This document shows positions 1-64,000 of a stretch of 64,000 bases of DNA, piece after piece. Positions within the stretch are counted from its first letter, which is position 1. The number at the start of each line of letters is the position of its first letter. Made by a program: the position numbers and the translations under genes. Source of the stretch: a virus; IMG/VR virus record IMGVR_UViG_3300031111_000010, positions 17,177 through 81,176 of that record; one strand, 5' to 3'. The notes under the pieces were generated by a model. It made no database searches. It saw nothing but the letters and a program-made list of their open reading frames with translations, and was not told where the DNA came from.

Positions 1-372
1 TTTGTTTTTATATTCTATGATACTATTAACAGCTTTCATAAAACATTCATCACTTTTAATCTCAGGATAATCAACAGCAAGAAAATCAACTGTATTCTTT
101 GTAATCTTATCAAATATCTTTAACTCATGTTCTGGAAACTTGTCTATCAAAAACAACTTGATTTCAACAAGCAAATCATCTGCCTGTTTCCTATAGCTTT
201 CAATATCCTTCTTTTTCTCTTTAATCTTTTCTATCTCAACAGTATGATTATAATAGGTACACAACTGAGCAATAATACCTATAATAAATATAACAACACC
301 AATTGTAATAAGTTCAATAGGTCCAATGAACCATGTTACGCAAGCCCAAAGCAAAGCAATAAGATAAATCAT
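1..372 (-). CDS. hypothetical membrane protein, runs off window edge
   Basis: ATG at 372 with AAAGGAG RBS; open to position 1; hydrophobic N-terminus MIYLIALLWACVTWFIG; not in ORF track. Confidence 0.7.
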   Translation of the reverse strand, partial: MIYLIALLWACVTWFIGPIELITIGVVIFIIGIIAQLCTYYNHTVEIEKIKEKKKDIESYRKQADDLLVEIKLFLIDKFPEHELKIFDKITKNTVDFLAVDYPEIKSDECFMKAVNSIIEYKNK

Positions 373-396
373 TAAAATCTCCTTTCATATGAAGCG

Positions 397-425
397 ACCA
401 TACATCTTTTGATATGATCTGTCAA
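397..425 (-). promoter_or_regulatory. sigma70-type promoter
   Basis: TTGACA-17bp-TATGGT upstream of ORF at 372. Confidence 0.65.
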
Positions 426-448
426 TAGAAAAATATAAAAGCTAAGTA

Positions 449-877
449 TTAAACCTCAACCAATATACCCTGTTTATGAATCAACTTCTTATCTCTAATA
501 ACAGTCATAGGTAATAGCATAGCCGTACCCTTTTGTTTTCTATCCTGTTTCAATACAAAAACAAATTTAATCATATTCGTTTTATACCATAGTGTAAATT
601 CTAATTCATTATAATTCAATTCCTTCTTATATAATCCTCTTGGCTTACAGGTATGATTCTTAATACATTCAATATCATCTTTCAAAGTATCTGTATTATT
701 AATAAACTCAGTAAGCATATGATCTAGTTCTTCAATCTTAATACATGGTTTATTTCTTGAGTGATTTAATCTTTCTAATCCAAAATGTATGGATTCTTCT
801 ATATGAGTGATACCATAATTACCAAGAACCATCTTCCATTTATTTAAAAACTCAGTTCTTTCAGATGCAGTAATCAT
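449..877 (-). CDS. hypothetical protein, paralog of 38755..39270, possible RNase-like fold
   Basis: HFGLERLNHSRNKPCI..EL and KGTAMLLPMTVIRDKK align with the 38755 protein. Confidence 0.65.
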   Translation of the reverse strand: MITASERTEFLNKWKMVLGNYGITHIEESIHFGLERLNHSRNKPCIKIEELDHMLTEFINNTDTLKDDIECIKNHTCKPRGLYKKELNYNELEFTLWYKTNMIKFVFVLKQDRKQKGTAMLLPMTVIRDKKLIHKQGILVEV

Positions 878-1041
878 AAAATCTCCCTTTTCAATCGTTT
901 CTCTTGCTCATCTAATTTATCTCTCAACTCAAAAGGATTCTCATGAACATAGGACCATGCATTAATCCCAAACATATCCTGCATTAGACGCTGTTGAGTA
1001 ATATTCACAATAGCACCATTAGTCAGTTCATCTCTAAGCAT
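874..1041 (-). CDS. small hypothetical protein (55 aa)
   Basis: MLRDELTNG...; ATGA overlap with 449..877; below ORF-track cutoff. Confidence 0.55.
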   Translation of the reverse strand: MLRDELTNGAIVNITQQRLMQDMFGINAWSYVHENPFELRDKLDEQEKRLKREIL

Positions 1042-1210
1042 GATCAATTTCCTTTTCTTTTTCTAACTGTTCACAATATTCTTCCCATTTCTTTTCATTA
1101 GGATCATTTTCATTAGGATCATAATCATAATCAACATAATCAGGATCATCATAGTGTTCATCAAACCCATTGCCGTATGCTTCCCTTGCTGCTCTTTCAA
1201 GTTCATTCAT
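1034..1210 (-). CDS. small acidic hypothetical protein (58 aa)
   Basis: MNELERAAREAYGNGFDEHYDDPDY...; GGGAG RBS. Confidence 0.6.
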   Translation of the reverse strand: MNELERAAREAYGNGFDEHYDDPDYVDYDYDPNENDPNEKKWEEYCEQLEKEKEIDHA

Positions 1211-1377
1211 TTAAATTCTCCCTATAATGTCTTAATGATTCCGATCAAGCAATAAGCACAAACACAATAGCAAGTAAGTTTAGCAAAAAGCAAAAACCAC
1301 ACTTCCCCATGACTCAATTTCTTAATTGCTTCTTTCTTATTCAAAAGACCTCCTTGGTTAATGTTAATCATATGCGT

Positions 1378-1407
1378 ATCTTATATCTTTATATATTGGT
1401 CTGTCAA
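1378..1407 (-). promoter_or_regulatory. sigma70-type promoter
   Basis: TTGACA-18bp-TAAGAT. Confidence 0.55.
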
Positions 1408-1637
1408 GAGAAATCTTTAGTGTATATAAAAAATATATAAAATGGTCAAATAATATATATTTTTAGCAAGAAATTATGCATATTTCATACCAAAAACACC
1501 TGAAAACCCGCATGAATAGGGCTTATATATAAAATATGTAATAAAAACAGCTATATAGGGGTGATATATGGGGGGGAATATATGCCGTACCCACCAAGAC
1601 ACGAAAAAAATTGAAAAAGTGCTGTGAGAATGATATC

Positions 1638-2059
1638 TGGCATAGGTCTTGCATCGAATCGCATTCAGAATATATATTTTTTATATACTCTTGATGCTCA
1701 TGTGAATATATAATTTTTATATATCTCATTTTTTTTTATTTTTTTTTTGGTAAGCAAGAGTGATGCCAACTTTCCATTTTGCGTTGCGATGCACAATCAT
1801 GAATTTCCGAAAAAAATCTTTTTATTTTTCCTTTATATATCAGGGTCTTATATATAACGTCTGATAAGATATAATATGTAAAATCGTGAGCTAAGTGCTT
1901 GATATATAAACGAATATAGGTTTTTTGAGGTTTTTTAATGGTAGGCATAATCTACCATAAATAGTGTGTAAGCAACTATCGTGCCAACCCTGTATATCGG
2001 ATATTGGCACATGTATTGCATATATCGCTGAAATTGGCGAAATTGGCATATTCCTTGCA
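1638..2059. promoter_or_regulatory. cluster of five sigma54 (-24/-12) motifs with IHF-like sites
   Basis: TGGCAY-N5-TTGCW at 1638-1653(+), 1753-1768(-), 1971-1986(-), 2005-2020(+), 2044-2059(+); WATCARN4TTR at 1838-1850(+) and 1892-1904(-). Confidence 0.75.
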
Positions 2060-2282
2060 TATAGCCGCATCCATAGGGGTCCACATGGTCCACCAGCGAA
2101 ATCCATAGAACCCATAAGAGCCATAAGCAGAAAGGCACATGCAGATTTTACTGAGTTAATTTTACTTGCAGGGGTGTCTGAGCTTGTGATAGACCGCACT
2201 ATTCGCACACTTTCACTAACTCATTGTCAGATTTTTTTCCAGATTCGCTATATATGAAAATTTTTTGGGAAAATTTTTGAAG

Positions 2283-2438
2283 AAAGTGCCTCAGAATGAT
2301 GTCCAGAGTGACTTTTCTGGTAACTATCTGACTTTTTTAGACATATTTTCAAAGAATCGACCTGAAAACGGATTTTTGACCGTTTTATGACGGTTTAAAA
2401 AAATTTTGGGGAAAAAATCGCAAAAAGTGCCTCAGAAT
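2283..2438. repeat. 15-bp direct repeat in non-coding region
   Basis: AAAGTGCCTCAGAAT at 2283-2297 and 2424-2438, each preceded by a similar AAAATTTT..GGGAAAA tract. Confidence 0.8.
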
Positions 2439-2543
2439 CACTATAATTATAAATATCTGATATCTAAGGAAATATCAAAATATATACAGAAATATATAAA
2501 AAAGTATATAAATTGATATCTTGTTGATTTCATTAATAAAAGT

Positions 2544-2861
2544 CTATGTTGGTGGGGGGTCAAGTATAGAAAATTCCTCAAAGGTAATAAAGTCTTTTTC
2601 TGCAAACCATTTTTCATGCCAACCAAAAGGATAGCCTTTCATTTTATGAGTATAGTTATGGAAATCATATTCTTTAAAGAAATGTGTTTCTCCCATCATC
2701 TCAATCATAGTGTTAGTTAATACCCAATCCAATTTTATTCTATTCAAGGTGATACTCATTCTTATTACACTACCGTCTTTATTCCATTTATCAGCTATAG
2801 GTTTAAAACGATTTTGGAATTGATCTACTGTTATTAAGGTATATTTTATATATTCATTCAT
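2544..2861 (-). CDS. hypothetical protein with near-C-terminal shared motif
   Basis: ends DFITFEEFSI-LDPPPT; ATGA-coupled. Confidence 0.75.
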   Translation of the reverse strand: MNEYIKYTLITVDQFQNRFKPIADKWNKDGSVIRMSITLNRIKLDWVLTNTMIEMMGETHFFKEYDFHNYTHKMKGYPFGWHEKWFAEKDFITFEEFSILDPPPT

Positions 2862-3145
2862 AGCGTAAATTCATCCTTATCAATAAAGTTATCTACAGGT
2901 TCTTCTTTAATCCAATCGTCATGATAAACCCAATGATCATCAGTAAGTTCTTGTACCCATCTATAGCCATTATTGTAATCATGTCTATGCCTACCACCTT
3001 CTATTAATGGTTGTACTTCTATGATGGTTCCAAAGTATCGTATCATGTCTTTATTAATAAAGAAGTTGCCTTTATAATGATAACCATCAGATTCACTTCC
3101 ATCTAAATAATCCAGTTCTGATATATTTTTTAATAATATTTTCAT
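2858..3145 (-). CDS. hypothetical protein with shared C-terminal motif
   Basis: ends NFIDKDEFTL; ATGA-coupled. Confidence 0.8.
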   Translation of the reverse strand: MKILLKNISELDYLDGSESDGYHYKGNFFINKDMIRYFGTIIEVQPLIEGGRHRHDYNNGYRWVQELTDDHWVYHDDWIKEEPVDNFIDKDEFTL

Positions 3146-3522
3146 ACGCTAAACTCACATTGTTTGATGAATCCTATATCTCTATTATGGTACATCGACT
3201 TCCATATATTTCTAAAGTAATTTCTATCCACATCTTTAGTCCATATGCTGTTATGTTGTTTTAAATATCTACCATGGATATCTGTAGCATAATTGGATAT
3301 AAAGAAGATAGCATTAGTATCACCTGTACGTTGCCAGTATTCCCTTATTACATCACGGTACATAAAATCATCCTTGGCATCTATATTAGTCATGAAGGAT
3401 AGACCCTTGTTTTTTATAAAGTCAGTATCAGGACCGGCTGAATGATTTTTATATGGTGGTACATTTAATCTATCATAGTGACCATGGATAAAATCTGAGG
3501 ATTTTTCATTCCAATAACTCAT
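3142..3522 (-). CDS. hypothetical protein with shared C-terminal motif
   Basis: ends GFIKQCEFSV. Confidence 0.8.
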   Translation of the reverse strand: MSYWNEKSSDFIHGHYDRLNVPPYKNHSAGPDTDFIKNKGLSFMTNIDAKDDFMYRDVIREYWQRTGDTNAIFFISNYATDIHGRYLKQHNSIWTKDVDRNYFRNIWKSMYHNRDIGFIKQCEFSV

Positions 3523-3800
3523 AATACAAACTCACTTTCTTCTATGAACTCTTGATCTTTTGCATATATTATTCCTGTCCTATGTTCATATCCATAACAA
3601 GTAGATTTATCATTATCGATACTTATTAAACCGGGACATGAATAACAGTCATTACATTTACCGGGACAGAAACGATCTATTTTGGTTATTATTCCTTTTT
3701 TTCTTTTTTCATTTTCAGTTTCAGGATAACCTACATAAACCTTTATTTCCATACCTATCTTTAGATGTTCATATGCATCATGTTTGTAGTAGATACTCAT
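3519..3800 (-). CDS. Cys-rich hypothetical protein with shared C-terminal motif
   Basis: CPGKCNDCYSC; ends EFIEESEFVL. Confidence 0.8.
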   Translation of the reverse strand: MSIYYKHDAYEHLKIGMEIKVYVGYPETENEKRKKGIITKIDRFCPGKCNDCYSCPGLISIDNDKSTCYGYEHRTGIIYAKDQEFIEESEFVL

Positions 3801-4312
3801 AATACAAACTCACTTTCTTCTATAAATAATTTTCTTGGTCTTTCTTTCTTTAATGGTTCTAATTCTTTCTTTATTGCTATATATTCATTTAAAGATGTTA
3901 TTGCTGGTCTTTGAATACCGAAAAAATTCTCTTGACTTTCTATCCTTCTTACTATGCTTTTTATCTGTGAATGTTTTGCTTCTAGATGTCTTAGATGTTC
4001 CAGTTTCTTTCTGTAATAGGAATAAAGAGCATCTTGTTTTGATCTATAGGCAAATAGCTTTCTTGGTGTAATATTATGTTCCAATTGCTTTTTTATCCAT
4101 TTCTTGTATCGTGTATTAACTTCATTTGTATGGTAATGATAGTCTGGTACGATCCAATAGCCTTCAGGGGTTTCTCTGTATGCTCTATATCTGTTTTCTA
4201 TTGGTTCTGCATTATAGCTTCCAGAACATGGGTCTTGATATCGATAGAAATAGATTTCTTCTCTTATCTCTATTGGTGCCATCTCATCAAATCGTAGTGG
4301 GAATATGTTCAT
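3797..4312 (-). CDS. hypothetical protein with shared C-terminal motif
   Basis: RETPEGYWI motif; ends LFIEESEFVL. Confidence 0.8.
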   Translation of the reverse strand: MNIFPLRFDEMAPIEIREEIYFYRYQDPCSGSYNAEPIENRYRAYRETPEGYWIVPDYHYHTNEVNTRYKKWIKKQLEHNITPRKLFAYRSKQDALYSYYRKKLEHLRHLEAKHSQIKSIVRRIESQENFFGIQRPAITSLNEYIAIKKELEPLKKERPRKLFIEESEFVL

Positions 4313-4500
4313 AGTTCCATATCGCTTTCTGTTATGAAATTATTATTTGTACATAATTTTTCCATATCATCTATTTGAACATAGTGAGCAGCACAATAAA
4401 ATGGTAGAGTATCTACATCTAGAGTTGTAATTTTGTTTACTCTCAGATTACAGCAATAGTCAGTGTATCGTTTTCTACCTGTTACCGGACAAGTTATCAT
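4309..4500 (-). CDS. small Cys-containing protein with shared C-terminal motif
   Basis: ends NFITESDMEL. Confidence 0.75.
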   Translation of the reverse strand: MITCPVTGRKRYTDYCCNLRVNKITTLDVDTLPFYCAAHYVQIDDMEKLCTNNNFITESDMEL

Positions 4501-5000
4501 AGTTGCATATCGCTTTCTGAAAGGAAGTCACCTAACTTCTCTCTTTCTTCTTTGCATAGTGGGCATTCTTTATGGAATCTGGTATCATAGAATACTGTAT
4601 TATCACCATGCTTAGTACATTGAGTAAATATATTATATATTCCCGGTTCACCTTCTCTAAGTTCTTGGAGTCTTTTGATTGCTTTATCTATTTCTTTTAT
4701 ATCATCTATATCTATTTCTGCTGATGATTGATTGGAATAGGTAGAAGCAGAAGAAGAACCAAAAGATATAGGAGATAATCGATCAGATATAGGAGATAAT
4801 CGATCAACCCTTTTGGGAATATCGATATCACCGTATTCATCTGTCATTATTGAATGATGTATAGGCCATTTGAATTCAGGTTCTTCTGTAGGTTTTCTTG
4901 AAATGAAATTAAGTTCTCTTTCCTTCCAGTAGTTAACAGGATCAGTTTTTTCTTTGATTGCCTTATATACATTCTCATATAAGTCTTTGAATTTCCACAT
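4497..5000 (-). CDS. hypothetical protein (CxxH...CxxC) with shared C-terminal motif
   Basis: ends DFLSESDMQL; internal 21-bp tandem duplication at 4764-4805 (DRLSPIS x2). Confidence 0.8.
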   Translation of the reverse strand: MWKFKDLYENVYKAIKEKTDPVNYWKERELNFISRKPTEEPEFKWPIHHSIMTDEYGDIDIPKRVDRLSPISDRLSPISFGSSSASTYSNQSSAEIDIDDIKEIDKAIKRLQELREGEPGIYNIFTQCTKHGDNTVFYDTRFHKECPLCKEEREKLGDFLSESDMQL

Positions 5001-5057
5001 ATTTATATCCTTATATATACCTTTTTATATACTTTTTTATTTTTCAGAAAGTGAGTA

Positions 5058-5231
5058 TTATTTTATATATCTCTTAGCAGTAAAAGCAATGAACGGATAA
5101 AATAATACGATTGTAAAAAACTGCTTTACATATTCCCATAGAGTAGTATTCGATCTTTGCTCTTGGGTAATTACTATTAGCCATATGATTAATCCACATA
5201 CAAAATATATTCCAAGTAAAAATGATATCAT
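5058..5231 (-). CDS. small membrane protein (57 aa)
   Basis: MISFLLGIYFVCGLIIWLIVI...; ATGA-coupled to 5228..5542. Confidence 0.55.
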   Translation of the reverse strand: MISFLLGIYFVCGLIIWLIVITQEQRSNTTLWEYVKQFFTIVLFYPFIAFTAKRYIK

Positions 5232-5542
5232 ATTTCCATTTCCTTTTCGTTTATAAAGTCTTCTGGTTCTGGTTCTGCTACTTGAATATTAGAAACTTTA
5301 CAATAATGTCCTTTTGATTTCTCCCACCATTGTAAACATTTTGAACACAGGTAATATTGTTTTTTGCCTCTATCACCTTGACCCCAATATATCTGTATTG
5401 GAATTTCTACTTTCTTCTCATGATACATACAGGAAGATAGACTATAAGTTTCATCCTTGCTTGAAATATAATGTCCAAGTTTATGACAATGTTCAGTTGA
5501 AAAATTATAATGAACACATGATAAACAAATTAAATCACTCAT
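5228..5542 (-). CDS. Cys-rich hypothetical protein with shared C-terminal motif
   Basis: two CxxC; ends DFINEKEMEI. Confidence 0.8.
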   Translation of the reverse strand: MSDLICLSCVHYNFSTEHCHKLGHYISSKDETYSLSSCMYHEKKVEIPIQIYWGQGDRGKKQYYLCSKCLQWWEKSKGHYCKVSNIQVAEPEPEDFINEKEMEI

Positions 5543-5949
5543 AGTTCCATATCTTTCTCAGTGAGAAATTCCTCTCTTGGTTCTGTTTTTAATTGTATCT
5601 CCCATCTTCCATTTAAAAATATGTATTTTATTTGACCTAATTGTGGCTTATTGGGAATTACGTTTCGTATCTTTATATCACCTTCTCTTGGTTCCCTTCT
5701 ATGTCTATTATCACCAAGAGGACCATATGTTGCCCATCCATCAGAGTTAAGTACTGATATATTTTCACCCCATCGTTCTCTAAATTCCTGTTCTCTCCTT
5801 GCAAGATGCTCTCTCATTCTTCCTTGAACATTGGCATGTGTTCTAAGCCTATCCAGATGTTCATTGTATTTTTTATTTTCTTTGTATTTAATAAAGAAAA
5901 TAACAACCCATGCAAGAACTATTATACCCATAAGAATAAATCGTATCAT
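5539..5949 (-). CDS. membrane-anchored protein with shared C-terminal motif
   Basis: N-terminal TM helix; ends EFLTEKDMEL; AGGAG RBS. Confidence 0.8.
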   Translation of the reverse strand: MIRFILMGIIVLAWVVIFFIKYKENKKYNEHLDRLRTHANVQGRMREHLARREQEFRERWGENISVLNSDGWATYGPLGDNRHRREPREGDIKIRNVIPNKPQLGQIKYIFLNGRWEIQLKTEPREEFLTEKDMEL

Positions 5950-6177
5950 TAAAATACTCCTTTAAAACAGAAATCAATAATAGAATATCCCACAATGAAA
6001 AATACTAATATCATAAACAATAAAACAAGTTGTGCTCTCATGTCATTACCTCACTTATAAAATATAATAGTTTATTGATATAAGGAAAAATCATTTCCAA
6101 TCCACCAAAGAAAATAAACATCAACGCAAACCATATTATAAGTCCTGCTATCAAACCACAACTATCTTTCGCTATTC

Positions 6178-6564
6178 TTATAATAATTTTAAATCTCCTG
6201 TGATTAAATCGATTTCATCAGACCACCAAGGACCAATAGCACAACAGGTATAAGTAGGTTCCTTAAATTCAGTCCTACCGGCATCCTTGATCAATGCACA
6301 AGGTATCTTTCTGAACTTGGCATGATCATGTACAAAAATCAATACATCTTCATTAGGAACACCAACACATATCTTTACAAATGATTCTTCAAGCCATTGT
6401 TGAGCAGGATCATTCTTAGGAATAAAGATTCTATATTCCTTACTGCCTGAAGCATAGCAATTCAACAAAACAGCTAATGATGCATGAGCACCTTGAGCAA
6501 CCATTTTACCTTTTCTCATATTAAGGTCTTTTCTCATTACGATAACTTGTTTAACTTCTCTCAT
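6178..6564 (-). CDS. pth2: peptidyl-tRNA hydrolase type 2
   Basis: KQVIVMRKDLNMRKGKMVAQGAHAS, IKDAGRTEF, AIGP, ITGDLKLL are PTH2 family motifs. Confidence 0.92.
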   Translation of the reverse strand: MREVKQVIVMRKDLNMRKGKMVAQGAHASLAVLLNCYASGSKEYRIFIPKNDPAQQWLEESFVKICVGVPNEDVLIFVHDHAKFRKIPCALIKDAGRTEFKEPTYTCCAIGPWWSDEIDLITGDLKLL

Positions 6565-6728
6565 ATTTCGTTTACCTTTAACCATTCTTTATATGCATGT
6601 GTATACTTTCTTGGATTCAGTTGGGTATAAAATACAAGTGTATCTCTATCGATTTCATATCCATCAGCATTAATAATATCAGTTTTAACTGAATCTTCTC
6701 CCATATAATATATTTTAAATTCTCTCAT
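6561..6728 (-). CDS. hypothetical protein
   Basis: likely start MREFKIYY at 6728, ATGA-coupled at both ends. Confidence 0.6.
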   Translation of the reverse strand: MREFKIYYMGEDSVKTDIINADGYEIDRDTLVFYTQLNPRKYTHAYKEWLKVNEI

Positions 6729-6916
6729 ATTTCCATTTCCTTTTCTTCTATGAACTCTATTGCTTCCCAATAAAGATATTCCCTATCAATACAATGAAGT
6801 GTACCTGAGAAATAAACATCATTGGGTATGCCCTCATATTTCTCTCTATCGATACACCATCCTACTGAACATCCACCCCTTTGACCATGCTTACATGTAC
6901 TACAACTTATTTCCAT
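6725..6916 (-). CDS. Cys-rich protein with shared C-terminal motif
   Basis: CSTC; ends EFIEEKEMEI. Confidence 0.75.
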   Translation of the reverse strand: MEISCSTCKHGQRGGCSVGWCIDREKYEGIPNDVYFSGTLHCIDREYLYWEAIEFIEEKEMEI

Positions 6917-7308
6917 TATAACATCATTTCACTTTCAGATATAAAAGCCTTTGCTGGTTTGACATACATTCTTTTTGTAACAAACTTCTTTTTTTCGTAT
7001 TCAGCTTCCCATTTAATATCAGCCAGTGTAATGTTATGTGGTATCTCTTTTACTATCCTATATATACCCCTGTCAATAATTTTTAAATAACCAGCACCTG
7101 TCAGATAGCTTCGATATGTATCTACAGTTCTCTCTTTATAACCATTTCCAACACATTCCATCATTAAATTATATCTAAATATTATATTGTGATCAAATCT
7201 TTCATTGATATAATTTCGCATAAAATCCAGAAGTGGTACTCTACCTCTTGGTCTATATCTTGGTAAATCTTCAGGCATCTCTATTCTAAATCCCGGCATG
7301 TGTATCAC
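6916..7308 (-). CDS. possible winged-helix protein with shared C-terminal motif
   Basis: TVDTYRSYLTGAGYLKIIDRGIY is wHTH-like; ends AFISESEMML. Confidence 0.7.
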   Translation of the reverse strand: MIHMPGFRIEMPEDLPRYRPRGRVPLLDFMRNYINERFDHNIIFRYNLMMECVGNGYKERTVDTYRSYLTGAGYLKIIDRGIYRIVKEIPHNITLADIKWEAEYEKKKFVTKRMYVKPAKAFISESEMML

Positions 7309-7468
7309 CTTGTTGTACTTCTAATAATCTTTCAAGTTCAGTTACTTGTCTGACCAAATCCTGAATCATCTTCTCTTTTTGTTCTACATTATATCGTAGT
7401 GACTCTATAAGAGAATCTTTATCTTCTTCTATTTCTTCTGGTTCATTTCCAAGTATATCATTGAACAT
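7286..7468 (-). CDS. small coiled-coil protein
   Basis: heptad pattern; overlaps both neighbours. Confidence 0.6.
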   Translation of the reverse strand: MFNDILGNEPEEIEEDKDSLIESLRYNVEQKEKMIQDLVRQVTELERLLEVQQGDTHAGI

Positions 7469-7733
7469 AAAAATCTTCCTTTGTTAAAAAATTGGCTTGT
7501 GGTCCTGTACATTCATATGGTAATCTTTCTTCTGATAATACTTCTCCTTCCTGATTAAAGTATATAAGGTTATGCCATCTCATATGACCACTACCGCTTT
7601 TCTGTACGCCTTTCATCAAACCACAATACCTACATACCTTTACTTCATCCACCATGATAATTTTGGTTCCTATCCTATGTTGTTTTCTGACTTTACATCG
7701 ATCCTTCTTCTCTTTTTTCCAACTATGTCTCAT
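7458..7733 (-). CDS. hypothetical protein (CxxC) with shared C-terminal motif
   Basis: ends NFLTKEDFYVQ. Confidence 0.75.
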   Translation of the reverse strand: MRHSWKKEKKDRCKVRKQHRIGTKIIMVDEVKVCRYCGLMKGVQKSGSGHMRWHNLIYFNQEGEVLSEERLPYECTGPQANFLTKEDFYVQ

Positions 7734-7999
7734 ATCAAATACATTCCTATCACACCACTAATATATACCATAAAATATGCAAAGAAAACATACATAGAAA
7801 CTTTATCTTTTATATTAACCAAAAAAAGCAATGGAAGACAATATAAAATTCTCATCAGCATTGCTTTATTTAATGTCCATCCAAAATAATTCATACACCA
7901 CAAAATAAAACTATTACTTTCTTCTCCAATAAAAATCGTGAAGACTGAATCTAATATAATTAATAAAAACAATGCTATTGTCCATTTTCTAATTCTCAC
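7730..7999 (-). CDS. small multi-pass membrane protein
   Basis: three hydrophobic segments; GTGA overlap. Confidence 0.65.
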   Translation of the reverse strand: MRIRKWTIALFLLIILDSVFTIFIGEESNSFILWCMNYFGWTLNKAMLMRILYCLPLLFLVNIKDKVSMYVFFAYFMVYISGVIGMYLI

Positions 8000-8379
8000 A
8001 GTTTCATATCACTTTCTTCTATAAATTCTTTATCTTCTTTATCTAACCTGAAAGGGAATTTTAAAGGTTTCCATTCGTTTCTCATTTTCGTTGATTGATA
8101 TTCTATTACTAATTTTTCCAGTTCCCTTCTTTTCCATTCTATATTATAATCATTTAATGCAGGTTCAACACAATATTGAAGTTCTCTTACTATGATATCA
8201 AATGCTCTTTGAGATATCCTTCTGCCTCTAAACATCTGTATGACACGTTCAATCAATCTATCTTCAGTTCGATGTACTTCCCTTTGATATAATTCTCTTT
8301 CTCTTTCTCTCTCCAATCTTTCATACTGTCCATTGAGAATTCTTCTTTGAACTTCATTCCAATCATTATTAGGTGCCAT
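7996..8379 (-). CDS. hypothetical protein with shared C-terminal motif
   Basis: ends EFIEESDMKL. Confidence 0.8.
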   Translation of the reverse strand: MAPNNDWNEVQRRILNGQYERLERERERELYQREVHRTEDRLIERVIQMFRGRRISQRAFDIIVRELQYCVEPALNDYNIEWKRRELEKLVIEYQSTKMRNEWKPLKFPFRLDKEDKEFIEESDMKL

Positions 8380-9092
8380 TATATCTCATCCATTGAAAAG
8401 ATAATTGAATTGCTTTTCAGTTCCATTATCTCTTTTCTTAATGATCTTACTTTATTTTCCAACTTACCAATCATGTTATTTCTCTTTAATACCCTATCCT
8501 TATAATCTGAAATTATTTCTTCTTTTCTTTCAAGCGAATCATATAAATTCTCTAATTCCATTTTTACATCACATTCATCACAATCAACACGATTACTGAA
8601 ATGACCAGTTTCAATAAAATCATCCATCATACGTTGCATCATAAAAGCACTATTACCAGCTACTTCAAATAGTCTGTTCAGGAACATAATCATAGAATCT
8701 TTATTCACATGATCTTTCCAACCTCTGATTTGTGTATGCATATCATCCTTTGTTTCGAAAACCGCTTTTGTTTCTTCTTGGATTTGTGCTTGAACTCTGG
8801 CATGTAATTCTTCTCTTACATCCCAAACAGAAGACTCTTGAGAATCTTCTGTTTCTCTTTCCATCATTATTCTTCTTATTAATTCACTACGGTTCTGTCT
8901 TTCCGTAGTATTACTTTCTGCTGCTCTACGTTCTAGATTAGCTGCCATTTCCATGACTTCAAAAGGTCTTAATGATTTACTAAAATTATTAAGTTTTATC
9001 CATCCATTATTAGAACGAATATTAGGAAAACGCCCATGAAGATTATGATAAGCTGTTGTATAACGTCTTATTGCTGACACAGTTTCATTCAT
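8379..9092 (-). CDS. coiled-coil hypothetical protein
   Basis: 237-aa ORF with C-terminal heptads. Confidence 0.75.
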   Translation of the reverse strand: MNETVSAIRRYTTAYHNLHGRFPNIRSNNGWIKLNNFSKSLRPFEVMEMAANLERRAAESNTTERQNRSELIRRIMMERETEDSQESSVWDVREELHARVQAQIQEETKAVFETKDDMHTQIRGWKDHVNKDSMIMFLNRLFEVAGNSAFMMQRMMDDFIETGHFSNRVDCDECDVKMELENLYDSLERKEEIISDYKDRVLKRNNMIGKLENKVRSLRKEIMELKSNSIIFSMDEI

Positions 9093-9157
9093 TTTATTCT
9101 ACCTTTATATTTTCTTGAAATTCTCCATCCTCTACTGCCAGTTCCATACGATTGTTC

Positions 9158-9505
9158 TCATATTTCACCTATATCATCAAATAAATTTTCTTCTTCTTTT
9201 TCTGGTGGTAAATCAATCCAACTACCATCATCTGTATTCCAACCATCACTACCTGCATTCCAAGAATCACCTGTATCCCAAAGGGTATCTTTATTTTCAG
9301 CAACCATATATAATGATTTCAATTCATTATCCCATTCATACATATTTCCAGTTTTTATAAAGATTTCTTCCAATAGCTCATTAGAATAATAGCTACTTGG
9401 AAAATTCTCTGATTCTGTTACTCTAATCCATACCCCTCTTTTCTCTAATTCTCTATCAGGAAATACACTTTTGTATAGCTTCATTACAGATTCTATTTTA
9501 TTCAT
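9158..9505 (-). CDS. acidic hypothetical protein
   Basis: ATGA-coupled; Trp/Asp-rich tail. Confidence 0.65.
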   Translation of the reverse strand: MNKIESVMKLYKSVFPDRELEKRGVWIRVTESENFPSSYYSNELLEEIFIKTGNMYEWDNELKSLYMVAENKDTLWDTGDSWNAGSDGWNTDDGSWIDLPPEKEEENLFDDIGEI

Positions 9506-9879
9506 AATCCATATACTCCTATCTTAGCTTCACCATGACCACAAGTAGGACATTTTTCTTCGACCAACCAATAGTTAACATGGAATTTGTTAAGTAATAC
9601 TTGTTTGATTATATCGGCATGGCAGGGTTTAGGTGAGCAGTAGCAAATGAGATTACACTTACCATGTTCAATTAGATATGCTTCGATAATCTGCAATGCT
9701 GAGATTATTGGTCTATCACGCTTTTGGATAGCGTTCTTAAGCATTGCTCCATATCGTTGAAGTACGATAGGTCTTAATTCTTCATCTGTTAACTTAAACG
9801 GATTGGCTAACGGTGAAGGTCTACCTACATAAAATCCATCTCCTGTCCAATTTTTTTTGTTGCGTACAGTGATTTCCAT
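9502..9879 (-). CDS. DUF4326-like protein
   Basis: YVGRPSPLANPF ... LICYCSPKPCHADII signature. Confidence 0.8.
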   Translation of the reverse strand: MEITVRNKKNWTGDGFYVGRPSPLANPFKLTDEELRPIVLQRYGAMLKNAIQKRDRPIISALQIIEAYLIEHGKCNLICYCSPKPCHADIIKQVLLNKFHVNYWLVEEKCPTCGHGEAKIGVYGL

Positions 9880-9891
9880 TTCTTCTCCATA

Positions 9892-10200
9892 TCATAACCT
9901 CATTTCTCCATCGGTTAAGAATTTTTCTATTATTTTTTCATATACATGCAAAACATATCTTGGACTACATATCACAGTTTTGATGAATTGTAAATGATTA
10001 TCATCAAAAACACTACCAGTATGCATTGTATAGAATTCTCTTACTTCTGTATTATCTCTGTTTCTTTTATCTATCTCAAACCAGATATTTAAATCTCTAT
10101 TAATCATAGCGATATTTAATACTTTTGATTTTACAGGAACAAGTAATCTTGTTGATGTTTCATGTCCATATTGTAATGAATATTTCCATATTATCTTCAT
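9892..10200 (-). CDS. conserved phage hypothetical protein with shared C-terminal motif
   Basis: MKIIWKYSL...HTG...YVLHVYE pattern; ends KFLTDGEMRL. Confidence 0.8.
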   Translation of the reverse strand: MKIIWKYSLQYGHETSTRLLVPVKSKVLNIAMINRDLNIWFEIDKRNRDNTEVREFYTMHTGSVFDDNHLQFIKTVICSPRYVLHVYEKIIEKFLTDGEMRL

Positions 10201-10223
10201 AACATATTTATTTCCTTATAAAA

Positions 10224-10313
10224 TGGAGGAAAGGACAGGATTCGAACCTGCATTAGTGTTACCTAAATAGAGTTTTCAAGACTCATCGACTATTCCCCAC
10301 TGTCAACCTTTCC
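10224..10313 (-). tRNA. tRNA-Ser(UGA)
   Basis: GGAAAGG/CCTTTCC acceptor stem, CT-TGA-AA loop, long variable arm, GGTTCGAATCC T-arm, encoded CCA. Confidence 0.85.
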
Positions 10314-10361
10314 TTATATGTCACCGATTTGTTTAGTATTCATCTTCTTACCTTTTAATAC

Positions 10362-10448
10362 CGGAGAGTACTGGATTTGAACCAGTGCGAGTGTTACCCC
10401 GACCTAGGATTAGCAATCCTGTGCATTACCATACTCTGCCAACTCTCC
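10362..10448 (-). tRNA. tRNA-Ser(GCU)
   Basis: GGAGAGT/ACTCTCC acceptor stem, TT-GCT-AA loop, long variable arm, GGTTCAAATCC; no encoded CCA. Confidence 0.88.
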
Positions 10449-10475
10449 CGGCACCTTTCTACTTGATCAGAATTG

Positions 10476-10730
10476 TCATGTTACAACATCATCCTTTCCA
10501 TCAGGAATTTTAATTTTACTTATATATACTTCCATACCACAAGCATCACAATGAAGTACATGTCTATGAGTAGTCCATACTTCATCAAATAAATGAATAC
10601 CCTGTATGCAATTAGAGAACTTCCATGCTTCAAGGATTATACCGTATTCTTTCTCACTCAATCCTTCATCTAATTTAGGATGAGTCATGCCGATATATTT
10701 ATTTATTATCGTTGTCACCAGAATCACCAC
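10476..10730 (-). CDS. hypothetical protein with Zn-ribbon-like motif
   Basis: CIQGIH...HCDACG; start uncertain. Confidence 0.55.
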   Translation of the reverse strand: MVILVTTIINKYIGMTHPKLDEGLSEKEYGIILEAWKFSNCIQGIHLFDEVWTTHRHVLHCDACGMEVYISKIKIPDGKDDVVT

Positions 10731-11361
10731 CTTGACTATACCAATTCATTACTTGTGTTTTTCCAGCTTTCCTTGTTCCCATATAATTCTTCAGTCCATC
10801 AGTAGTTACACTATATGCATATTTGGTTTTATCTTTGTCATGACTCATCACATTATCAAATGAAAATCCCATATTGACAGCTACTTCCTTATCGATGTTC
10901 TCACCCAAAAATACAAATGTCCACTTTCCTGTAGCTTCCAGTTCTTTAATCAGATTTTTTATTCTCTGTCTGCCTTCTTCACCAGCATAATCGCTTGAAG
11001 TATTCTCTTGACCATCTGTTTGAATGATCACCAATGCTGCCTTATCTATTCTCTTTTCAGCATCCATCTTCAATCTAATATTATTTATACAATTCCCAAT
11101 GGCATCATACAAGGCAGTCATACCACCTGTCCACCAATGATTCATTTGTTTTACTTCCGATATTGGCATGTTCTCCACGTTACAATGAATTTGATCATCA
11201 AACTCAATGATGGTCACTATATTATCCATTGTTTCATCATCTTCTTTAAGTAGGGTTGCTCGTTGTTCATTGAAATTTGATATAGCAAGATCAACATTAC
11301 TACCCATTGAACCTGAATGATCTTGAACAAAACCAATATATGTTACTGCATTTGCTTTCAT
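10699..11361 (-). CDS. von Willebrand factor A domain protein
   Basis: MIDAS DHSGSM, GMTALYDAIG, IIQTDGQEN. Confidence 0.9.
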   Translation of the reverse strand: MKANAVTYIGFVQDHSGSMGSNVDLAISNFNEQRATLLKEDDETMDNIVTIIEFDDQIHCNVENMPISEVKQMNHWWTGGMTALYDAIGNCINNIRLKMDAEKRIDKAALVIIQTDGQENTSSDYAGEEGRQRIKNLIKELEATGKWTFVFLGENIDKEVAVNMGFSFDNVMSHDKDKTKYAYSVTTDGLKNYMGTRKAGKTQVMNWYSQGGDSGDNDNK

Positions 11362-11513
11362 AAATTAATTACCCCCATTTTTTGTAAAATTCCTACAATT
11401 AGTGATAGTATACCTACTATAATTACAAAAATAATAAGCCAAGCAAATCCACCTATTGCTAATTTTGCAGTTAAACTTATTGCACTTAATAGCCATTCAA
11501 TCATATCTTCTCC

Positions 11514-11753
11514 TTAATATGCCCAATCAGGATCAGGCATGTAAACTTTTTTCTTCGGTTTCTTGCGTTGAGCTTTATTCTCTTTTGGAAGAAAAAGATC
11601 ATCTATTTCTTTTTGAGCTTCAAGATATCGTTTTGATGTTCTTGGTCTGATATCATGATTCTTCTCATATTCCAAAGCAAAATCCCTTTGCTTCCATAAC
11701 CTTGCAAGTGTTTCTGATACACCATTTAAAATATCCGATTCTTGTCTACTCAT
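11514..11753 (-). CDS. hypothetical protein
   Basis: likely start MSRQESD at 11753 with GGAG RBS. Confidence 0.6.
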   Translation of the reverse strand: MSRQESDILNGVSETLARLWKQRDFALEYEKNHDIRPRTSKRYLEAQKEIDDLFLPKENKAQRKKPKKKVYMPDPDWAY

Positions 11754-12270
11754 CAAATTCAATCTCCAATGTATAGTTAATATAATCAACGATTTCTTCA
11801 GGATCATTACTTTCAATCTTCTCAATCCATACAGGAAAATCTTTATCCTGATAGTATCGTTTACATCGTTGGAGGAATTTTTTCAATGGTCCGATAATAG
11901 AAGGTGGCACTTCCACAACTGTCTTGGTATCAGGATTAATGAAACCAATCAAATCTTCTTCTTCTATTTCATTCTCAGTCCATGAATTCTGAACAAAGTA
12001 ACCAGTGAACTCAGACCATTTTTCTGCTCTTTGTTTTGCAAGATCAAGACCGAATCCCGGTTCATGTTGACCATTTACATAATCAAATTCATCCAGCTTG
12101 TTACACATAGAAAAACCAATCATAACAGCATCGGGATTTTCAGGATTGATACCACAATACAGAACACCTTTTTTCTGCCGACCTACACCATTACCTTTTA
12201 CGATGATCTTTCCATCATCATCACGTTTCGGTTTCCTACCACTTTTTCTAATGTATTCAATAATTTCCAT
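11746..12270 (-). CDS. hypothetical protein
   Basis: likely start MEIIEY at 12270 (AAGGAG); IGFSMCNKLDEF...GLDLAKQRA conserved phage pattern. Confidence 0.75.
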   Translation of the reverse strand: MEIIEYIRKSGRKPKRDDDGKIIVKGNGVGRQKKGVLYCGINPENPDAVMIGFSMCNKLDEFDYVNGQHEPGFGLDLAKQRAEKWSEFTGYFVQNSWTENEIEEEDLIGFINPDTKTVVEVPPSIIGPLKKFLQRCKRYYQDKDFPVWIEKIESNDPEEIVDYINYTLEIEFDE

Positions 12271-12295
12271 ACGAATCTCCTTTCGATTTTCTGAC

Positions 12296-12324
12296 ACCCT
12301 ATCAGAATATAAGATAGATGTCAA
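12296..12324 (-). promoter_or_regulatory. sigma70-type promoter
   Basis: TTGACA-17bp-TAGGGT. Confidence 0.55.
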
Positions 12325-12333
12325 GACATTTTT

Positions 12334-12573
12334 TTATAACTTCCTTTTACAACATGGGCATTTATCAGTTTCAGTAGTAATCTTTTTAACACCAGCACCA
12401 AGATTGTAAACTTTAAAAGGGATGTTTTCTTCTGATAATCGTATAATCATATACTGAGCCGCTTTATTAAATGATGTTGTATGTGAGATTACAGTAAGTT
12501 CAGGAGTTACATGATCATACATTTTAATCTCATCATTTAATTTATTCATCCATTTTTTACTTACAACCTTCAT
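12334..12573 (-). CDS. hypothetical protein
   Basis: GGAAGG RBS; C-terminal CPCC. Confidence 0.7.
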   Translation of the reverse strand: MKVVSKKWMNKLNDEIKMYDHVTPELTVISHTTSFNKAAQYMIIRLSEENIPFKVYNLGAGVKKITTETDKCPCCKRKL

Positions 12574-12587
12574 ATTACCTTCCTTTC

Positions 12588-13436
12588 TTAATAATCACTT
12601 GTAATCGTTAAATGAAAAGGCATGTCAGTCAGTTTCCTACGGGTCCATAGATAAGTATCCACATCACCAATATGCCATCCTAATTCTTCTCTCATCTTCT
12701 CACATACTCTAATTGTTGCTGCTCTAATCTGGATTTCCTCAAGCGAATTTTTGGGTATCAGTTTCCCTTCATATATATCTTCTTCTAATGAAGGTGAATA
12801 TTGAAGGCACCCAAAATGCCTGAGAATTTTTGGTACTTGATAATCTGCTGGTACAGGTAATACTATATCTTTATACCATTCAAACTTACGGTAAATCTGA
12901 ATAAAGAATAACGATGCTCTTTTTAAAAAGATATCAGATGCAAATCCTTGAAAGTATCTACACATCATATCAATATCAGCATTTTTATTAACTACTTCTC
13001 TGGCAAAGTTCTCACCCTTTTGATCTTCCAGTAATTCCAATAGATGTCTTTTTCGTTCTTCAAGCATGGGAAATCTATTAACTGAAAGCAATTCAATCAA
13101 AGTATATATAACCTTAGAAAATCTTGTATCATAAGACTTGGATAGTTTAAATGCATACTCAAGGCATTCATACATTGCTGTAGAGGATACATTGTTAGGT
13201 CTGATATCAGATACACCATACCAGTAACAATAGTTGATTGAGCTTGCTACCAGTTCCTTTAATACTTCATTATATATACCTATCTGATACTTCTCATTAT
13301 CATCAAAGAATTTCGGTGGTCCATCTTTTCTCATTCTCTCAATTACTCTATCTACAGTAGACCAAGCTATTTTTACATATTCAGGTTTTGTAGCTAACGC
13401 CTGATCTGCAACTTCAAATACATTTTTTATAATCAT
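12588..13436 (-). CDS. queuosine salvage protein-like (QNG1/DUF2419)
   Basis: SINYCYW, FLKRASL, PADYQVPKILRHFGCLQYS, EEIQIRAA, DTYLW resemble DUF2419 motifs. Confidence 0.8.
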   Translation of the reverse strand: MIIKNVFEVADQALATKPEYVKIAWSTVDRVIERMRKDGPPKFFDDNEKYQIGIYNEVLKELVASSINYCYWYGVSDIRPNNVSSTAMYECLEYAFKLSKSYDTRFSKVIYTLIELLSVNRFPMLEERKRHLLELLEDQKGENFAREVVNKNADIDMMCRYFQGFASDIFLKRASLFFIQIYRKFEWYKDIVLPVPADYQVPKILRHFGCLQYSPSLEEDIYEGKLIPKNSLEEIQIRAATIRVCEKMREELGWHIGDVDTYLWTRRKLTDMPFHLTITSDY

Positions 13437-13448
13437 ATATTCTCCTTT

Positions 13449-13679
13449 CTATATTACCTTTCCATTGATTTCTTTTATAGGTCTTAAATGTCTTTTGGAA
13501 GATGTTACGCATATAGGATCAGGTGTTATCCATTTCAATCCACATGGACAAGTATAAACACACGCTTGATTCTGTATTAACATAGAATCACATTGTGGAC
13601 AAAAATAAGCTACTGTATCTAATGCATGTTCATCTTCTTCTTGGGTTGTATCTGTTACATTTATTACATCATTTATCAT
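13449..13679 (-). CDS. zinc-ribbon protein
   Basis: CPQC...CPCG. Confidence 0.65.
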   Translation of the reverse strand: MINDVINVTDTTQEEDEHALDTVAYFCPQCDSMLIQNQACVYTCPCGLKWITPDPICVTSSKRHLRPIKEINGKVI

Positions 13680-14059
13680 ACTATTATAATTTCTCCTTCT
13701 GGATAAAATTTTCTGAACTTTTTGAGTGTGTCTTCGCTACCACCAAATTCTCTTTGGAGAACTTCTTTTAATGGTTCATGTGGTCTGACAAGACAAGCTA
13801 TGATAATATCAGAAGTCTTAGCCACTGATGTATTCCTTGCAAAGAATTCTTTTCTGGTTTTTTTCTTAGGTGGAAATAAAAGAATGGGAATGCCATAACC
13901 GAAAGCTATCTTTTCAGCAAAGGCATCCCCACCTTGTGGACATCCACCACTGACTATCCAATCACCTTCTTGATAGATTTCAAAGAAGGCATCATGTACA
14001 AGTTGATAGTCAGTTCTGATATTTCGTTTTCTTGTTCCAATAATTCCTATTTTTTTCAT
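13676..14059 (-). CDS. SLOG/DprA-like Rossmann protein
   Basis: IGIIGTR, IVSGGCPQGGDAFAE, FFARN, GGSEDT. Confidence 0.8.
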   Translation of the reverse strand: MKKIGIIGTRKRNIRTDYQLVHDAFFEIYQEGDWIVSGGCPQGGDAFAEKIAFGYGIPILLFPPKKKTRKEFFARNTSVAKTSDIIIACLVRPHEPLKEVLQREFGGSEDTLKKFRKFYPEGEIIIV

Positions 14060-14060
14060 A

Positions 14061-15272
14061 TCATCCTTTCACAACTGCTAACGGCTTAAGCTCCACGGCT
14101 ATATCTACAAGGTCTTTTTGATTATCCATGACGGTAGAAATATCCTTGTATGCTCCACTTGCCTCATCAAGATCAGATACGTTTCGAATACCATGGACAA
14201 TACCCTGTTCATCCAGCTTCTTAATCTCATCCTTCAGGTTCAACTTCTCCTTGGCCTTTGATCTACTCATCAATCGACCAGAACCATGAGAACAAGACTT
14301 GAAACTTTCAGAATTACCCTTACCAACTACAATGTAGCTCTTGGTTCCCTGACTACCCGGAATGATACCATACTCATCTTCATATGCTCTGGTAGCACCC
14401 TTACGATGCACCAGCACATTCTTACCAAAATGATTCTCCAATGCAGCATAGTTATGATGAATGTTGATATTGGTATTCTTAGCAGCAGTATCAAACTGAA
14501 CATCTACATGGTTTGATATAGCTTCCATTACTCTCTGCATCATCAACTGACGATTAGCCAATGCAAAGTTACAGCAATAGTTCATTTCCTGAAAATACAT
14601 CTTTCCTTCTTTGCTATCGAAAGGAAGAAAAGCTAACTGCCAACTTTTAGGAACATTAGACTGCCATTTTTCATTCAATTCAATAGCAATCTTATTATAG
14701 TGAGTAGCAACCTTATTACCCAAGTTTCTACTACCAGAATGAATCATGATCCAAATGTAGCCATCACTACCCTGCTGGATTTCAATGAAATGATTTCCAC
14801 CACCCAAAGTACCAATCTGCTTCTTAGCACTATCCCATTCATCATAGATAACAGTATTATTGAAGTCAAAAAAATCAACAGGTAAATTGGGAATATTATG
14901 ATCATCTTTATTATGCTTGAAACCAACAGGCACCAGCTTACGGATATCACCCATGATCTTTTTCAAGATGGTCTTATCTAAGCTACCAGCAAACAGGGAA
15001 GTTCTTAAAGCTATCATACCGCAACCGATATCAACACCCACGGCATTAGGCACGATGTAACCCTGAGTAGCCATAACACCACCAATAGGCATACCATAAC
15101 CCTGATGCATATCGGGCATACCAGCAACATGATGGAAAACAAAAGGCAACATAGATAAATGCTCCATCTGTTCAAGAGCACCAGCTTCCACTTCACCTAA
15201 CCATAATTTGATAGGCACTCGATATTCACCATGCTTATATATAACATTGAAATTATTTTTTAACTGTATCAT
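14061..15272 (-). CDS. rtcB: RtcB RNA ligase
   Basis: MPDMHQGYGMPIGG, VGVDIGCG, GTLGGGNHFIE, HSGSR, HHNY, HRKGAT, IPGSQG, SHGSGR, DEASGAYK. Confidence 0.97.
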   Translation of the reverse strand: MIQLKNNFNVIYKHGEYRVPIKLWLGEVEAGALEQMEHLSMLPFVFHHVAGMPDMHQGYGMPIGGVMATQGYIVPNAVGVDIGCGMIALRTSLFAGSLDKTILKKIMGDIRKLVPVGFKHNKDDHNIPNLPVDFFDFNNTVIYDEWDSAKKQIGTLGGGNHFIEIQQGSDGYIWIMIHSGSRNLGNKVATHYNKIAIELNEKWQSNVPKSWQLAFLPFDSKEGKMYFQEMNYCCNFALANRQLMMQRVMEAISNHVDVQFDTAAKNTNINIHHNYAALENHFGKNVLVHRKGATRAYEDEYGIIPGSQGTKSYIVVGKGNSESFKSCSHGSGRLMSRSKAKEKLNLKDEIKKLDEQGIVHGIRNVSDLDEASGAYKDISTVMDNQKDLVDIAVELKPLAVVKG

Positions 15273-15453
15273 TTTTCATTTCCTCAATAGTTTTTTCTAT
15301 TGCTTCTCTGGTATTATCCTTTCCATCCGAATTTTTATGATGGAGCATTCTCTCTCCTACACAAATAGGACAAAAAGGAGTCCCATATTTTTGATTGTGT
15401 TTTTTACAATAGTTCACTATAACACACTCCTATAAAAAAAGAAACCTATTTTT

Positions 15454-15708
15454 TTAAATAGAATCCCAAGGTGTTTCACAGTTCCAGCATCGATTATTAT
15501 TGCAGAATAGTTCCTGCTCAGTCACAGAAGCACCACAAGCAGTACATTCCATTTCCTCATCAATCTCATCCAGAAAATCCTTGAGATCATCAGCAGTATC
15601 AAAGGCATAGAAGTTACCATTGGGATTCTCTACCAGTTTATCATTGATAATAAAACCTTTGCGTACCATTATTTCCATCCTTTCTTTCTGGCTATTTCCA
15701 GAAACCAT
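15454..15708 (-). CDS. hypothetical protein with CxxC pairs
   Basis: CTAC...CWNC; start probably internal. Confidence 0.6.
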   Translation of the reverse strand: MVSGNSQKERMEIMVRKGFIINDKLVENPNGNFYAFDTADDLKDFLDEIDEEMECTACGASVTEQELFCNNNRCWNCETPWDSI

Positions 15709-15792
15709 TCACCAGCAACAGCAGCAAGATATCCAATAAAACACATTACAAACATGAAACCCAAAACCTTTAACAATGCCATGATAACTCCT

Positions 15793-15993
15793 TTAGATAT
15801 AGGGTTTAATACTCCAAAGAAATTTTTTAGCAATCTCAATCATTTCTTCTCGCAGTTCAGGATGATCCTTGAATGCTTTGATTGCAGCTTTCTGATATTT
15901 ATAACCAAGCTGATATTCAGTACCATGATCACAGGCAAAATGATAGGATGCTTGGTAACCGTCTTTTGCAAATTGTTCTAAAATCTCGTTCAT
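15793..15993 (-). CDS. hypothetical protein
   Basis: AAGGA RBS. Confidence 0.65.
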   Translation of the reverse strand: MNEILEQFAKDGYQASYHFACDHGTEYQLGYKYQKAAIKAFKDHPELREEMIEIAKKFLWSIKPYI

Positions 15994-16022
15994 TTCTAAT
16001 CCTTTTAGTTAGTTATTATCGC

Positions 16023-16042
16023 CAAGGGGGTTTACCCCCTTG
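16023..16042 (-). terminator. stem-loop after 16045..16545
   Basis: CAAGGGGG-TTTA-CCCCCTTG; no strong U-tract. Confidence 0.5.
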
Positions 16043-16044
16043 AG

Positions 16045-16545
16045 TTAATCCCAATGGTTTTCGTAGTATTCACCACCATGAGAGAAGGTGAAATAACCCT
16101 TGCGATAGCTGCACTGTTCTTTTTTATTACCCTGCACGATGAAAGGATAAGAACCAATAAATGAAGTACCACTACCGAAATTTCTTACATGTAACCGGAA
16201 CTCAGGACCAACAACCCTATTACCAGCTTTGGCTTTACCATTTCCACCAAATTCTTGACCATTGGTGATCGTTTCAACCATCCGACACTTGACGGTTTTA
16301 CCAGTAGGAGAAACATCAATGATCTTGGCAAAATTATTAATGGTCATATTATAACCATATGAAGCATGAAGTTTTTTGCCTACCCATTCATGTTTCTTAA
16401 CAGATTTCTTGACAGCTTTCTTGATCTTACGGGTTTTCTTTTCTACCTTTTGAAATTCAGGCACTTCATCATCTCTCAAAGTAGTCAGACTGTTGATTCC
16501 TCTTGCCCTCAGAATTGCCATGTCTTTTTCGGTCAATCGGCTCAT
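16045..16545 (-). CDS. hypothetical early protein
   Basis: AAAGGA RBS; SYGYNMTINNF motif; own promoter. Confidence 0.8.
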   Translation of the reverse strand: MSRLTEKDMAILRARGINSLTTLRDDEVPEFQKVEKKTRKIKKAVKKSVKKHEWVGKKLHASYGYNMTINNFAKIIDVSPTGKTVKCRMVETITNGQEFGGNGKAKAGNRVVGPEFRLHVRNFGSGTSFIGSYPFIVQGNKKEQCSYRKGYFTFSHGGEYYENHWD

Positions 16546-16574
16546 TTTAAGTCCTTTCGTTGAGTGTTTCTTTT

Positions 16575-16603
16575 ATATTATATGATGTGATTTACCCTGT
16601 CAA
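16575..16603 (-). promoter_or_regulatory. sigma70-type promoter
   Basis: TTGACA-17bp-TAATAT. Confidence 0.65.
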
Positions 16604-16637
16604 GTCTTTTTTTCGCCATGGGGCAAAGCCCCATATT

Positions 16638-16874
16638 TTATTTTTTGAGATACCGTTTCATAGCTGCCATGGCCTTTGCCTTTGTATCATAACCATGCAT
16701 ATTGTTCAATCTGCTGTTGAATCCTGCGTGACCAAAAGTAATAAACCATCTTTTGGTTTCAGGAAGCATGGCAACCGCATTTTCACAGTTAGCATCCCGG
16801 CAAAAACCAGTTTCGTAACAAGATTTGGCAGAAAAAAGAATGTTGTTAAGGGATTCTTGAATCGGAATGCTCAT
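16638..16874 (-). CDS. hypothetical early protein
   Basis: likely start MSIPIQ at 16874 (AAAGGA), downstream of sigma54 motif. Confidence 0.7.
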   Translation of the reverse strand: MSIPIQESLNNILFSAKSCYETGFCRDANCENAVAMLPETKRWFITFGHAGFNSRLNNMHGYDTKAKAMAAMKRYLKK

Positions 16875-16916
16875 TGTTTTGTCCTTTCGGTTTGGTTTGA
16901 AGTTACTCATATATAT

Positions 16917-16932
16917 TGCAGTTGCTGTGCCA
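16917..16932 (-). promoter_or_regulatory. sigma54 promoter
   Basis: TGGCACAGCAACTGCA with exact GG-N10-GC spacing. Confidence 0.75.
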
Positions 16933-17003
16933 AGATTGTAATTTTTTTTATATAGTTATTTCAGTCACTTGAAAAATTAGTATTTTTGATTGGGTAAAAA
17001 ACA

Positions 17004-17039
17004 TGACAAAAATTGTCAAACTTATGACAAAAATTGTCC
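17004..17039. promoter_or_regulatory. tandem palindromic activator (UAS-like) sites
   Basis: TGACAAAAATTGTCA and TGACAAAAATTGTCC, starts 21 bp apart; same pair at 45622-45657. Confidence 0.75.
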
Positions 17040-17071
17040 AGATAGTTATATACTTTACTCCGGTAAATTTG

Positions 17072-17084
17072 TAAGTACTTGATA
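17072..17084 (-). promoter_or_regulatory. IHF-like site
   Basis: TATCAAGTACTTA matches WATCAAN4TTR; lies between UAS pair and sigma54 motif. Confidence 0.6.
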
Positions 17085-17102
17085 TTATTACAAGTGAAAA
17101 GT

Positions 17103-17118
17103 TGGCACAGGGTCTGCA
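17103..17118 (+). promoter_or_regulatory. sigma54 promoter
   Basis: TGGCACAGGGTCTGCA; predicted +1 about 17129, 2 nt before ATG. Confidence 0.75.
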
Positions 17119-17130
17119 TATAAGTATGGC

Positions 17131-17364
17131 ATGAAAACACAAGATATAGAAAAGCTGACTATTCCTAAACAGTATGCTCAAATTGAAGATAAGACTTTTG
17201 AGATGCTTGAAGATGAATTGATGGATGTATATAATAGGTATCCAGATTATAATGATCCTGAATATGGTGGCAAGGGTTTCAATGCAATGGTTGATCTTTT
17301 TGCTTCTGATGATTTTTACCATGAACATTATGTAGCTAAAGAATATCTTAAACTGAAAGGATAA
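17131..17364 (+). CDS. acidic hypothetical early protein
   Basis: follows sigma54 motif with no SD, probably leaderless. Confidence 0.75.
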   Translation: MKTQDIEKLTIPKQYAQIEDKTFEMLEDELMDVYNRYPDYNDPEYGGKGFNAMVDLFASDDFYHEHYVAKEYLKLKG

Positions 17365-17367
17365 AAA

Positions 17368-17595
17368 ATGGATATCATCGAAAAGATCATGAAAGAGCAG
17401 ATGGGTTTTATTGTAGATGATAATCAGCTTCTTCAGATTATCGCCATTGACCCTAATTATGAAATTCTGATTCGGGCAAATCTTTATCGTATAGTTGTAC
17501 CTGCTTATAAAGTGGTGGAGAAGATAAAGAAAATCAATGATGAAAAAAATAATCATGTTCGTGATATTTCTATTGGTTTTACCCGTATCGGTTAA
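17368..17595 (+). CDS. hypothetical protein
   Basis: AAAGGA RBS, coupled to upstream ORF. Confidence 0.75.
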   Translation: MDIIEKIMKEQMGFIVDDNQLLQIIAIDPNYEILIRANLYRIVVPAYKVVEKIKKINDEKNNHVRDISIGFTRIG

Positions 17596-17603
17596 AAAAG
17601 TTC

Positions 17604-17636
17604 TTGACAGGGAACATATTGTTTGATATGTTCCCT
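17604..17636 (+). promoter_or_regulatory. sigma70-type promoter overlapped by an inverted repeat
   Basis: TTGACA-17bp-TATGTT; AGGGAACATAT-N6-ATATGTTCCCT. Confidence 0.6.
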
Positions 17637-17664
17637 TCATAACCTCAAAAAAGGAGTGTGTAAC

Positions 17665-18582
17665 ATGACGTTTTTTCAAGCAATCGAAACTAAAGATGTA
17701 AACGTGGCTATGGAAGCAGGTAACCATAACTTTGAAGCTATCAAAGAAGATTTGTTTACTGCTGATGGTCTTCGTATTCCCGATCATGTTGCTGTTCTCA
17801 ATCAAAACACTGGTGATTATTTGGGTACAGTTGGCAGGGGTTACGAACCAGTTCAACCGGAAACATTCTATGAGTTAGCTGATGAGTTCATCGAATCAAC
17901 TGATGCAATGATTGATGGTGTTCTCAATTTCAGGAATGGATCAACTATGGGTCTGTCCTTTCATATCGCAGATCGTGAGTATATCGCTGGTGATCCGATT
18001 TCACTCCGGTTCATGATGGTCAATGGTTTTGATGGTTGGCAGGGTCTGAATGGTTTTGCTCCTACCAATCGGATAGCTTGTCTGAATGTATGTAATTCAT
18101 CCAATCGTGTCTATAACCTGAAGCATACCAAAAATGTTCTCAATCGTGTTCAGGTTGTCAAGAACATGCTCAAGTATTATCAGAATGAGATTGCATCATT
18201 TGATGATAAGATGAATTATCTTGTTGGACATCGTATGAATGAAGCAGAGGCTGTCAAGTGGTTTCGTTCTCTGTTTCCGAAACCTACTTCCCGTAGGTCT
18301 GAAACCATACTGGATAACAAGGTTGCGGTTTTTGTTGATTGTCTATTGCATGGTAGGGGTTCTGAAATTGCTGGTGTTCGTGGAACGTCTTACGGTGCTT
18401 TTCAGGCACTTACTGAGTATATCAACCACCACCGTTCAGTTCGGGTAACAGAAGGTAGAGAAGAAGATGAAGTCCGTTTTGAAGCTATCCATTTTGGTAC
18501 TGGTAACTCTCTTACTCAGCGTGGATTGACTTCTCTTACCACTGGTTTCGGTTTTACTGCTGACGAATTTCGTATCGATTAA
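17665..18582 (+). CDS. DUF932-family protein
   Basis: YLGTVGRGYEPVQP, NGFDG, RIACLN, KHT, GTSYGAFQALTEYINH; AAGGAG RBS. Confidence 0.85.
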   Translation: MTFFQAIETKDVNVAMEAGNHNFEAIKEDLFTADGLRIPDHVAVLNQNTGDYLGTVGRGYEPVQPETFYELADEFIESTDAMIDGVLNFRNGSTMGLSFHIADREYIAGDPISLRFMMVNGFDGWQGLNGFAPTNRIACLNVCNSSNRVYNLKHTKNVLNRVQVVKNMLKYYQNEIASFDDKMNYLVGHRMNEAEAVKWFRSLFPKPTSRRSETILDNKVAVFVDCLLHGRGSEIAGVRGTSYGAFQALTEYINHHRSVRVTEGREEDEVRFEAIHFGTGNSLTQRGLTSLTTGFGFTADEFRID

Positions 18583-18586
18583 AAAT

Positions 18587-18626
18587 ACTGTCAAGGGGAA
18601 TTTTTTCTAAAGTTTCCCTTGACAGT
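18587..18626. repeat. inverted repeat carrying TTGACA in both directions
   Basis: ACTGTCAAGGGGAA...TTCCCTTGACAGT. Confidence 0.7.
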
Positions 18627-18686
18627 GGCGATAAGATATAGTAAGAACATAATCATTAATTGAAACTTTAATTGAAAGGATATAAG

Positions 18687-18836
18687 ATGAATTCATTTCT
18701 TGAAGGACCGCATTCTGATGAATTGGAGAATCTTAAAGAAGATGTTGATTTTGAGATTTTTGATCTTGAAGAATTCGATACTTGCATGAAAGAAGGAGTT
18801 GAGGATCGTGGTATGGAGGATGATGTACCATTTTAA
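18687..18836 (+). CDS. acidic 49-aa peptide with SSB-like C-terminal tail
   Basis: AAAGGA RBS; MNSFLEGPHSDELENLKEDVDFEIFDLEEFDTCMKEGVEDRGMEDDVPF; followed by terminator; not in ORF track. Confidence 0.8.
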   Translation: MNSFLEGPHSDELENLKEDVDFEIFDLEEFDTCMKEGVEDRGMEDDVPF

Positions 18837-18852
18837 ATGGGTGTGCTCTGTT

Positions 18853-18888
18853 AAGAAGGGATGGTAGTTTTCTACCATCCCTTCTTTT
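18853..18888. terminator. terminator between convergent early and late units
   Basis: AAGAAGGGATGGTAG-TTTT-CTACCATCCCTTCTT followed by T's. Confidence 0.85.
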
Positions 18889-19936
18889 ATTGGGTATATT
18901 GAGTAACCGTATCAGCAACTTTATTGGATACTTTACTGCTTATTCTTTTCACTGTCGGTATAACTTCACGAACTTCTTTTTCCCTTGCATTATCTCTTGC
19001 TTTGGCATTTGCAACACTATTAGTATCGACGTTGATAATAGTACCATACTGAATGGTTCCTGCATATAATGGACTTAAATCTTGGAATGTCAATTGTAAA
19101 TTACAGCTACTTGGATATCCTTTTATATAAGGAGAATTCCATGTTGGTTGAACAGCTATAAGAGCACATGTTCGATAGTCTATAAATGGCACTGGAAATG
19201 TTGATACTTCAAACATATAAGGAAAATCAATAGTAACACCACCTTCATTAATTAAATCAGGAGATGAGTATTTCATTAATGCTTGGATAGGTTCAATCAA
19301 TTGTTTTTCTGGATGATTATCATTATTTCTCATTTCATTAAACAATACAAATTCAAGAATCAATTGTCTTCTATCTGAATTAGCATAATACATTGGTGTA
19401 TCTATTTTCCATTTTTGTATACTATGTCCCGGCATAGCTGCAAGTGCCTTCTGTGCCAAACCTTCTACTGTAATAGACTCTTTTGCTCTTTTAGGAGAAG
19501 ATGTTGATTTATCTTTAGCACTATCTGAAAGATATTGTTGTTCAACTTCTTTTAGTTTAGCACCAATATAATTTCCTATTGCATTTGATCCTGATTTTAA
19601 TTCATTGGTTAATTTGACAAGTGATCTTGCTTTCTGAGCTAATCTTGATGCTACTGATTCATATGCTTCCCAATGATGAACAACATTCTCATTTAAAGAT
19701 AATGGTGCGAGAAATTCAAATGTAACATTAGTATCAGCCGTTGAGATTGGAGCATCAGCACCTTTACTATATTGATCAAGTATTTTCTTAGGTCGCATTC
19801 TAATCCATACAGAACCACTTCTGCTTTCTTCTCCTTTTGACCATGGAGAAATACCAAAAGGTCTTCTATATAGTTTTACGTCCTGTGATTCTTTATCTCT
19901 TGTTGATCTTGGTCCTTTTCTATGTGTTGTTGCCAT
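18887..19936 (-). CDS. baseplate tail-tube cap, T4 gp48-like
   Basis: RQLILEFVLF ... GYPSSCNLQLTFQDLSPL tube-fold pattern; position after tape-measure-like gene. Confidence 0.6.
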   Translation of the reverse strand: MATTHRKGPRSTRDKESQDVKLYRRPFGISPWSKGEESRSGSVWIRMRPKKILDQYSKGADAPISTADTNVTFEFLAPLSLNENVVHHWEAYESVASRLAQKARSLVKLTNELKSGSNAIGNYIGAKLKEVEQQYLSDSAKDKSTSSPKRAKESITVEGLAQKALAAMPGHSIQKWKIDTPMYYANSDRRQLILEFVLFNEMRNNDNHPEKQLIEPIQALMKYSSPDLINEGGVTIDFPYMFEVSTFPVPFIDYRTCALIAVQPTWNSPYIKGYPSSCNLQLTFQDLSPLYAGTIQYGTIINVDTNSVANAKARDNAREKEVREVIPTVKRISSKVSNKVADTVTQYTQ

Positions 19937-21528
19937 TAGAATCCTTGTGAGTTAAGTGTATTTATTGCTAAACCAAAATTATCTATTTCATCAGGAACTT
20001 GTTTAACATCTCCTTGTCCACCATTACTTCTTAGTCCTGAGAACCAGTTACCAACTCCCCTTCTTAATTGTGCTGCATATGTTCCTTCTTGTATTCTTTT
20101 CATTGCTTCTTGGTTTTCTTTATGCCATTGTTCTTCTCTTTTTGCTTCTTCTTCTTTCTCTTTTACTCTTGATTCAACACCAGCTACATCAACCCCTCTT
20201 GCTATCTCTGCTGCTTTTAATGATCTTGCATTTTCTAATGTTGATTTTTTTGTTGGATGATTTGTAAGCATCATATCCATTTTCATACCACGAATATTAT
20301 TAGCCAATTCTTTACCTACCATTGGAATAGAACTAGCAGCATTAGCAGCATTTTCAATCATACCATTTATTAGACCCGTAAAAAAATTACTCAATTTTAT
20401 TCCAAAATTTACGATATCATTTATAAACTGACCAGTAAGAAAGTAATCCCATCCTGCTTTCATTGCTTTCATCCACTCATCCAGTTTGGCTTGTACATCC
20501 ATTTCCTCACCAAACATTTTCATAGCAAGATTCATTGTATTTAAGAATAATGAAAGTGGAAGTTCAATCCAATCATCTAAAGCTGCCCAAAGACCTTCTC
20601 TTACCTTATCCCATTTAGTACCTACTGTTTTCTCATATGCTTCCATAAAATCCAATACATCTAATAAAATAGCTATTGGAAGAAGTAATCTTTTTATTCC
20701 TAATTTTAACAATCCCATTGATTTTTTTAAATAAGGAATATCATCTATCCACTTTAGCCACTTTGATTTTCTCAACATTGCTAATCCTTCACCAAGTTTC
20801 TTAAATTTAGGACTCATAGAAATCAATCCACCAAGACCCATTAAAGTAGCAAGTCTATCACCCAAGTATCCCGCCAATCCTTTTATTATACCTGCTAATA
20901 TCAGACCCAATAAAGTAGCCATACCTATATCTTTAGCTGTAACTTTCTTATTGAGAAAATCCATCTTGAATCGTTTCATTTGTAAAGCAAGCATTTTTCT
21001 TAAAAGTTTTACTTGAGTACCCGCCCATTTAGGTGTTTTTTGAAACAGGAATTCCCATGCTCCTTTGGTTGCTGATACAATAGAATCTTTCATAGAACCT
21101 AACAAAGCAAACCATTCTGATTCCTCACCGAATAAACTGAGAAAATGAGATTTTAATTCTTGGAAGAATCGAGTAAAGTGTTGAGCGACATTCATTACCA
21201 TGTTCTTTGTTTTACCAAGAACACCAAAACTCATTTTGTTTGCCAATCTAAATGTTGCTTCGGTCATGTCTAATACTTTACCCCATGCACCTTCACGTTT
21301 CTTTATAAATCTACCATTTTCATCTCTGGCTCTTTCTGTAAATGCTCTTTGTCTTTTCTGTTGTTCTTCTTGTTCATCAGTAATTTTCAACCATTTGTCA
21401 AGCATCTCACGTTCTTTCTCGCTCATTGCTTTGACTTGTGCTGAACTACCAACATACATTTTTAAAATGTTTACTGCTTCAGAAACAGTCTTATTAAGAG
21501 ATTTTAATTCTTGATCTGTAGTTGCCAT
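19936..21528 (-). CDS. tape measure / baseplate hub protein (gp29-like)
   Basis: helical with hydrophobic stretches; follows tube and chaperone genes. Confidence 0.55.
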   Translation of the reverse strand: MATTDQELKSLNKTVSEAVNILKMYVGSSAQVKAMSEKEREMLDKWLKITDEQEEQQKRQRAFTERARDENGRFIKKREGAWGKVLDMTEATFRLANKMSFGVLGKTKNMVMNVAQHFTRFFQELKSHFLSLFGEESEWFALLGSMKDSIVSATKGAWEFLFQKTPKWAGTQVKLLRKMLALQMKRFKMDFLNKKVTAKDIGMATLLGLILAGIIKGLAGYLGDRLATLMGLGGLISMSPKFKKLGEGLAMLRKSKWLKWIDDIPYLKKSMGLLKLGIKRLLLPIAILLDVLDFMEAYEKTVGTKWDKVREGLWAALDDWIELPLSLFLNTMNLAMKMFGEEMDVQAKLDEWMKAMKAGWDYFLTGQFINDIVNFGIKLSNFFTGLINGMIENAANAASSIPMVGKELANNIRGMKMDMMLTNHPTKKSTLENARSLKAAEIARGVDVAGVESRVKEKEEEAKREEQWHKENQEAMKRIQEGTYAAQLRRGVGNWFSGLRSNGGQGDVKQVPDEIDNFGLAINTLNSQGF

Positions 21529-21530
21529 TA

Positions 21531-21707
21531 TTATTTATCCATTGCTTTTTTCTCTGCTTCTAAATCCTTGATTAATATATTCACATAAATATCTTTTTCA
21601 AATTCTGCCATTCTGTTTGTTTCAGATACTGGCATATTACATTTTTTAGCAAGAATATATTGTTGTTCAATTATATCCTGAAAATTACCCCACAAATTAA
21701 TTAACCA
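21531..21707 (-). CDS. gp51-like ORF, probably reached by -1 frameshift from gp26
   Basis: WLINLWGNFQDIIEQQYILAKKCNMPVSETNRMAEFEKDIYVNILIKDLE...; no ATG plus SD at the 5' end; T TTT TTT slip site at 21707-21713. Confidence 0.65.
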   Translation of the reverse strand, partial: WLINLWGNFQDIIEQQYILAKKCNMPVSETNRMAEFEKDIYVNILIKDLEAEKKAMDK

Positions 21708-22453
21708 AAAAAATTTTGCTGAATTGGTATATCACTTACTTCTTCATATTGACAATGTTGGCATTTTACCTTCTGTTCTAATTTCCATCCAAAAGTCATA
21801 TTATCTACTTCTTTTCTTATAGCTTCCATTCCTGCCAGTGGAATGTTCTCTATGAAATACATTCTATCTTTGATATCAATATCACTATCCAATCCAGATG
21901 GTGTTTCGATTTTATCTATTGCACATGCATGAAACATAACCTGAAAGATATATGCTTTCTGAGTATCACTGAGACTTTTTGGGAAGTATTTTGGTTTCAT
22001 ATCTTCTTTCTGGTGTTTTCTTTTTATATGTCTCAGATGCACTTTTATCTGACCAAGTTCTACAATATGATTTTCTTCACTATCTAAATTTGTTAATTCC
22101 AATTCATCCAGATTTACTCTGTTCAATGATTGAGATTTACATTTAGGACAATCAAATTTAAACTCAAGTACTTCTCCTTTTGTCTTCTTACGAATTTCCA
22201 TCAATAAGAACATTTTATCATATAGATAAAGATCATCCATATTGAACCCTTCAGATGAAACACTTGATGATATCAAATCATCAAGTGCCTGTTCTTGTAC
22301 TACATAATTTGTTTCATTCTCATAAGTGAGAAGTCTTTTAATTTGACCCGTTGTTAATGGTTTGAATTTAACTACTTTTTTACTTCCCGGTAATTGACAT
22401 TCAAACTCATATACATTTACATAATCTAAAAAATTCGGTTTGTTATCTGACAT
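21701..22453 (-). CDS. baseplate hub assembly protein, T4 gp26-like
   Basis: LPGSKKVVKFKPL, LLMEIRKKTKGE, CPKC, CQHC, terminal NFF. Confidence 0.8.
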   Translation of the reverse strand: MSDNKPNFLDYVNVYEFECQLPGSKKVVKFKPLTTGQIKRLLTYENETNYVVQEQALDDLISSSVSSEGFNMDDLYLYDKMFLLMEIRKKTKGEVLEFKFDCPKCKSQSLNRVNLDELELTNLDSEENHIVELGQIKVHLRHIKRKHQKEDMKPKYFPKSLSDTQKAYIFQVMFHACAIDKIETPSGLDSDIDIKDRMYFIENIPLAGMEAIRKEVDNMTFGWKLEQKVKCQHCQYEEVSDIPIQQNFFG

Positions 22454-22484
22454 ATTTTCTCCTTTTCTACAGTTTATTTATATA

Positions 22485-23027
22485 TTAACCACCAGTTTCA
22501 GTGAAACTTGTTTCATGGTAGCTGTAAGTAAATGTTACATCAAACTGAGCGATTTCAGTGGTAGAGTAGTCCATTTGAATTTGTGCTACTTCTTTAGGCC
22601 ATGCATCGTGAATTGTGAACTCAAGAATGACTTGACCTTCATAACCAATCATCTGTAATCTCTGGTCTGCCATAAACACATCATGAGTACTATAGAAGTT
22701 AGTCACTGGATCATGGCATAGATTTGACCATTCCTCAAATGTTTGTCTAATCTTAGCGTCTTTATCCACATTGAAAGTAATAACAACATCTGTATAGGTA
22801 TGTTTACCCGGAAACTTCCAATCGAATCCTTGCCAGTTTAGAACCACTTCTTCAAGAGCAGTTGATGGCATCTGAGCAGTCTTTACTAAATAAATAGCAT
22901 CCTCTTGACTAACACTCGCACCAAGACCTCCCGGCCATTGTGGTTGGTAGTAGAACAGGCTTGACTTTGCTCCATCTCCGAATCTTGCTTTAAATGCTTC
23001 TATATTAAATGATCTTACATCAGGCAT
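22485..23027 (-). CDS. tail tube protein (gp19-like)
   Basis: WQGFDWKFPG..TY, IRQTFEEW, DAWP, FDVTFTYSY. Confidence 0.9.
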   Translation of the reverse strand: MPDVRSFNIEAFKARFGDGAKSSLFYYQPQWPGGLGASVSQEDAIYLVKTAQMPSTALEEVVLNWQGFDWKFPGKHTYTDVVITFNVDKDAKIRQTFEEWSNLCHDPVTNFYSTHDVFMADQRLQMIGYEGQVILEFTIHDAWPKEVAQIQMDYSTTEIAQFDVTFTYSYHETSFTETGG

Positions 23028-23039
23028 TTTCTTATCTCC

Positions 23040-23360
23040 TTATTTCTTCATTTTTAATTTTTTTAAGGCTTTTTCTAAATCAGGTATTACTTTGGTTTTG
23101 AAAGTTTTTAGACTTTGCAATGCACCATCATAATTTTCATAACCAATCATTCTTTGAATATCTTTAGGCCAACCAACTAATACTTGAACAAGTCCAAATG
23201 CCTCTTTATCTTTTATACCTTTACCAGCAGTATAATCTTCTTCCATAGGCATATCTTTTTTGCCTTTTCTTTTTTTCTTTTTCATTCCAGTACCATCTTT
23301 GCTTCCAGCACCAGAACCATCACACTTCTCATCCATATATTGTAAAAATCTACTCATCAT
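23040..23360 (-). CDS. putative head-internal protein
   Basis: N-terminus MSRFLQYMDE resembles a capsid-targeting sequence. Confidence 0.55.
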   Translation of the reverse strand: MMSRFLQYMDEKCDGSGAGSKDGTGMKKKKRKGKKDMPMEEDYTAGKGIKDKEAFGLVQVLVGWPKDIQRMIGYENYDGALQSLKTFKTKVIPDLEKALKKLKMKK

Positions 23361-23375
23361 TTTCTCCTGTTATAA

Positions 23376-23393
23376 GGGGGGTAAACCCCCCCC
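23376..23393 (-). terminator. GC stem-loop after sheath gene
   Basis: G6-TAAA-C8. Confidence 0.55.
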
Positions 23394-23399
23394 ATTATT

Positions 23400-25238
23400 T
23401 TATGGTGTTGATGCTGCAACCAGTTCGGTAAAACTTGCTCCTGTCTTAGTAGCAATCAAGTTCAGCACGATAAATTCTGCTGCTCTTGTAGGTTTGATAT
23501 AAATATCACACCAAAGTTCATTTCGATCAATTCTCTCTGCTGAGTTGTTTCTCTCATCACAGACAATTAGGTAATCGAAAATTCCCCTTCTTGCTACGAT
23601 ATCTCTCAAGAAAGGATCGATCATATTAATGATAGCCAATCTTGTGAAGGTATCATTTGGTTCAAACAGGAAGTACTTCAATGCGGTACTTACCGCTTTA
23701 CCGATTATGATAAATAGTCTTCTCACATTAACTCTATTAAATGCTGAAGATTTATCAAGCATGTTTTTCTGACCCCATACAACCTTTCCTTGACCCGGAA
23801 AGCTCACGATAGGATTCAGACCATTCTTATAAAGAATATCTCTTTCACCCTTTACAGGATTCCAACCAAGTTTCCTTACATTATTTATTTGACCTCTATT
23901 CAAACCTGCTGGTGCAAACCATGCTTCTGCTACATCGTCAGTATTTGCGTAAATACCAGCAACATGTCCTGAAGCTGGTATCCATCTATGTTTAGCATTC
24001 CACTTATCATAGACTTCTAACCAGTTTGCATAAGTAGCAACATAACTTGTGTTGATATTCAAATTATATGTATCATGATTTCCAAATCTATAATCTCTAC
24101 AATCAGTAGCTTCACTACCTTTATTATTTACTACTAATGATTTAGGTACATCCAAAACACCAACTGCATCTGCTCTTGCAATACAGGTAGTATTAATATA
24201 TTCCTTAACAGTAGTAGATTTACCAGAATCTATAAAGATATTAACATCAATTGATTCTGGATCAGCGTATAAATCAATTGCCTCCATAATATCAGCATCT
24301 TGTACAACATCACCGTTACCTCTTGCTCCACCACCAAGTGATTGATAATCTGCCATTCCCAATGTAGAGAAGTCTTTATTCTTAAATAATGCTGTAGTTG
24401 CTACTCTAATATAACTTGAGTTATTATTAATCCAATTCTCAACGTAGATATTAGCACCAGTATCATCAACTTCATCAGGATCAGAACTTACAAGATGAAC
24501 TTCTACTATTTCATAGGGAACCGGATTCTTATTAATATTTTCTTGTTTTGCTCTCTTTACTAGAACAAGAAATTGTTTATCATTATCAAAAGAAGCATCT
24601 ACTTCTTGATCTAAATCATCATATAATGTTGCTGATAATCCAAGACTTGCTGCTGCTGTTCCTTGTCTTACACCATTATAAGCATTTCTACCTACAATTG
24701 CTATTTTAACATAGTTACCCCATTCCCCTCTACTTGAAGCAATAAATGCCATATCCTGACCATTCTCTGGTCTACCTGTATCGAATGTGGTATCCTCATC
24801 ACCAAAGTAATCAGGGTCTTTTGAATCAAAATCACTTAACTGATATCCGTTTGCTGTTGTATATGCTGTAAACACATCCCCTCCTGCTGAAACTGCTGTT
24901 GCCATTGTTCCATAACTACCCGCAAAGGTAGCTGATGGAGCTAATACTCTTGTACAGTACAAATTTTGACCGAATTGAAGAAATCCTGCTGCTGCCATGA
25001 TATCTTCATATGATTGACCTCTCTTTGAGAAACCACCTGCTGCTACTGATAATGCTTCCTCTGGTCTACCAAAGATATCAACTAATTCATCAATATCGTT
25101 TACCAATTGTGTCTTTAACTCTGGACCTTTCCATGTATCTCTAAGGGTGATAACACCGATAGATGTTGCTACTGCTGGAATGGTAGTAGTTAAATCAATT
25201 TCGTTTACGTCCACCAAAGGACTTAGATACATTGCCAT
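23400..25238 (-). CDS. tail sheath protein (gp18-like)
   Basis: YLSPLVDVNEIDL, WFAPAGLNRG, AFNRVNVRRLF, LFEPND, IYIKPTRAAEFI. Confidence 0.97.
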   Translation of the reverse strand: MAMYLSPLVDVNEIDLTTTIPAVATSIGVITLRDTWKGPELKTQLVNDIDELVDIFGRPEEALSVAAGGFSKRGQSYEDIMAAAGFLQFGQNLYCTRVLAPSATFAGSYGTMATAVSAGGDVFTAYTTANGYQLSDFDSKDPDYFGDEDTTFDTGRPENGQDMAFIASSRGEWGNYVKIAIVGRNAYNGVRQGTAAASLGLSATLYDDLDQEVDASFDNDKQFLVLVKRAKQENINKNPVPYEIVEVHLVSSDPDEVDDTGANIYVENWINNNSSYIRVATTALFKNKDFSTLGMADYQSLGGGARGNGDVVQDADIMEAIDLYADPESIDVNIFIDSGKSTTVKEYINTTCIARADAVGVLDVPKSLVVNNKGSEATDCRDYRFGNHDTYNLNINTSYVATYANWLEVYDKWNAKHRWIPASGHVAGIYANTDDVAEAWFAPAGLNRGQINNVRKLGWNPVKGERDILYKNGLNPIVSFPGQGKVVWGQKNMLDKSSAFNRVNVRRLFIIIGKAVSTALKYFLFEPNDTFTRLAIINMIDPFLRDIVARRGIFDYLIVCDERNNSAERIDRNELWCDIYIKPTRAAEFIVLNLIATKTGASFTELVAASTP

Positions 25239-25288
25239 ATTTTCCTCCATTTTCAGATATTAATCTGAGCTTTTCTATCCTTCATATA

Positions 25289-25296
25289 TATTTATA
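25289..25296 (-). promoter_or_regulatory. T4-type late promoter TATAAATA (representative copy)
   Basis: same octamer precedes late genes at 22475, 26232, 28697, 37869, 42213, 43817, 53826, 60384, 62373. Confidence 0.7.
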
Positions 25297-25322
25297 TTTT
25301 TTAAACTTTTTTTTCAGTTATG

Positions 25323-26201
25323 TTATGCTGGTAGTACTGACGATTCACTTGAACTTGAGCTTAATGAACTTGAACTTAAAGAACCACAAACCAAGAACTC
25401 AATATTTGTTACACTAAATGATGTACTATCAGCATAATTAGTAAATGTTAATAGAGTTAAGTCATTTGAAGTCCATTCAATATCAAATGTTCCCATACCA
25501 GAAGGAGTAACAGTACCATATTCACCAGCAGAAACATTAGTTGATAAAAGTTCATTAGTTGGAAAATCAAAAGAACGTAATTCCATTGTTAGTGGAATAT
25601 CCGGTGTCCATGTAACTCTTATTTTACTAGGTCTAAATCCAGATGCCCATGGCGATGGCTCAGTCAATGGAGCTAAACCAACACCCGGATAAGCGAAAGT
25701 AACACTATCCCATTGTTCTAATTCAGAATTCCATGTTGCTCCCCCTTCAAGATCCTCCCATATTGTATTATCAAAATAGGTTTGCCAAGTAGGAGGACCA
25801 AATGGACAAGATGAACTACTGCTATTACTAGTCGAACTACTGCTATTGCTTCCCCCTAATTCTTCTACTGTTCCATAACAACCTGCAAAGGTAGCACTTG
25901 GTGCGAGTACTCTTGTACAATATAAATTCTGTCCAAATTGTAAGAAACCAGCAGCAGATAGTAAATCTTCATATGATTGACCTCTCTTTGAAAATCCGTT
26001 TGCTGATACTGATAATGCTTCCTCTGGTCTACCAAAAGTATCTATCAATTCATCAATGGAATTTACTAATTGAACTTTTAATTCCGGTCCTTTCCATGTA
26101 TCCCTTAATATAATAACTCCTATTGACGTAGCAACAGCAGGTATTGTTGTGCTTAAATCAATTTCATTTACATCTACAAGGGGTGATAAATACATTGTCA
26201 T
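25323..26201 (-). CDS. sheath N-terminal domain fused via Ser linker to an unknown beta domain
   Basis: first ~110 aa nearly identical to gp18 N-terminus; then poly-Ser and unrelated domain. Confidence 0.85.
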   Translation of the reverse strand: MTMYLSPLVDVNEIDLSTTIPAVATSIGVIILRDTWKGPELKVQLVNSIDELIDTFGRPEEALSVSANGFSKRGQSYEDLLSAAGFLQFGQNLYCTRVLAPSATFAGCYGTVEELGGSNSSSSTSNSSSSSCPFGPPTWQTYFDNTIWEDLEGGATWNSELEQWDSVTFAYPGVGLAPLTEPSPWASGFRPSKIRVTWTPDIPLTMELRSFDFPTNELLSTNVSAGEYGTVTPSGMGTFDIEWTSNDLTLLTFTNYADSTSFSVTNIEFLVCGSLSSSSLSSSSSESSVLPA

Positions 26202-26234
26202 ATTATTCTCCTAAAAATATTCTTCTATTCTTAT

Positions 26235-28691
26235 TTATAAAATAAAAGGTTCAGTTGGTACTGTGAAATCAGATTTATATAAACATTTATATTTAGTAAC
26301 TCTCCATTCATCCCAATAACTTCTAAAATTCTCAGAACCAGCGTTATTTCCTCCAAAATGAAATCTAGTTTGTGTTAAATCATTTCCATTATCTCCATGA
26401 GTTTCTTCTGTTATTCTTATACCATTTACAAAATATCTCCATATATAACCTTCTCTTGTTAAAGCTATATGACTCCATACATCATTAGCTATAACTGCTC
26501 CATTAGAAGGAGAAACTACATTTACATAAACACCAGAACCATATGTTTGAACAAATAATACACAAGGACTTGATGTAGCTTCATGTATAATCCAAAGACC
26601 ACCTGCTGTAGCATTATTTCCTATTTGAAAAACTCTACCATATGCATCTCCCAATCCATTATTAGCTGGTCTTATCCATCCTTCAATAGTAAAGTCTTCT
26701 GTTCTTAATGCTTCTGGTGGGAGAGCAGTTCTAGAAAGTAAAGTATCCGTATCACCATCACATCCTAAAGAAGAAGACCCAAATTTGAATTGTGCTGTTC
26801 TCAATCCAGCATTATCATAATGACCAAAAGCATCTAATCCACGAACATCATCATCTACTACTTGACTAAGGTTTGGTCCTTCAAAATGGACAAGAGATAT
26901 AACTTTAGCACTTGTACTTGAAGAACTACTCACTGAATTTGATGAACTACTAAATGAGCTTGAAGATTCAGAAGAACTTGAAGAACTCTCACTTGAAGAA
27001 GAAGAACTATATGATCCTTCTATAAGCATGTGATCATTAAAAATATACATTGTTGTTTTATTTTTATTTGTATCTAATAGGTCATCTAAAACTCTCCATT
27101 CAGCAACTATACCATCCCATCTTGAATTTGGATTATTAATTAATCCACCTAATCCAAAATTATAATCATCATAATCATCATTTCCTGAAGAACCAGTACC
27201 ATCATCATAGAAAATCTCACCTAAATATACTTTAGGATTAGTTACTGTCATAGTTTGAGAATAAGAATACCATACATCACCTGATGCTGTATCACTAAAA
27301 CTAGTACTTCTACCACCAGTTACATTACACCATGCTCTTGCAGGATTAGTTGTATCATACCACAAACATCTATCATTTTGACCCATAAAAGGACCACTAG
27401 CAGTAGTTTTTATTGCAGGATCATTATCAGCTTTAAAGAACATTTCTATTTGAGCAGATGTATAAAATCTTGTTTTCTTAATATTAGTATCAAGATATTG
27501 ATCAACACCATTGAAATGCCATCCATAACCCATTGGTGTATCTTCTACCCATGCACTTGCTGGTAAAGTATTTGTTATATTAAAACTTCCATTTGCTGAA
27601 TTATAAAAAGTAGATGCACTTGCTGGTTCATCAAAGTGTATTACTTGTCTATATTGTTGATTATTTCCAAGTACAGCTTCACTCCATACTGATTGTGCTG
27701 GTGTAGTTCCTTTTATACCAACATTAGCTGAATTATCAACACCATCAATTCTCACTATTATGTTTCTATTTACACCTATATTTAAAGGCATAGCAAACCA
27801 AATTATAGGATTACCAGTATTCCAATTTAATATCTCAGCAGGATATTCAGTACCATCTGATGCTAATTTTATATGTAAATTCTCTAATGGTTTTCCACTT
27901 TGAACTATTGGAGATGTTTCATCAAGTTTTAACATTACAGGATAAACATTATTTCTGAATATATTAGCACCACTTGTATGATAAAATAGTTCTATTGGTG
28001 TAAATGAGAAAGAGCTTGAGCTTGACGATAAACTTGAGCTTGAGCTTGAGCTTGAAGAACTATAACTTGAGCTTGAGCTTGAGCTTGAAGAACTTAGGCT
28101 TGAAGATGAAGATGATCGTTCTGATTCGCTACTTGATGATTTACTACTTGAACTAAACTCAATTGACCATGCTGTATCTCTTACATAGAAGTAATCATAA
28201 TTGAAATTGACAGTACTTTCTAATAACACATCTCCTTCATGTTGAGAAAAAGAAACTTCTCCCATTGTGCTAGGCCAGATACCTACAAAGATAACTTCTA
28301 ATATTGCATATCCATAATTATTAGTGACAACAAGAGAACAATCAACTGAATACTCATCATGATATTCAGATATTTTATTGTTATTATTGTTAATATAACT
28401 CATCCAATCGAATAATAATTTCCAATTATAAAGCAATGAATCGACAGTAAAGCTAACCATCCATGGATCATATTCCATTGGTATCATTCCACGCTTTGTT
28501 TTATTACCTTGCCATCTATGTTCTTCATTTGCTAAAGTAATTGATGGAAGCATTGTGGTATGGATATTCATAATAAATGGATTATTAGCACCGATAGAAT
28601 TCTCACCGGGAATTAATGGAAACACTAATTGATAATTCGTAGGTGTTCCCTTATCCATATTATTCAAATTTGATGTGTTACATACTATCAT
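26235..28691 (-). CDS. gp3/tail-tube-fold protein with poly-Ser linkers and LamG/concanavalin-like domains
   Basis: N-terminal YDPWMVSFTVD..L.NW...WM and ESTVNFNYDYF; C-terminal DFTIEGW...WSHIALTR...DEWRVT. Confidence 0.75.
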   Translation of the reverse strand: MIVCNTSNLNNMDKGTPTNYQLVFPLIPGENSIGANNPFIMNIHTTMLPSITLANEEHRWQGNKTKRGMIPMEYDPWMVSFTVDSLLYNWKLLFDWMSYINNNNNKISEYHDEYSVDCSLVVTNNYGYAILEVIFVGIWPSTMGEVSFSQHEGDVLLESTVNFNYDYFYVRDTAWSIEFSSSSKSSSSESERSSSSSSLSSSSSSSSSSYSSSSSSSSSSLSSSSSSFSFTPIELFYHTSGANIFRNNVYPVMLKLDETSPIVQSGKPLENLHIKLASDGTEYPAEILNWNTGNPIIWFAMPLNIGVNRNIIVRIDGVDNSANVGIKGTTPAQSVWSEAVLGNNQQYRQVIHFDEPASASTFYNSANGSFNITNTLPASAWVEDTPMGYGWHFNGVDQYLDTNIKKTRFYTSAQIEMFFKADNDPAIKTTASGPFMGQNDRCLWYDTTNPARAWCNVTGGRSTSFSDTASGDVWYSYSQTMTVTNPKVYLGEIFYDDGTGSSGNDDYDDYNFGLGGLINNPNSRWDGIVAEWRVLDDLLDTNKNKTTMYIFNDHMLIEGSYSSSSSSESSSSSSESSSSFSSSSNSVSSSSSTSAKVISLVHFEGPNLSQVVDDDVRGLDAFGHYDNAGLRTAQFKFGSSSLGCDGDTDTLLSRTALPPEALRTEDFTIEGWIRPANNGLGDAYGRVFQIGNNATAGGLWIIHEATSSPCVLFVQTYGSGVYVNVVSPSNGAVIANDVWSHIALTREGYIWRYFVNGIRITEETHGDNGNDLTQTRFHFGGNNAGSENFRSYWDEWRVTKYKCLYKSDFTVPTEPFIL

Positions 28692-28772
28692 AATCTTATT
28701 TATATATACCGTAAAATATTAACTTGTGCTTAAATTACTTCCTTTATCAATAGAATACTAAACTGCTATATC

Positions 28773-31700
28773 TTAAAGTGTAAGAAGATCGCCCATAATA
28801 TTATGTGATACCGCTTTAGCATAAGCATCTGAACGTCCAGCAAGAGACAGTCTGAATTCAGACATAAGCCACTCATGTTTGTCTCCATAGACAGGACGAT
28901 ACCCATACACTTGAAAAAGAACGGAATCGGTGTCAGTACTTGATTCTAATAATACTTCTCCATTATTATATATAGTTAGTGTACTTGATGTTCTCTTAAC
29001 TATAAAATGAGTCCACTCACCAACAACAATATCAGCATCCTCGTAATTTGTGCTGCTGCCCCCACTATCAAGATCAACATAAATCTTTACATTTGCGTGA
29101 AAGGCTATTCCTTGGTAAGAATTTCCAGAAGCATTTCTGCATATACTGGCAACAAACGTGGGAGGGAGTTCTTGTCTGTTATATAAAAAGTCTAAAGTAA
29201 AATCTCCTGATATAGAAAAGTCTTCTGATATATAATCATTAACTCCATCAAAGTGGATATGAGCATATCCATCTTCTCTTGAAAAAACTGGTGTTCCGTG
29301 AAGTGTTCCATCATGAGCATTTACAGTAGAATCTGTGGCATCTTCTACTAAATGCCAAACCGCTTCATAGTCCTCATCCCATACACCTTGAGCAGCAATT
29401 TCTCCTGTCTCCCCTATATAACCTGTTATTCCGTCACATGAGTTAATTGTGAAGTTGTCAAGTGTTACATCAACAACCCCATTATTCTCTTGCTCAAAAA
29501 ATAATTGAACAGTGAGATCATTTGAATTACTCGTTACCAAACTTATTCCATCTGTATTACCTGAACCCCATACCCACTCATCAGTCACCCCCCAATAATA
29601 GGCAGTTATCAATCCACTACTATTTCTAGTAAGTCTTAACTTACCAGTAGTATGAGCAGTCCACAAAGAGGTTTCAGTTCTATCTGTTCCATATACTCTA
29701 TATTCTTGATCCCCATCAGAACTTTTCTGCATGTTAATCAAACCAATTTGGGAACCAGCATCCAATAATCTGAATATAGGTAAGTGATGAAAACCATCAT
29801 CTGGAGTTGTGAGAGAAATAATATCAAAATCAATTTGAATATCAAATGCTCCAGACAGAATAAAATTACTATCAATTTGAGTTTTGTGATTTGCATCATC
29901 TCCAAGAGAATTATATTCCAATTTATTATTTTGAATACTCAGATAATCAGAACCAACAGAAACGGTTTTTGTCCATTTGGCAGAGTCAGGAGAGCTACCA
30001 TCTTCTCCTGTGAAATCATCAAATACTTCAGGAGAAGTTATTACCCGTTCGTAATTATTTTCTTCACCAAAAACAACCTTGATGGTAGTGTCTTCACTAC
30101 TGGAAGCTGACGGAATTCTCGCATGAAGAATACCAAGATCATTTGTTGGGTTCCATTCTTCTACTTCTGTGTAACATTCAACATCATCTACAGTGATATG
30201 GAGATACTTCCAATCTGTAGTCTCTGTAGCAGATACAATAGTAGATGGAAGAACTATTCTTACCGGAAAGTTGGTAAGAGTGGCATCAATTTTACTACTA
30301 TCTATTGTGTAATATAGTGGTGGTGTAGTAGAACTTGAGCTTGAACTTGATTGACTTGAACTACTTCCTTCTGTTAATAGTATATTTTTCAATACTGCAT
30401 TTGTAGCTTTTAACCATGCAGCAGATCGAGTAATAGAAGATATCCGAACTTCTCCAATTTGCCCATTAAACCAAATGGACGATGGATTATCCCTATTATC
30501 TTTTCCAATTTTTAGTGAATAATCATTTTGCAGACTTCCTGATCCTAAAGTATCATCATTATTTTTTGTCACTGTATCTTCTATTCCAGAAACAAATAGC
30601 TTCAGAATTTCACTCGCACCCGATCCATCGTAAGTATGAGCAAGATAATAAAATTCATCATCTTCTAAAATGATGTCTGCGGTATAATCTTTTACATCTG
30701 ATGAACCTTCTCTTAAGTAAACCCTGAACTGCTGTGAGTCAGTGAATTCAAAATTTATTGCTCCGACTGAAGAATTGCGATAGTTGCCAATGATCACACC
30801 CCTGTCGTTATCTCTTTCACCAAGAACAAATGCTTCAAATGAATGTTTTTCATCTCCTTGTAAATCCAGAACATTCACATCAGTGTCGGTTCCCATATAA
30901 TCGTTACTGCCATCAAAATCTATTGCTTTACCAAATACTCCATCTACTAAATCACCAGAAGTCATACTACCATAAGTAGTACAATGTCTCTCATGGGAAG
31001 TAGAATCAAGGACCACCTTTGAAGCATCCGTTGGGTCTTGATTCATATGGTAAACCATTTCAAAACCAGAATTCCATACATTCTGTGCAGCAGATGTTCC
31101 AGTAGAACCAATATAAGAATTATTACTTCCATATTCTAATTTAAGATTGATATCATGTCCACTTGGAATAAATGGAACTTTAGTCCATATTGTTCCAGAT
31201 GTTTCCCAACTTTCAACTTCAGTAAATAATTCAGTACCACCAGATGTTACATGTAAATTCTCATATGAATTAGCACTTGTAAAATCAGATGGAAGTATTA
31301 TACCTACTGGAAAATCTATTAAGTTCTCATCTATATTATTACTATCAATGGTGTAATATAATGGTGGTGTAGTACTACTTGAACTTGAACTTGAAAGAGA
31401 ACTACTACTACTTGAACTTGAACTTGAAAGAGAACTTGAAGAACTTGAACTTGAAAGAGAACTTGAAGAACTTGAGCTTGAAGAACTTACTGATGGACAA
31501 ATAACAGTACCACTATTGACAATAAAATTATCAATATCACATCTATTATTATCACCTGCATTATAGTCATACATTAAGAATCTAACAAAACAATCATCTG
31601 TAGTCATTGTTTTACTACCAGCAGAAGACCAACTACCAGAATTAGCATTATCATAATATACTGATACTGTTGATCCACTTCTTGTTATTCTTAATCTACC

Positions 31701-33617
31701 ATAATCATTTGTTCTTCCATAAGTATCATCATCAGGCGAACCTGTACTAAATCTTCTCAAGTAATTATTTCCACCTTGATATTGTGGTTTTATAAAAACA
31801 AAATATCCATTATCAAAGTGAATTTCTATAGCCATTCCAGCAGCAAAATTATTATTAGTTACTAAATTTTTATAATCACATTGAATATCAAAATCACCAC
31901 TTATCTTAAATTTTGAATCAATATATGCATTATCACCACCAGCATTATTTGAACCAGTTAAAGTAAATCTAGCAGCAGATGCACTTATTTTTACATCATA
32001 AGCTGTAGGTGAATAATCAGTAGTTATCGCTGTCCATCTATTAGGATTAAGATCATCACCATCTGCTCCTGAAAAATCATCACTTGCTGTTATGAAGCAA
32101 GAGCTTGAACTTGAGCTTGAAAGAGAACTACTACTACTTGAACTTGAGCTTGAAAGAGAACTACTAGAAGAATTACTTGAGCTTGAAAGAGAACTACTAG
32201 AAGAATTACTTGAGCTTGAAAGAGAACTACTACTCAAAGAAATACTTGAAGAACTGCTTGAATAACCATCACTTGGTGGTAAGAATCCTTCTGGTGGTGT
32301 ATATTCTAATTGATATGTTCTTGATCTAATTTTACATTTTTGTTTAATATCAGTATTAATAGCAAAAAATGCACTTGATCCTATAAATTCAGTTTCAGTA
32401 TAAGATGGAGAACCAGAAACACCCGGAAGACCTGTATCCCATGTTCCATTTTTTCCAAACCAAATATCACCAGTACCCATATCCCATGCTATCATCATAA
32501 CATCCGGTGCAGCCCAATTATGATTATAGGTAAAATAAGTACCATCATGATATAATCTATTAAAATAATTTATAGTACCAACACCAACAGCACTTCCATC
32601 TTGTCCTATAAATCCATTATCTCTATGATTACCATCCATTAAACCAAATCCCGGCCAATGAAATGAAGTAGAGCTTGCTTCTATCCATTCTAACTCTATA
32701 TACCATTTACCAGTGGTAGTATATCCAACAGTTCTCATTATATCATTATTTGATGTATTATTATGATGTATTTCTCTATCTTGATCAAAAAAATCATAAT
32801 TTGATGCTGTTGTATATGTAGAATCAAATCTGAATAAATCTAAAAATGTACTTGAAGATTCAGAACTTGAAGATTTAGAGCTTGAGCTTATCGATGAACT
32901 TGAAGAACTCAGGCTTGAGCTTGAGCTTGACATAGAACTTGAGCTTGAGCTTGAAGAAGAACTCAGGCTTGAGCTTGAGCTTGACAGAGAACTTGAGCTT
33001 GAGCTTGAAGAAGAACTCAGGCTTGAGCTTGATGATGATATCCAAGATCGACTACTAGATGATTGAGAACTTGAACTAAATTCAGCAGTCCATTCTGTAT
33101 CCCTAATATAGAAGTAATCATAATTAAAGTTTACAGTACTTTCTAATAGCATATCTCCTTCACGTTGAGAAAAGGATATCTCACCAATCTGCATAGGCCA
33201 AATATCTACAAAGATGATTTCTTTCACCATATTACCATAGTTATCAGTAATCACCATTGCAGCATCAACAGAATACTCACTATGATATTCAGCTATTTTA
33301 TCATTGTTATTGTTGATAAACTGCATCCATTTTCTCAGTAAATTCCAGTTAGCAAGATTTACATCTACAACAAAACTTACTAACCAAGGATCAAATTCCA
33401 TAGGTGATAGAGCACGTTTAGATTTAGTTCCATGCCATCTAAGTTCTTCTACTGCTATTGAAACTGGTGGAACAATAGCTGAATGTATGTTCATAACAAA
33501 AGGATTATTAGCGGCTATAGTAGTCTCTGTGGGTATCTTAGGAAATATCAATTGATAATTCGTAGGAGTACTCTTATCTATGTTATTCAAATTTGATGTG
33601 CTACATACTATACTCAT
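28773..33617 (-). CDS. gp3/tail-tube-fold protein with poly-Ser linkers and SPRY-like, DUF2341-like and LamG-like domains
   Basis: same N-terminal domain; GKWYIE...IWFGKNGTW...YTPPEGF; NFPV..WTKVP; AIDFDGSND...GEVRIS. Confidence 0.75.
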   Translation of the reverse strand: MSIVCSTSNLNNIDKSTPTNYQLIFPKIPTETTIAANNPFVMNIHSAIVPPVSIAVEELRWHGTKSKRALSPMEFDPWLVSFVVDVNLANWNLLRKWMQFINNNNDKIAEYHSEYSVDAAMVITDNYGNMVKEIIFVDIWPMQIGEISFSQREGDMLLESTVNFNYDYFYIRDTEWTAEFSSSSQSSSSRSWISSSSSSLSSSSSSSSSSLSSSSSSLSSSSSSSSSSMSSSSSSLSSSSSSISSSSKSSSSESSSTFLDLFRFDSTYTTASNYDFFDQDREIHHNNTSNNDIMRTVGYTTTGKWYIELEWIEASSTSFHWPGFGLMDGNHRDNGFIGQDGSAVGVGTINYFNRLYHDGTYFTYNHNWAAPDVMMIAWDMGTGDIWFGKNGTWDTGLPGVSGSPSYTETEFIGSSAFFAINTDIKQKCKIRSRTYQLEYTPPEGFLPPSDGYSSSSSSISLSSSSLSSSSNSSSSSLSSSSNSSSSSLSSSSSSSSSSLSSSSSSSCFITASDDFSGADGDDLNPNRWTAITTDYSPTAYDVKISASAARFTLTGSNNAGGDNAYIDSKFKISGDFDIQCDYKNLVTNNNFAAGMAIEIHFDNGYFVFIKPQYQGGNNYLRRFSTGSPDDDTYGRTNDYGRLRITRSGSTVSVYYDNANSGSWSSAGSKTMTTDDCFVRFLMYDYNAGDNNRCDIDNFIVNSGTVICPSVSSSSSSSSSSLSSSSSSSSLSSSSSSSSSSLSSSSSSSTTPPLYYTIDSNNIDENLIDFPVGIILPSDFTSANSYENLHVTSGGTELFTEVESWETSGTIWTKVPFIPSGHDINLKLEYGSNNSYIGSTGTSAAQNVWNSGFEMVYHMNQDPTDASKVVLDSTSHERHCTTYGSMTSGDLVDGVFGKAIDFDGSNDYMGTDTDVNVLDLQGDEKHSFEAFVLGERDNDRGVIIGNYRNSSVGAINFEFTDSQQFRVYLREGSSDVKDYTADIILEDDEFYYLAHTYDGSGASEILKLFVSGIEDTVTKNNDDTLGSGSLQNDYSLKIGKDNRDNPSSIWFNGQIGEVRISSITRSAAWLKATNAVLKNILLTEGSSSSQSSSSSSSTTPPLYYTIDSSKIDATLTNFPVRIVLPSTIVSATETTDWKYLHITVDDVECYTEVEEWNPTNDLGILHARIPSASSSEDTTIKVVFGEENNYERVITSPEVFDDFTGEDGSSPDSAKWTKTVSVGSDYLSIQNNKLEYNSLGDDANHKTQIDSNFILSGAFDIQIDFDIISLTTPDDGFHHLPIFRLLDAGSQIGLINMQKSSDGDQEYRVYGTDRTETSLWTAHTTGKLRLTRNSSGLITAYYWGVTDEWVWGSGNTDGISLVTSNSNDLTVQLFFEQENNGVVDVTLDNFTINSCDGITGYIGETGEIAAQGVWDEDYEAVWHLVEDATDSTVNAHDGTLHGTPVFSREDGYAHIHFDGVNDYISEDFSISGDFTLDFLYNRQELPPTFVASICRNASGNSYQGIAFHANVKIYVDLDSGGSSTNYEDADIVVGEWTHFIVKRTSSTLTIYNNGEVLLESSTDTDSVLFQVYGYRPVYGDKHEWLMSEFRLSLAGRSDAYAKAVSHNIMGDLLTL

Positions 33618-33625
33618 AATCTTAT

Positions 33626-35992
33626 TTATCCTGAACTTGAACTTGAACTTGAACTACTTCCTTCTGTTAATAGTATATTTTTCAATACTGCATTTGTAGC
33701 TTTTAACCATGCAGCAGATCGGGCAATATTAGAAATACGAACTTCCTCTACTTCTCCTGCTCTATATCCAATTGTTGAGTCTGGTGTTCCACCAATACCA
33801 ATGGTATCAATACCTGTAGGCCAAGCATCTCCACCAGTATCCTCTTGCTCTGTTCCTCCATTAGTATATAATTTTCTACTCGTAGAAGTAACTAACGCTG
33901 AAGCTAAATAAGCAAATTCTCCTGCATCAAGACTTACTGTTCCATTTAAAAGAGTAGTACCAGTCGAGTAAAAATTTAATCTTCCAATGTTTCCATACAT
34001 ATTAAGTAATACCATTTGATCTGGTTCACTAACATCTCCAATTCCAACTGACGGATTGTTATTTGATGCTGCTGTAATAGTAGCACGACCAGCACATTCT
34101 AAGGTAGCAGGGTAATCTGTTAAACCAGAAACACTTGCAGTAACAATATCGTTGTTACCATCAAAATCTATTGCTTTACCAAATACTCCATCTATCAAAT
34201 CATCTGAAGTCATTGATCCATTAAATGATCCATTATGTAAATTAGAAGTACTATCTAATAATGTTCCACCAGTTGGATTTTGACTCATATGATATACAGC
34301 TACAAAGTTCTCATCCCATACTGTCTGTGCAGCACTTGTACCCGTAGAACCAATATAAGAATTATTACTATTATATTCTAATGTCAGTACTGTATCTCTG
34401 TTTGCTGGTATCCAAGGAACTTTAGTCCATATTGTTCCAGATGTTTCCCATGTATCTACTTCAGTATAAAGTTCATTACCACCTGATACAGTAACATGTA
34501 AATTCTCATATGAATTAGCACTTGTAAAATCAGATGGAAGTATTATACCTACTGGAAAATCTATTAAGTTCTCATCAATCTTACTACTATCTATTGTGTA
34601 ATATAGTGGTGGTGTAGTACTACTTGAACTTGAACTTGAAGTAGAAGAACTTGAACTACTTCCTTCTGTTAATAGTATATTTTTCAATACTGCATTTGTA
34701 GCTTTTAACCATGCTGATGATCTTTGTATATTAGAAACTCTTACTTCTCCTATTTGACAATTTAGATAATCAACAGAGAAATAATTATCTGGTACTTTCG
34801 CTAATAATGGAGGACTAAAATCAGCAGTTCCATTAGGAGCAGAGATAGAATCTGTGTCATCATTTTTGTATATATTAAAAGTACCATTTACTTCATATGA
34901 TGCAGCAAAGTATTCAAATACATCAAGATTGACAGGACTAATAGTTAAAATTACTTCATTACCATCTACACCAAATCTATAATCCCATGAACTACCATTA
35001 TTGAAATTATAAATTCTAAGTCTATCTGAAAAATCTGATCTATCGGAAACAAAAATAGGAGCATAATTATTACTACCACCTAAAACATCTATTAAAGTAA
35101 ATACTTCAACTGTTCCTATGGTATTATCCATTACATCTGGCATACTTATATAATCATTACTACCATCAAAATCTATTGCTTTACCAAATACTCCATCTAC
35201 TAAATCACCAGAAGTCATAGAACCATGGGTATCACCATGATTTCCATTAACTGTGGAATCTAAAATTGTATCTGTTCCATCGGTTGGGTCTTGACTCATA
35301 TGATATACAGCTACAAAGTTCTCATTCCATACATTCTGTGCAGCAACTTCTCCTGTTTGACTTATATTCCAAGGAACAATAACATCACAAGAATTTATAG
35401 CAAAATTATCAAAGGTATAAACTAATGGTGTTGCTGAAGTAGAATTACGATATGCCATAAATCCTACATAAACATCGTCTTCTATCCAAGTATGTGCTGA
35501 ACCTATTTGTGACCATGAACCATCTTCTTCATTTTTATAATAAGCTGATACTTGATTTCCTACTCGTTTAATTCTAAATTTATTAGTATAAGGATTCGAT
35601 TTGCTACTTATATTAACTTCATCCCAAGAATCATTACTACCAGCATCATCATATCTGAAATAAGCATAGGGGGTTCCCGATCTATTTATTAGTCCTACAA
35701 AACCCCATTCAGAAGTATTATTGTCTTTATTCGGAGAAATATAAACTCCACCTTGTTGAATACTTACTACTTGACCTGTAACAGTTACAAAGTCAAACTC
35801 TATTTCAAAATCACCTTTAATTATTCTATTGAGAGTTTTATAATGATTTCCGCTATTACCTGATGAAATGGTCATTTGTGCTTCATTATCATCTATAACA
35901 GTAGAACCTGTTCCACTATTACCAGCAGCATCATACCACCATTCTTTTGAGAAATCATCTCCATTTGTTCCTGTAAAATCATCAATTATCAT
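33626..35992 (-). CDS. DUF2341-like/LamG repeat protein, continuation of 35989..37863
   Basis: repeats AVYHMSQ, GDLVDGVFGKAIDFDG, RSAAWLKATNAVLKNILL shared with the 1614-aa paralog. Confidence 0.75.
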   Translation of the reverse strand: MIIDDFTGTNGDDFSKEWWYDAAGNSGTGSTVIDDNEAQMTISSGNSGNHYKTLNRIIKGDFEIEFDFVTVTGQVVSIQQGGVYISPNKDNNTSEWGFVGLINRSGTPYAYFRYDDAGSNDSWDEVNISSKSNPYTNKFRIKRVGNQVSAYYKNEEDGSWSQIGSAHTWIEDDVYVGFMAYRNSTSATPLVYTFDNFAINSCDVIVPWNISQTGEVAAQNVWNENFVAVYHMSQDPTDGTDTILDSTVNGNHGDTHGSMTSGDLVDGVFGKAIDFDGSNDYISMPDVMDNTIGTVEVFTLIDVLGGSNNYAPIFVSDRSDFSDRLRIYNFNNGSSWDYRFGVDGNEVILTISPVNLDVFEYFAASYEVNGTFNIYKNDDTDSISAPNGTADFSPPLLAKVPDNYFSVDYLNCQIGEVRVSNIQRSSAWLKATNAVLKNILLTEGSSSSSSTSSSSSSSTTPPLYYTIDSSKIDENLIDFPVGIILPSDFTSANSYENLHVTVSGGNELYTEVDTWETSGTIWTKVPWIPANRDTVLTLEYNSNNSYIGSTGTSAAQTVWDENFVAVYHMSQNPTGGTLLDSTSNLHNGSFNGSMTSDDLIDGVFGKAIDFDGNNDIVTASVSGLTDYPATLECAGRATITAASNNNPSVGIGDVSEPDQMVLLNMYGNIGRLNFYSTGTTLLNGTVSLDAGEFAYLASALVTSTSRKLYTNGGTEQEDTGGDAWPTGIDTIGIGGTPDSTIGYRAGEVEEVRISNIARSAAWLKATNAVLKNILLTEGSSSSSSSSSG

Positions 35993-37863
35993 TCGGTTAT
36001 TTCCTTTGAATAATTATTGCTACCATATTCCAATTTCAATACTGTATCACTTGCAGATGGAATAAATGGTACTTTAGTCCAAATTACTGCTCTATCATTA
36101 GAAGGTTCCCATACATCTACTTCAGTATAAAGTTCTGTATTACCACCTGACACTGTAACATGTAGATTTTGCCATCCAGAAGTAGGTTGACTTGAAATAA
36201 ATCCTGTACCTGAAACATTAATACCTACTGGAAAATTTGTTAAGTTCTCATCAATTTTACTACTATCTATTGTATAGTAAAGTGTTGATATAGTAGAAGT
36301 AGAAGCAGAACTTACACTTGAACTTGAAGATTCTGAGCTTGAACTACTCACTGAACTTGAAGATTCTGAGCTTGAACTACTTACTGAACTTGAAGATTCT
36401 GAGCTTGAACTTGAATAACTTGAACTTGAATAACTTGAACTTGAACTTGAGCTTGAAAGAGAACTTGAAGATTCACTTGAGCTTGAACTTGAGCTTGAAC
36501 TTGAAAGAGAACTTGAAGATTCACTTGAGCTTGAACTTGAAAGAGAACTTGAAGATTCACTTGAGCTTGAACTTGAAAGAGAACTTGAAGATTCACTTGA
36601 GCTTGATTGACTTGAGCTTGAAATATTATAATATTCTATTTCACAAGGATAAATTAAAACACCACCACCTTCTGTTGTTGATGTTGCTCCCCACTTATTA
36701 TCACCACCATAATAACGACTTGTATCATTTCTTAATTTAAACCATCTTGCAGTCTGTGGTGTATCGAAGTCTACTCTAAATGCAAATTCATATCCAGTTC
36801 CTAAAACTGAAGGTGAATGAATTGGTGGTTTAATCCATGTATCAATCCATTCCCATGTTATTCCATCATCTGATTTATATGCACCAACTACTCCACTATC
36901 ATTATCAACCCATGCATCATAAATACGACTTGATGATGATGTTCTAAACCAGAAAATAATACCATTGATTGTCATTGGTTCTGTTGTAGCCACCCAAAAT
37001 GACGTATTATAACCAACATAATCATTATCTGCTACTGCATATATATTACCATCTATTAGTCCGGGATATGATGCTGAGTTTTCTGTTACAAGAGGATTAG
37101 GATTCCATCCACTCCATGCACCTACAAGATACGTCGAAGAAGAACTTGATTTTGATGAACTTGATTTTGATGAACTTGAGCTTGAACTTGAAAGAGAACT
37201 TGAAGATTCACTTGAGCTTGAACTTGAGCTTGAAGAACTCAGGCTTGAACTTGAGCTTGAAGAACTCAGGCTTGAACTTGATGATGATGTCCAAGATTTA
37301 GAAGAAGAAGATCGAGAAGAAGAACTAAATTCAGCAGTCCAAGCTGTACTTCTCACATAGAAATAATCATATTCAAAGGTGACCATACTTTCTAATACAA
37401 TATCACCTTCTCTTTGTGACATTCCAATTTCTGCTAACTGAGTAGGCCAAATATCAACAAACACTATTTCCATAACAGGTTTTTTATAGTTGTTCGTAAT
37501 TATCATTGATGCATCAACTGAATATTCTTTATGATATTCAGCTATTTTATCACAATTATTATTGATATAACTCATCCACCTGAATAATAAACTCCAATTA
37601 TCCAATCGTGAATCAACAACAAAGTTAACCATCCAACTTTCAAATTCTAATGGGTTTAAGTCATACTTGACTTTATTACCTTGCCAACTTATCTCATTAA
37701 CCCCTATATTCAAGGATGGAATAACAGCAGAGAAGATATTCATTACGAAAGGATTGTTAGACGCAATACTACTTTCAGTTGGTATCAGGGGAAATACCAA
37801 CTGAAAATTTGTAGGTGTGGCCTTGTCTATATTATTAAGGTTGGATGTATTGCATACTATCAT
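35989..37863 (-). CDS. gp3/tail-tube-fold protein with long poly-Ser linkers
   Basis: third copy of N-terminal domain; discoidin-like segment (YKSDDGITW, ARWFKL); ends part-way through a DUF2341-like domain. Confidence 0.75.
   Translation of the reverse strand: MIVCNTSNLNNIDKATPTNFQLVFPLIPTESSIASNNPFVMNIFSAVIPSLNIGVNEISWQGNKVKYDLNPLEFESWMVNFVVDSRLDNWSLLFRWMSYINNNCDKIAEYHKEYSVDASMIITNNYKKPVMEIVFVDIWPTQLAEIGMSQREGDIVLESMVTFEYDYFYVRSTAWTAEFSSSSRSSSSKSWTSSSSSSLSSSSSSSSLSSSSSSSSSSESSSSLSSSSSSSSKSSSSKSSSSSTYLVGAWSGWNPNPLVTENSASYPGLIDGNIYAVADNDYVGYNTSFWVATTEPMTINGIIFWFRTSSSSRIYDAWVDNDSGVVGAYKSDDGITWEWIDTWIKPPIHSPSVLGTGYEFAFRVDFDTPQTARWFKLRNDTSRYYGGDNKWGATSTTEGGGVLIYPCEIEYYNISSSSQSSSSESSSSLSSSSSSESSSSLSSSSSSESSSSLSSSSSSSSSSESSSSLSSSSSSSSYSSSSYSSSSSESSSSVSSSSSESSSSVSSSSSESSSSSVSSASTSTISTLYYTIDSSKIDENLTNFPVGINVSGTGFISSQPTSGWQNLHVTVSGGNTELYTEVDVWEPSNDRAVIWTKVPFIPSASDTVLKLEYGSNNYSKEITE
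36310..36620 (-). repeat. hexamer-based poly-Ser coding repeats (TCA AGT / TCA AGC)
   Basis: ACTTGA/GCTTGA arrays here and near 28010-28150, 31375-31490, 32100-32260, 32850-33075, 37140-37330. Confidence 0.9.
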
Positions 37864-37900
37864 ACATTTATTTATACATTTTTAGTTGGTTTGAGATTAT

Positions 37901-38758
37901 TTACGGTGTGATTTTTCTCACTCCATTAGGAATATATGAACCACTTGTACTTCCATATGGTTCAAATAAATTATATTTTATCATCGCATCATCTACTGTA
38001 CCACCTGATGGTATACTTCCTTTAATTTCATATGTAATACCTCTTGATGCTGGTGTTCCTGATGCACCAGAAGTAAAGGTTGATCCAGTATCACCTTGAT
38101 TAACATATGTTCTAAAGGATTGAGCATCAGTAAAATAACTACCATAAATTTTTTGAATCAAACCAACATCTGATGATGGTTTAAAGAACCAAGTCTGAAC
38201 TTCAAAATCCAATGTATAGTTAATTACTCTATACTCAAGGTCTGCCATTTCATGTGATATTTCTGGTGTAGCTGATCTAAAGATAATCTTAGTATCAAAT
38301 GCTATATCAAGATCATCTATATAAATTCTCACAAAGATATGTGGACAAAAGAATGGTAAGATTTGTTCCATTATCTGATCTATGTCAGTCATATGCAATG
38401 CCCATATATTCATTGTGAAGGTAAGGTTATATGGACATGGATGGAGAAATTGTGATACTGATCCTTGTACTATATTATCACAGTTAGCAGTAAAGGCATG
38501 AAAACTGTTTACCTTTCTATCAGCAGCATAATCGATAGCACTAATATATGCTGTGATCATAGGCAACATTTCATCATCTTTTCTCTCATCAAACCAGTAG
38601 TATACTTTTTCTTTCACAGAATGTTTGATAGGAACTTTTATCCATCTATCAATAGTTCTTCCATCATCTGAATATCTTGCAATTTTTATATCGTTAAAAG
38701 CGTCAAAAAATTGTATAATCGTTTTTCTGAACACATTAAAAAAGAAATATGTTTTCAT
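37901..38758 (-). CDS. tail sheath stabilizer/terminator (gp15-like)
   Basis: FFDAFNDI, PCPYNLTF, QIMEQILPFFCP. Confidence 0.9.
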   Translation of the reverse strand: MKTYFFFNVFRKTIIQFFDAFNDIKIARYSDDGRTIDRWIKVPIKHSVKEKVYYWFDERKDDEMLPMITAYISAIDYAADRKVNSFHAFTANCDNIVQGSVSQFLHPCPYNLTFTMNIWALHMTDIDQIMEQILPFFCPHIFVRIYIDDLDIAFDTKIIFRSATPEISHEMADLEYRVINYTLDFEVQTWFFKPSSDVGLIQKIYGSYFTDAQSFRTYVNQGDTGSTFTSGASGTPASRGITYEIKGSIPSGGTVDDAMIKYNLFEPYGSTSGSYIPNGVRKITP

Positions 38759-39270
38759 CTAACTGTTCTCTCCACTATGACTTCAACGCCACGTTTAGTT
38801 TTAAATCCTTTTTTTCTCAAGATTGTTATAGGAACAATAACAGCAGTTCCTTTTAAATTTTTATTAGAAACACTTCCTATTGTTCCACCTTGTTTATAAT
38901 CTTGATGTAAAGCTATTGCTAAATTTATATTTGTACTTTTACTTTTTATTGTATATTCGATATTATTAGGTGGTATATTATTTTTATCTACACCTTTCTT
39001 CTTGGCAGTATTATTAGCAACAGCCTGAATGTCTTTCTTTAATGTACTTCCCATTTTACTCACAAAAGCATTCATTACAAAATCTAATTCATCTGCCGTA
39101 ATAGGTGGTTTATTTTCTGATCTGTTTACTCTAAAGTCTCTCTTTCCCATATGACTTGAGAATTCAAATGCAGTCAATCCCATTGGTTTCAGTTTAGCAA
39201 ACCATTTATTCTCAAATGCTTTTATTTCTCCCATTGAAACGTCTTCTTTTAAATAATTTTTAAATCTCAT
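38755..39270 (-). CDS. putative head-internal protein, paralog of 449..877
   Basis: likely start MRFKNYLKE with GGGAG RBS. Confidence 0.7.
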   Translation of the reverse strand: MRFKNYLKEDVSMGEIKAFENKWFAKLKPMGLTAFEFSSHMGKRDFRVNRSENKPPITADELDFVMNAFVSKMGSTLKKDIQAVANNTAKKKGVDKNNIPPNNIEYTIKSKSTNINLAIALHQDYKQGGTIGSVSNKNLKGTAVIVPITILRKKGFKTKRGVEVIVERTVR

Positions 39271-39364
39271 ATATTCTCCCAAAGGATAGAGGCGAATGCA
39301 GTTCGATATGTTCTCACATATCATAGACAATTACTAATGTCCCTTCATTTATACTATTTCTTTA

Positions 39365-40012
39365 CTAAAATCCATAAACACTACTATCATAACTATCTCC
39401 ATAATCAAATATATCATCACTTTCATCCTCTATCTCATCGTTATCACCAAATGCTGTCAGTGGTTCAGAAGTAGTATCCAAAATTCTATTTGGATCAGTC
39501 GGTTCTCTGGTGAATCTTGAAATTTCTCTTGCAGAGTCAGACTCATCTGAATATCTGTAAGGTTTAAGAACAAAACCCCATATCATCTTTTTTAGCTGGA
39601 ATATCTTTTCTTCCTCATGAACATCAGCTATTTCATATGCTCTATCATTCCATACCGTAATAATAGCATCTCCGGGTTTAGGATGATAACCTGCTGATAC
39701 ATCTCTTGAGAATGTAAATTTAGGTAGACTTGTAAAAGATATTTCTTCTTCTGAATTGATACCAAATCCAGTAGTCAATGTAGGTTCTTCTGTAGGTTCA
39801 TATATAAGTTTAGTTTCAAATGGTCCTTCATATTTAGACTGAACACTTTCACCATATAGATAATCCCTATGAATTTCTTTTCTTATATAATACTTACAAT
39901 AGATACCTGATATATCGGTAAATTCAGATATTACTGATTGGAATAGTTCATGCTCTACATTGTCTTGTAGATGATGCATATCCCATAAAGGTTTTGTTGT
40001 ATTGATACCCAT
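39365..40012 (-). CDS. neck protein (gp14-like)
   Basis: YYIRKE..DYLYGE, PKPGD, FQL, YRYSDE, FGDNDEIE. Confidence 0.85.
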   Translation of the reverse strand: MGINTTKPLWDMHHLQDNVEHELFQSVISEFTDISGIYCKYYIRKEIHRDYLYGESVQSKYEGPFETKLIYEPTEEPTLTTGFGINSEEEISFTSLPKFTFSRDVSAGYHPKPGDAIITVWNDRAYEIADVHEEEKIFQLKKMIWGFVLKPYRYSDESDSAREISRFTREPTDPNRILDTTSEPLTAFGDNDEIEDESDDIFDYGDSYDSSVYGF

Positions 40013-40297
40013 TTATTTTCCTCTTTTTTCTATTGGTAACCATACATAATTAACTGAAGATTTATAATTTTTATGGTTTTCATCTATTATGTTAAATGTT
40101 AAATATACATGGTTTTCAAGTATTTCCCATATAAATTCAAACTTCATATACTTCTCTTGAACTTTGTGCTTCTTAGCGAGAACCTTTCTCGCTAAAGCAA
40201 TATCATTTTCTTTTATATTGTATTTTTTAGATAGCTTTTTATTCAGGTTATCATTATACTGATTTATACTTTCTTTTATATATTGTTTTAATCTCAT
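40013..40297 (-). CDS. putative head-internal protein
   Basis: N-terminus MRLKQYIKE. Confidence 0.6.
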   Translation of the reverse strand: MRLKQYIKESINQYNDNLNKKLSKKYNIKENDIALARKVLAKKHKVQEKYMKFEFIWEILENHVYLTFNIIDENHKNYKSSVNYVWLPIEKRGK

Positions 40298-40677
40298 CCT
40301 ATTAATTTTTCTTGTGTTTCCATTATTATAATTAATGCTTCTTCAAGTCTTTTTACTCTTGCTTTCAGTTTAGTGATTTCCTGTGATTCATTAAGCGGTT
40401 CTTTTATACTTGTACTACCACCTCTTGCTTTTTCTTTTAATGCATTCATTCTCTTTTCCATTGCAGCATCAATAGCACTCCAATCTGTATGATCTTCTTC
40501 TAATCCATCATGTGAAGTTTCGTTTACAGGATCACCTAATGGTGCTTCTGGTTTTGAACCACCATCAACACCACCTTCTGCTTGAGCATACATCTTGTTT
40601 GTAATCTGTTGCATATCAATCTTTTTAAATGCACTTCCATCTTTTAACATTTTCTCATACGCTGTTATTTCTGACAT
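40294..40677 (-). CDS. hypothetical protein with C-terminal coiled coil
   Basis: AAGGAG RBS. Confidence 0.7.
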   Translation of the reverse strand: MSEITAYEKMLKDGSAFKKIDMQQITNKMYAQAEGGVDGGSKPEAPLGDPVNETSHDGLEEDHTDWSAIDAAMEKRMNALKEKARGGSTSIKEPLNESQEITKLKARVKRLEEALIIIMETQEKLIG

Positions 40678-40686
40678 ATTATCTCC

Positions 40687-41025
40687 TTATTTTGTTTTAT
40701 CCTCTGCTTCTTCTTCTCCTTCATCTTCATATTCATCCCATTGAGGATCAACCTTTTCAAGTATGTATTCAAACTCACCTACATGAACTTTTTCCTCATT
40801 AGCAATATCTTGAAGGATTTCTTTTAAATCTTTGTCAGTTGCTTGTGGTATCATCTGTTCATAAAGATTAGCTGCATCCAGTTCAGCTACCATAGCCAAT
40901 CTTGCAATAGCAGCATCCAATAATTTTCCTTTTTTACTCGCTACTAATTCATTAAATTGAACAAACAATTCATTCAACGCTTTTGGTTTTTTACTTTCTG
41001 TTAAATAATTACTTAGTCTACTCAT
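40687..41025 (-). CDS. ferritin-like (rubrerythrin/encapsulated ferritin-type) protein
   Basis: AELDAANLYEQ ... DIANEEKVHVGEF (ExxH); leader MSRLSNYLTE. Confidence 0.8.
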   Translation of the reverse strand: MSRLSNYLTESKKPKALNELFVQFNELVASKKGKLLDAAIARLAMVAELDAANLYEQMIPQATDKDLKEILQDIANEEKVHVGEFEYILEKVDPQWDEYEDEGEEEAEDKTK

Positions 41026-41033
41026 ATTTTCAC

Positions 41034-41915
41034 CTATCCTAATAAAATACCATAACCTTCATGGCTTTCTTCTAATCTTAATCTCTCATCTAATGTTTCT
41101 TTTTCTTGTATACCTTCTTGTATTAGCTGATCACCATCTAAGGCAATACCAATATTACCAATGGAATTAAATTGAGCGAATTTACTTCTTATTCTACCCA
41201 ACATAATCTTACACTCTGCCAATGCATAATCGAATATCCAATCAGAAGTATAAAAATTAGTATCGGAACTTCCTGCTCTTAGACCAGTTCTTTTCCATGT
41301 AGACTGAGAATTATTAGATTCCATATTAGCATAATGACTTCCTTCCATCATATACGATCTGACTAATAAAAATCCGGGCGAGTCATATGTTACTACTTGA
41401 CCATTCTCATCTGTTACTTCTAATGTGTTTCCTGATGGTGGTGCTGGTTGTACTTCTAATTGATTTGTGTATCGATGATATTTATAATTGTAGATTGAAG
41501 GTGTATATCGATCTAATGTCTTTAGCCAATCAATAGCAATATGATAACTTATAATAGAACTACCATATCCTCTATTAGCCCACAACAGACCATCGTATGC
41601 TCCCCTTGAATACATAAAATTCTCAACAGTAAACAAGGTGTTAATTCCATATCCTCTACCATTATCGTCATAATCTACAATTTCAGTAACACCAACAGGA
41701 AGATCATAAAAATTTTGATTAGCTAAAAGTAATACAGTAAAATAGGTATCTACAGTAGCATTACCTGCACCCCATTTTACCCATTTGTCTTTAGCATAAT
41801 CTATTGCATCATAAATCTGTATATCTTCCAGTTCGACTTTGACAACAGGCGCACCTAATCTTCTCTTTATTTTCTCAGAAAGTTCTGCCTTACTGAGTCT
41901 GATATCTAATGCCAT
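41034..41915 (-). CDS. neck protein (gp13-like)
   Basis: RRLGAPVVKVELED.QI, WIFDYALA..K..LG..RSKF, LDGD. Confidence 0.9.
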   Translation of the reverse strand: MALDIRLSKAELSEKIKRRLGAPVVKVELEDIQIYDAIDYAKDKWVKWGAGNATVDTYFTVLLLANQNFYDLPVGVTEIVDYDDNGRGYGINTLFTVENFMYSRGAYDGLLWANRGYGSSIISYHIAIDWLKTLDRYTPSIYNYKYHRYTNQLEVQPAPPSGNTLEVTDENGQVVTYDSPGFLLVRSYMMEGSHYANMESNNSQSTWKRTGLRAGSSDTNFYTSDWIFDYALAECKIMLGRIRSKFAQFNSIGNIGIALDGDQLIQEGIQEKETLDERLRLEESHEGYGILLG

Positions 41916-42199
41916 TATTGATCTCCTATTTGCATTTCACGCTTTTTCATTGATCTAGCTCTTTTTTTCATGGCCTTTTTTTGAATACCAACATTAGCCT
42001 TAATTTTTCTACCTCTCAAAAGAGCCGCTTTAAACAGATTTTTTTTCTCAGCCGGTTTCATTATTATACATTTATTGTCCTTAACTTTCATACCATCAGG
42101 ACATATTCTTTTTCTTTTTACCTTTCCTTTCCTAATTACTTTTTTGAAACTCTCATCAAGTGAGAATAAATTTATTTTATCAATTATATCCATAGTCAA
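41915..42199 (-). CDS. basic hypothetical protein (prohead core-like)
   Basis: KKVIRKGKVKRKRIC, KKRARSMKKR. Confidence 0.6.
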   Translation of the reverse strand: MTMDIIDKINLFSLDESFKKVIRKGKVKRKRICPDGMKVKDNKCIIMKPAEKKNLFKAALLRGRKIKANVGIQKKAMKKRARSMKKREMQIGDQ

Positions 42200-42225
42200 T
42201 TCCTCATAACTATATTTATATTTTT

Positions 42226-43788
42226 TTAGTAATCAAAAACATTTGAATCTGTTAACCATGACCAATCATCTACATCATCTTCAATATCAGATAAGATACC
42301 CCAAGCATCATTTTCTTTTTCATCCTTTTTAAACTCCCAATCTTCTGACATTACGTTCATTTCAAAGATAAACAATCCCCAAAACATAGCATCAACAAGA
42401 TCATCAGGTTTATCTTTACCATAGAATTTAGATTCATCTTCAATATAGGAACTTAACTGTTCGATAGTTTCTTTATCATTTATTTTAACAGAACCATCTT
42501 CTATGAGTTTTTTCATAAGAAGAACAGCTTTAGGTTTATTATTTCTATTTGATCTGATACCAAGATTTATTGCTTTCGCACCAGTGTTGACCAATCCTTC
42601 ATTCTCATATGTCCACCATAACTGACCAATAACAGCAGACCCCTCACCATTATTCTCACACATAACATAAGCACTATTATAATAAATACTAAGTCTATGA
42701 ATGATTTGTGAAAATTGATAAACATCTGTCATATTATCTTGAAATACTGCTACTTGTTCCATGTTGATTGGCATTCTTGAATTTATTTTGAAAATTTGAA
42801 TACAAGAATCATGCTCACCAGTACCCTTGGCAGGATCAACACCCATAACATATACAGCACCTTCTTTCGGTTTCTCCCAAACTCTTAATCTATCTTTAAG
42901 ATCATAGAATTCAGGTTCAACATGAGTATTTAATAAAGTTCTCAATACTTCTGGACTGATAACGGTATTTGTAGAACCAAGAAACTTACAACCAAACTCT
43001 TGATTAAATCCATGGATACCAAGATTTTTAATTTGTTCTCTTGCCCATGCATTATCTCTCCCCGGTACTCTATCCCAAAGTACTTTTTGAGCTACAAATG
43101 AATTAGCATCTTCTTTATTAGGATTAACAGCACCCATCCAAATTCTATGAAAGATATTGAACATACCATTTGGTGTTGAAATAATAATAATCTTTGATTC
43201 TGTTGATGATGAAATGGTAGGATAGTTTGAAGACCAGAAATCTTCTGCGTTGTTTTTAGGTACGAATGCAAACTCATCACAGATAACGATGTTCATAGGC
43301 CAACCTCTAAAGGCATCCTGAGTGGTAGCTGAGATGATTAGCTTAGTGCCATTATCGAAAGTGATAGACGTTTTAGCGTACTCTGTGACCCCCGGCTTGA
43401 GCCAAGGTGGTAGACCTTCATACATACGCTTCATGCCATCTAGAATACGTTTAGCAGATGATTCCTTATTGGATACCATACCAATGTTCTTATCTGCATT
43501 AAAGATAGCATACCAAAGAGCATAGGCAGCAACGATTGTTGTTTTACCACTCTGTCTTGCCCATAATCCTACAAAAAATCTGTTATTAGCTAGTAGTTCA
43601 AGAGTCTCATTCTGATAATCTCTTGGTTCAAATAATACTTCTCCATGATCTAATGTTACAATTTTCACATAGTTTTGTACGAAATAATGAATATCATCAC
43701 GACATTTCACTATTTCCTCAACCATATCTTGAGTATATTCCATCTCCTGATTTGGTCTTTTTACATAATCATCATAACGTATTGCCAT
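42226..43788 (-). CDS. terL: terminase large subunit (gp17-like)
   Basis: RQSGKTT Walker A, ICDEFAF Walker B, STPNG, GVDPA, ENNG, DDLVDA. Confidence 0.97.
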   Translation of the reverse strand: MAIRYDDYVKRPNQEMEYTQDMVEEIVKCRDDIHYFVQNYVKIVTLDHGEVLFEPRDYQNETLELLANNRFFVGLWARQSGKTTIVAAYALWYAIFNADKNIGMVSNKESSAKRILDGMKRMYEGLPPWLKPGVTEYAKTSITFDNGTKLIISATTQDAFRGWPMNIVICDEFAFVPKNNAEDFWSSNYPTISSSTESKIIIISTPNGMFNIFHRIWMGAVNPNKEDANSFVAQKVLWDRVPGRDNAWAREQIKNLGIHGFNQEFGCKFLGSTNTVISPEVLRTLLNTHVEPEFYDLKDRLRVWEKPKEGAVYVMGVDPAKGTGEHDSCIQIFKINSRMPINMEQVAVFQDNMTDVYQFSQIIHRLSIYYNSAYVMCENNGEGSAVIGQLWWTYENEGLVNTGAKAINLGIRSNRNNKPKAVLLMKKLIEDGSVKINDKETIEQLSSYIEDESKFYGKDKPDDLVDAMFWGLFIFEMNVMSEDWEFKKDEKENDAWGILSDIEDDVDDWSWLTDSNVFDY

Positions 43789-43844
43789 ATTATCTCCCTT
43801 TTATTCTATTCATATTTATTTATATTTTCTTAGCTTATGAATAG

Positions 43845-43875
43845 AAAAAGGGAAGATGATTTCTCATCTTCCCTT
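43845..43875 (-). terminator. rho-independent terminator
   Basis: GGGAAGATGA-TTTC-TCATCTTCCC with U-tract on minus strand. Confidence 0.8.
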
Positions 43876-43921
43876 GGGGCATAACTGGCAGTCACGCTTT
43901 TATTTTAAAGTATTTTATTTG

Positions 43922-44281
43922 TCAAGCATAAGCATTGATTTGTTTAATATATTTATAATCCCAAATAAACCACATCCCATGCTTCTTATATCTTTGCCAT
44001 CTGTTCTTTTCGATGTCAAAGATACTTCCATCACCATAATGATAAAACTTTTTATCCTCAGTTACAGTATATCGAATGCCTTGATTTTTCTTACCTACTT
44101 TTTGACGTTCAGCCAGAAGATATTCATATGCTTCATTAACATATAGGAATTGTTCTGGTCTACCACCATGATCAGGATGGAATTTAAGGCATAAGAGGCG
44201 ATATTTTCGCTTCAAAGCATCTTCTGTGACCTTGGATATATCTTCTACCTTAAATAGCCTTAAATAGCCTCTAACGTCCAT
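43922..44281 (-). CDS. J-domain (DnaJ-like) protein
   Basis: LKRKYRLLCLKFHPDHGG..F..VNEAYEYL. Confidence 0.88.
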   Translation of the reverse strand: MDVRGYLRLFKVEDISKVTEDALKRKYRLLCLKFHPDHGGRPEQFLYVNEAYEYLLAERQKVGKKNQGIRYTVTEDKKFYHYGDGSIFDIEKNRWQRYKKHGMWFIWDYKYIKQINAYA

Positions 44282-44461
44282 TTACGAAACCTTTTGCGGA
44301 ATGATGTTTACTGTCCACTCAGGATGCTTGCAGTATGCTCTGATTTGATCATCAATCAAATACTCATTGATCTTGAATCTGATCGAATTGACAACCTTCT
44401 TGACTTTGAATCCCATTTCACAATCCCGTAAATCCTCTACTACCAATGTTTTCTTTTTCAT
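44282..44461 (-). CDS. hypothetical protein (59 aa)
   Basis: AAGGAG RBS; MKKKTLVVEDL...; adjoins J-domain start. Confidence 0.7.
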   Translation of the reverse strand: MKKKTLVVEDLRDCEMGFKVKKVVNSIRFKINEYLIDDQIRAYCKHPEWTVNIIPQKVS

Positions 44462-44565
44462 TTCTTTTCTCCTTTTTTTACGAACTTACCTGTTAGTAGG
44501 TATACAATGTGATCCTTGCCAACATCCCACTTCCCGTATAACTAACCCTCAGTTCGTATCGCCAA

Positions 44566-44636
44566 GGGAATATATCAGGACTTAACCACATGGGATAGGT
44601 TTGACCCTATATTTTTCTCAGCCCTGATATACCCCC
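44566..44636 (-). ncRNA. structured RNA candidate
   Basis: about 17-bp stem GGGGGTATATCAGGGCT / AGTCCTGATATATTCCC with G-U pairs on minus strand; inner ATAGG/CCTAT hairpin. Confidence 0.45.
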
Positions 44637-44642
44637 ATGTTC

Positions 44643-44822
44643 TTAGATCAGACCGAAATGCTCATCGATTTTGGCTTGATATGCTGCTTTGCGTTTTTGA
44701 TTTGCCTTGGTTCGCAATCCCTGCAAACGTGCCAGTTCGACAGCAGAGGCAGCAGTTTCGGCTTTGATGTTGACGTTAACAGCGGTGATTTCCACAGTTT
44801 CTTTTTCCTGATAATGCAACAT
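44643..44822 (-). CDS. hypothetical protein (59 aa)
   Basis: AAAGGAG RBS; MLHYQEKETVEITAV...HFGLI; TTGACA upstream at 44882-44887. Confidence 0.75.
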   Translation of the reverse strand: MLHYQEKETVEITAVNVNIKAETAASAVELARLQGLRTKANQKRKAAYQAKIDEHFGLI

Positions 44823-44915
44823 GATAAATCTCCTTTGTTAATGATTAGTGTTTCGTTATTCCTATCAGATCGTTTCGCCATTGTCAAGGGGTTTTTACAC
44901 CCCCTGACATTTTTT

Positions 44916-45446
44916 TTACTGGTTGATTACTTCGGACTCAACCTTACCTTTCGGACCAAGAACAAAGCTCATGTAAGCATCGTTCATATATCCACGAACA
45001 AAGATTTTCTTTCCAAGTTTGCTAACAGAATCAATATTTTCTGTAACTGCCAGCAGATGATTGTATGCTTTCCACTGTGAAGGAGTGAACTCACTTTTGG
45101 ACATCTTGTAGTCACCATACCGATCTTTAACTACGATAAACTCATCATTTTCATCCCACTCGACTTCATCAAAACCGATACCAGCTACCATGATCAGCGT
45201 ACCATCTTCCATCTCCATCAGGTCACCAACACTGGTAGACCGACTTTCCTCTACCTTATAGACACCATCATTTTCCCACCATGCGGTATCGATGTGATTG
45301 GTTTTCTGAAAGGCAACACCAAGATCGTTTCCAACGACTTCAGCTACCAGTTTATAATTGGATTTAACAGGCTTGTAAGTACCCTTTTCGGCAAAGTGAA
45401 GATTGCTGTTAATAGCCCAATTGGTAGTGTGATAAACTTTGATCAT
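44916..45446 (-). CDS. hypothetical early protein (YodL-like RSxSVGD motif)
   Basis: RSTSVGDL; likely start MIKVY with AAGGAG. Confidence 0.7.
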   Translation of the reverse strand: MIKVYHTTNWAINSNLHFAEKGTYKPVKSNYKLVAEVVGNDLGVAFQKTNHIDTAWWENDGVYKVEESRSTSVGDLMEMEDGTLIMVAGIGFDEVEWDENDEFIVVKDRYGDYKMSKSEFTPSQWKAYNHLLAVTENIDSVSKLGKKIFVRGYMNDAYMSFVLGPKGKVESEVINQ

Positions 45447-45499
45447 TTTGGTTTCTCCTTGGTTTATGGTCGCTTTCGTTTTCATTTGCCTATATATAA

Positions 45500-45515
45500 T
45501 GCAGACCGTGTGCCA
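45500..45515 (-). promoter_or_regulatory. sigma54 promoter
   Basis: TGGCACACGGTCTGCA, near-identical to 17103-17118. Confidence 0.75.
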
Positions 45516-45621
45516 AGATTGAAAAAAATCATAAAAAAATATAAGTAGTTGGATTATAAAGAAAAAAACCCAATAGGGATCAAATGACCCCCATTAGGCT
45601 TTTCGTATTTTAGGGAATTTG

Positions 45622-45657
45622 TGACAATTTTTGTCAAACATATGACAATTTTTGTCA
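45622..45657. promoter_or_regulatory. tandem palindromic activator (UAS-like) sites
   Basis: TGACAATTTTTGTCA x2, starts 21 bp apart. Confidence 0.75.
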
Positions 45658-47169
45658 TAAGTCTATTTCAATATTCGAATCAATCTCTTTAGACTTATTT
45701 GCTACATACTTAAATTTCATCTTGTTTTTAATGGTTTCCAGATTACATTTTTCACCCCACAAAAACTGAATATGTTCAAGGGTTTTTTGTGCATACTCAG
45801 GATCAAGATCAGCACCAATATGTTCATGTTTGAGTAACAATTCACCCTGTTTGTGATAATTACCATCCATAACGAACACTTTTGGAATACCACTATGTGC
45901 AAAACTTCTAATAATAATTTGGCAGATTTCTTTTGCTGTATTATCTGTGATTACTACTTCTTCCATAAAAACATTGGATTGAATTGCATACATATATAAA
46001 TCCAATTTTCTAACCAGTTTTGGAGTTAAGAAGTTATGCATAAACATCCAATCATTACTTGTACGGAGAACTTTAAACATCTTCTCCATACCCTTCATAG
46101 ATTTATCATCGTAGTTCATCTTTAAATCATGGTCGGTAGTTTCATCATAATCTTTACCATGTTGACCTTTATTCCAACGATCTACAATATCTTCCCACAT
46201 TTCACATCCTATCAAATAGGGATTCATGCTGAAAGGATTTTTTGATTTAACAAGAGAATTGCTATAGTTACATTCAGCATGTTCAGTAGCTGTAAGCAAT
46301 CCTTCCCGAAATAACTGCCTGAGAATTCTTTCATGCCAGAAGGTAGCAAATCCTTCATTCATATATTTGGTTTTGATATTCGGCCAAACATACTGACCCC
46401 ATGCTCTGATAATTTCAAGAATATCTTTTTGCCATGTTGAAAGGTTTCGGGAATGATCAATAACATACCTGATTAAATCTTCAGTAGGTTCAACAGGAGT
46501 TTTATTCTTCAAAGCAACATACAGAGCATTGTTGTATCTTTCCCTTTCCATATCGGCCTGAGAATCATCTTCAAATAAATCCATGAATTCAGTAACAGAT
46601 TTATCATGTTTCTTCTGTTTCTTCTGTTCAAATATACGTTCTATTTTTTCATCTTCAGTTTCTTGACTTAACCAAGGATTTGAATGAAGCATAATTGAAT
46701 GACCAGCATCAATAGTAGATTCAACCAAATCGATACCATACTTATTAATATAATCCTCAATTCGATTGGATGCATTGCTTAATCTACTAGCAATGTTCTC
46801 ATCATTCTCAACATGATACTGATTCATATTGAAGAAAGCAACATGACCTACAACGTGAGCAATAATCAATGCCTGTAGAGCAATTGTATTATCTTTCATT
46901 AGATATGCTCTTGCAGGATTGGTATTGACTACTACTTCATAAGGTAGACCAGCACCTATTTTCTCATAGATAGTTCGTTGTTTTTCATAATCCCTTCCGA
47001 ATTTCCATGATCGAATCTGACCCGGAATTCCATATGCCATTATCTCAAACATCTTTTCAGCAGGAATGACATCGAATTCAATATCACAGAATTCCAGACC
47101 ATTTTCTTTTGCAATTTCATAAATACGCTGTTCTATTTTTTGTAGTCTTTTTAATTCACTATTTTGCAT
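45655..47169 (-). CDS. spoVR: SpoVR/YcgB family protein
   Basis: WKFGRDY, YEVVVNTNP.RAYLMKDN, AHVVGH, TKYMNEGFATFWH, NPYLIG. Confidence 0.95.
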   Translation of the reverse strand: MQNSELKRLQKIEQRIYEIAKENGLEFCDIEFDVIPAEKMFEIMAYGIPGQIRSWKFGRDYEKQRTIYEKIGAGLPYEVVVNTNPARAYLMKDNTIALQALIIAHVVGHVAFFNMNQYHVENDENIASRLSNASNRIEDYINKYGIDLVESTIDAGHSIMLHSNPWLSQETEDEKIERIFEQKKQKKHDKSVTEFMDLFEDDSQADMERERYNNALYVALKNKTPVEPTEDLIRYVIDHSRNLSTWQKDILEIIRAWGQYVWPNIKTKYMNEGFATFWHERILRQLFREGLLTATEHAECNYSNSLVKSKNPFSMNPYLIGCEMWEDIVDRWNKGQHGKDYDETTDHDLKMNYDDKSMKGMEKMFKVLRTSNDWMFMHNFLTPKLVRKLDLYMYAIQSNVFMEEVVITDNTAKEICQIIIRSFAHSGIPKVFVMDGNYHKQGELLLKHEHIGADLDPEYAQKTLEHIQFLWGEKCNLETIKNKMKFKYVANKSKEIDSNIEIDL

Positions 47170-48514
47170 CGGTTTCCTCTCTTTCTGGATGGTGTAAACT
47201 CAACATGTGCTGAAGACAAGGCCAAATATGACTTTTATCTTTAATAACTGACAATAAGAAATGTAAATCATTATTGATCCAAAACTTACCTTCCTTACTC
47301 AAAGTAGATTCCTGAAATTTCCAATTCTTTAGACACTCAGGAAGTAGAGTAGAGAAACCATACTCATACTGTATATCACTATCACCAAACAAATCGTGAT
47401 ATGGTTTAATCTCAACATAAGAAAGCATATTGATTTTTTTAGCAACCATATCTTCCATTGATGATACTGCTTCCTTTGGTTCCCAATCTTCACCATCAGA
47501 GCAGTATACAGCATAAATGTTCCATTCATCAAGTGGATATTCAGTATCAATGATATAGTTGGCTTTATCAAATGCAGACTTAGCAACTGTACCACCTGTT
47601 TCACCACCATAGAAGAAAGTATTTTCATCTACTTCTAATGCACGATCAGTATGTTGGATAAATCGAATTTCAACTGCTTCATACTGCTTACGGAGAAAAT
47701 TAATCATCCAAAACAATAGACTTTTGACAAGATATTTTTTATCGGGAGTCATTGAACCTGATACATCCATCATAGCAAATACTACTGCCTTTGAACAAAT
47801 CTCTTTTTCTTCTTCGATCTGTTTGTATCGTAAATCATCATCATGAATGAGGAAACCAGTAGGTTCATTACCATTTAATTCACCATCCACTATGATACGA
47901 ACAGCTTCTTCAATATCACCTTTGCCTTGCTGTAATGCTTTACAGGCATCTTCATATGAACAATCTGTTTGTTCCATTACTTCTCTAACAAACATGATGT
48001 TACGCTTTGCTGCTTCTCTCATAGTACGTTTTTTATGAATCCTTGCAAACGTACCTTTTTTGGAGATGGATTCAAACTTCCATCCTTTGGGTATTTCAAT
48101 GGAGTTTTTCTTTTTCGGATCAAGCCAAGGTAAACCTAAATCTTCCATCATTACATCAATCAACTGATCAATATCAATTTCAACTTCCATATCACCAGCA
48201 CCATGACCTTGACCAGCACCTTGACCTTGATCACCACCTTGTTTTGGTCTTCTACCAATAACATCACCAGCTTGACCATCACCTTGACCAATACCACCAC
48301 CACCTTTACCGGGAGTAGCATGGATAAAACGATAGTCTTTTAATCCCTTTACTGGTACTCTGACTTTCTTTTTACCTTCTTGGGTAATGATATTCTCAGT
48401 ACCAATGACATCTCTTACATTTTTTCGGATAGCTTCATCTATTTTCTCTTGATGTCTTTTGGCATCAGTAACCCCTTTTTTGGTATCCCATGTTTCATGA
48501 TATACAATTGTCAT
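47159..48514 (-). CDS. yeaH: YeaH/YhbH (DUF444) vWA protein
   Basis: DAKRHQEKI, Gly-rich tract, DDLRY, MMDVSGSM, ETGGT, SDGEDW. Confidence 0.93.
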   Translation of the reverse strand: MTIVYHETWDTKKGVTDAKRHQEKIDEAIRKNVRDVIGTENIITQEGKKKVRVPVKGLKDYRFIHATPGKGGGGIGQGDGQAGDVIGRRPKQGGDQGQGAGQGHGAGDMEVEIDIDQLIDVMMEDLGLPWLDPKKKNSIEIPKGWKFESISKKGTFARIHKKRTMREAAKRNIMFVREVMEQTDCSYEDACKALQQGKGDIEEAVRIIVDGELNGNEPTGFLIHDDDLRYKQIEEEKEICSKAVVFAMMDVSGSMTPDKKYLVKSLLFWMINFLRKQYEAVEIRFIQHTDRALEVDENTFFYGGETGGTVAKSAFDKANYIIDTEYPLDEWNIYAVYCSDGEDWEPKEAVSSMEDMVAKKINMLSYVEIKPYHDLFGDSDIQYEYGFSTLLPECLKNWKFQESTLSKEGKFWINNDLHFLLSVIKDKSHIWPCLQHMLSLHHPEREETDAK

Positions 48515-48535
48515 AAGTTAGTCCTTTATATTTTA

Positions 48536-48611
48536 TGGTGGATGGGAAGGGATTCGAACCCTCAACCTCTGCCTTGCAAGGGCATTGCTCTCCCGTTGAG
48601 CTACCGCACCC
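48536..48611 (-). tRNA. tRNA-Ala(UGC)
   Basis: G3-U70 pair, CT-TGC-AA loop, GGTTCGAATCC, encoded ACCA; one C-C mismatch in acceptor stem. Confidence 0.88.
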
Positions 48612-48625
48612 ACATTCAACTTATA

Positions 48626-50608
48626 TTATGATTCTCTCCGCAAAATCTCACCGACGAACCCAAGGATAGCAGAGGCGCAATGTTTACAGTACCCCTTCTT
48701 CTCCAAGGTTCTCAATGCACGACTTCTTCTCGCTTTAACCTTAGAATCAGTAGAAACCGTATTGGCAATCGAAAGCTGAACAACATTCTTAAGATCATTC
48801 ATCAGCTTTTTCTCAATTGCATCTTTCAAGGGTTTATATGTATCCCACTTCCATTCCTTACCATCTTCCAAGGTATCTGACTTATAAACATAAACACCTT
48901 TTCGGAATTCACGTTTGGATTCCATGGGTACAGGGATTAGTTCTTCTACTGCTCTCATGATCTTTTCATCAGGATCACGATATTCACCAGTGATATCATC
49001 GAATACTGTTTCTTCTTTACAGAAGGCTTTACAGTTAATATCATATCGATTGAACAGTTCATTTGCCTGATCTTCAAAGGCATGGATAAAGGCTTTGCTA
49101 ACTTCTCTTTTAGCAAATTCCTTGTATTCCGAAACAACTGAATCTTCTTTCGAAATGAGAAGTTGCATATACTTCTCTTTATCCTTTTCATTACCACCCA
49201 TATGATGCTCAAAGTTATCCCTTAAAGCACGAATCATATCAAGAGCAGTAATACATCCTTTGTATCTTTCATCACCAGTTTCGACGTTATCTTTCTGACC
49301 AAGTGCAATGTTGATAGCATTGGTGATAAATCGTGGTGATATACCTGTCATACATTCACCGTTTTCTCGACCTTCTTGCCGAATCAGTTTGATGTCTTTG
49401 TCTTTACCCTTTGAGAACTCATCAAGGAACTCATTGTTGTAAAGTTTCATCTTCTGAATCGGATTGATTTTCTTAGAAGGATACAAACGAGTCAGAATTG
49501 CAAACTGAGCAGCAACTTCCAGAGCACCCGGAGAAATATGGATATCAGAGAACTCAGATTCTGCAATCAACTTCTGATAGATTTTAATTTCATCAGCAAT
49601 GGTATCATTCCATGGCACCTTGACATAATACATACGGTCATGGAGTGCTTCATTTGCTGGATCATTTCTGAACTTGTCGAATTCAGTCTGGTTAGTATGA
49701 CTGAGAATCAACTCATCCAAATACATCTGAGGAAATCCCGGTGTTTTGATAACCTGTTCCTGTGCAAGAGTAATCAACACATGATGGAACTTGATATCAG
49801 CTTTGAGAATTTCGATATACTCAATGACCCCACGGTTAGCTACTTGAAGCTCACCATCAAACTGATATGCTCTTGGATCACTTTCCGAATACATATGCAG
49901 TTTAGCCATATTTACTCTACCAATCAACTCAGTAATATCTTGAGATTTAGGATCAGAAGGAGTAAATGTACCAATGGAAGTTCTACGCTGTTCGGATATT
50001 TTAACCAGTTCCACAGGAAATTCATGCCAACGGGCAAAACCATCTTTGTCGGTAAATTCGCTGTCAAGACGCAACTGGCATACAGGACATAACTCACCTT
50101 CGATTTTTACACCCAACTTCTTATTCCACTCATCACGAAACTGTTGTGGAATTGCATGGAGTGGGTCTTCATGGATAGGACAACCTTGGATAGCAAACAA
50201 AGGAGTATCATCCATTTCCAGACCACGTTTGATTAATGCAGCAATGGTGGACTTACCACCAGAAACCGGACCCATCAACATCAGGATACGTTTACCTGTT
50301 TCGGTTCTCCTTGCTGCTGCCTTGAGGAACTTCATCATATCATGAATCGGTTCGTAGCTACCAAAGATTTTACCATCAAAGAACTTGTATCTTACCAAGT
50401 CTTCATAGCCTTTGGTTTTACGGTTTTCTGGAACAGGTTCAGTTCCATGTTTCATGATCATATTGTAAATTCTGGCAGGAGCAAGTGTAGAAATCTCAGG
50501 ATGAGCAATTACCTCATTCATGTATTCTATCAACTGACCTTCCCATTTAGTAGGACCAACCTGTTCCTGTTGTGATAGCATTAATTCCCTAAAATCTTCA
50601 TTCATCAT
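48626..50608 (-). CDS. prkA: PrkA/YeaG AAA+ serine kinase/ATPase
   Basis: GPVSGGKST, CPIHEDPL, GELCPVC, DPRAYQFDGELQVANRG, NEALHDR, GISPRF, GYCKHCA. Confidence 0.96.
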   Translation of the reverse strand: MMNEDFRELMLSQQEQVGPTKWEGQLIEYMNEVIAHPEISTLAPARIYNMIMKHGTEPVPENRKTKGYEDLVRYKFFDGKIFGSYEPIHDMMKFLKAAARRTETGKRILMLMGPVSGGKSTIAALIKRGLEMDDTPLFAIQGCPIHEDPLHAIPQQFRDEWNKKLGVKIEGELCPVCQLRLDSEFTDKDGFARWHEFPVELVKISEQRRTSIGTFTPSDPKSQDITELIGRVNMAKLHMYSESDPRAYQFDGELQVANRGVIEYIEILKADIKFHHVLITLAQEQVIKTPGFPQMYLDELILSHTNQTEFDKFRNDPANEALHDRMYYVKVPWNDTIADEIKIYQKLIAESEFSDIHISPGALEVAAQFAILTRLYPSKKINPIQKMKLYNNEFLDEFSKGKDKDIKLIRQEGRENGECMTGISPRFITNAINIALGQKDNVETGDERYKGCITALDMIRALRDNFEHHMGGNEKDKEKYMQLLISKEDSVVSEYKEFAKREVSKAFIHAFEDQANELFNRYDINCKAFCKEETVFDDITGEYRDPDEKIMRAVEELIPVPMESKREFRKGVYVYKSDTLEDGKEWKWDTYKPLKDAIEKKLMNDLKNVVQLSIANTVSTDSKVKARRSRALRTLEKKGYCKHCASAILGFVGEILRRES

Positions 50609-50624
50609 AACATTTTTCCTTTCA

Positions 50625-51149
50625 TTAGTTGTTGGTTTGTACTTCTTCTACTTCTTCTACTTCTTCTACTTCTTCTACTTCATCACTCTGACCAATTCTT
50701 CTTAAAGACCCATCTTGGATGGATTTTAAAATATCTTCTCTGGACGCAATCAAAACATTAGTTGTACCGTTTGTTGGTCCTCTTACCACCTTTGCTTCTC
50801 TAATAGCAAGTTCTTTTTCCTTTAATAATACTAATGCTTTTCTCACATCCATATATTCAGTTTGATTTTTATCTGTAAGTATCTCCTTTGATGCTTGTGT
50901 TACAGAATTTATAACCGTACCTGCTACTTCTGCTAACCTTGCTGTAAAATTACCGTTATTCATTTCATGTTGAATCTTCTCTAATAATTGATTAGCATTA
51001 TAGATGTTCTTTCTCAAAGCATCTATGGCATCGTTATAATCTATTTCTGTATCAAAGTCAACCTTTTTTTCTTCAGCTTCATTATCAATCCTGTTTGTAT
51101 CTGAAAAAATTTCATCTAAACCTCTTAAATCTAACTCATTATTTGGCAT
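50625..51149 (-). CDS. terminase small subunit-like (gp16-like)
   Basis: ARLAEVAGTVINSV ... TTNVLIASREDILK pattern; likely start MPNNE (AGGAGG). Confidence 0.6.
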   Translation of the reverse strand: MPNNELDLRGLDEIFSDTNRIDNEAEEKKVDFDTEIDYNDAIDALRKNIYNANQLLEKIQHEMNNGNFTARLAEVAGTVINSVTQASKEILTDKNQTEYMDVRKALVLLKEKELAIREAKVVRGPTNGTTNVLIASREDILKSIQDGSLRRIGQSDEVEEVEEVEEVEEVQTNN

Positions 51150-51288
51150 ATCTGTTAATCCTCCTAATAAATATAACTGTCTACAGATATTTATCAAGGC
51201 TTATATAAAAAAAATTTAAAAAAGTCAAGAAAAAAGGTCACCTTTTTTTTAAGTTTATGTTATAATGCCTTTTATTTAAGGAGAGTCT

Positions 51289-52248
51289 ATGAATATATTG
51301 GTTACAGGAGCATGTGGTTTAGTAGGTTCACATTTATGTGATTTGTTGTTATCTCAAGGACATACAGTGTTTGGCCTTGATAATTTATTGAATGGTAAGA
51401 TCGAAAATCTACCTAAAGGAGTAGATTTCATTAAACATGATGTTGAAATACCACTTTGTGGTAATCCATTTTTAGGTGTTGATATTGATAGGATATATCA
51501 TTTGGCTTGTCCTGCTTCACCAGTACATTATCAACGTACACCTATTAAGACAATGTTATCATCGATCATGGGAACATATAATATGCTTGAATTGGCATAT
51601 GCTAATAATGCCAGATTTCTTTATACTTCCAGTTCAGAAGTGTATGGAAACACAAAGAACCAACCCATATCCGAATTACAGTTAGGAGAAGATATAGATA
51701 CATTAGCAGATCGATCTTGTTATGTAGAAGGTAAACGGGCATCGGAAACTCTAATATGGAATTATATCAAAGAGAAAGAATTGGATGTGAGAATTGCAAG
51801 GTTGTTTAATATCTTTGGTCCAAGGATGGCAAAAGATGATGGTAGAGTAATAGCAAGTTTTATGTATGAACGTCCTATTCATATTCATGGTAAAGGAGAA
51901 CAGAAACGATCTTTTACTTATGTTACAGATTGTGTTGAAGGATTGAATAGATTGATGGAATATGATAATCCCCATAAACCCATTAATATCGGTAATCCTA
52001 ATGGTTATATTAGTATTAAGAAGTTAGCTATGATAATGTTTGAATTAATGGAAGAAGAACTTGTTGAAGGAATGGATGAATTTTGTGAGGATTGTACAGT
52101 AGTTCATACAGCAGATAGGTCAGACTCAGAAGTATTTCAGCGTATGCCTGATATTTCAGAAGCTATCTATTATTTAAAATGGAGTCCTAAAGTTCCTATT
52201 ATAGAAGGACTTGAAATGACAATAAAGGAGATGAAGAATGACGATTAG
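51289..52248 (+). CDS. NAD-dependent epimerase/dehydratase, UDP-glucuronate decarboxylase-like
   Basis: GACGLVG, IYHLACPASPVHY, SSSEVYG, RSCYVEGKR, ARLFNIFGPRM..DDGRV; TG-TATAAT promoter upstream. Confidence 0.9.
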   Translation: MNILVTGACGLVGSHLCDLLLSQGHTVFGLDNLLNGKIENLPKGVDFIKHDVEIPLCGNPFLGVDIDRIYHLACPASPVHYQRTPIKTMLSSIMGTYNMLELAYANNARFLYTSSSEVYGNTKNQPISELQLGEDIDTLADRSCYVEGKRASETLIWNYIKEKELDVRIARLFNIFGPRMAKDDGRVIASFMYERPIHIHGKGEQKRSFTYVTDCVEGLNRLMEYDNPHKPINIGNPNGYISIKKLAMIMFELMEEELVEGMDEFCEDCTVVHTADRSDSEVFQRMPDISEAIYYLKWSPKVPIIEGLEMTIKEMKNDD

Positions 52249-52726
52249 TTGGGATGAGTATTTTATGACAATGGCATATCTGGCAGCAATGAGAAGTAAA
52301 GATGAATCAACTCATTGTGGTGCTGTGATTGTAGATGAAGTTAATAATGTGGTTGCTACTGGTTATAACTCATTTGTAAGAGGAATAGATGATAACAATC
52401 CAGATAGACAAAAAAGACCAGAAAAATATTTATGGTTTGAACATGGAGAAAGAAACGCTATTTATTCTGCTGCCATGAGAGGATGTAAACTTAATGGATG
52501 TAAAATATATGTTACTGGTATTCCTTGTGCTGATTGTGCAAGAGGAATAATTCAAGTTGGTATTAAGGAAGTCATTGTTGAAAAAAGAGAAAGTTTTGGT
52601 GAAGAATGGAATGATAGTATGAAGGTAACAATGAAAATGTTTGAAGAAGCTGGAATTAAATTTAGATTGACAGATGTAAAATTTATTAGAGAGATATATG
52701 AGTTTACAAGGGGAGAAAAGCTGTAA
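52238..52726 (+). CDS. dCMP deaminase
   Basis: SWDEYFM, RSKD, GYN, HGERNA, PCADC. Confidence 0.93.
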   Translation: MTISWDEYFMTMAYLAAMRSKDESTHCGAVIVDEVNNVVATGYNSFVRGIDDNNPDRQKRPEKYLWFEHGERNAIYSAAMRGCKLNGCKIYVTGIPCADCARGIIQVGIKEVIVEKRESFGEEWNDSMKVTMKMFEEAGIKFRLTDVKFIREIYEFTRGEKL

Positions 52727-53100
52727 TGGTAATATGGATAACTGGAAAATCATCAGCAGGTAAAACAGTATATGCCAAACGATTTAAAAGATTATTCGAA
52801 TCAATGGGAGAAAAGGTTTTACTTTTGGATTCTGATGTGGTAAGGGATCAAGTAGACAATCAAGGATATACTGATGAAAGTAGAGAAAAACACATAATGG
52901 ATATTGCAGATTATGCTGCTATTGCTGAGAGACAAGGATTCTTGGTTATAATAGCAATAATATCACCTAAGAAAGAATGGCGAATGAAAGCAAGAAAGAA
53001 GTTTGAGAAGTCTATGCTCATATACATGCCTGATGGTAAGTTATGGGAAGGAACAGAATATGAAGAACCAGACCATGAAGAAATGATGGTGGAAGGATAA
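52726..53100 (+). CDS. cysC: adenylylsulfate kinase-like P-loop kinase (short)
   Basis: VIWITGKSSAGKT, LLDSDVVR, IISP, YEEP. Confidence 0.75.
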   Translation: MVIWITGKSSAGKTVYAKRFKRLFESMGEKVLLLDSDVVRDQVDNQGYTDESREKHIMDIADYAAIAERQGFLVIIAIISPKKEWRMKARKKFEKSMLIYMPDGKLWEGTEYEEPDHEEMMVEG

Positions 53101-53105
53101 AATAT

Positions 53106-53477
53106 ATGGCAGAAAAGTTTTCTAATGTAGATAAAGATCAACGCAGAGCAATTGAAGAAGAACTTGAAAGTAAATCTCAATCACTTGGTATGGATAGTTA
53201 TGAATCATATGGAAGTGATGCACAAACTGGAATGAAAGAATTAGTTGGTATGTGTTATAACTGTAAGAATCTTAATTATTGTAAAACTGAATTTGGTACT
53301 GTTCATGCTGTTTGTGCTATGTTTGAATTTAAACTGAGTGGTAGAAATAGAATTACTGAATGTAATCTTCACTCACCCAAAAACGTACTATCTCTTAATG
53401 AAATGTACTCTATTGCATATCTTATTGATCCAGATACAAATAAAAAAGTTAAAGGGTTTGTAGGAGATAAGAAATGA
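53106..53477 (+). CDS. Cys-containing hypothetical protein
   Basis: CYNC; GAAGGA RBS. Confidence 0.7.
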   Translation: MAEKFSNVDKDQRRAIEEELESKSQSLGMDSYESYGSDAQTGMKELVGMCYNCKNLNYCKTEFGTVHAVCAMFEFKLSGRNRITECNLHSPKNVLSLNEMYSIAYLIDPDTNKKVKGFVGDKK

Positions 53478-53636
53478 AATATACAAATAAAAAAACAGGA
53501 AAAGAATATAACAGAGTAGGTAATGTTTTAAATGCTACCAATGCTAATGATGGTGAAGTAATGGTTTTATATGAAAGAAAAGGTAATTTTTATGTTAGAG
53601 AAGTAGATGAATTTTATGAGAAGTTTGAAATAACAA

Positions 53637-53655
53637 GGGGGGATTAAACCCCCCC
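53637..53655. terminator. GC stem-loop between convergent genes
   Basis: G6-ATTAAA-C7. Confidence 0.5.
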
Positions 53656-53664
53656 ATTCACTAT

Positions 53665-53805
53665 TTAGTCTGTTGGCCCGACTTGAGTAGTATCTTCTAT
53701 TTCTGTTGCTGCTTGATTATCAAAATGACTATCGATATATAAAGCACCAAGTCCAAGTAGAATAGCTACTAACAAGGCAATAGCCCATCCTTTCTTACCT
53801 TTCAT
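53665..53805 (-). CDS. small membrane protein
   Basis: [20 protein letters not shown]; AAGGAGG RBS; late promoter at 53826. Confidence 0.7.
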
Positions 53806-53892
53806 AATAATATCCTCCTTATCTATATTTATATTTTTAAATTTATTTTTTACTTGACAAAGCCTGTGTCTTATGATACGGGCTTTGTTATT

Positions 53893-54360
53893 ATGATAAA
53901 TCAAAGATTTGGAAAACTAACTGTGGTAAGAGAGAACGGCAAGGCACCTAACAGATGTATCATATATGAATGTCTGTGTGATTGTGGTGAGCTATATAAT
54001 GTTCGTGGAGATATGCTAAGAAACGGCTCAATGTATCAATGTAAGAAATGCCGTTATGAGAATAGCAAGCTAACCAAACATGGGCAAAGAAAAGCAAACG
54101 ATACCTCTCCTACTTATGAATCATGGAAGGGTATGAGAAACAGATGTCTCAATCCTAAAAACTATGATTATAAGAACTATGGTGGTAGAGGAATTATGGT
54201 CTGTGAACGATGGACTGTGTTTGAAAACTTTTTTGCTGATATGGGTGAACGTCCCGAAGGAATGACATTAGATCGTATAGATAATGACGGTCATTATGAA
54301 CCATCAAATTGTAAGTGGTCTACCTATAAAGAACAAGCCAATAATAGGAGAGAAAGATGA
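53893..54360 (+). CDS. HNH-family endonuclease
   Basis: [44 protein letters not shown]. Confidence 0.88.
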
Positions 54361-54623
54361 TAAAAATAATATCAAAAAAGAGATATCAAAAAATTCTCAA
54401 ATTGGAACATGATAGATATTTCGAAGACCAAGATAATACAGTAGAAGCATATAAACTTTTATCATTCTGTTATGATATTATAAAAGATAATGAGAAATAT
54501 AAAGAACATTGGATAAAAAGACATATCAATAGATGGCTTGTGGATAATTTTGTAATAGGGTTGATTCATAAAGAGAATGAAAAAAAATTACAAGAAAGAA
54601 TAAAAAAAGGGAAGTGGTCATAA
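54357..54623 (+). CDS. hypothetical protein
   Basis: ATGA-coupled to HNH gene. Confidence 0.55.
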
Positions 54624-54661
54624 CTCCACTCCCCTTTTATATCTTTCAATCTACTCGCTAA

Positions 54662-55903
54662 TTACTGAGGCAGATTAGACAACTGAATCAGTTGATAATA
54701 CTCTCTCGCTCCAAAAAGGTGATTATGAATTGCATATCTACTCATCAAACCAACAGTTGGATGGAATGAGTTTTCGAATACTGCTCTACTTGCCAGCAAC
54801 TGAATGTATGGCAGATAGATAACACCAGTATCATATTCGGATGGACCCTTATAACCGACGATAATTTGATCTCTTGTTTCAAAGGTATCTCTATAAACTA
54901 CGAGTCTACCATCAAGAGAACCAATTCTACTCACACCAGTAGGTTGAGTAGTAACGTCACCGGGAACAGGTGCGATAGCAAAAGCTGCCAGAGTTTCAAG
55001 AACAGCAACTGCTCTTGGGTTACCGACTAACCAGTTACCAGAACCACGTCTAGTATTGATAGCGATGTCTTGAGTTCTACGGATAATGTGGTGATACAAT
55101 TCTCTGTATCTTTCCATTTCCCATCTACCCTTAACACCTTGAGCACTTGCCAAGAAATCCCATGTGGTATCATATCCAGAAACACCCCTTACTGTAGCAT
55201 CGATAGCTGCAATAAGTTCTCTGTCGATTTCCTGTGTGATTTCGTAAGCAAGAATGTCCATCATTTCTTCCTCAAGATTCAAGCCATGCATAGCCTTAAG
55301 GTCTTGAGCAATTTCTAATGACCATCTGCTTCTCAATTTTCTGGTTTTCGCTTCTACCTGAGTCTTTTCAACAGTCAGGTTGACTTCTCTGATATGAGTA
55401 CCAGTACCAATACCAAGTCCAATGTCAGAACCAACAGTTCCGGGTGTAGTTCCTAAAGAACCAAGAGCTTCACCAGCAGATGTGATGTATGATCCTGAGT
55501 AACTTGTATCAATGTTGTTGTAACCCAATTCAGTAGAGTTAGCAGTATAAGTTCCAGCAGTTGTTCCTGCTCTAAAACGTAGAGCAAAGGCCAAACCAAC
55601 AGGTCCGGTCAATGGCTGAACACCCACCAACTGATGTGCTACCAGTTCAGGGAAAGTTCTTCTTACCATTGGTACAGCAATTTTGTGAAACATACCAGAA
55701 GTAGGATAGTTAGCACCATCGATACCTCTACCATCACCAGCACCCAAAGAATCAGCACCAGTACCCCATCCAGTTGTTTCCATCAAGAAATTATGCTGGT
55801 TTTCAAGCATAATTGCAGTAGACTTTCTTACTCTGTCGGAATCGATTGATTTACCTTCTTTAAGAACCGCATCCCACTTTTTCACTAAGTCTCTAATATC
55901 CAT
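54662..55903 (-). CDS. major capsid protein (gp23-like)
   Basis: VRRTFP, VGVQPLTGPVGLAFALR, AKTRKL, ELAQDLKA-like EIAQDLKAMHG, EIDRE, VGYKG, MSRY. Confidence 0.97.
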   Translation of the reverse strand: MDIRDLVKKWDAVLKEGKSIDSDRVRKSTAIMLENQHNFLMETTGWGTGADSLGAGDGRGIDGANYPTSGMFHKIAVPMVRRTFPELVAHQLVGVQPLTGPVGLAFALRFRAGTTAGTYTANSTELGYNNIDTSYSGSYITSAGEALGSLGTTPGTVGSDIGLGIGTGTHIREVNLTVEKTQVEAKTRKLRSRWSLEIAQDLKAMHGLNLEEEMMDILAYEITQEIDRELIAAIDATVRGVSGYDTTWDFLASAQGVKGRWEMERYRELYHHIIRRTQDIAINTRRGSGNWLVGNPRAVAVLETLAAFAIAPVPGDVTTQPTGVSRIGSLDGRLVVYRDTFETRDQIIVGYKGPSEYDTGVIYLPYIQLLASRAVFENSFHPTVGLMSRYAIHNHLFGAREYYQLIQLSNLPQ

Positions 55904-55955
55904 AAGTCATTTCCTCCCGTTAAAATTTTGTACTAAAAAATCTCAACAATTTTAT

Positions 55956-56798
55956 TTACACTTTATTCTCTTTGAGAACTTTCATGTAACGATCAAGATG
56001 TGCTTTGAAGGGAGAATCTTCTTCCAACGATTCGTCTTTCTTCTCATCGTCTTCATCTTCTTCATCGTCTTCATCGTCTTCATCATCATCTTCATCGTCT
56101 TTTTCTTTCATATCTTTTTTCTTTTTATCGTCTTTCTTTTCATCGTCTTCATCGTCTTCATCATCGTCTTTCTTTTCATCGTCTTCATCGTCTTCATCAT
56201 CCTTATCGTATGCTTCAACAATGATTTCGAATTTTCTGTCGATTTCATCACGATCCTTGACACCTTCTAACATTGCCAGTACATGAGTAGTTTGTTCGAC
56301 GGTTAATCCATCACATTTCTGTCTCAAGTATAATTCAGCCGCAAGTTCCTGTGCGTCACTCTTGGTTTCAAGTTTTTCGGCAATAGTTTTGTCAAGTTCT
56401 TCTCTTAGACTCTGAATTTCAGTCTTAGCTTCCTTTAATAGAGCTTTAACTTCTTCATCCAGTAATCCTTCATCAACACCAAGTCTAACCTTGAATTGTT
56501 CGATTAGATCAGAATAAAGCTCACCCTTTCTTGCGTATTCAAGAACTTTGTCAGGAATAGTCATTTCGCTTTCCAGAATTTCATCAACAAAGTTAGAGAA
56601 CTTTGAAGTAATGTCTTCTTTGTAAGCATCAAACTTTTCCTCATACTGTTCAATGAGTTTATCCTTCTCTACCTTCAACATTTCGTTAACGGTTTCTTGG
56701 GCTTTAACTTCAATCAAAGTATCTAATTTCTCTTTGATTGCATCCTGTTTCTGTTCGTCCAATTTCTGGACACCAAGCATTTCAAGAAGTTTATCCAT
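55956..56798 (-). CDS. prohead scaffolding protein (gp22-like)
   Basis: helical and acidic, DDEDDE low-complexity tail, directly upstream of capsid gene. Confidence 0.8.
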   Translation of the reverse strand: MDKLLEMLGVQKLDEQKQDAIKEKLDTLIEVKAQETVNEMLKVEKDKLIEQYEEKFDAYKEDITSKFSNFVDEILESEMTIPDKVLEYARKGELYSDLIEQFKVRLGVDEGLLDEEVKALLKEAKTEIQSLREELDKTIAEKLETKSDAQELAAELYLRQKCDGLTVEQTTHVLAMLEGVKDRDEIDRKFEIIVEAYDKDDEDDEDDEKKDDDEDDEDDEKKDDKKKKDMKEKDDEDDDEDDEDDEEDEDDEKKDESLEEDSPFKAHLDRYMKVLKENKV

Positions 56799-56903
56799 AA
56801 GTTATTCCCTCCTATACTAATTTCTACTATATATTTAGTTATTTTAAGTAATTATGTTTATTTTCTCTTTTTCTCAGTATATACTATTGTTTTAAATTAT
56901 TTA

Positions 56904-56931
56904 TTGACATATAAATATTATTGATTATAAT
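56904..56931 (+). promoter_or_regulatory. sigma70-type promoter
   Basis: TTGACA-16bp-TATAAT. Confidence 0.7.
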
Positions 56932-56956
56932 AAGTCATACTGTATAGGAGAAAAAA

Positions 56957-57823
56957 ATGAATGATATAATTGGAAAAAAATTTGGAGTATTAAAAATATT
57001 ATCTCATGCATATTATGATGGAAAACATCATTATTATTTTGCTGAGTGTGAAAACTGTAATCAGAGTATTATAGTACATAGAAATAATCTATTAAATGGT
57101 AGAACAAAATCATGTGGATGTTTAAAAAAAATAAAAGAAAAGAAAGCGAGAAAAAAAAGATATAAACATGGACATATAATAAATGGAAAAAGAACTCCAA
57201 CATATGGTTCTTGGTTTAATATGAAGCAAAGATGTTTGAATCCTAATAATCCAGCATATATGAGATATGGTGGTAGAGGAATTACTGTATGTAAAAGATG
57301 GATGGAGTTTACAAATTTTTTAACTGATATGGGTGAACGTCCTAATAATAAAACTATAGATAGAATAGACAATGATGGTAATTATGAACCTGATAATTGT
57401 AAATGGAGTACAATATCAGAACAAAGAAAAAATAATAGTTACAATATTGATAAAGAAGAATTAAAAAAAAGAAAACTTGAAAAAAGAAAAAGAATAAAAA
57501 GAGAAGAAACAAAAAGAAGAAAAATAGAAAAATTAGAAAAACCATTATTTAGATTACATGGAAGTGTTATTCCATTTGATTATTTTAGAAAGGATGGTAA
57601 GATTTATTATAAAGTATTATGTAAATGTAGAAAACCATTTGTTATTTATAAAGGTAATATGAAAGATGATATGTCTTGTTCTTTTTGTGGAAGAAAATAT
57701 AGAGGTAGAAATACTGATTTTATAAAAGTAAAATATACTGATAAATTAAAAAAAGCATTTGATGTTTTATATGATAATGGATATATAAAAACAAAGAAAT
57801 TAGCCCATATTGTAAGATTATAA
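56957..57823 (+). CDS. HNH-family endonuclease
   Basis: TKSCGC, YGGRGITVCKRW, DMGERP, TIDRIDNDGNYEPDNCKW. Confidence 0.88.
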   Translation: MNDIIGKKFGVLKILSHAYYDGKHHYYFAECENCNQSIIVHRNNLLNGRTKSCGCLKKIKEKKARKKRYKHGHIINGKRTPTYGSWFNMKQRCLNPNNPAYMRYGGRGITVCKRWMEFTNFLTDMGERPNNKTIDRIDNDGNYEPDNCKWSTISEQRKNNSYNIDKEELKKRKLEKRKRIKREETKRRKIEKLEKPLFRLHGSVIPFDYFRKDGKIYYKVLCKCRKPFVIYKGNMKDDMSCSFCGRKYRGRNTDFIKVKYTDKLKKAFDVLYDNGYIKTKKLAHIVRL

Positions 57824-57886
57824 AAGGCTGAAATCACGGTATAATCGCAATTTCAGCCTCCATTTTTTATTACGGAATAATCGGGT

Positions 57887-58366
57887 TTATTTTCTCAATT
57901 TCTTCCAATCAGTACCTTTAGTACCACCAGCTTGATATTTCTTAGGTAGAAAATTATCATAATTTCCCAATTCTGCTTCATCAAACCATTCCTCTACCCA
58001 TTCCTCTGCTGCTGCTTGTCTGGTAGCAGTACTAAACATACTATGCCAATCATCACCACTACCATAATCTTTAGCATATTTCTGTGCAGCAAATTTCATA
58101 AGGTTATTGGCGATACCTTTTACTGCCATTGCCTTATTAAATTTACCCTGTGCTACTTTAGTAATGTAGTTTTTAATAAATGGCAGGGTTGATTGTTTAT
58201 AAAGTTGAGCATCATTATCAAGAAATATCTTTAGTTCTTTGACTGCTTCTTTATCTACTACTCCTTTTGCTTCATTCATAAGCATTTGTTTATATGCTTC
58301 TTGAATTTTCCTATTGGAATCTGAACTTTCATAATCCCTTTTTAGTTTTTCTGGTATTACTTTCAT
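57887..58366 (-). CDS. putative head-internal protein
   Basis: leader SNRKIQEAYKQMLMNE. Confidence 0.65.
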   Translation of the reverse strand: MKVIPEKLKRDYESSDSNRKIQEAYKQMLMNEAKGVVDKEAVKELKIFLDNDAQLYKQSTLPFIKNYITKVAQGKFNKAMAVKGIANNLMKFAAQKYAKDYGSGDDWHSMFSTATRQAAAEEWVEEWFDEAELGNYDNFLPKKYQAGGTKGTDWKKLRK

Positions 58367-58368
58367 AT

Positions 58369-58641
58369 TTATTTCCCCTTTTTAAATTTCTTATATGCTT
58401 TACTTTTATATGCGAAATTCAACCATTCTTCTTTTGTTGTTCCTTTTTTTAATCCTTGATCTTTTTGAGCAAGTTCCCATGCTTCATCTTCTCCACCACC
58501 AGTAGCAAGTATTTTTACTGCATCAAGAAAAGTCATTTTCATAGATGCTTCTAAAATCTTATCATATGCAGAAAGAATCTTCTCATTACTACTTCTATTT
58601 GTGGTTTCTCTACCAATTATGTTTTCATATAGCTGTGCCAT
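58369..58641 (-). CDS. putative head-internal protein
   Basis: 33-aa leader shared with 58651..59088. Confidence 0.65.
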   Translation of the reverse strand: MAQLYENIIGRETTNRSSNEKILSAYDKILEASMKMTFLDAVKILATGGGEDEAWELAQKDQGLKKGTTKEEWLNFAYKSKAYKKFKKGK

Positions 58642-58650
58642 TTTTTACTC

Positions 58651-59088
58651 CTAATCATCGTATGCTGGTTCAATAGCTAAAAGACCCTGTTTGGATTTAG
58701 GTACTTTCAATTTCTTAATTGCCAATAGTTTAGCGTTATACAAATCTTTTGCTTCTTCTTTCTTAATTTCAAGTTTCTTTCCATTAAAGATAGCAATCCA
58801 TCCTGCCATTTGTTTTGCTTCTTTTAGATCAGTGCTTTCTTTTAGCTTTTTAATTTGAGCATCAGTAAATTTGAATTTACTTCTCAAAATCTTCTCTGCT
58901 TCTTCTGCACTTGGACCACCCATAAACTTTCCTTTTGCTGGATTTTTTACAGTATCCTTTAAAATTTTAAGCTGATGTTTATCTGGAACACTAGCTTCTA
59001 AAATCTTATCATATGCGGAAAGAATCTTCTCATTACTATCCCTATTGGTAGTATCTCTACCAATTATGTTCTCATATAGTTGTCCCAT
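58651..59088 (-). CDS. putative head-internal protein
   Basis: MGQLYENIIGR...SNEKILSAYDKILEAS leader. Confidence 0.65.
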   Translation of the reverse strand: MGQLYENIIGRDTTNRDSNEKILSAYDKILEASVPDKHQLKILKDTVKNPAKGKFMGGPSAEEAEKILRSKFKFTDAQIKKLKESTDLKEAKQMAGWIAIFNGKKLEIKKEEAKDLYNAKLLAIKKLKVPKSKQGLLAIEPAYDD

Positions 59089-59090
59089 TT

Positions 59091-59696
59091 TTATTCTCCA
59101 AATAGTTCATCGATTGTACTCATCAGATATTTAAAATATGCTTTCTGAGCTTCTTCGATCTGTCTTTTATCTATTTTATCCTTCTCTTTGATACCACCCG
59201 GAATATCAAACTCTTGACCTTCATAGATACCATTTACCCATGATGGCTTGTTTGAAGGATCAGTAACCAAGTCATAAGTAATCAGATGGAAATCCTCATT
59301 AACATATCCATCCTCACCTACTGTACCTAATCCTCTTGAAGAAATACCCATTGCCCCTTCTTTAACAAGAGTCTTTGCAATGTTACCCATAGGTGTATCT
59401 AATAGTTTAGCCTTTCCGTATACGTTATTACCTTTCCAATCCAAGTTCTCAATCTTCAAAGCAATCTTGTCAGGGTTTACTTCTGGATTAGGTGGATGTC
59501 CTAATTCACCCCATAGGCAGTTCTTACCAATCTTCTCTTGAACTTTGGTAACTTCTCTCTCAAGAATTTCTCTACCATACTTTCTTTTGTTATTGTTTTC
59601 CATTTCAGCAGTAGAAAAGATACCTGCAATATATAATTGTTTATCTTTTCCTTCTGTTAATGCAAAATCATAACTGGTTTCTGTAATAAGTTTCAT
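59091..59696 (-). CDS. prohead protease (gp21-like)
   Basis: MKLITE, NNNKRKY, GELGHP, TPMG, GISSRGLG, DLVTDPS. Confidence 0.96.
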   Translation of the reverse strand: MKLITETSYDFALTEGKDKQLYIAGIFSTAEMENNNKRKYGREILEREVTKVQEKIGKNCLWGELGHPPNPEVNPDKIALKIENLDWKGNNVYGKAKLLDTPMGNIAKTLVKEGAMGISSRGLGTVGEDGYVNEDFHLITYDLVTDPSNKPSWVNGIYEGQEFDIPGGIKEKDKIDKRQIEEAQKAYFKYLMSTIDELFGE

Positions 59697-59890
59697 TATT
59701 CTTCTCCCTCATCATCTGTTTTATCATCAGAAGCAGCAGGGGGAGGATTCAAGTCATTAGCCAATCCTAACTTGTCCTTGATAAACTGATCTCTCTTACC
59801 TGCGATCTCCTGTTTAATAATATCTTTTGCATCTACAAATTCGTCATTTTCAAAATGATCTAACGCTTTCTTAATTTTCTCTTTGTCCAT
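59696..59890 (-). CDS. small prohead core protein (gp67/68-like position)
   Basis: acidic, between portal and protease genes. Confidence 0.5.
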   Translation of the reverse strand: MDKEKIKKALDHFENDEFVDAKDIIKQEIAGKRDQFIKDKLGLANDLNPPPAASDDKTDDEGEE

Positions 59891-59904
59891 TTCACATTCT
59901 CCTT

Positions 59905-60366
59905 TTACATTGCTTCTAATGCTGATTTAAAATATGTTTGCATATGAGCAAGTGTTCTTAGTTGTTTTTTATAATTCTCATCATATTTCTCATCACCAAC
60001 ACCAGATGTCTTATAGCTACCAAAACTAGGTTCTTCTCCATATTTAGCCATATGAGCTTGTTTCTGTATATCATTCCATTGATCTTGAGTCATTTTGATG
60101 AGTTTTTGTAATTCTGCTTTACTGGTCTTTACACCAGTTCTCTTAAGGACTTCGGCTCTTTGTTTTTTACTCAATGCAGAAGTTGTTACTCCTACCTTTC
60201 CTATATTCATCTTTTTGAAACCCAAGTCTTTTACTTCAAAATCTTGTTGTAGCTTTCCAAACAAAACCATAGCTTTCTTTGGTACACCTTTTATGTTATC
60301 AGTATACATCTCATTTACTATTACTTGTTTGTATGCCTCAAAAATTTTTTCGTTTTCCTTTAGCAT
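59905..60366 (-). CDS. putative head-internal protein
   Basis: leader NEKIFEAYKQVIVNE. Confidence 0.6.
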   Translation of the reverse strand: MLKENEKIFEAYKQVIVNEMYTDNIKGVPKKAMVLFGKLQQDFEVKDLGFKKMNIGKVGVTTSALSKKQRAEVLKRTGVKTSKAELQKLIKMTQDQWNDIQKQAHMAKYGEEPSFGSYKTSGVGDEKYDENYKKQLRTLAHMQTYFKSALEAM

Positions 60367-60411
60367 TTCATTATCTCCAAAGTTATTTATATATATTTAT
60401 AATTTTATTTC

Positions 60412-60723
60412 TTATATGATCCAATTCATGGTATCACCAAATCCTAATTCAAATAAAATAGAACTTGCGAATTCTTGAGCAGTTTTATCGCCTTTCTTTC
60501 CTGCTGCCAATGATTTCTTTAATATATCATATGTTTCTTTTGCAGAAAAATTATTACCTTTCAATGGTATTCCTACTCTTTTAGTCATTGCTTTATCTTC
60601 TTTATTACCACTCAAATCATATTCATATGTTCCATCTATACTTTCAAATTCCAATTCTTCTTTGAATTTTTTAAAGTTTGGTATTTTCCTACCTTCTGTT
60701 AGGTATTTATCAATTAAATTCAT
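60412..60723 (-). CDS. putative head-internal protein
   Basis: likely start MNLIDKYLTE with GGAGG RBS. Confidence 0.6.
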   Translation of the reverse strand: MNLIDKYLTEGRKIPNFKKFKEELEFESIDGTYEYDLSGNKEDKAMTKRVGIPLKGNNFSAKETYDILKKSLAAGKKGDKTAQEFASSILFELGFGDTMNWII

Positions 60724-60733
60724 TTTTCCTCCA

Positions 60734-62341
60734 TTACCAATTTGATGTGTTTCCACCATCTTCTTCGGCCAATCCAAGTTGTGTATCCTTTTTCTTACCT
60801 TCTACGTTCTCTTGAATTTCCTCATCATCCCATTTTAGGTAACGCTTCATCAAATAATATTTACTCATCTCTGGTCTATCTGCCAACATTTGATAATTAT
60901 TAAATCTGGAATCAGTAAACATCTGTTCCATTTGTTCCTTATATTTAGAAGGTGGATTCATAACTACTTCTATCTTACGATTATTAACTTCATAAGGTTG
61001 TTTCATTCCTCTGAATTCTAAATGTAGAATGAACATGTCAGTTAGGTCTTTACATATTTTCTTTTGTTGACGTTCAAGAAATTTAGCCCATTTAATTTCA
61101 TCTCTTGAAATCTCTGATGTCTGAGCACCACCAAACATCATTTCTGCATCTCTACCTTCTTGTGTTGCTGTTACTCTTGAAGCAGGATATTTCAATGCTC
61201 TATAAAGTTTCTTTTGGAAATAATAAACATCATCTAATTCCGAAAACATATTAGTGTTACCACCAATCGTATCGATATCAGAACCACGACCATCAGCAGA
61301 TTGTGGTAAATAAAAGTTCTCAAGAATACCCATGACATCAGGTTCATTGGATAGTTTACCTGTATTTGGATCATAGGATTGCTTCTTGGTCATTTTCTGT
61401 TTAATCTTCTCAACATATTTCAATGCTTTATCTTTAGGCATTGATCCTGTATCAATTTTGAATACATATCTTTCTGGTGCTCTTACAATTCTCATTATTA
61501 TAACAGCAGTTTCAAGAAGTTTTAACTGATTGAATGGCACTCTTGCTTTATCCAGATATCCTATAATCTCATATCGTGATGCACCATAAATACCATAATC
61601 AACAAAACCAATCTGATTAGGATCGAAAAGAACAAGCTCACCTTTGCTTGCCATTTTTCTAGCTTCTTCTATTGTCATTGGTTTTTTTGTTTTAGGTTTT
61701 AGATATTGAATAAAATTTGTTATTTGTCCTGATGTTGGATCATAGTAGTAATCCATTGTTTCAGAAGGAAGTTTTTTTACATTGAGAATACCACCTTTTG
61801 ATTTTCCTTTTCTTTTGTCGATTATTCTTTCATAGAATAACCTACCATCTATATAATAGGTCCAAAGAAAATCCCAAATAACATCCTTCATATCAATTTG
61901 TTCTCTGAATAATTTATCAAATTCTCTTTTCAGGTTATTTACTATGTTTTCATTGGAAGCTAAATTTTTATCTCTGATTTCTAAATGGAATACCTCACCG
62001 ATATCATCTTCCTGTGTACTTTCGTTTACTGCGTCTTCGATAACATCAGAAATCTCAGGTGTGCTTGCCATCTGACGATATTCCATAATTCGTTGTACTT
62101 CATTCTCAAATACTCTATTGATATATGAATTATAAAATAAATTGAAACCTTGAACTTGAATGGAATTGAAACCGGGAATTTCAGCAAGTGTTTCCCAACC
62201 TTCACCCTTTTGAGCCATAACGGTTTTGAGAGTTTTACCATATTCTCCCTTACCACTAAAGGCTTTAATTTCTTCTGTTACCACATTTTGTTCTTGTGGA
62301 GCAGCATCATCACCCCAAGCTAAACCAAATAATTTTCCCAT
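60734..62341 (-). CDS. portal protein (gp20-like)
   Basis: YRQMA..PE, YIDGR, RAPERYVFKID, YFQKKLYRALKYP.SR, ISRDE.KW.KF. Confidence 0.97.
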   Translation of the reverse strand: MGKLFGLAWGDDAAPQEQNVVTEEIKAFSGKGEYGKTLKTVMAQKGEGWETLAEIPGFNSIQVQGFNLFYNSYINRVFENEVQRIMEYRQMASTPEISDVIEDAVNESTQEDDIGEVFHLEIRDKNLASNENIVNNLKREFDKLFREQIDMKDVIWDFLWTYYIDGRLFYERIIDKRKGKSKGGILNVKKLPSETMDYYYDPTSGQITNFIQYLKPKTKKPMTIEEARKMASKGELVLFDPNQIGFVDYGIYGASRYEIIGYLDKARVPFNQLKLLETAVIIMRIVRAPERYVFKIDTGSMPKDKALKYVEKIKQKMTKKQSYDPNTGKLSNEPDVMGILENFYLPQSADGRGSDIDTIGGNTNMFSELDDVYYFQKKLYRALKYPASRVTATQEGRDAEMMFGGAQTSEISRDEIKWAKFLERQQKKICKDLTDMFILHLEFRGMKQPYEVNNRKIEVVMNPPSKYKEQMEQMFTDSRFNNYQMLADRPEMSKYYLMKRYLKWDDEEIQENVEGKKKDTQLGLAEEDGGNTSNW

Positions 62342-62388
62342 ATGTTACTCCTAAAGTATAGTCTTCTCATTATATTTATATTTTTTAA

Positions 62389-63468
62389 TCAATCTCTCAC
62401 CATATCTAATGTAAAACAATGAAATCCACCAGCAAATATACGTCTATGTCTATGTTGAACTGGTATAGGTGTAAATCCATTTTCATCTAAAAAATCAATC
62501 AACTCAGGACAAAGAGAATTTACAATAATTTTATTTCCATCTATACTTAGCATGTTCAAATCAATATATTTACTTGTTAAATATAATTGATCAGATGGAT
62601 AATCAGGAAACCAATTATCCTTTGGTTGTGGTGGTACTAATATATCCCATTTCTGTAACCAATCAGGTAGTTTATTTAAAATACTCTTGTTTCTTAACAT
62701 GAGCTTTCCTTCAGCAAGTGGAACAATAAAACTATCTGTATGATTATCAGCAATATTTCTCAGTTTATATAATTTATATCCTTTAGGTTCAAGATAGTTT
62801 TTTAACCAATTGAATCCTAATAAGTGATTTTTATTTGCCACATTAACAAGAAGTTTTTTACCGAATCGTGTTATTTGTGCAGCATCGATCATCATCTCAT
62901 GTTCATAATCAAATTCATTATCAATCTGTTCTTCTATAAAATCAACATCTGTATAGTGCATTTGATTAACTGCATATGATAGATCAAATGATTTATCTGT
63001 CATAATAGGTCTAGGCATATTAACCCAACCAGCACCCTCTTTAAAATACTTATAGAATATAGGCTTGAGTAAATCATTTTCAAAATATCTACTTCTTATA
63101 CAACAAGGTGTTTCGATTATTTCATCACCTATTACTATTGCTTGATCCCTTATATTCAAAGCAGGTACACAAACAGATTCCCAATATGGAGTCTTAAATT
63201 TATGTATACTTTTTAATGGTGTAGGTCTGTGTACTTTGATATCTAAAGATTCTAAAGTTCTTACCAATCCATTCAGGTCTTCGTTCAACTCATCTATATA
63301 TTGTCCTTTTATTAGAAGATTATCTTCATTATCTCTATGCCAGAAATAATATGCATTATCATTGAAAAATAACTTGAATGATAAATCTAATTGATATGAG
63401 TGTAATTTAAAGCTATCCCCTACAATTACTTCTCTTAGTCTTGACCATTCATTATGACTGTTTAACAT
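62389..63468 (-). CDS. amidinotransferase (glycine/inosamine-phosphate type)
   Basis: NSHNEWSRLREVIVG, RD, SRYFE, DAA, H.DS, GGFHCFTLD. Confidence 0.9.
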   Translation of the reverse strand: MLNSHNEWSRLREVIVGDSFKLHSYQLDLSFKLFFNDNAYYFWHRDNEDNLLIKGQYIDELNEDLNGLVRTLESLDIKVHRPTPLKSIHKFKTPYWESVCVPALNIRDQAIVIGDEIIETPCCIRSRYFENDLLKPIFYKYFKEGAGWVNMPRPIMTDKSFDLSYAVNQMHYTDVDFIEEQIDNEFDYEHEMMIDAAQITRFGKKLLVNVANKNHLLGFNWLKNYLEPKGYKLYKLRNIADNHTDSFIVPLAEGKLMLRNKSILNKLPDWLQKWDILVPPQPKDNWFPDYPSDQLYLTSKYIDLNMLSIDGNKIIVNSLCPELIDFLDENGFTPIPVQHRHRRIFAGGFHCFTLDMVRD

Positions 63469-64000
63469 ATTTCTCCATTTCAAGTATAGTTGACTTATAA
63501 CCCTTTTCTTCTCTCATTATTGGTTTTAATCTCATAAATCTATTGATATATTCCTTTTGGGATACTGAACAATAATAGTATTTAGGGCATTCATTTATTG
63601 ATTTATTTATTTCAGGAATAACACAATTCAAATCCCAATATTCATATTTTATTCCATATTTTTTAGGATTATTATACATATCTGATCCAACAGATAAAGT
63701 ATATAAAAATGTAAATACTTCTACTTTATATATTTTTGCAAGTTCTTTCGCTATTTCAAAATCTATTTGAAATGATTCTTCGCTTTCATTTGGCATACAA
63801 AATATAAGATATATTTGGTGTATAATATCATGTTTTGCTGTTTCATTAGCAAGATCAAATAATTGATCTTTTGTTATATTAGCACTTTTATTTGCTTCTA
63901 TTCTTTTTTCTGTTGCAAATGCATCTAATCCCAATCTTAATGTATGAAAATTAGATTCTTTTAATGTTCGTATCATATCAAAATCTAAATTATCATATAC
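63452..64000 (-). CDS. radical SAM protein C-terminal part (partial)
   Basis: frame open to window end; LGLDA, YLIFCMPNESEE, GSDMY.NPKKYGI resemble radical SAM C-termini; CxxxCxxC lies outside window. Confidence 0.6.
   Translation of the reverse strand, partial: VYDNLDFDMIRTLKESNFHTLRLGLDAFATEKRIEANKSANITKDQLFDLANETAKHDIIHQIYLIFCMPNESEESFQIDFEIAKELAKIYKVEVFTFLYTLSVGSDMYNNPKKYGIKYEYWDLNCVIPEINKSINECPKYYYCSVSQKEYINRFMRLKPIMREEKGYKSTILEMEKYVKQS

What the first reader, a model, noticed from the sequence alone, without database searches (positions are those of the whole stretch)
1638..2059. Array of five sigma54 promoter motifs in gene-free DNA
Seen: TGGCATAGGTCTTGCA (1638+), TGGCATCACTCTTGCT (1753-), TGGCACGATAGTTGCT (1971-), TGGCACATGTATTGCA (2005+), TGGCATATTCCTTGCA (2044+), all with exact GG-N10-GC spacing, plus two IHF-consensus sites (1838, 1892). 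A rough estimate at about 30% GC gives under 0.1 such motifs by chance in the whole window. Known: sigma54 holoenzyme binds -24/-12 sites as stable closed complexes. None precedes a credible ORF. Inference: a DNA sponge for host sigma54-RNAP, promoters for small RNAs, or a loading site at an origin/genome end. Suggests a sigma54-rich host such as Desulfobacterota.
Basis: partly seen in the sequence, partly recalled or inferred. Interest (0 to 1): 0.8.

Follow-up and report, generated by a model that had tools for sequence, protein, structure and literature searches.

The report
Sigma-54 docking-site cluster in phage
A large uncultured T4-like phage from marine sediment carries five textbook landing sites for the bacterial sigma-54 RNA polymerase in one gene-free island, apart from seven other sigma-54 promoters that copy the host's pilus-gene switch, so it clearly uses this host enzyme, but what the island itself does is still open.

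Summary
Five exact TGGCAY-N5-TTGCW motifs lie at 1638+, 1753-, 1971-, 2005+ and 2044+ (0.12 expected; 0 of 100 shuffles reach five). They sit in a 1,172-bp ORF-free gap and are the only strict copies in about 213 kb of this phage: the 81-kb record plus a 132-kb record that overlaps its end by 126 identical bases.

The motif is meaningful in this phage. Seven looser sigma-54 promoters elsewhere each have a TGACAAAAATTGTCA palindrome, paired in six of the seven, about 60-200 bp upstream, and those read in full are followed by a ribosome site and an ORF. One also has an IHF-consensus match in between. Close relatives keep this layout. In bacteria the same paired palindrome precedes type IV pilin genes, which marks a PilR-type enhancer.

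The five array sites are a separate class. They have a strict -12 box, no PilR palindrome, no shared start region and no ORF, Rfam family or terminator downstream. Neither contig encodes an activator or a sigma-54.

Best reading: real docking sites or poised promoters for the host sigma-54 holoenzyme. Sink, antisense-promoter and origin roles are not resolved, and conservation in relatives could not be tested. This scan has noted similar arrays in other phages, and I found no paper describing them.

The parts
1372..2543 (.). ORF-free island between two leftward blocks of small genes. It holds all five strict sigma-54 motifs.
   Evidence: It contains three of the eight least stable 80-bp windows of the 81-kb record. 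A Logan contig spanning 1196-2835 has depth 349, against 146-181 in the flanks.
1638..1653 (+). Site P1, TGGCATAGGTCTTGCA. Predicted start near 1664, running rightward against the gene flow into an 86% A+T stretch.
   Evidence: The start is inferred from the usual -12 to +1 distance (recalled).
1753..1768 (-). Site P2, TGGCATCACTCTTGCT. Predicted start near 1742, running leftward with the gene flow. It is convergent with P1, with 99 bp between them.
1971..1986 (-). Site P3, TGGCACGATAGTTGCT. Predicted start near 1960, leftward. It stands back to back with P4, with 18 bp between TGCCA and TGGCA.
2005..2020 (+). Site P4, TGGCACATGTATTGCA. Predicted start near 2031, rightward.
   Evidence: It shares a 25-nt repeat at 80% identity with P5 (D4).
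2044..2059 (+). Site P5, TGGCATATTCCTTGCA. Predicted start near 2070, rightward into a G+C-richer, ORF-free stretch (2060-2240).
   Evidence: It shares a 30-nt repeat at 73% identity with P1 (D3). Downstream there is no Rfam family, no terminator and no stable fold.
1838..1850 (+). IHF-consensus match TATCAGGGTCTTA.
   Evidence: It is one arm of inverted repeat I3.
1892..1904 (-). IHF-consensus match TATCAAGCACTTA. It differs by one letter from the IHF match inside the enhancer-dependent promoter region at 17072-17084.
1938..1958 (.). Palindrome ATGGTAG-N7-CTACCAT, unique in the 81-kb record. It is a candidate binding site for an unknown activator or other protein and lies about 75-130 bp upstream of P4 and P5.
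   Evidence: The role is inferred only.
1668..1747 (.). 86% A+T stretch between the convergent sites P1 and P2, with two TATATA-N5-TATATA palindromes (1671-1687, 1707-1723). It is the third least stable 80-bp window of the 81-kb record.
1378..1407 (-). Sigma-70-type promoter TTGACA-N18-TAAGAT for the leftward operon that starts at 1371.
1570..1576 (+). G7 run 61 bp upstream of P1. A second run (G6) lies at 2554-2559, at the other edge of the island.
   Evidence: G/C runs of 5 or more flank 83 of 120 sigma-54 arrays in other viral contigs, against 25% of random windows of the same size.
2257..2438 (+). Direct repeats ending in AAAGTGCCTCAGAAT (2257-2297 and 2398-2438). A third, weaker copy at 1603-1634 abuts P1. 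Function unknown.
   Evidence: D1, D8.
16917..17118 (.). Comparison unit outside the finding. Divergent sigma-54 promoters (16917-16932 minus, 17103-17118 plus) flank a palindrome pair at 17004 and 17025, with an IHF match at 17072-17084.
45500..45657 (-). Comparison unit outside the finding. Palindrome pair at 45622 and 45643, then TGGCACACGGTCTGCA (45500-45515), then a ribosome site and the ATG at 45446 of a 176-aa ORF. The layout is conserved in relative G004.

Best explanation
The five motifs are genuine binding sites for the host's sigma-54 RNA polymerase holoenzyme. They are gathered in a control island inside the phage's block of small early-type genes.

They form a class of their own. 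Each has a strict -24/-12 consensus and none has a PilR-type enhancer. This sets them apart from the seven enhancer-dependent sigma-54 promoters that drive protein genes elsewhere in the same genome.

Most likely the island holds the holoenzyme in closed, poised complexes, helped by IHF bending. It would fire only when an activator reaches it, either from solution or from the 1938-1958 palindrome. In that case two sites (1753-, 1971-) would feed the leftward operon, and three (1638+, 2005+, 2044+) would send polymerase against the gene flow as noncoding or antisense transcription.

Shown: the motifs, their clustering, their class difference, and that this phage uses sigma-54 promoters. Inferred: binding, poising, activation and any transcripts. 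I put the identity as sigma-54 sites at about 0.85 and this particular mechanism at about 0.4.
For: 1. Clustering: 5 strict motifs in 422 bp, 0.12 expected per window, and none elsewhere in about 213 kb of the phage.

2. Internal positive control. Four looser sites in the 81-kb record and three in companion contig G513 each lie about 60-200 bp downstream of TGACAAAAATTGTCA palindromes. Six of the seven have a pair spaced 20-21 bp; the seventh has one detected copy. The four in G000 were read in full and have a ribosome site and an ATG, and the 45-nt flanks of the three in G513 show ribosome-site-like purine runs.

3. Relatives G003 and G004 (major capsid protein 95% and 93% identical) keep palindrome + promoter + gene. 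In G004 the unit sits at the same place, after SpoVR and before the ortholog.

4. In bacteria the paired palindrome marks pilin promoters. Of the 120 listed stretches, 28 have a sigma-54 motif within 400 bp. I examined 26 of those 28, and 17 of the 26 have a type IV pilin as the first ORF. Three of 3 tested ORFs hit PF07963. In L366 a REC-Sigma54_activat-HTH_8 gene sits directly upstream. The host therefore has sigma-54 and the phage is read by it.

5. IHF-consensus matches lie between the sites, one nearly identical to the match at 17072.

6. P2 and P3 face the next operon.

7. The island is carried at about twice the depth of its flanks in the source metagenome, on one contig with no differences. 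This suggests that co-occurring variants share it unchanged.

8. Sigma-54 promoters in a phage have a precedent in Pseudomonas phage YuA (passage in 10.1101/2023.10.13.562163).
Against: No enhancer of the phage's own PilR type lies in or near the island; the nearest is about 6 kb away. Neither contig encodes an activator (PF00158) or a sigma-54 DNA-binding domain.

Three of the five sites face no gene. No ORF, Rfam family, terminator or stable fold lies downstream of them.

P3 and P4 are only 18 bp apart back to back, which leaves no room for a shared enhancer between them.

The array sites lack the conserved TATATAGGCAAA start region of the seven working-looking promoters.

The array was not found in any relative. 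Across 163 loci (1.9 Mb) near capsid and RtcB homologs there were 6 strict motifs, 3 of them in loci that had been fetched for the motif, and no cluster. None of 45 whole relative records has a cluster. None of 41 phage records with PilR-type pairs has more than 3 sites. No relative covering the syntenic locus was available, so selection on the sites is untested.

There is no expression or binding data.
Confidence: 0.45

Rival explanations
1. DNA sink or timer. The five strict, enhancer-less sites exist to soak up sigma-54 (alone or with core polymerase) rather than to make RNA. As the phage genome replicates, the number of sites outgrows the small sigma-54 pool. This would switch off host sigma-54 regulons, including the pilin gene, and the phage's own seven PilR-type promoters.
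For: All five sites match the strict consensus, while none of the seven gene-linked sites in this phage has TTGC at -12. There is no enhancer, no gene and no RNA signal downstream of three of them. Neither contig encodes an activator. Dense arrays at 26-29 bp spacing, too close for independent promoters, occur in many unrelated viral contigs. Sigma-54 holoenzyme binds DNA in a transcriptionally inactive state, and E. coli has many silent sites (abstract of PMC4591121).
Against: Five sites per genome is a small sink compared with the 8-26-site arrays seen elsewhere. Spacings here (115, 218, 34 and 39 bp start to start) are promoter-like rather than packed. Two sites are correctly oriented for the downstream operon. 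IHF-consensus matches make more sense for looping than for titration. A sink would also starve the phage's own sigma-54 promoters. The recalled low copy number of sigma-54 comes from E. coli, not from this host.
Confidence: 0.22
2. T4-style replication origin. As in T4 oriF and oriG (recalled: a promoter followed by a DNA-unwinding element, whose transcript stays as an R-loop primer), the convergent sites P1 and P2 bracket an easily melted A+T stretch, and transcription from them primes replication.
For: The 1668-1747 stretch lies just downstream of both P1 and P2. It is the third least stable 80-bp window of 81 kb, and two more of the eight least stable windows lie in the same island. The stretch carries A+T palindromes. 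It is a long noncoding island in a T4-type genome.
Against: A+T-rich intergenic DNA is ordinary in a 31% G+C phage. There are no iterons or origin-protein sites, and G+C skew shows no turn here. A sigma-54 promoter without an activator cannot open, so it is a poor primer source. Arrays in other phages show no such unwinding element between sites.
Confidence: 0.1
3. Relic or recombination scar. The sites are duplicated leftovers of former promoters, or a shared noncoding cassette at which gene blocks are exchanged between strains, with no present role for sigma-54.
For: The sites are pairwise related by local duplications: P1/P5, P4/P5 and P2/P3 (D3, D4, D7). The island is shared at double depth while its flanks split into variants. 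No relative with the array was found.
Against: All five copies keep every one of the 11 specified consensus positions while their spacers and flanks differ. That pattern is expected under selection on the motif rather than under decay. Identical sharing between variants also argues for constraint or recent spread.
Confidence: 0.1
4. The motif is the operator of a phage-encoded DNA-binding protein that only happens to resemble the sigma-54 consensus.
For: No activator is visible, and three sites have no gene.
Against: The conserved letters are exactly the sigma-54 -24 and -12 boxes at the exact spacing, with variable letters between. The same core is used in seven complete enhancer-dependent promoters in this genome. 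Unrelated phages with very different G+C content carry the same motif in arrays.
Confidence: 0.05

Closest known systems
Bacterial enhancer-dependent sigma-54 (RpoN) promoters (consensus TGGCAC-N5-TTGCW, recalled), for example the pilA promoter activated by PilR in Geobacter sulfurreducens (passages of PMC2725144) and Pseudomonas aeruginosa (passages of PMC6058289)
   Same: Exact -24/-12 boxes and spacing. IHF-consensus matches lie nearby. The same genome carries seven complete pilA-like units.
   Different: The five array sites have no PilR-type enhancer. Three face no gene. They are clustered in both orientations within 422 bp of noncoding phage DNA.
Sigma-54-dependent promoters of Pseudomonas phage YuA (Ceyssens et al. 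2008, recalled; passage in bioRxiv 10.1101/2023.10.13.562163)
   Same: A phage that relies on host sigma-54 for part of its transcription.
   Different: The YuA promoters, as recalled, are single promoters in front of gene blocks in a siphovirus. Here a T4-type myovirus has an extra gene-free cluster of enhancer-less sites.
Silent or intragenic sigma-54 binding sites of E. coli (Bonocora et al. 2015, PMC4591121; abstract seen)
   Same: Holoenzyme sites that need not give a transcript.
   Different: Those sites are scattered singly inside genes of a bacterium, not clustered in phage noncoding DNA.
Sigma-54 site arrays noted by this scan in other uncultured phages (AI notes e1-3539627, e1-5652392, e1-6084232, e1-5406878, e1-3486078, e1-5838169)
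   Same: Same motif, noncoding setting, both orientations, no activator gene. My own scan found at least 120 viral stretches with tandem pairs.
   Different: This array is small and loosely spaced (34-218 bp, against the common 26-29 bp). The back-to-back gap is 18 rather than 20 bp. It coexists with a PilR-type regulon, which 49 of 50 array-bearing records that I checked lack.
T4 replication origins oriF (uvsY) and oriG (gene 34): promoter plus downstream unwinding element (recalled)
   Same: A promoter-type site directly followed by one of the least stable stretches of the genome, in a T4-type phage.
   Different: The promoter class is sigma-54, not MotA-dependent. There is no evidence of R-loop or origin activity.

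Membership tests
Sigma-54 (-24/-12) promoter | GG and GC dinucleotides exactly 10 bp apart within TGGCAY-N5-TTGCW | tested here: met
   5 of 5 sites match exactly; 0.12 expected by chance.
Sigma-54 (-24/-12) promoter | Lies upstream of, and points toward, a gene or RNA gene | tested here: inconclusive
   P2 and P3 point to the operon starting at 1371, but from 370 and 590 nt away and with a sigma-70-type promoter in between. P1, P4 and P5 have no ORF, Rfam family or terminator downstream.
Sigma-54 (-24/-12) promoter | Upstream enhancer for an activator (bEBP), often with an IHF site between | tested here: inconclusive
   No PilR-type palindrome lies in the island. IHF-consensus matches are at 1838 and 1892. 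The unique palindrome at 1938-1958 is only a candidate.
Sigma-54 (-24/-12) promoter | The host has sigma-54 and the phage is transcribed by it | tested here: met
   The evidence is indirect. Seven complete enhancer-promoter units lie in the same genome, those read in full with a gene, and the layout is conserved in relatives G003 and G004. The enhancer is identical to that of Desulfobacterales pilin promoters.
Sigma-54 (-24/-12) promoter | Binding by the holoenzyme and activator- and ATP-dependent initiation | not testable with these tools
   Needs EMSA or footprinting, in vitro transcription or 5'-end mapping.
PilR-dependent pilA-type promoter | Paired TGACA-N5-TGTCA palindromes about 50-200 bp upstream | tested here: not met
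   No such palindrome lies within 1372-2543 with up to 1 mismatch in the half-sites; the nearest match (410-424, one mismatch) lies about 950 bp outside the island. The seven other promoters of this phage do have palindromes.
Transcription-factor decoy array | Several high-affinity sites with no regulated target, numerous relative to the factor | tested here: inconclusive
   The sites match the strict consensus and three have no target. Site-to-factor ratios are unknown.
T4-type origin (promoter plus unwinding element) | Promoter immediately followed by an easily unwound stretch | tested here: met
   1668-1747, between P1 and P2, ranks third among non-overlapping 80-bp windows of 81 kb.
T4-type origin (promoter plus unwinding element) | Persistent R-loop and initiation of replication at the site | not testable with these tools
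   No replication data. G+C skew shows no turn here.

The most novel reading that the evidence does not exclude
The island is a copy-number-driven sigma-54 sink, coupled to the phage's hijack of the host pilus regulator. Early in infection a single phage genome uses the host's PilR and sigma-54 for its seven pilA-like promoters. PilR and sigma-54 are bound to be active in piliated cells, which may be the susceptible ones if the phage uses pili as receptor. As genomes multiply, the five strict enhancer-less sites per copy, together with the enhancer copies, would titrate sigma-54 and PilR. This would shut off that gene class and the host pilin gene. The result would be a DNA-encoded timer and a block to superinfection through loss of pili.
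Probability: 0.15. Interest if true: 0.85.

Novelty: new variant of a known kind. Interest (0 to 1): 0.62.

Why it matters
Sigma-54 transcription is almost unstudied in phages; YuA is the one precedent I could document. This genome is a clean case. The same motif appears in two forms side by side in a nearly complete 213-kb T4-type genome that has no activator and no sigma-54 of its own. One form is seven complete promoters that copy the host pilin switch. The other is one gene-free cluster of stricter, enhancer-less sites.

That contrast makes the open question about phage sigma-54 arrays testable: are they promoters, a polymerase sink, or something else? The seven enhancer-linked promoters serve as built-in controls for binding and transcription assays. 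The exact enhancer match also points to Desulfobacterales as the likely host group of an uncultured sediment phage lineage.

Tried and rejected
Small RNA downstream of P4/P5 or P1. Rfam at gathering score found only tRNAs in the window. A permissive Rfam search of 1300-2600 gave two sub-threshold chance-level hits. Folds of 2060-2250 on both strands are no more stable than shuffles (z +1.28 and +1.18). No terminator-like site lies in 1-3200. I rejected the small RNA as unsupported, not as disproved.

Host-derived origin of the G+C-richer stretch 1950-2260. In 401 genomes of the class that holds G097 there were only 20-30-nt chance-level matches.

A second copy of the island. None exists in the 81-kb record, and there is no similarity to any fetched locus.

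Relatives covering the locus:
- DNA search of isolated phages found no match.
- Three flanking proteins gave no relatives in viral contigs.
- Neighbourhoods of capsid and RtcB relatives hold no array.
- I searched 5 of the 80 capsid-relative records and 40 of the 80 RtcB-relative records whole, picking the longest contigs. No cluster was found.
- The metagenome scan found only 44-63% relatives on short contigs, none with the motif.
- An architecture pattern (two TTGGCAY-N5-TTGCATAT units) hit 5 unrelated phages.

Link between arrays and PilR-type enhancers in general. There were 2 single palindromes in 1.02 Mb of the 120 array loci. Of 50 whole array-bearing records, 1 has such a site. These were 50 of the 120, mostly those whose contig was longer than the fetched locus. 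None of 41 records with paired palindromes has more than 3 sigma-54 motifs. I rejected a general link.

Phage-exclusive tandem pairs. The same tandem pattern occurs in 4 of 401 genomes of the candidate host class, so I do not claim exclusivity.

Expression. No RNA holder is listed for this DNA; the only holder is one marine-sediment DNA run, which may be the source. In the laid contigs, one contig joins 1080 to 2155 with only 21 letters on its shorter side. That is too weak to call a deletion variant.

Genome end. Rejected for a T4-type headful phage, with the island internal in the joined map.

Pilin count. In one search I examined 26 of the 28 loci that had a sigma-54 motif near the palindrome pair; L341 and L372 were left out by oversight. 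My notebook says 18 pilins, but the recount from the output is 17.

Supplementary files of papers were not asked for. The supplements of PMC2725144 and PMC4591121 may list site tables that bear on the PilR site and on silent sites.
Full report
**The observation**

The window is the right-hand 64 kb of an 81,176-bp IMG/VR virus record. The pattern TGGCAYNNNNNTTGCW is expected 0.12 times in the window, and none of 100 dinucleotide-preserving shuffles gave more than one match. No further strict copy exists in the whole record. With one mismatch allowed there are ten matches against 3.5 expected. Eight of the ten are accounted for below. The motifs lie in a 1,172-bp stretch (1372-2543) without a credible ORF. 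This stretch sits between two runs of small leftward genes.

**The phage**

It is a distant T4-type myovirus. It has a Gp23-type major capsid protein, a T4-type portal, a T4-type large terminase and a tail sheath. Its capsid protein is under 35% identical to that of any isolated phage. It also carries PrkA, DUF444, SpoVR and RtcB. Late genes are preceded by TATAAATA, and several small genes by TTGACA-N17/18-TAnnnT. Ribosome sites are of the AGGAG type (read). The only public run that holds this DNA is a marine-sediment metagenome.

**The other half of the genome**

A 132,451-bp viral contig (G513) overlaps the first 126 bases of the record at 100% identity, end to end. The two are complementary in content. 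The capsid gene is only in the record, and the family-B DNA polymerase is only in G513. CheckV's estimates are 36% and 66%. I therefore treat them as two pieces of one genome of about 213 kb. This is an inference; the second junction was not found. G513 has no strict sigma-54 motif, since the looser pattern gave three hits and none has TTGC. All five strict sites of the genome thus lie within 422 bp.

**This phage is read by sigma-54**

Relaxing the -12 box to NTGCW adds four sites in the record and three in G513. Every one of the seven lies about 60-200 bp downstream of the palindrome TGACAAAAATTGTCA. In six of the seven the palindrome is paired, with copies 20-21 bp apart; the seventh has one detected copy. 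I read the four in the record in full, and each is followed by a ribosome site and an ATG. For the three in G513 I saw only 45-nt flanks, which carry ribosome-site-like purine runs. At 16917-17118 two divergent promoters share one palindrome pair. An exact IHF-consensus match (17072-17084) lies between that pair and the plus-strand promoter.

The two closest relatives with usable contigs keep the layout. G003 and G004 have capsid proteins 95% and 93% identical. In G004 the palindrome pair and promoter sit between SpoVR and the ortholog of the 176-aa ORF, as in the window, although the DNA in between differs. More distant relatives (G001, G002, G005) lack both the palindrome and the motif.

**What the palindrome is**

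My one scan of bacterial and archaeal genomes looked for two TGACA-N5-TGTCA units 5-17 bp apart. Of these, 28 have a sigma-54 motif within 400 bp. I examined 26 of the 28, omitting L341 and L372 by oversight. In 17 of the 26 the first ORF after the promoter begins with the type IV pilin leader. Three of three tested ORFs hit the N-terminal methylation motif PF07963. In a Desulfobacteraceae genome a receiver-Sigma54_activat-HTH_8 regulator gene lies directly upstream of the palindromes. This matches the pilR-pilA arrangement described for Geobacter sulfurreducens (passages of PMC2725144).

The exact 15-letter palindrome occurs two to four times in each of four genomes, in pairs in each. Their record titles are Desulfatirhabdium butyrativorans, Desulfatitalea sp., a 'Deltaproteobacteria bacterium' from sediment, and one whose title I did not see. 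So seven phage promoters copy the host's PilR-type pilin switch, and the host is probably a member of the Desulfobacterota. The large G+C gap (phage 31-36%, these bacteria 44-55%) is a caution. I reached this reading. One search then showed that the scan had already noted the same wiring in other phages, and one search showed that another first-reader note covers 16917-17118 of this window.

**The array is a different class**

None of the five array sites has the palindrome. With one mismatch allowed in the half-sites there is no match inside the island; the nearest PilR-type enhancer site is about 6 kb away. All five have TTGC at -12. None of the seven enhancer-linked promoters of this phage does; they have C, G or A before TGCA. 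Five of those seven also share a start region, TATATA(G/A)GCAA, and a sixth has a weaker version of it. The array sites lack this region.

The array sites are related pairwise by short local duplications: P1/P5, P4/P5 and P2/P3. Yet they keep all eleven specified consensus letters while spacers and flanks differ.

Their geometry is as follows.
- P1 and P2 converge across 99 bp of 86% A+T DNA. This stretch carries two TATATA-N5-TATATA palindromes and is the third least stable 80-bp window of the record.
- P3 and P4 stand back to back, 18 bp apart.
- P5 follows P4 by 39 bp start to start.
- Two IHF-consensus matches in inverted orientation lie between P2 and P3. One differs by a single letter from the match at 17072.
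- A unique palindrome, ATGGTAG-N7-CTACCAT, lies at 1938-1958.
- P2 and P3 point with the gene flow toward the operon at 1371, which also has its own sigma-70-type promoter at 1407-1378.
- P1, P4 and P5 point the other way, into DNA without an ORF, Rfam family, terminator or stable fold.

**No activator**

Neither the record nor G513 gives any match to the sigma-54 interaction domain PF00158, or to the sigma-54 DNA-binding domain, at E up to 1. Five relatives' records also have no PF00158 match. With about the whole genome in hand, the phage most likely depends on host sigma-54 and host activators.

**Conservation**

This is the weak point. I could not fetch any close relative that covers the locus; the details are under Tried and rejected. 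The only indirect hint comes from the laid contigs of the source run. One 1,640-nt contig covers 1196-2835 without a difference at depth 349, while the flanking contigs have depths of 146 and 170-181. Either two co-occurring variants share the island unchanged while their flanks differ, or the island is present twice. No second copy exists in the 81 kb.

**The wider picture**

A scan of IMG/VR for two tandem motifs 10-40 bp apart reached its limit at 120 stretches. Of these, 80 have three or more strict sites within 500 bp. Same-strand spacing peaks at 26-29 bp, divergent pairs at 26 and convergent pairs at 21. A run of five or more G or C lies within 120 bp of the array in 83 of 120 loci, against 25% of random windows of equal size. 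The island here has G7 at 1570 and G6 at 2554. None of these contigs is related to this phage: only two weak protein matches were found.

PilR-type palindromes are not a general companion of arrays, and phages with PilR-type pairs do not generally have arrays. Tandem pairs also occur in bacteria, in 4 of 401 genomes of the candidate host class, so I make no claim that they are exclusive to phages. This scan has reported such arrays on other DNA before. Those notes are leads, not evidence.

**Papers**

Three searches for sigma-54 promoters in phages found no description of such arrays.
- The YuA precedent rests on one passage plus my recollection of Ceyssens et al. 2008.
- A putative phage sigma-54-like protein in Pectobacterium phage Q19 is mentioned in passages of PMC7693777.
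- Silent sigma-54 binding in E. coli rests on the abstract of PMC4591121.
- PilR biology rests on passages of PMC6058289 and PMC2725144.

**Verdict**

The identity of the motifs as host sigma-54 sites is well supported by the phage's own seven enhancer-dependent promoters. The function of the enhancer-less cluster remains open. I favour poised docking sites or promoters in an early control island (about 0.4-0.45), followed by a sigma-54 sink (about 0.2), a T4-style origin (about 0.1) and a relic or cassette (about 0.1). It is a new variant of a known kind. Its main value is that one genome offers both classes of site for a direct experimental comparison.

Noticed in passing
window 16917-17118; 45500-45657; genome 12579-12805 (left of the window); G513 13811-13946, 22022-22144, 131548-131669: Seven sigma-54 promoters carry TGACAAAAATTGTCA palindromes upstream, paired in six of the seven. 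This is the motif found before bacterial type IV pilin genes, so the phage appears to borrow the host pilus regulator PilR. Five of the seven share a conserved start region, TATATA(G/A)GCAA. The ORFs they drive have no family matches.
   Followed up: yes
genome positions 2-127 of the record, and G513 positions 1-126: The 81-kb record and a 132-kb IMG/VR contig overlap by 126 identical bases end to end and have complementary gene content (capsid against DNA polymerase). Together they give about 213 kb of what is probably one genome.
   Followed up: partly
window 1196-2835: In the source run's contigs the noncoding island sits on one contig at about twice the depth of its flanks (349 against 146-181). 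This means either sharing between strain variants or a second copy. One weak contig joins 1080 to 2155.
   Followed up: partly
loci L006-L125 (other viral contigs): Runs of five or more G or C lie within 120 bp of sigma-54 arrays in 83 of 120 loci, against 25% of random windows. Array spacing peaks at 26-29 bp on the same strand, 26 bp for divergent pairs and 21 bp for convergent pairs.
   Followed up: partly
L086 2030-4640: An unrelated viral contig has pairs of sigma-54 motifs before successive genes. Each pair is followed by two CTGCCATTTTGGCAG palindromes, which may be a different enhancer or operator system.
   Followed up: no
window 45655-50608 and 14061-15272: The T4-type phage carries PrkA, DUF444 and SpoVR in a row, plus RtcB. 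In enterobacteria (recalled) their homologs belong to stress and sigma-54-linked regulons.
   Followed up: no
window 1603-1634, 2257-2297, 2398-2438: There are three copies of a repeat ending in AAAGTGCCTCAGAAT within the island, one of them abutting site P1. No function was found.
   Followed up: partly
window 43922-44281 and 17623-18582: A small DnaJ-domain protein lies downstream in the same leftward gene run as the 45500 promoter. A DUF932 protein lies next to the divergent sigma-54 unit.
   Followed up: no
L429 2214-2275: A RAGATH-18 RNA match (75 bits) lies in an unrelated array-bearing viral contig.
   Followed up: no

Follow-up and report, generated by a model that had tools for sequence, protein, structure and literature searches.

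In large phages, the small genes of plastic regions mostly lack both a known function and a handle for their study. The locus considered here, from an uncultured T4-like phage, raises the question of why a series of small proteins with different bodies should end in one and the same short peptide, and of what might read it. The phage record is 81,176 nt long, and the window, that is, the whole stretch of DNA analysed (64,000 nt), comprises bases 17177-81176 of that record. A full-text literature search, with supplementary files outside its scope, found no published description of the tag.

An array of tagged genes

The original prediction quoted fourteen C-termini from the window between 2544 and 10200, and all of them were recovered on the minus strand. 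Every one of the fourteen ORFs carries F-[IL]-x3-[DE]-[FM]-x-[LIV] at or near its C-terminus, as listed below in window coordinates.

2544..2861, minus strand: 105-aa ORF without a Pfam family, at the end of the array; its tag, FITFEEFSI, precedes 6 more residues (LDPPPT)
2858..3145, minus strand: 95-aa ORF ending FIDKDEFTL; overlaps the next gene as ATGA
3142..3522, minus strand: 126-aa ORF ending FIKQCEFSV
3519..3800, minus strand: 93-aa Cys-rich ORF ending FIEESEFVL
3797..4312, minus strand: 171-aa ORF ending FIEESEFVL; body matches phrog_13631 (unknown function)
4309..4500, minus strand: 63-aa Cys-rich ORF ending FITESDMEL
4497..5000, minus strand: 167-aa ORF ending FLSESDMQL
5228..5542, minus strand: 104-aa Cys-rich ORF ending FINEKEMEI
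5539..5949, minus strand: 136-aa ORF ending FLTEKDMEL; hydrophobic helix at the N-terminus (MIRFILMGIIVLAWVVIFFI...)
6725..6916, minus strand: 63-aa Cys-rich ORF ending FIEEKEMEI
6916..7308, minus strand: 130-aa ORF ending FISESEMML
7458..7733, minus strand: 91-aa ORF ending FLTKEDFYV plus Q
7996..8379, minus strand: 127-aa ORF ending FIEESDMKL
9892..10200, minus strand: 102-aa DUF7352 protein; fold 1-89, a short linker, then the tag FLTDGEMRL

The tags of the neighbouring genes 3519..3800 and 3797..4312 are identical in their DNA but for the wobble position of Phe. Two more tagged ORFs lie upstream of the window, as do three ends with a partial match (...DDFKL, ...DDFGI and ...KDFEI); a variant, FFTEMEFAL, is found at genome positions 10473-10682. 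Pth2 (6178-6585) and a DUF4326 protein (9502-9879) had been described as lacking the tag, which their sequences bear out.

The motif is terminal

The fuller motif is [DE]-F-[IL]-x-E-x-[DE]-[MF]-x-[IL]-COOH, a true short linear motif at the level of the peptide. Of 38 tags compared, all have I, L or V at the final position, 24 have D or E before the F, and 20 have E at position -6. A six-frame search of the whole 81,176-nt record with F[ILV]xxx[DE][FM]x[LIVM] gave 19 matches, 13 of which end exactly at a stop codon (12 in the window and one at genome 15847-16128), with two more lying one and six residues before the stop. The other four comprise two on the plus strand, one that runs across a stop and one that lies 24 residues before it. 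Among called ORFs of at least 45 aa, 13 of 139 bear the tag terminally and none internally, the calls being those of a crude greedy caller that dropped two real tagged ORFs, 6725-6916 and 7458-7733. Across the called ORFs of six genomes, internal matches to the window dialect number zero, bar one in the cousin phage G028. Equal frequency at internal positions had been named as an outcome that would count against the tag; the motif is terminal, not internal, and the claim stands.

In controls, a looser expression applied to 1.34 Mb of sequence, made up of 73 loci from other phages with Pth2, matched 3 times at C-termini versus 188 times elsewhere, and in phage T4 none of 274 called ORFs matches either the window dialect or the second dialect described below. 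Position at the very end is not absolute, extensions of 1-6 residues past the motif being present in 8 of 58 window-dialect tags and 7 of 22 second-dialect tags.

Conservation of the peptide

The codons for F and for I/L vary as originally described, and we compared synonymous codons with genome usage in 38 tags chosen without reference to any DNA pattern. Usage is genome-like at F-9 (p=0.17), I-8 (p=0.08), E-6 (p=0.70), E/D-4 (p=0.81/0.36) and F-3 (p=0.41). The last codon alone is skewed, toward NTA (p = 0.002 and 0.007), because the ATGA overlap of stop and start requires NTA; in tags without this overlap, I or L is still the final residue.

These data bear directly on the proposal that the tag is a by-product of conservation in the DNA, be it a signal for ribosome binding or coupling, a promoter, or a PeSL-like linker for recombination at gene boundaries. 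The stop of most tagged genes does form an ATGA overlap with the start that follows, and this accounts for the NTA bias; two tags have a weak sigma-70-like score, and the purine-rich GAR codons sit at ribosome-binding-site distance. Since these codons overlie the expected ribosome-binding site of the next gene, part of the conservation of the acidic codons could serve its translation. PeSL promoter/stem-loop motifs are known from the hyperplastic regions of T4-like phages, as described in PMC4122927; linkers of that type are intergenic, whereas the tagged genes here overlap without spacers. Several lines of evidence speak against the proposal. First of all, synonymous sites vary in line with genome usage and codon types are diverse, with five Leu types and three Ile types at -8 and an alternation of ATG and TTT at -3. 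Second, tags are kept ahead of TAA or TAG stops and ahead of gaps. Third, tagged junctions show no signal of RNA structure, with a mean z of -0.12 against 0.0 at other junctions (Mann-Whitney p = 0.23), and shuffled sequence has more promoter-like sites (92) than the real one (74). Finally, DUF7352 orthologues retain the tag at 35-40% identity. The proposal is already largely refuted and we consider it extremely improbable. The original prediction would have fallen had nucleotides been conserved beyond the peptide; it survives, as conservation is at the level of the peptide and selection acts there.

Unrelated bodies and a flexible tail

The bodies that bear the tag were thought to be unrelated, and this is upheld by a comparison of 32 of them, which yields three similar pairs, each between genomes. 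No Pfam family is assigned to 58 of 59 tagged proteins. The DUF7352 protein allows the history of a tag to be followed in homologues, another check that had been suggested: the tag is present past the end of the domain in the 16 closest of 152 homologues, plus one variant, at body identities of 35-92%, while the remaining, more distant homologues stop at the domain and lack it. Judged by this distribution, the tag in DUF7352 is an appended tail or module. In an AlphaFold model of the protein, pLDDT is 94-97 for residues 1-90 and drops to 56 and 43 in the tag, a low-confidence tail after a confident fold; the residues that precede tags are polar and contain Pro. The tag is carried by a flexible tail, which follows folded bodies that have no relation to one another.

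Spread and a second dialect

Tagged ORFs occur elsewhere, with 10 in G001, 4-6 in G003 and 2-3 in each of eight small metagenome contigs. The G001 orthologue of 7458..7733 (36% identity over 77 aa) ends FLNEDDFKI. In two cousin phages, G017 and G028, a second dialect, [ILV]-P-[DE]-[DE]-[LMW]-F-x-[ILM]-COOH, ends 8 and 14 proteins, respectively, and has no internal matches. In G017, the BLAST homologue of 6916..7308, which aligns over 42 aa at 45% (E 3e-8), has the second-dialect end LPDSWFEI. The two dialects are probably related, the link being this one homologous pair, with its 42 aligned residues, and the likeness of the motifs. A second dialect, including its presence on a homologous body, is what would be expected if the label co-evolves with its reader, and we infer a single reader whose pocket differs between lineages. 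Dialects among related phages amount to a natural experiment, in which co-variation could find the reader.

Proposed docking on a phage hub

That the tail is a non-degradative docking tag for some hub is, in our judgement, about an even prospect. One partner protein would bind the tail, and small accessory proteins that turn over fast would in this way be gathered at one place. The preferred reader would be a hub of phage replication or transcription, the sliding clamp being an example.

The clamp is suggested by analogy with T4, the closest precedent, for which the review PMC2988020 describes interchangeable, hydrophobic and acidic C-terminal clamp-binding epitopes behind variable linkers in gp43, gp55 and gp33. 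The ends in the T4 record are ...SLDFLFG, ...SLDFLYEAND and ...TLDFLL, and RB69 gp43 ends ...SLFDMFDF. As in the present tags, these are hydrophobic-acidic peptides at or near the C-termini of unrelated proteins of T4-type phages, carried on a flexible and variable linker; the T4 epitopes dock their bearers on one hub and tolerate a few trailing residues, which the tags here also have. The D-F-L core of SLDFLFG and TLDFLL resembles [DE]-F-[IL] of the window tag, and ...DMFDF of RB69 resembles [DE]-[LM]-F-x-[ILM] of the cousin dialect. The tags, on the other hand, do not match the T4 consensus [ST]-L-D-F-L-[FYL], the D-F-[IL] core being all that is common, and they differ in the polar residue after F-[IL] and in the addition of [DE]-[MF]-x-[IL] as a second half. 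The T4 clamp epitope, moreover, has 3 bearers, in contrast to 15-20 ORFan proteins per genome here.

The classical clamp clients of this clade do not have the tag. Its DNA polymerases end DETAFKAFF (G002), MIDSIFG (G017) and CFDIFF (G028), its gp55 homologues have basic or other tails with no hydrophobic-acidic end, and a search for a gp33 homologue found none. Were the clamp the reader, it would recognise the tags by something different from the motif of its classical clients. A clamp was found in the cousins G017 and G028 alone; of this phage there are two contigs, and neither was found to have clamp or clamp-loader genes. The clamp, put forward by analogy alone, is in our view a rather unlikely candidate for the reader.

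In its fullest form, the docking reading is of a plug-in address code, in which a clade-specific decapeptide, co-evolving in dialects, would load 15-20 ORFans per genome on a phage-encoded hub. In these T4-like sediment phages, the sliding clamp, for instance, would serve as a tool-belt, and a captured gene would join the infection machinery by gaining a tail. We hold this form to be possible, though doubtful. Were the reader a phage hub, there would be a general route by which new genes are wired into replication, transcription or host takeover, and the 'tool-belt' idea of the T4 clamp would be widened from three proteins to a whole library. A shared and portable tail on 15-20 genes per genome provides a handle, in that one bait peptide could reveal the common machine. 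The common tail could also define its ORFan bearers as one functional class, and engineered phages could make use of the tag to recruit cargo.

Other possible readers of the tail

The same sequence pattern would arise from a degron. The tail would then deliver the tagged proteins, which are probably early ones, to a protease of the ClpXP, Lon or FtsH type, encoded by host or phage, for timed joint removal. The tail is terminal, flexible and hydrophobic at its last and third-last residues, and even the membrane-anchored member is tagged, membrane-anchored substrates being manageable by FtsH-type enzymes. The known C-terminal degron ssrA is likewise a terminal peptide, portable among proteins and read by one machine, ClpX or FtsH. 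Degrons of that type, however, end LAA, whereas the present motif is acidic and tolerates residues beyond it, and such extensions are hard to square with a machine that reads the free carboxylate at the terminus. A universal host protease would also leave the two dialects unexplained, though different hosts could explain them. A degron is in our view improbable, if by no means negligible. The reader may also belong to a host complex, another of the options raised originally.

Loading into the capsid was one of the options raised originally. The tail would then correspond, at the C-terminus, to the capsid-targeting sequence of T4, F-[IL]-x-E would be a site for the prohead protease, and the tagged proteins would be packaged and injected. 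The [DE]-F-[IL]-x-E core equals the end of the ipII/ipIII leader MKTYQEFIAE in the T4 record, and T4 internal proteins are, according to the review PMC3012670, a diverse and hypervariable set with the targeting sequence alone in common, much as the tag here is a short terminal peptide on diverse, fast-changing small proteins. The T4 sequence, on the other hand, is N-terminal, cleaved and borne by basic packaged proteins, and this phage has a separate N-terminal tag of that likeness, MR[FL]KxY[LI]xE, in which the aromatic-[LI]-x-E core recurs. The proteins with the N-terminal tag have a median pI of 9.3 and 0.5% Cys, compared with a median pI of 6.5-7.3 and 3.8-4.4% Cys for C-tagged bodies. One C-tagged protein, furthermore, has an N-terminal membrane helix, just 20 of the 38 tags have the E at -6 that the protease site calls for, and an [LI]-x-E site in that register is missing from the second dialect. 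Capsid loading is thus disfavoured and appears very unlikely.

The original prediction also named the phage PrkA/YeaH pair. We give scarcely any credence to a reading of this kind, in which a phage module of PrkA (AAA+), DUF444 (YeaH) and SpoVR would capture the acidic tail at a MIDAS site of DUF444, which we take to be vWA-like. The module is encoded at window 45655-50608, and vWA MIDAS sites do bind extended peptides (PMC7159879). It is, however, absent from G028 (204 kb, CheckV 85%), which has 14 tags, including from the syntenic place between the terminase and head genes; DUF444 is found in G000 and G017 and not in G028.

Other acidic C-terminal tails, with Phe last, are those of T7 gp2.5 and gp4 and of bacterial SSB, where the bearers are few. 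The present tag is similarly acidic with a hydrophobic last residue, and in those systems several proteins dock on one partner; it is set apart by its fixed hydrophobic positions at -9, -8, -3 and -1.

Position of the tag and selection on the peptide

All 14 C-termini quoted in the original prediction are present in the window, in a run of genes (2544-10200) that lie exclusively on the minus strand and are joined at most junctions by an ATGA overlap. When the 81,176-nt record (G000), of which the window is bases 17177-81176, was scanned in six frames with the nonapeptide expression, 19 matches were found, 13 exactly at the stop, one a single residue before it, one six residues before it and four elsewhere; the motif is thus terminal and not equally frequent at internal positions. 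In 24 of 38 tags an acidic residue, Asp or Glu, precedes the Phe, and the motif is therefore a decapeptide, [DE]-F-[IL]-x-E-x-[DE]-[MF]-x-[IL]-COOH. Upstream of the window lie one more tagged ORF, the fifteenth (FLNEKEMEV), one variant ending (FFTEMEFAL) and three partial ones. As a control, 73 loci of other Pth2-bearing phages (1.34 Mb) gave 3 terminal versus 188 other matches to a looser expression, with no tag arrays near Pth2 at any of these loci, and none of 274 called ORFs of T4 carries the tag.

The tags at 3519-3548 and 3797-3826 have the same DNA apart from one difference, at the wobble position of the Phe codon, in adjacent genes that are otherwise unrelated, a likeness which suggests that the tail was recently copied between them. 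On the second contig (G002, 132 kb), the replicative helicase is closely followed by a UDG-family protein (94961-95593) that ends in LLSEDDFKL, a partial match to the tag; it has no homologue in the cousin phages G017 or G028.

Codons were compared in 38 tags, none of them selected via a DNA pattern, and those for the conserved Phe, Ile, Glu and Asp residues match the codon usage of the genome (p 0.08-0.81). Counting the last residue as -1, position -8 is Ile (three codons), Leu (five codons) or Phe, and position -3 is encoded by ATG or TTT, a pair with two bases in difference. A skew is seen at the last codon only, toward NTA, because this codon is part of the ATGA shared with the following gene's start; Ile or Leu is still the last residue of tags that precede a TAA or TAG stop, a gap or a few additional residues. 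Selection thus acts at the level of the peptide. The GAR codons of the tag sit at the expected ribosome-binding site of the next gene, so some of the acidic character may be of use to translation as well.

An RNA hairpin masking the next start codon, for which TTYATA/TATGAR pairing was seen by eye, was rejected, as no signal emerged when 68-nt junctions were folded (tagged, n=21, mean MFE -5.4, z -0.12; others, n=123, z 0.0; p = 0.23). A promoter reading was also discarded: sigma-70-like sites number 74 in the region versus 92 in shuffles, though two tags score weakly, and the -10-like part would include the start codon of the next gene. The late-promoter motif TATAAATA lies within 80 nt upstream of 1 of 50 C-tagged, 4 of 58 N-tagged and 73 of 972 other genes, which is not significant, and its 29 occurrences genome-wide are about what is estimated from base composition alone. 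Together with the terminal endings, the codon, RNA-fold and promoter results mean that the motif is neither conserved more strongly in nucleotides than in amino acids nor spread through protein interiors, and the original prediction holds on both points.

Tagged bodies and the DUF7352 tail

The bodies that carry the tag are largely unrelated. After trimming of the last 12 residues, BLASTP of 32 bodies from four contigs found three pairs at E < 0.01, each between genomes. Pfam has no family for 58 of the 59 tagged proteins of the window dialect, whose PHROGs matches are families of unknown function, and neither database provides an annotated function for these 59 or for 22 proteins of the cousin dialect (the ending found in G017 and G028). 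A MurG-like match, to one protein from a fermentation metagenome, is probably due to chance. Outside the tagged set, a 220-aa protein (10699-11361) looks vWA-like by eye and has no match in Pfam or in a PDB sequence search. The exception with a Pfam family in the window is the following:

Window 9892-10200, minus strand: DUF7352 protein

An exhaustive HMMER search found 185 homologues of this protein. Among the 152 inspected, the 16 closest and one variant are tagged, directly behind the conserved ...HIYEK with which the domain closes and at 35-92% identity to the window protein, while the remaining 135 stop at the domain end. AlphaFold predicts a beta-sandwich over residues 1-90 (pLDDT 94-97), followed by values of 56 and 43 over the tag. 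The tag is thus a flexible tail added behind the domain, and selection maintains it as the body changes. A word-index search found two close relatives only, and a single-protein locus search gave no matches.

Spread, turnover and a second dialect

Further carriers were sought in IMG/VR and in metagenome contigs with a degenerate DNA pattern. G001, a syntenic relative of 28 kb with protein identities of 50-85%, has 10 tagged ORFs within 5 kb, G003 has 4-6, and eight small contigs have 2-3 each. G000 and G001 have conserved flanking genes but differ in most of the tagged ones; the tagged set turns over fast.

The cousin phages were found through the major head protein (73% identity in G017, 161 kb; 55% in G028, 204 kb). 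Window-type tags are few or absent there, and a different ending, [ILV]-P-[DE]-[DE]-[LMW]-F-x-[ILM], closes 8 small proteins in G017 and 14 in G028, at times trailed by 1-3 extra residues and never found internally in the proteins of either. Both dialects place a hydrophobic residue at -8, an acidic one at -6 and Phe or Met at -3; Glu is frequent at -2, and the last residue is aliphatic. The two are linked by this likeness and by one homologous pair, in which window protein 6916-7308 ends in FISESEMML and its G017 counterpart (45% across 42 residues, E 3e-8) in LPDSWFEI. Such a switch would be expected if a partner with a lineage-specific pocket reads the tail. The small ORFs 46.2 and 30.7 of T4 end in CEVFDI and NEFDI, which resemble the cousin dialect; these are two cases only, with no enrichment.

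Candidate readers of the tag

A docking tag is the best reading, and we give it about an even chance of being correct. The tag belongs with known shared terminal docking peptides and is unusual for the size of the tagged library, its turnover and its dialects. No description of such a tag was found in the main text of open-access articles.

The closest precedent is T4's own C-terminal clamp-binding tails, hydrophobic and acidic epitopes that gp43, gp55 and gp33 carry on linkers that vary and that can replace one another (PMC2988020). In the records, T4 gp43 ends in ...SLDFLFG, gp55 in ...SLDFLYEAND and gp33 in ...TLDFLL, with a D-F-L core that recalls the [DE]-F-[IL] of the tag, and RB69 gp43 ends in ...SLFDMFDF, whose D-M-F-D-F recalls the cousin dialect. 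Unlike those of T4, the polymerases of this clade end in DETAFKAFF, MIDSIFG or CFDIFF, and the C-terminal clamp epitope is missing from its homologues of the late sigma factor gp55:

G002 51829-52302: gp55 homologue, with a Lys-rich tail, KKKKRKKAKK
G003 21592-22035: gp55 homologue
G017 23799-24230: gp55 homologue
G028 157165-157602: gp55 homologue

T4 gp33 as a query found no homologue. With T4 gp44, gp62 and gp55, phmmer found homologues in G017 and G028; gp44 and gp62 gave none in G000 or G002. A clamp was identified in G017 and G028 only, adjoining gp62/gp44, and locus searches with the G017 clamp returned the same two phages only. Clamp searches with PF02916 and PF09116 gave no match, and barely any signal in control genomes either. 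The G017 candidate (249 aa) was modelled at pLDDT 54, with sliding clamps as all top Foldseek matches. A control-free complex prediction of three copies with the window DUF7352 protein (score 0.00, mark 0.32) is neutral on binding.

A degron, in which the tag would mark proteins for degradation, is a less probable alternative; extra residues follow the motif in 8 of 58 tags of the window dialect and 7 of 22 of the cousin dialect, which argues mildly against a free-carboxylate reading.

Reading by the PrkA/YeaH pair, also suggested in the original prediction, is disfavoured. The window does encode the module:

Window 45655-50608: SpoVR, DUF444 (YeaH) and PrkA triad, between terminase and head genes

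It is missing in G028, at the syntenic place too, and yet 14 tags occur there. G017 also encodes DUF444 and a PrkA-like Walker A protein, neither of which was found in G028.

Finally, capsid loading of the tagged proteins is unlikely, since a separate N-terminal leader, MR[FL]KxY[LI]xE, resembling the T4 ipII/ipIII leader (MKTYQEFIAE in the T4 record), is carried by other proteins, which are basic (median pI 9.3) and Cys-poor, whereas the C-tagged bodies have ordinary pI and are Cys-rich, with one membrane-anchored member.

Window 23040-23360: N-terminal leader ORF
Window 40013-40297: N-terminal leader ORF
Window 40687-41025: N-terminal leader ORF
Genome 3083-8500 and 13407-14120, upstream of the window: N-terminal leader ORFs
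G017 and G002: further leader loci

A loose expression for the leader picked out 11, 9 and 41 ORFs in G000, G002 and G017, respectively; of these, we take roughly 7 and 35 to be genuine leaders.

The phage and its contigs

PHROG matches to tail sheath, large terminase, major head protein and portal show a T4-like phage with a contractile tail, for which the GenBank phage collection holds no close relative. G002 (IMG/VR contig 3300031111_000007) encodes homologues of T4 gp41, gp55 and UvsX and a gp43-type polymerase. Bases 2-127 of G000 are 100% identical to the reversed first 126 nt of G002, and CheckV completeness is 36% and 66%, respectively; the two thus probably belong to a single genome of about 213 kb, although both lack the region of the clamp and clamp loader. 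In G028, the DNA polymerase is divided between two ORFs with some 5 kb between them (117047-117871 and 122896-124752), and the gp44 clamp-loader homologue is also in two pieces (102124-104453), with extra ORFs between the halves.
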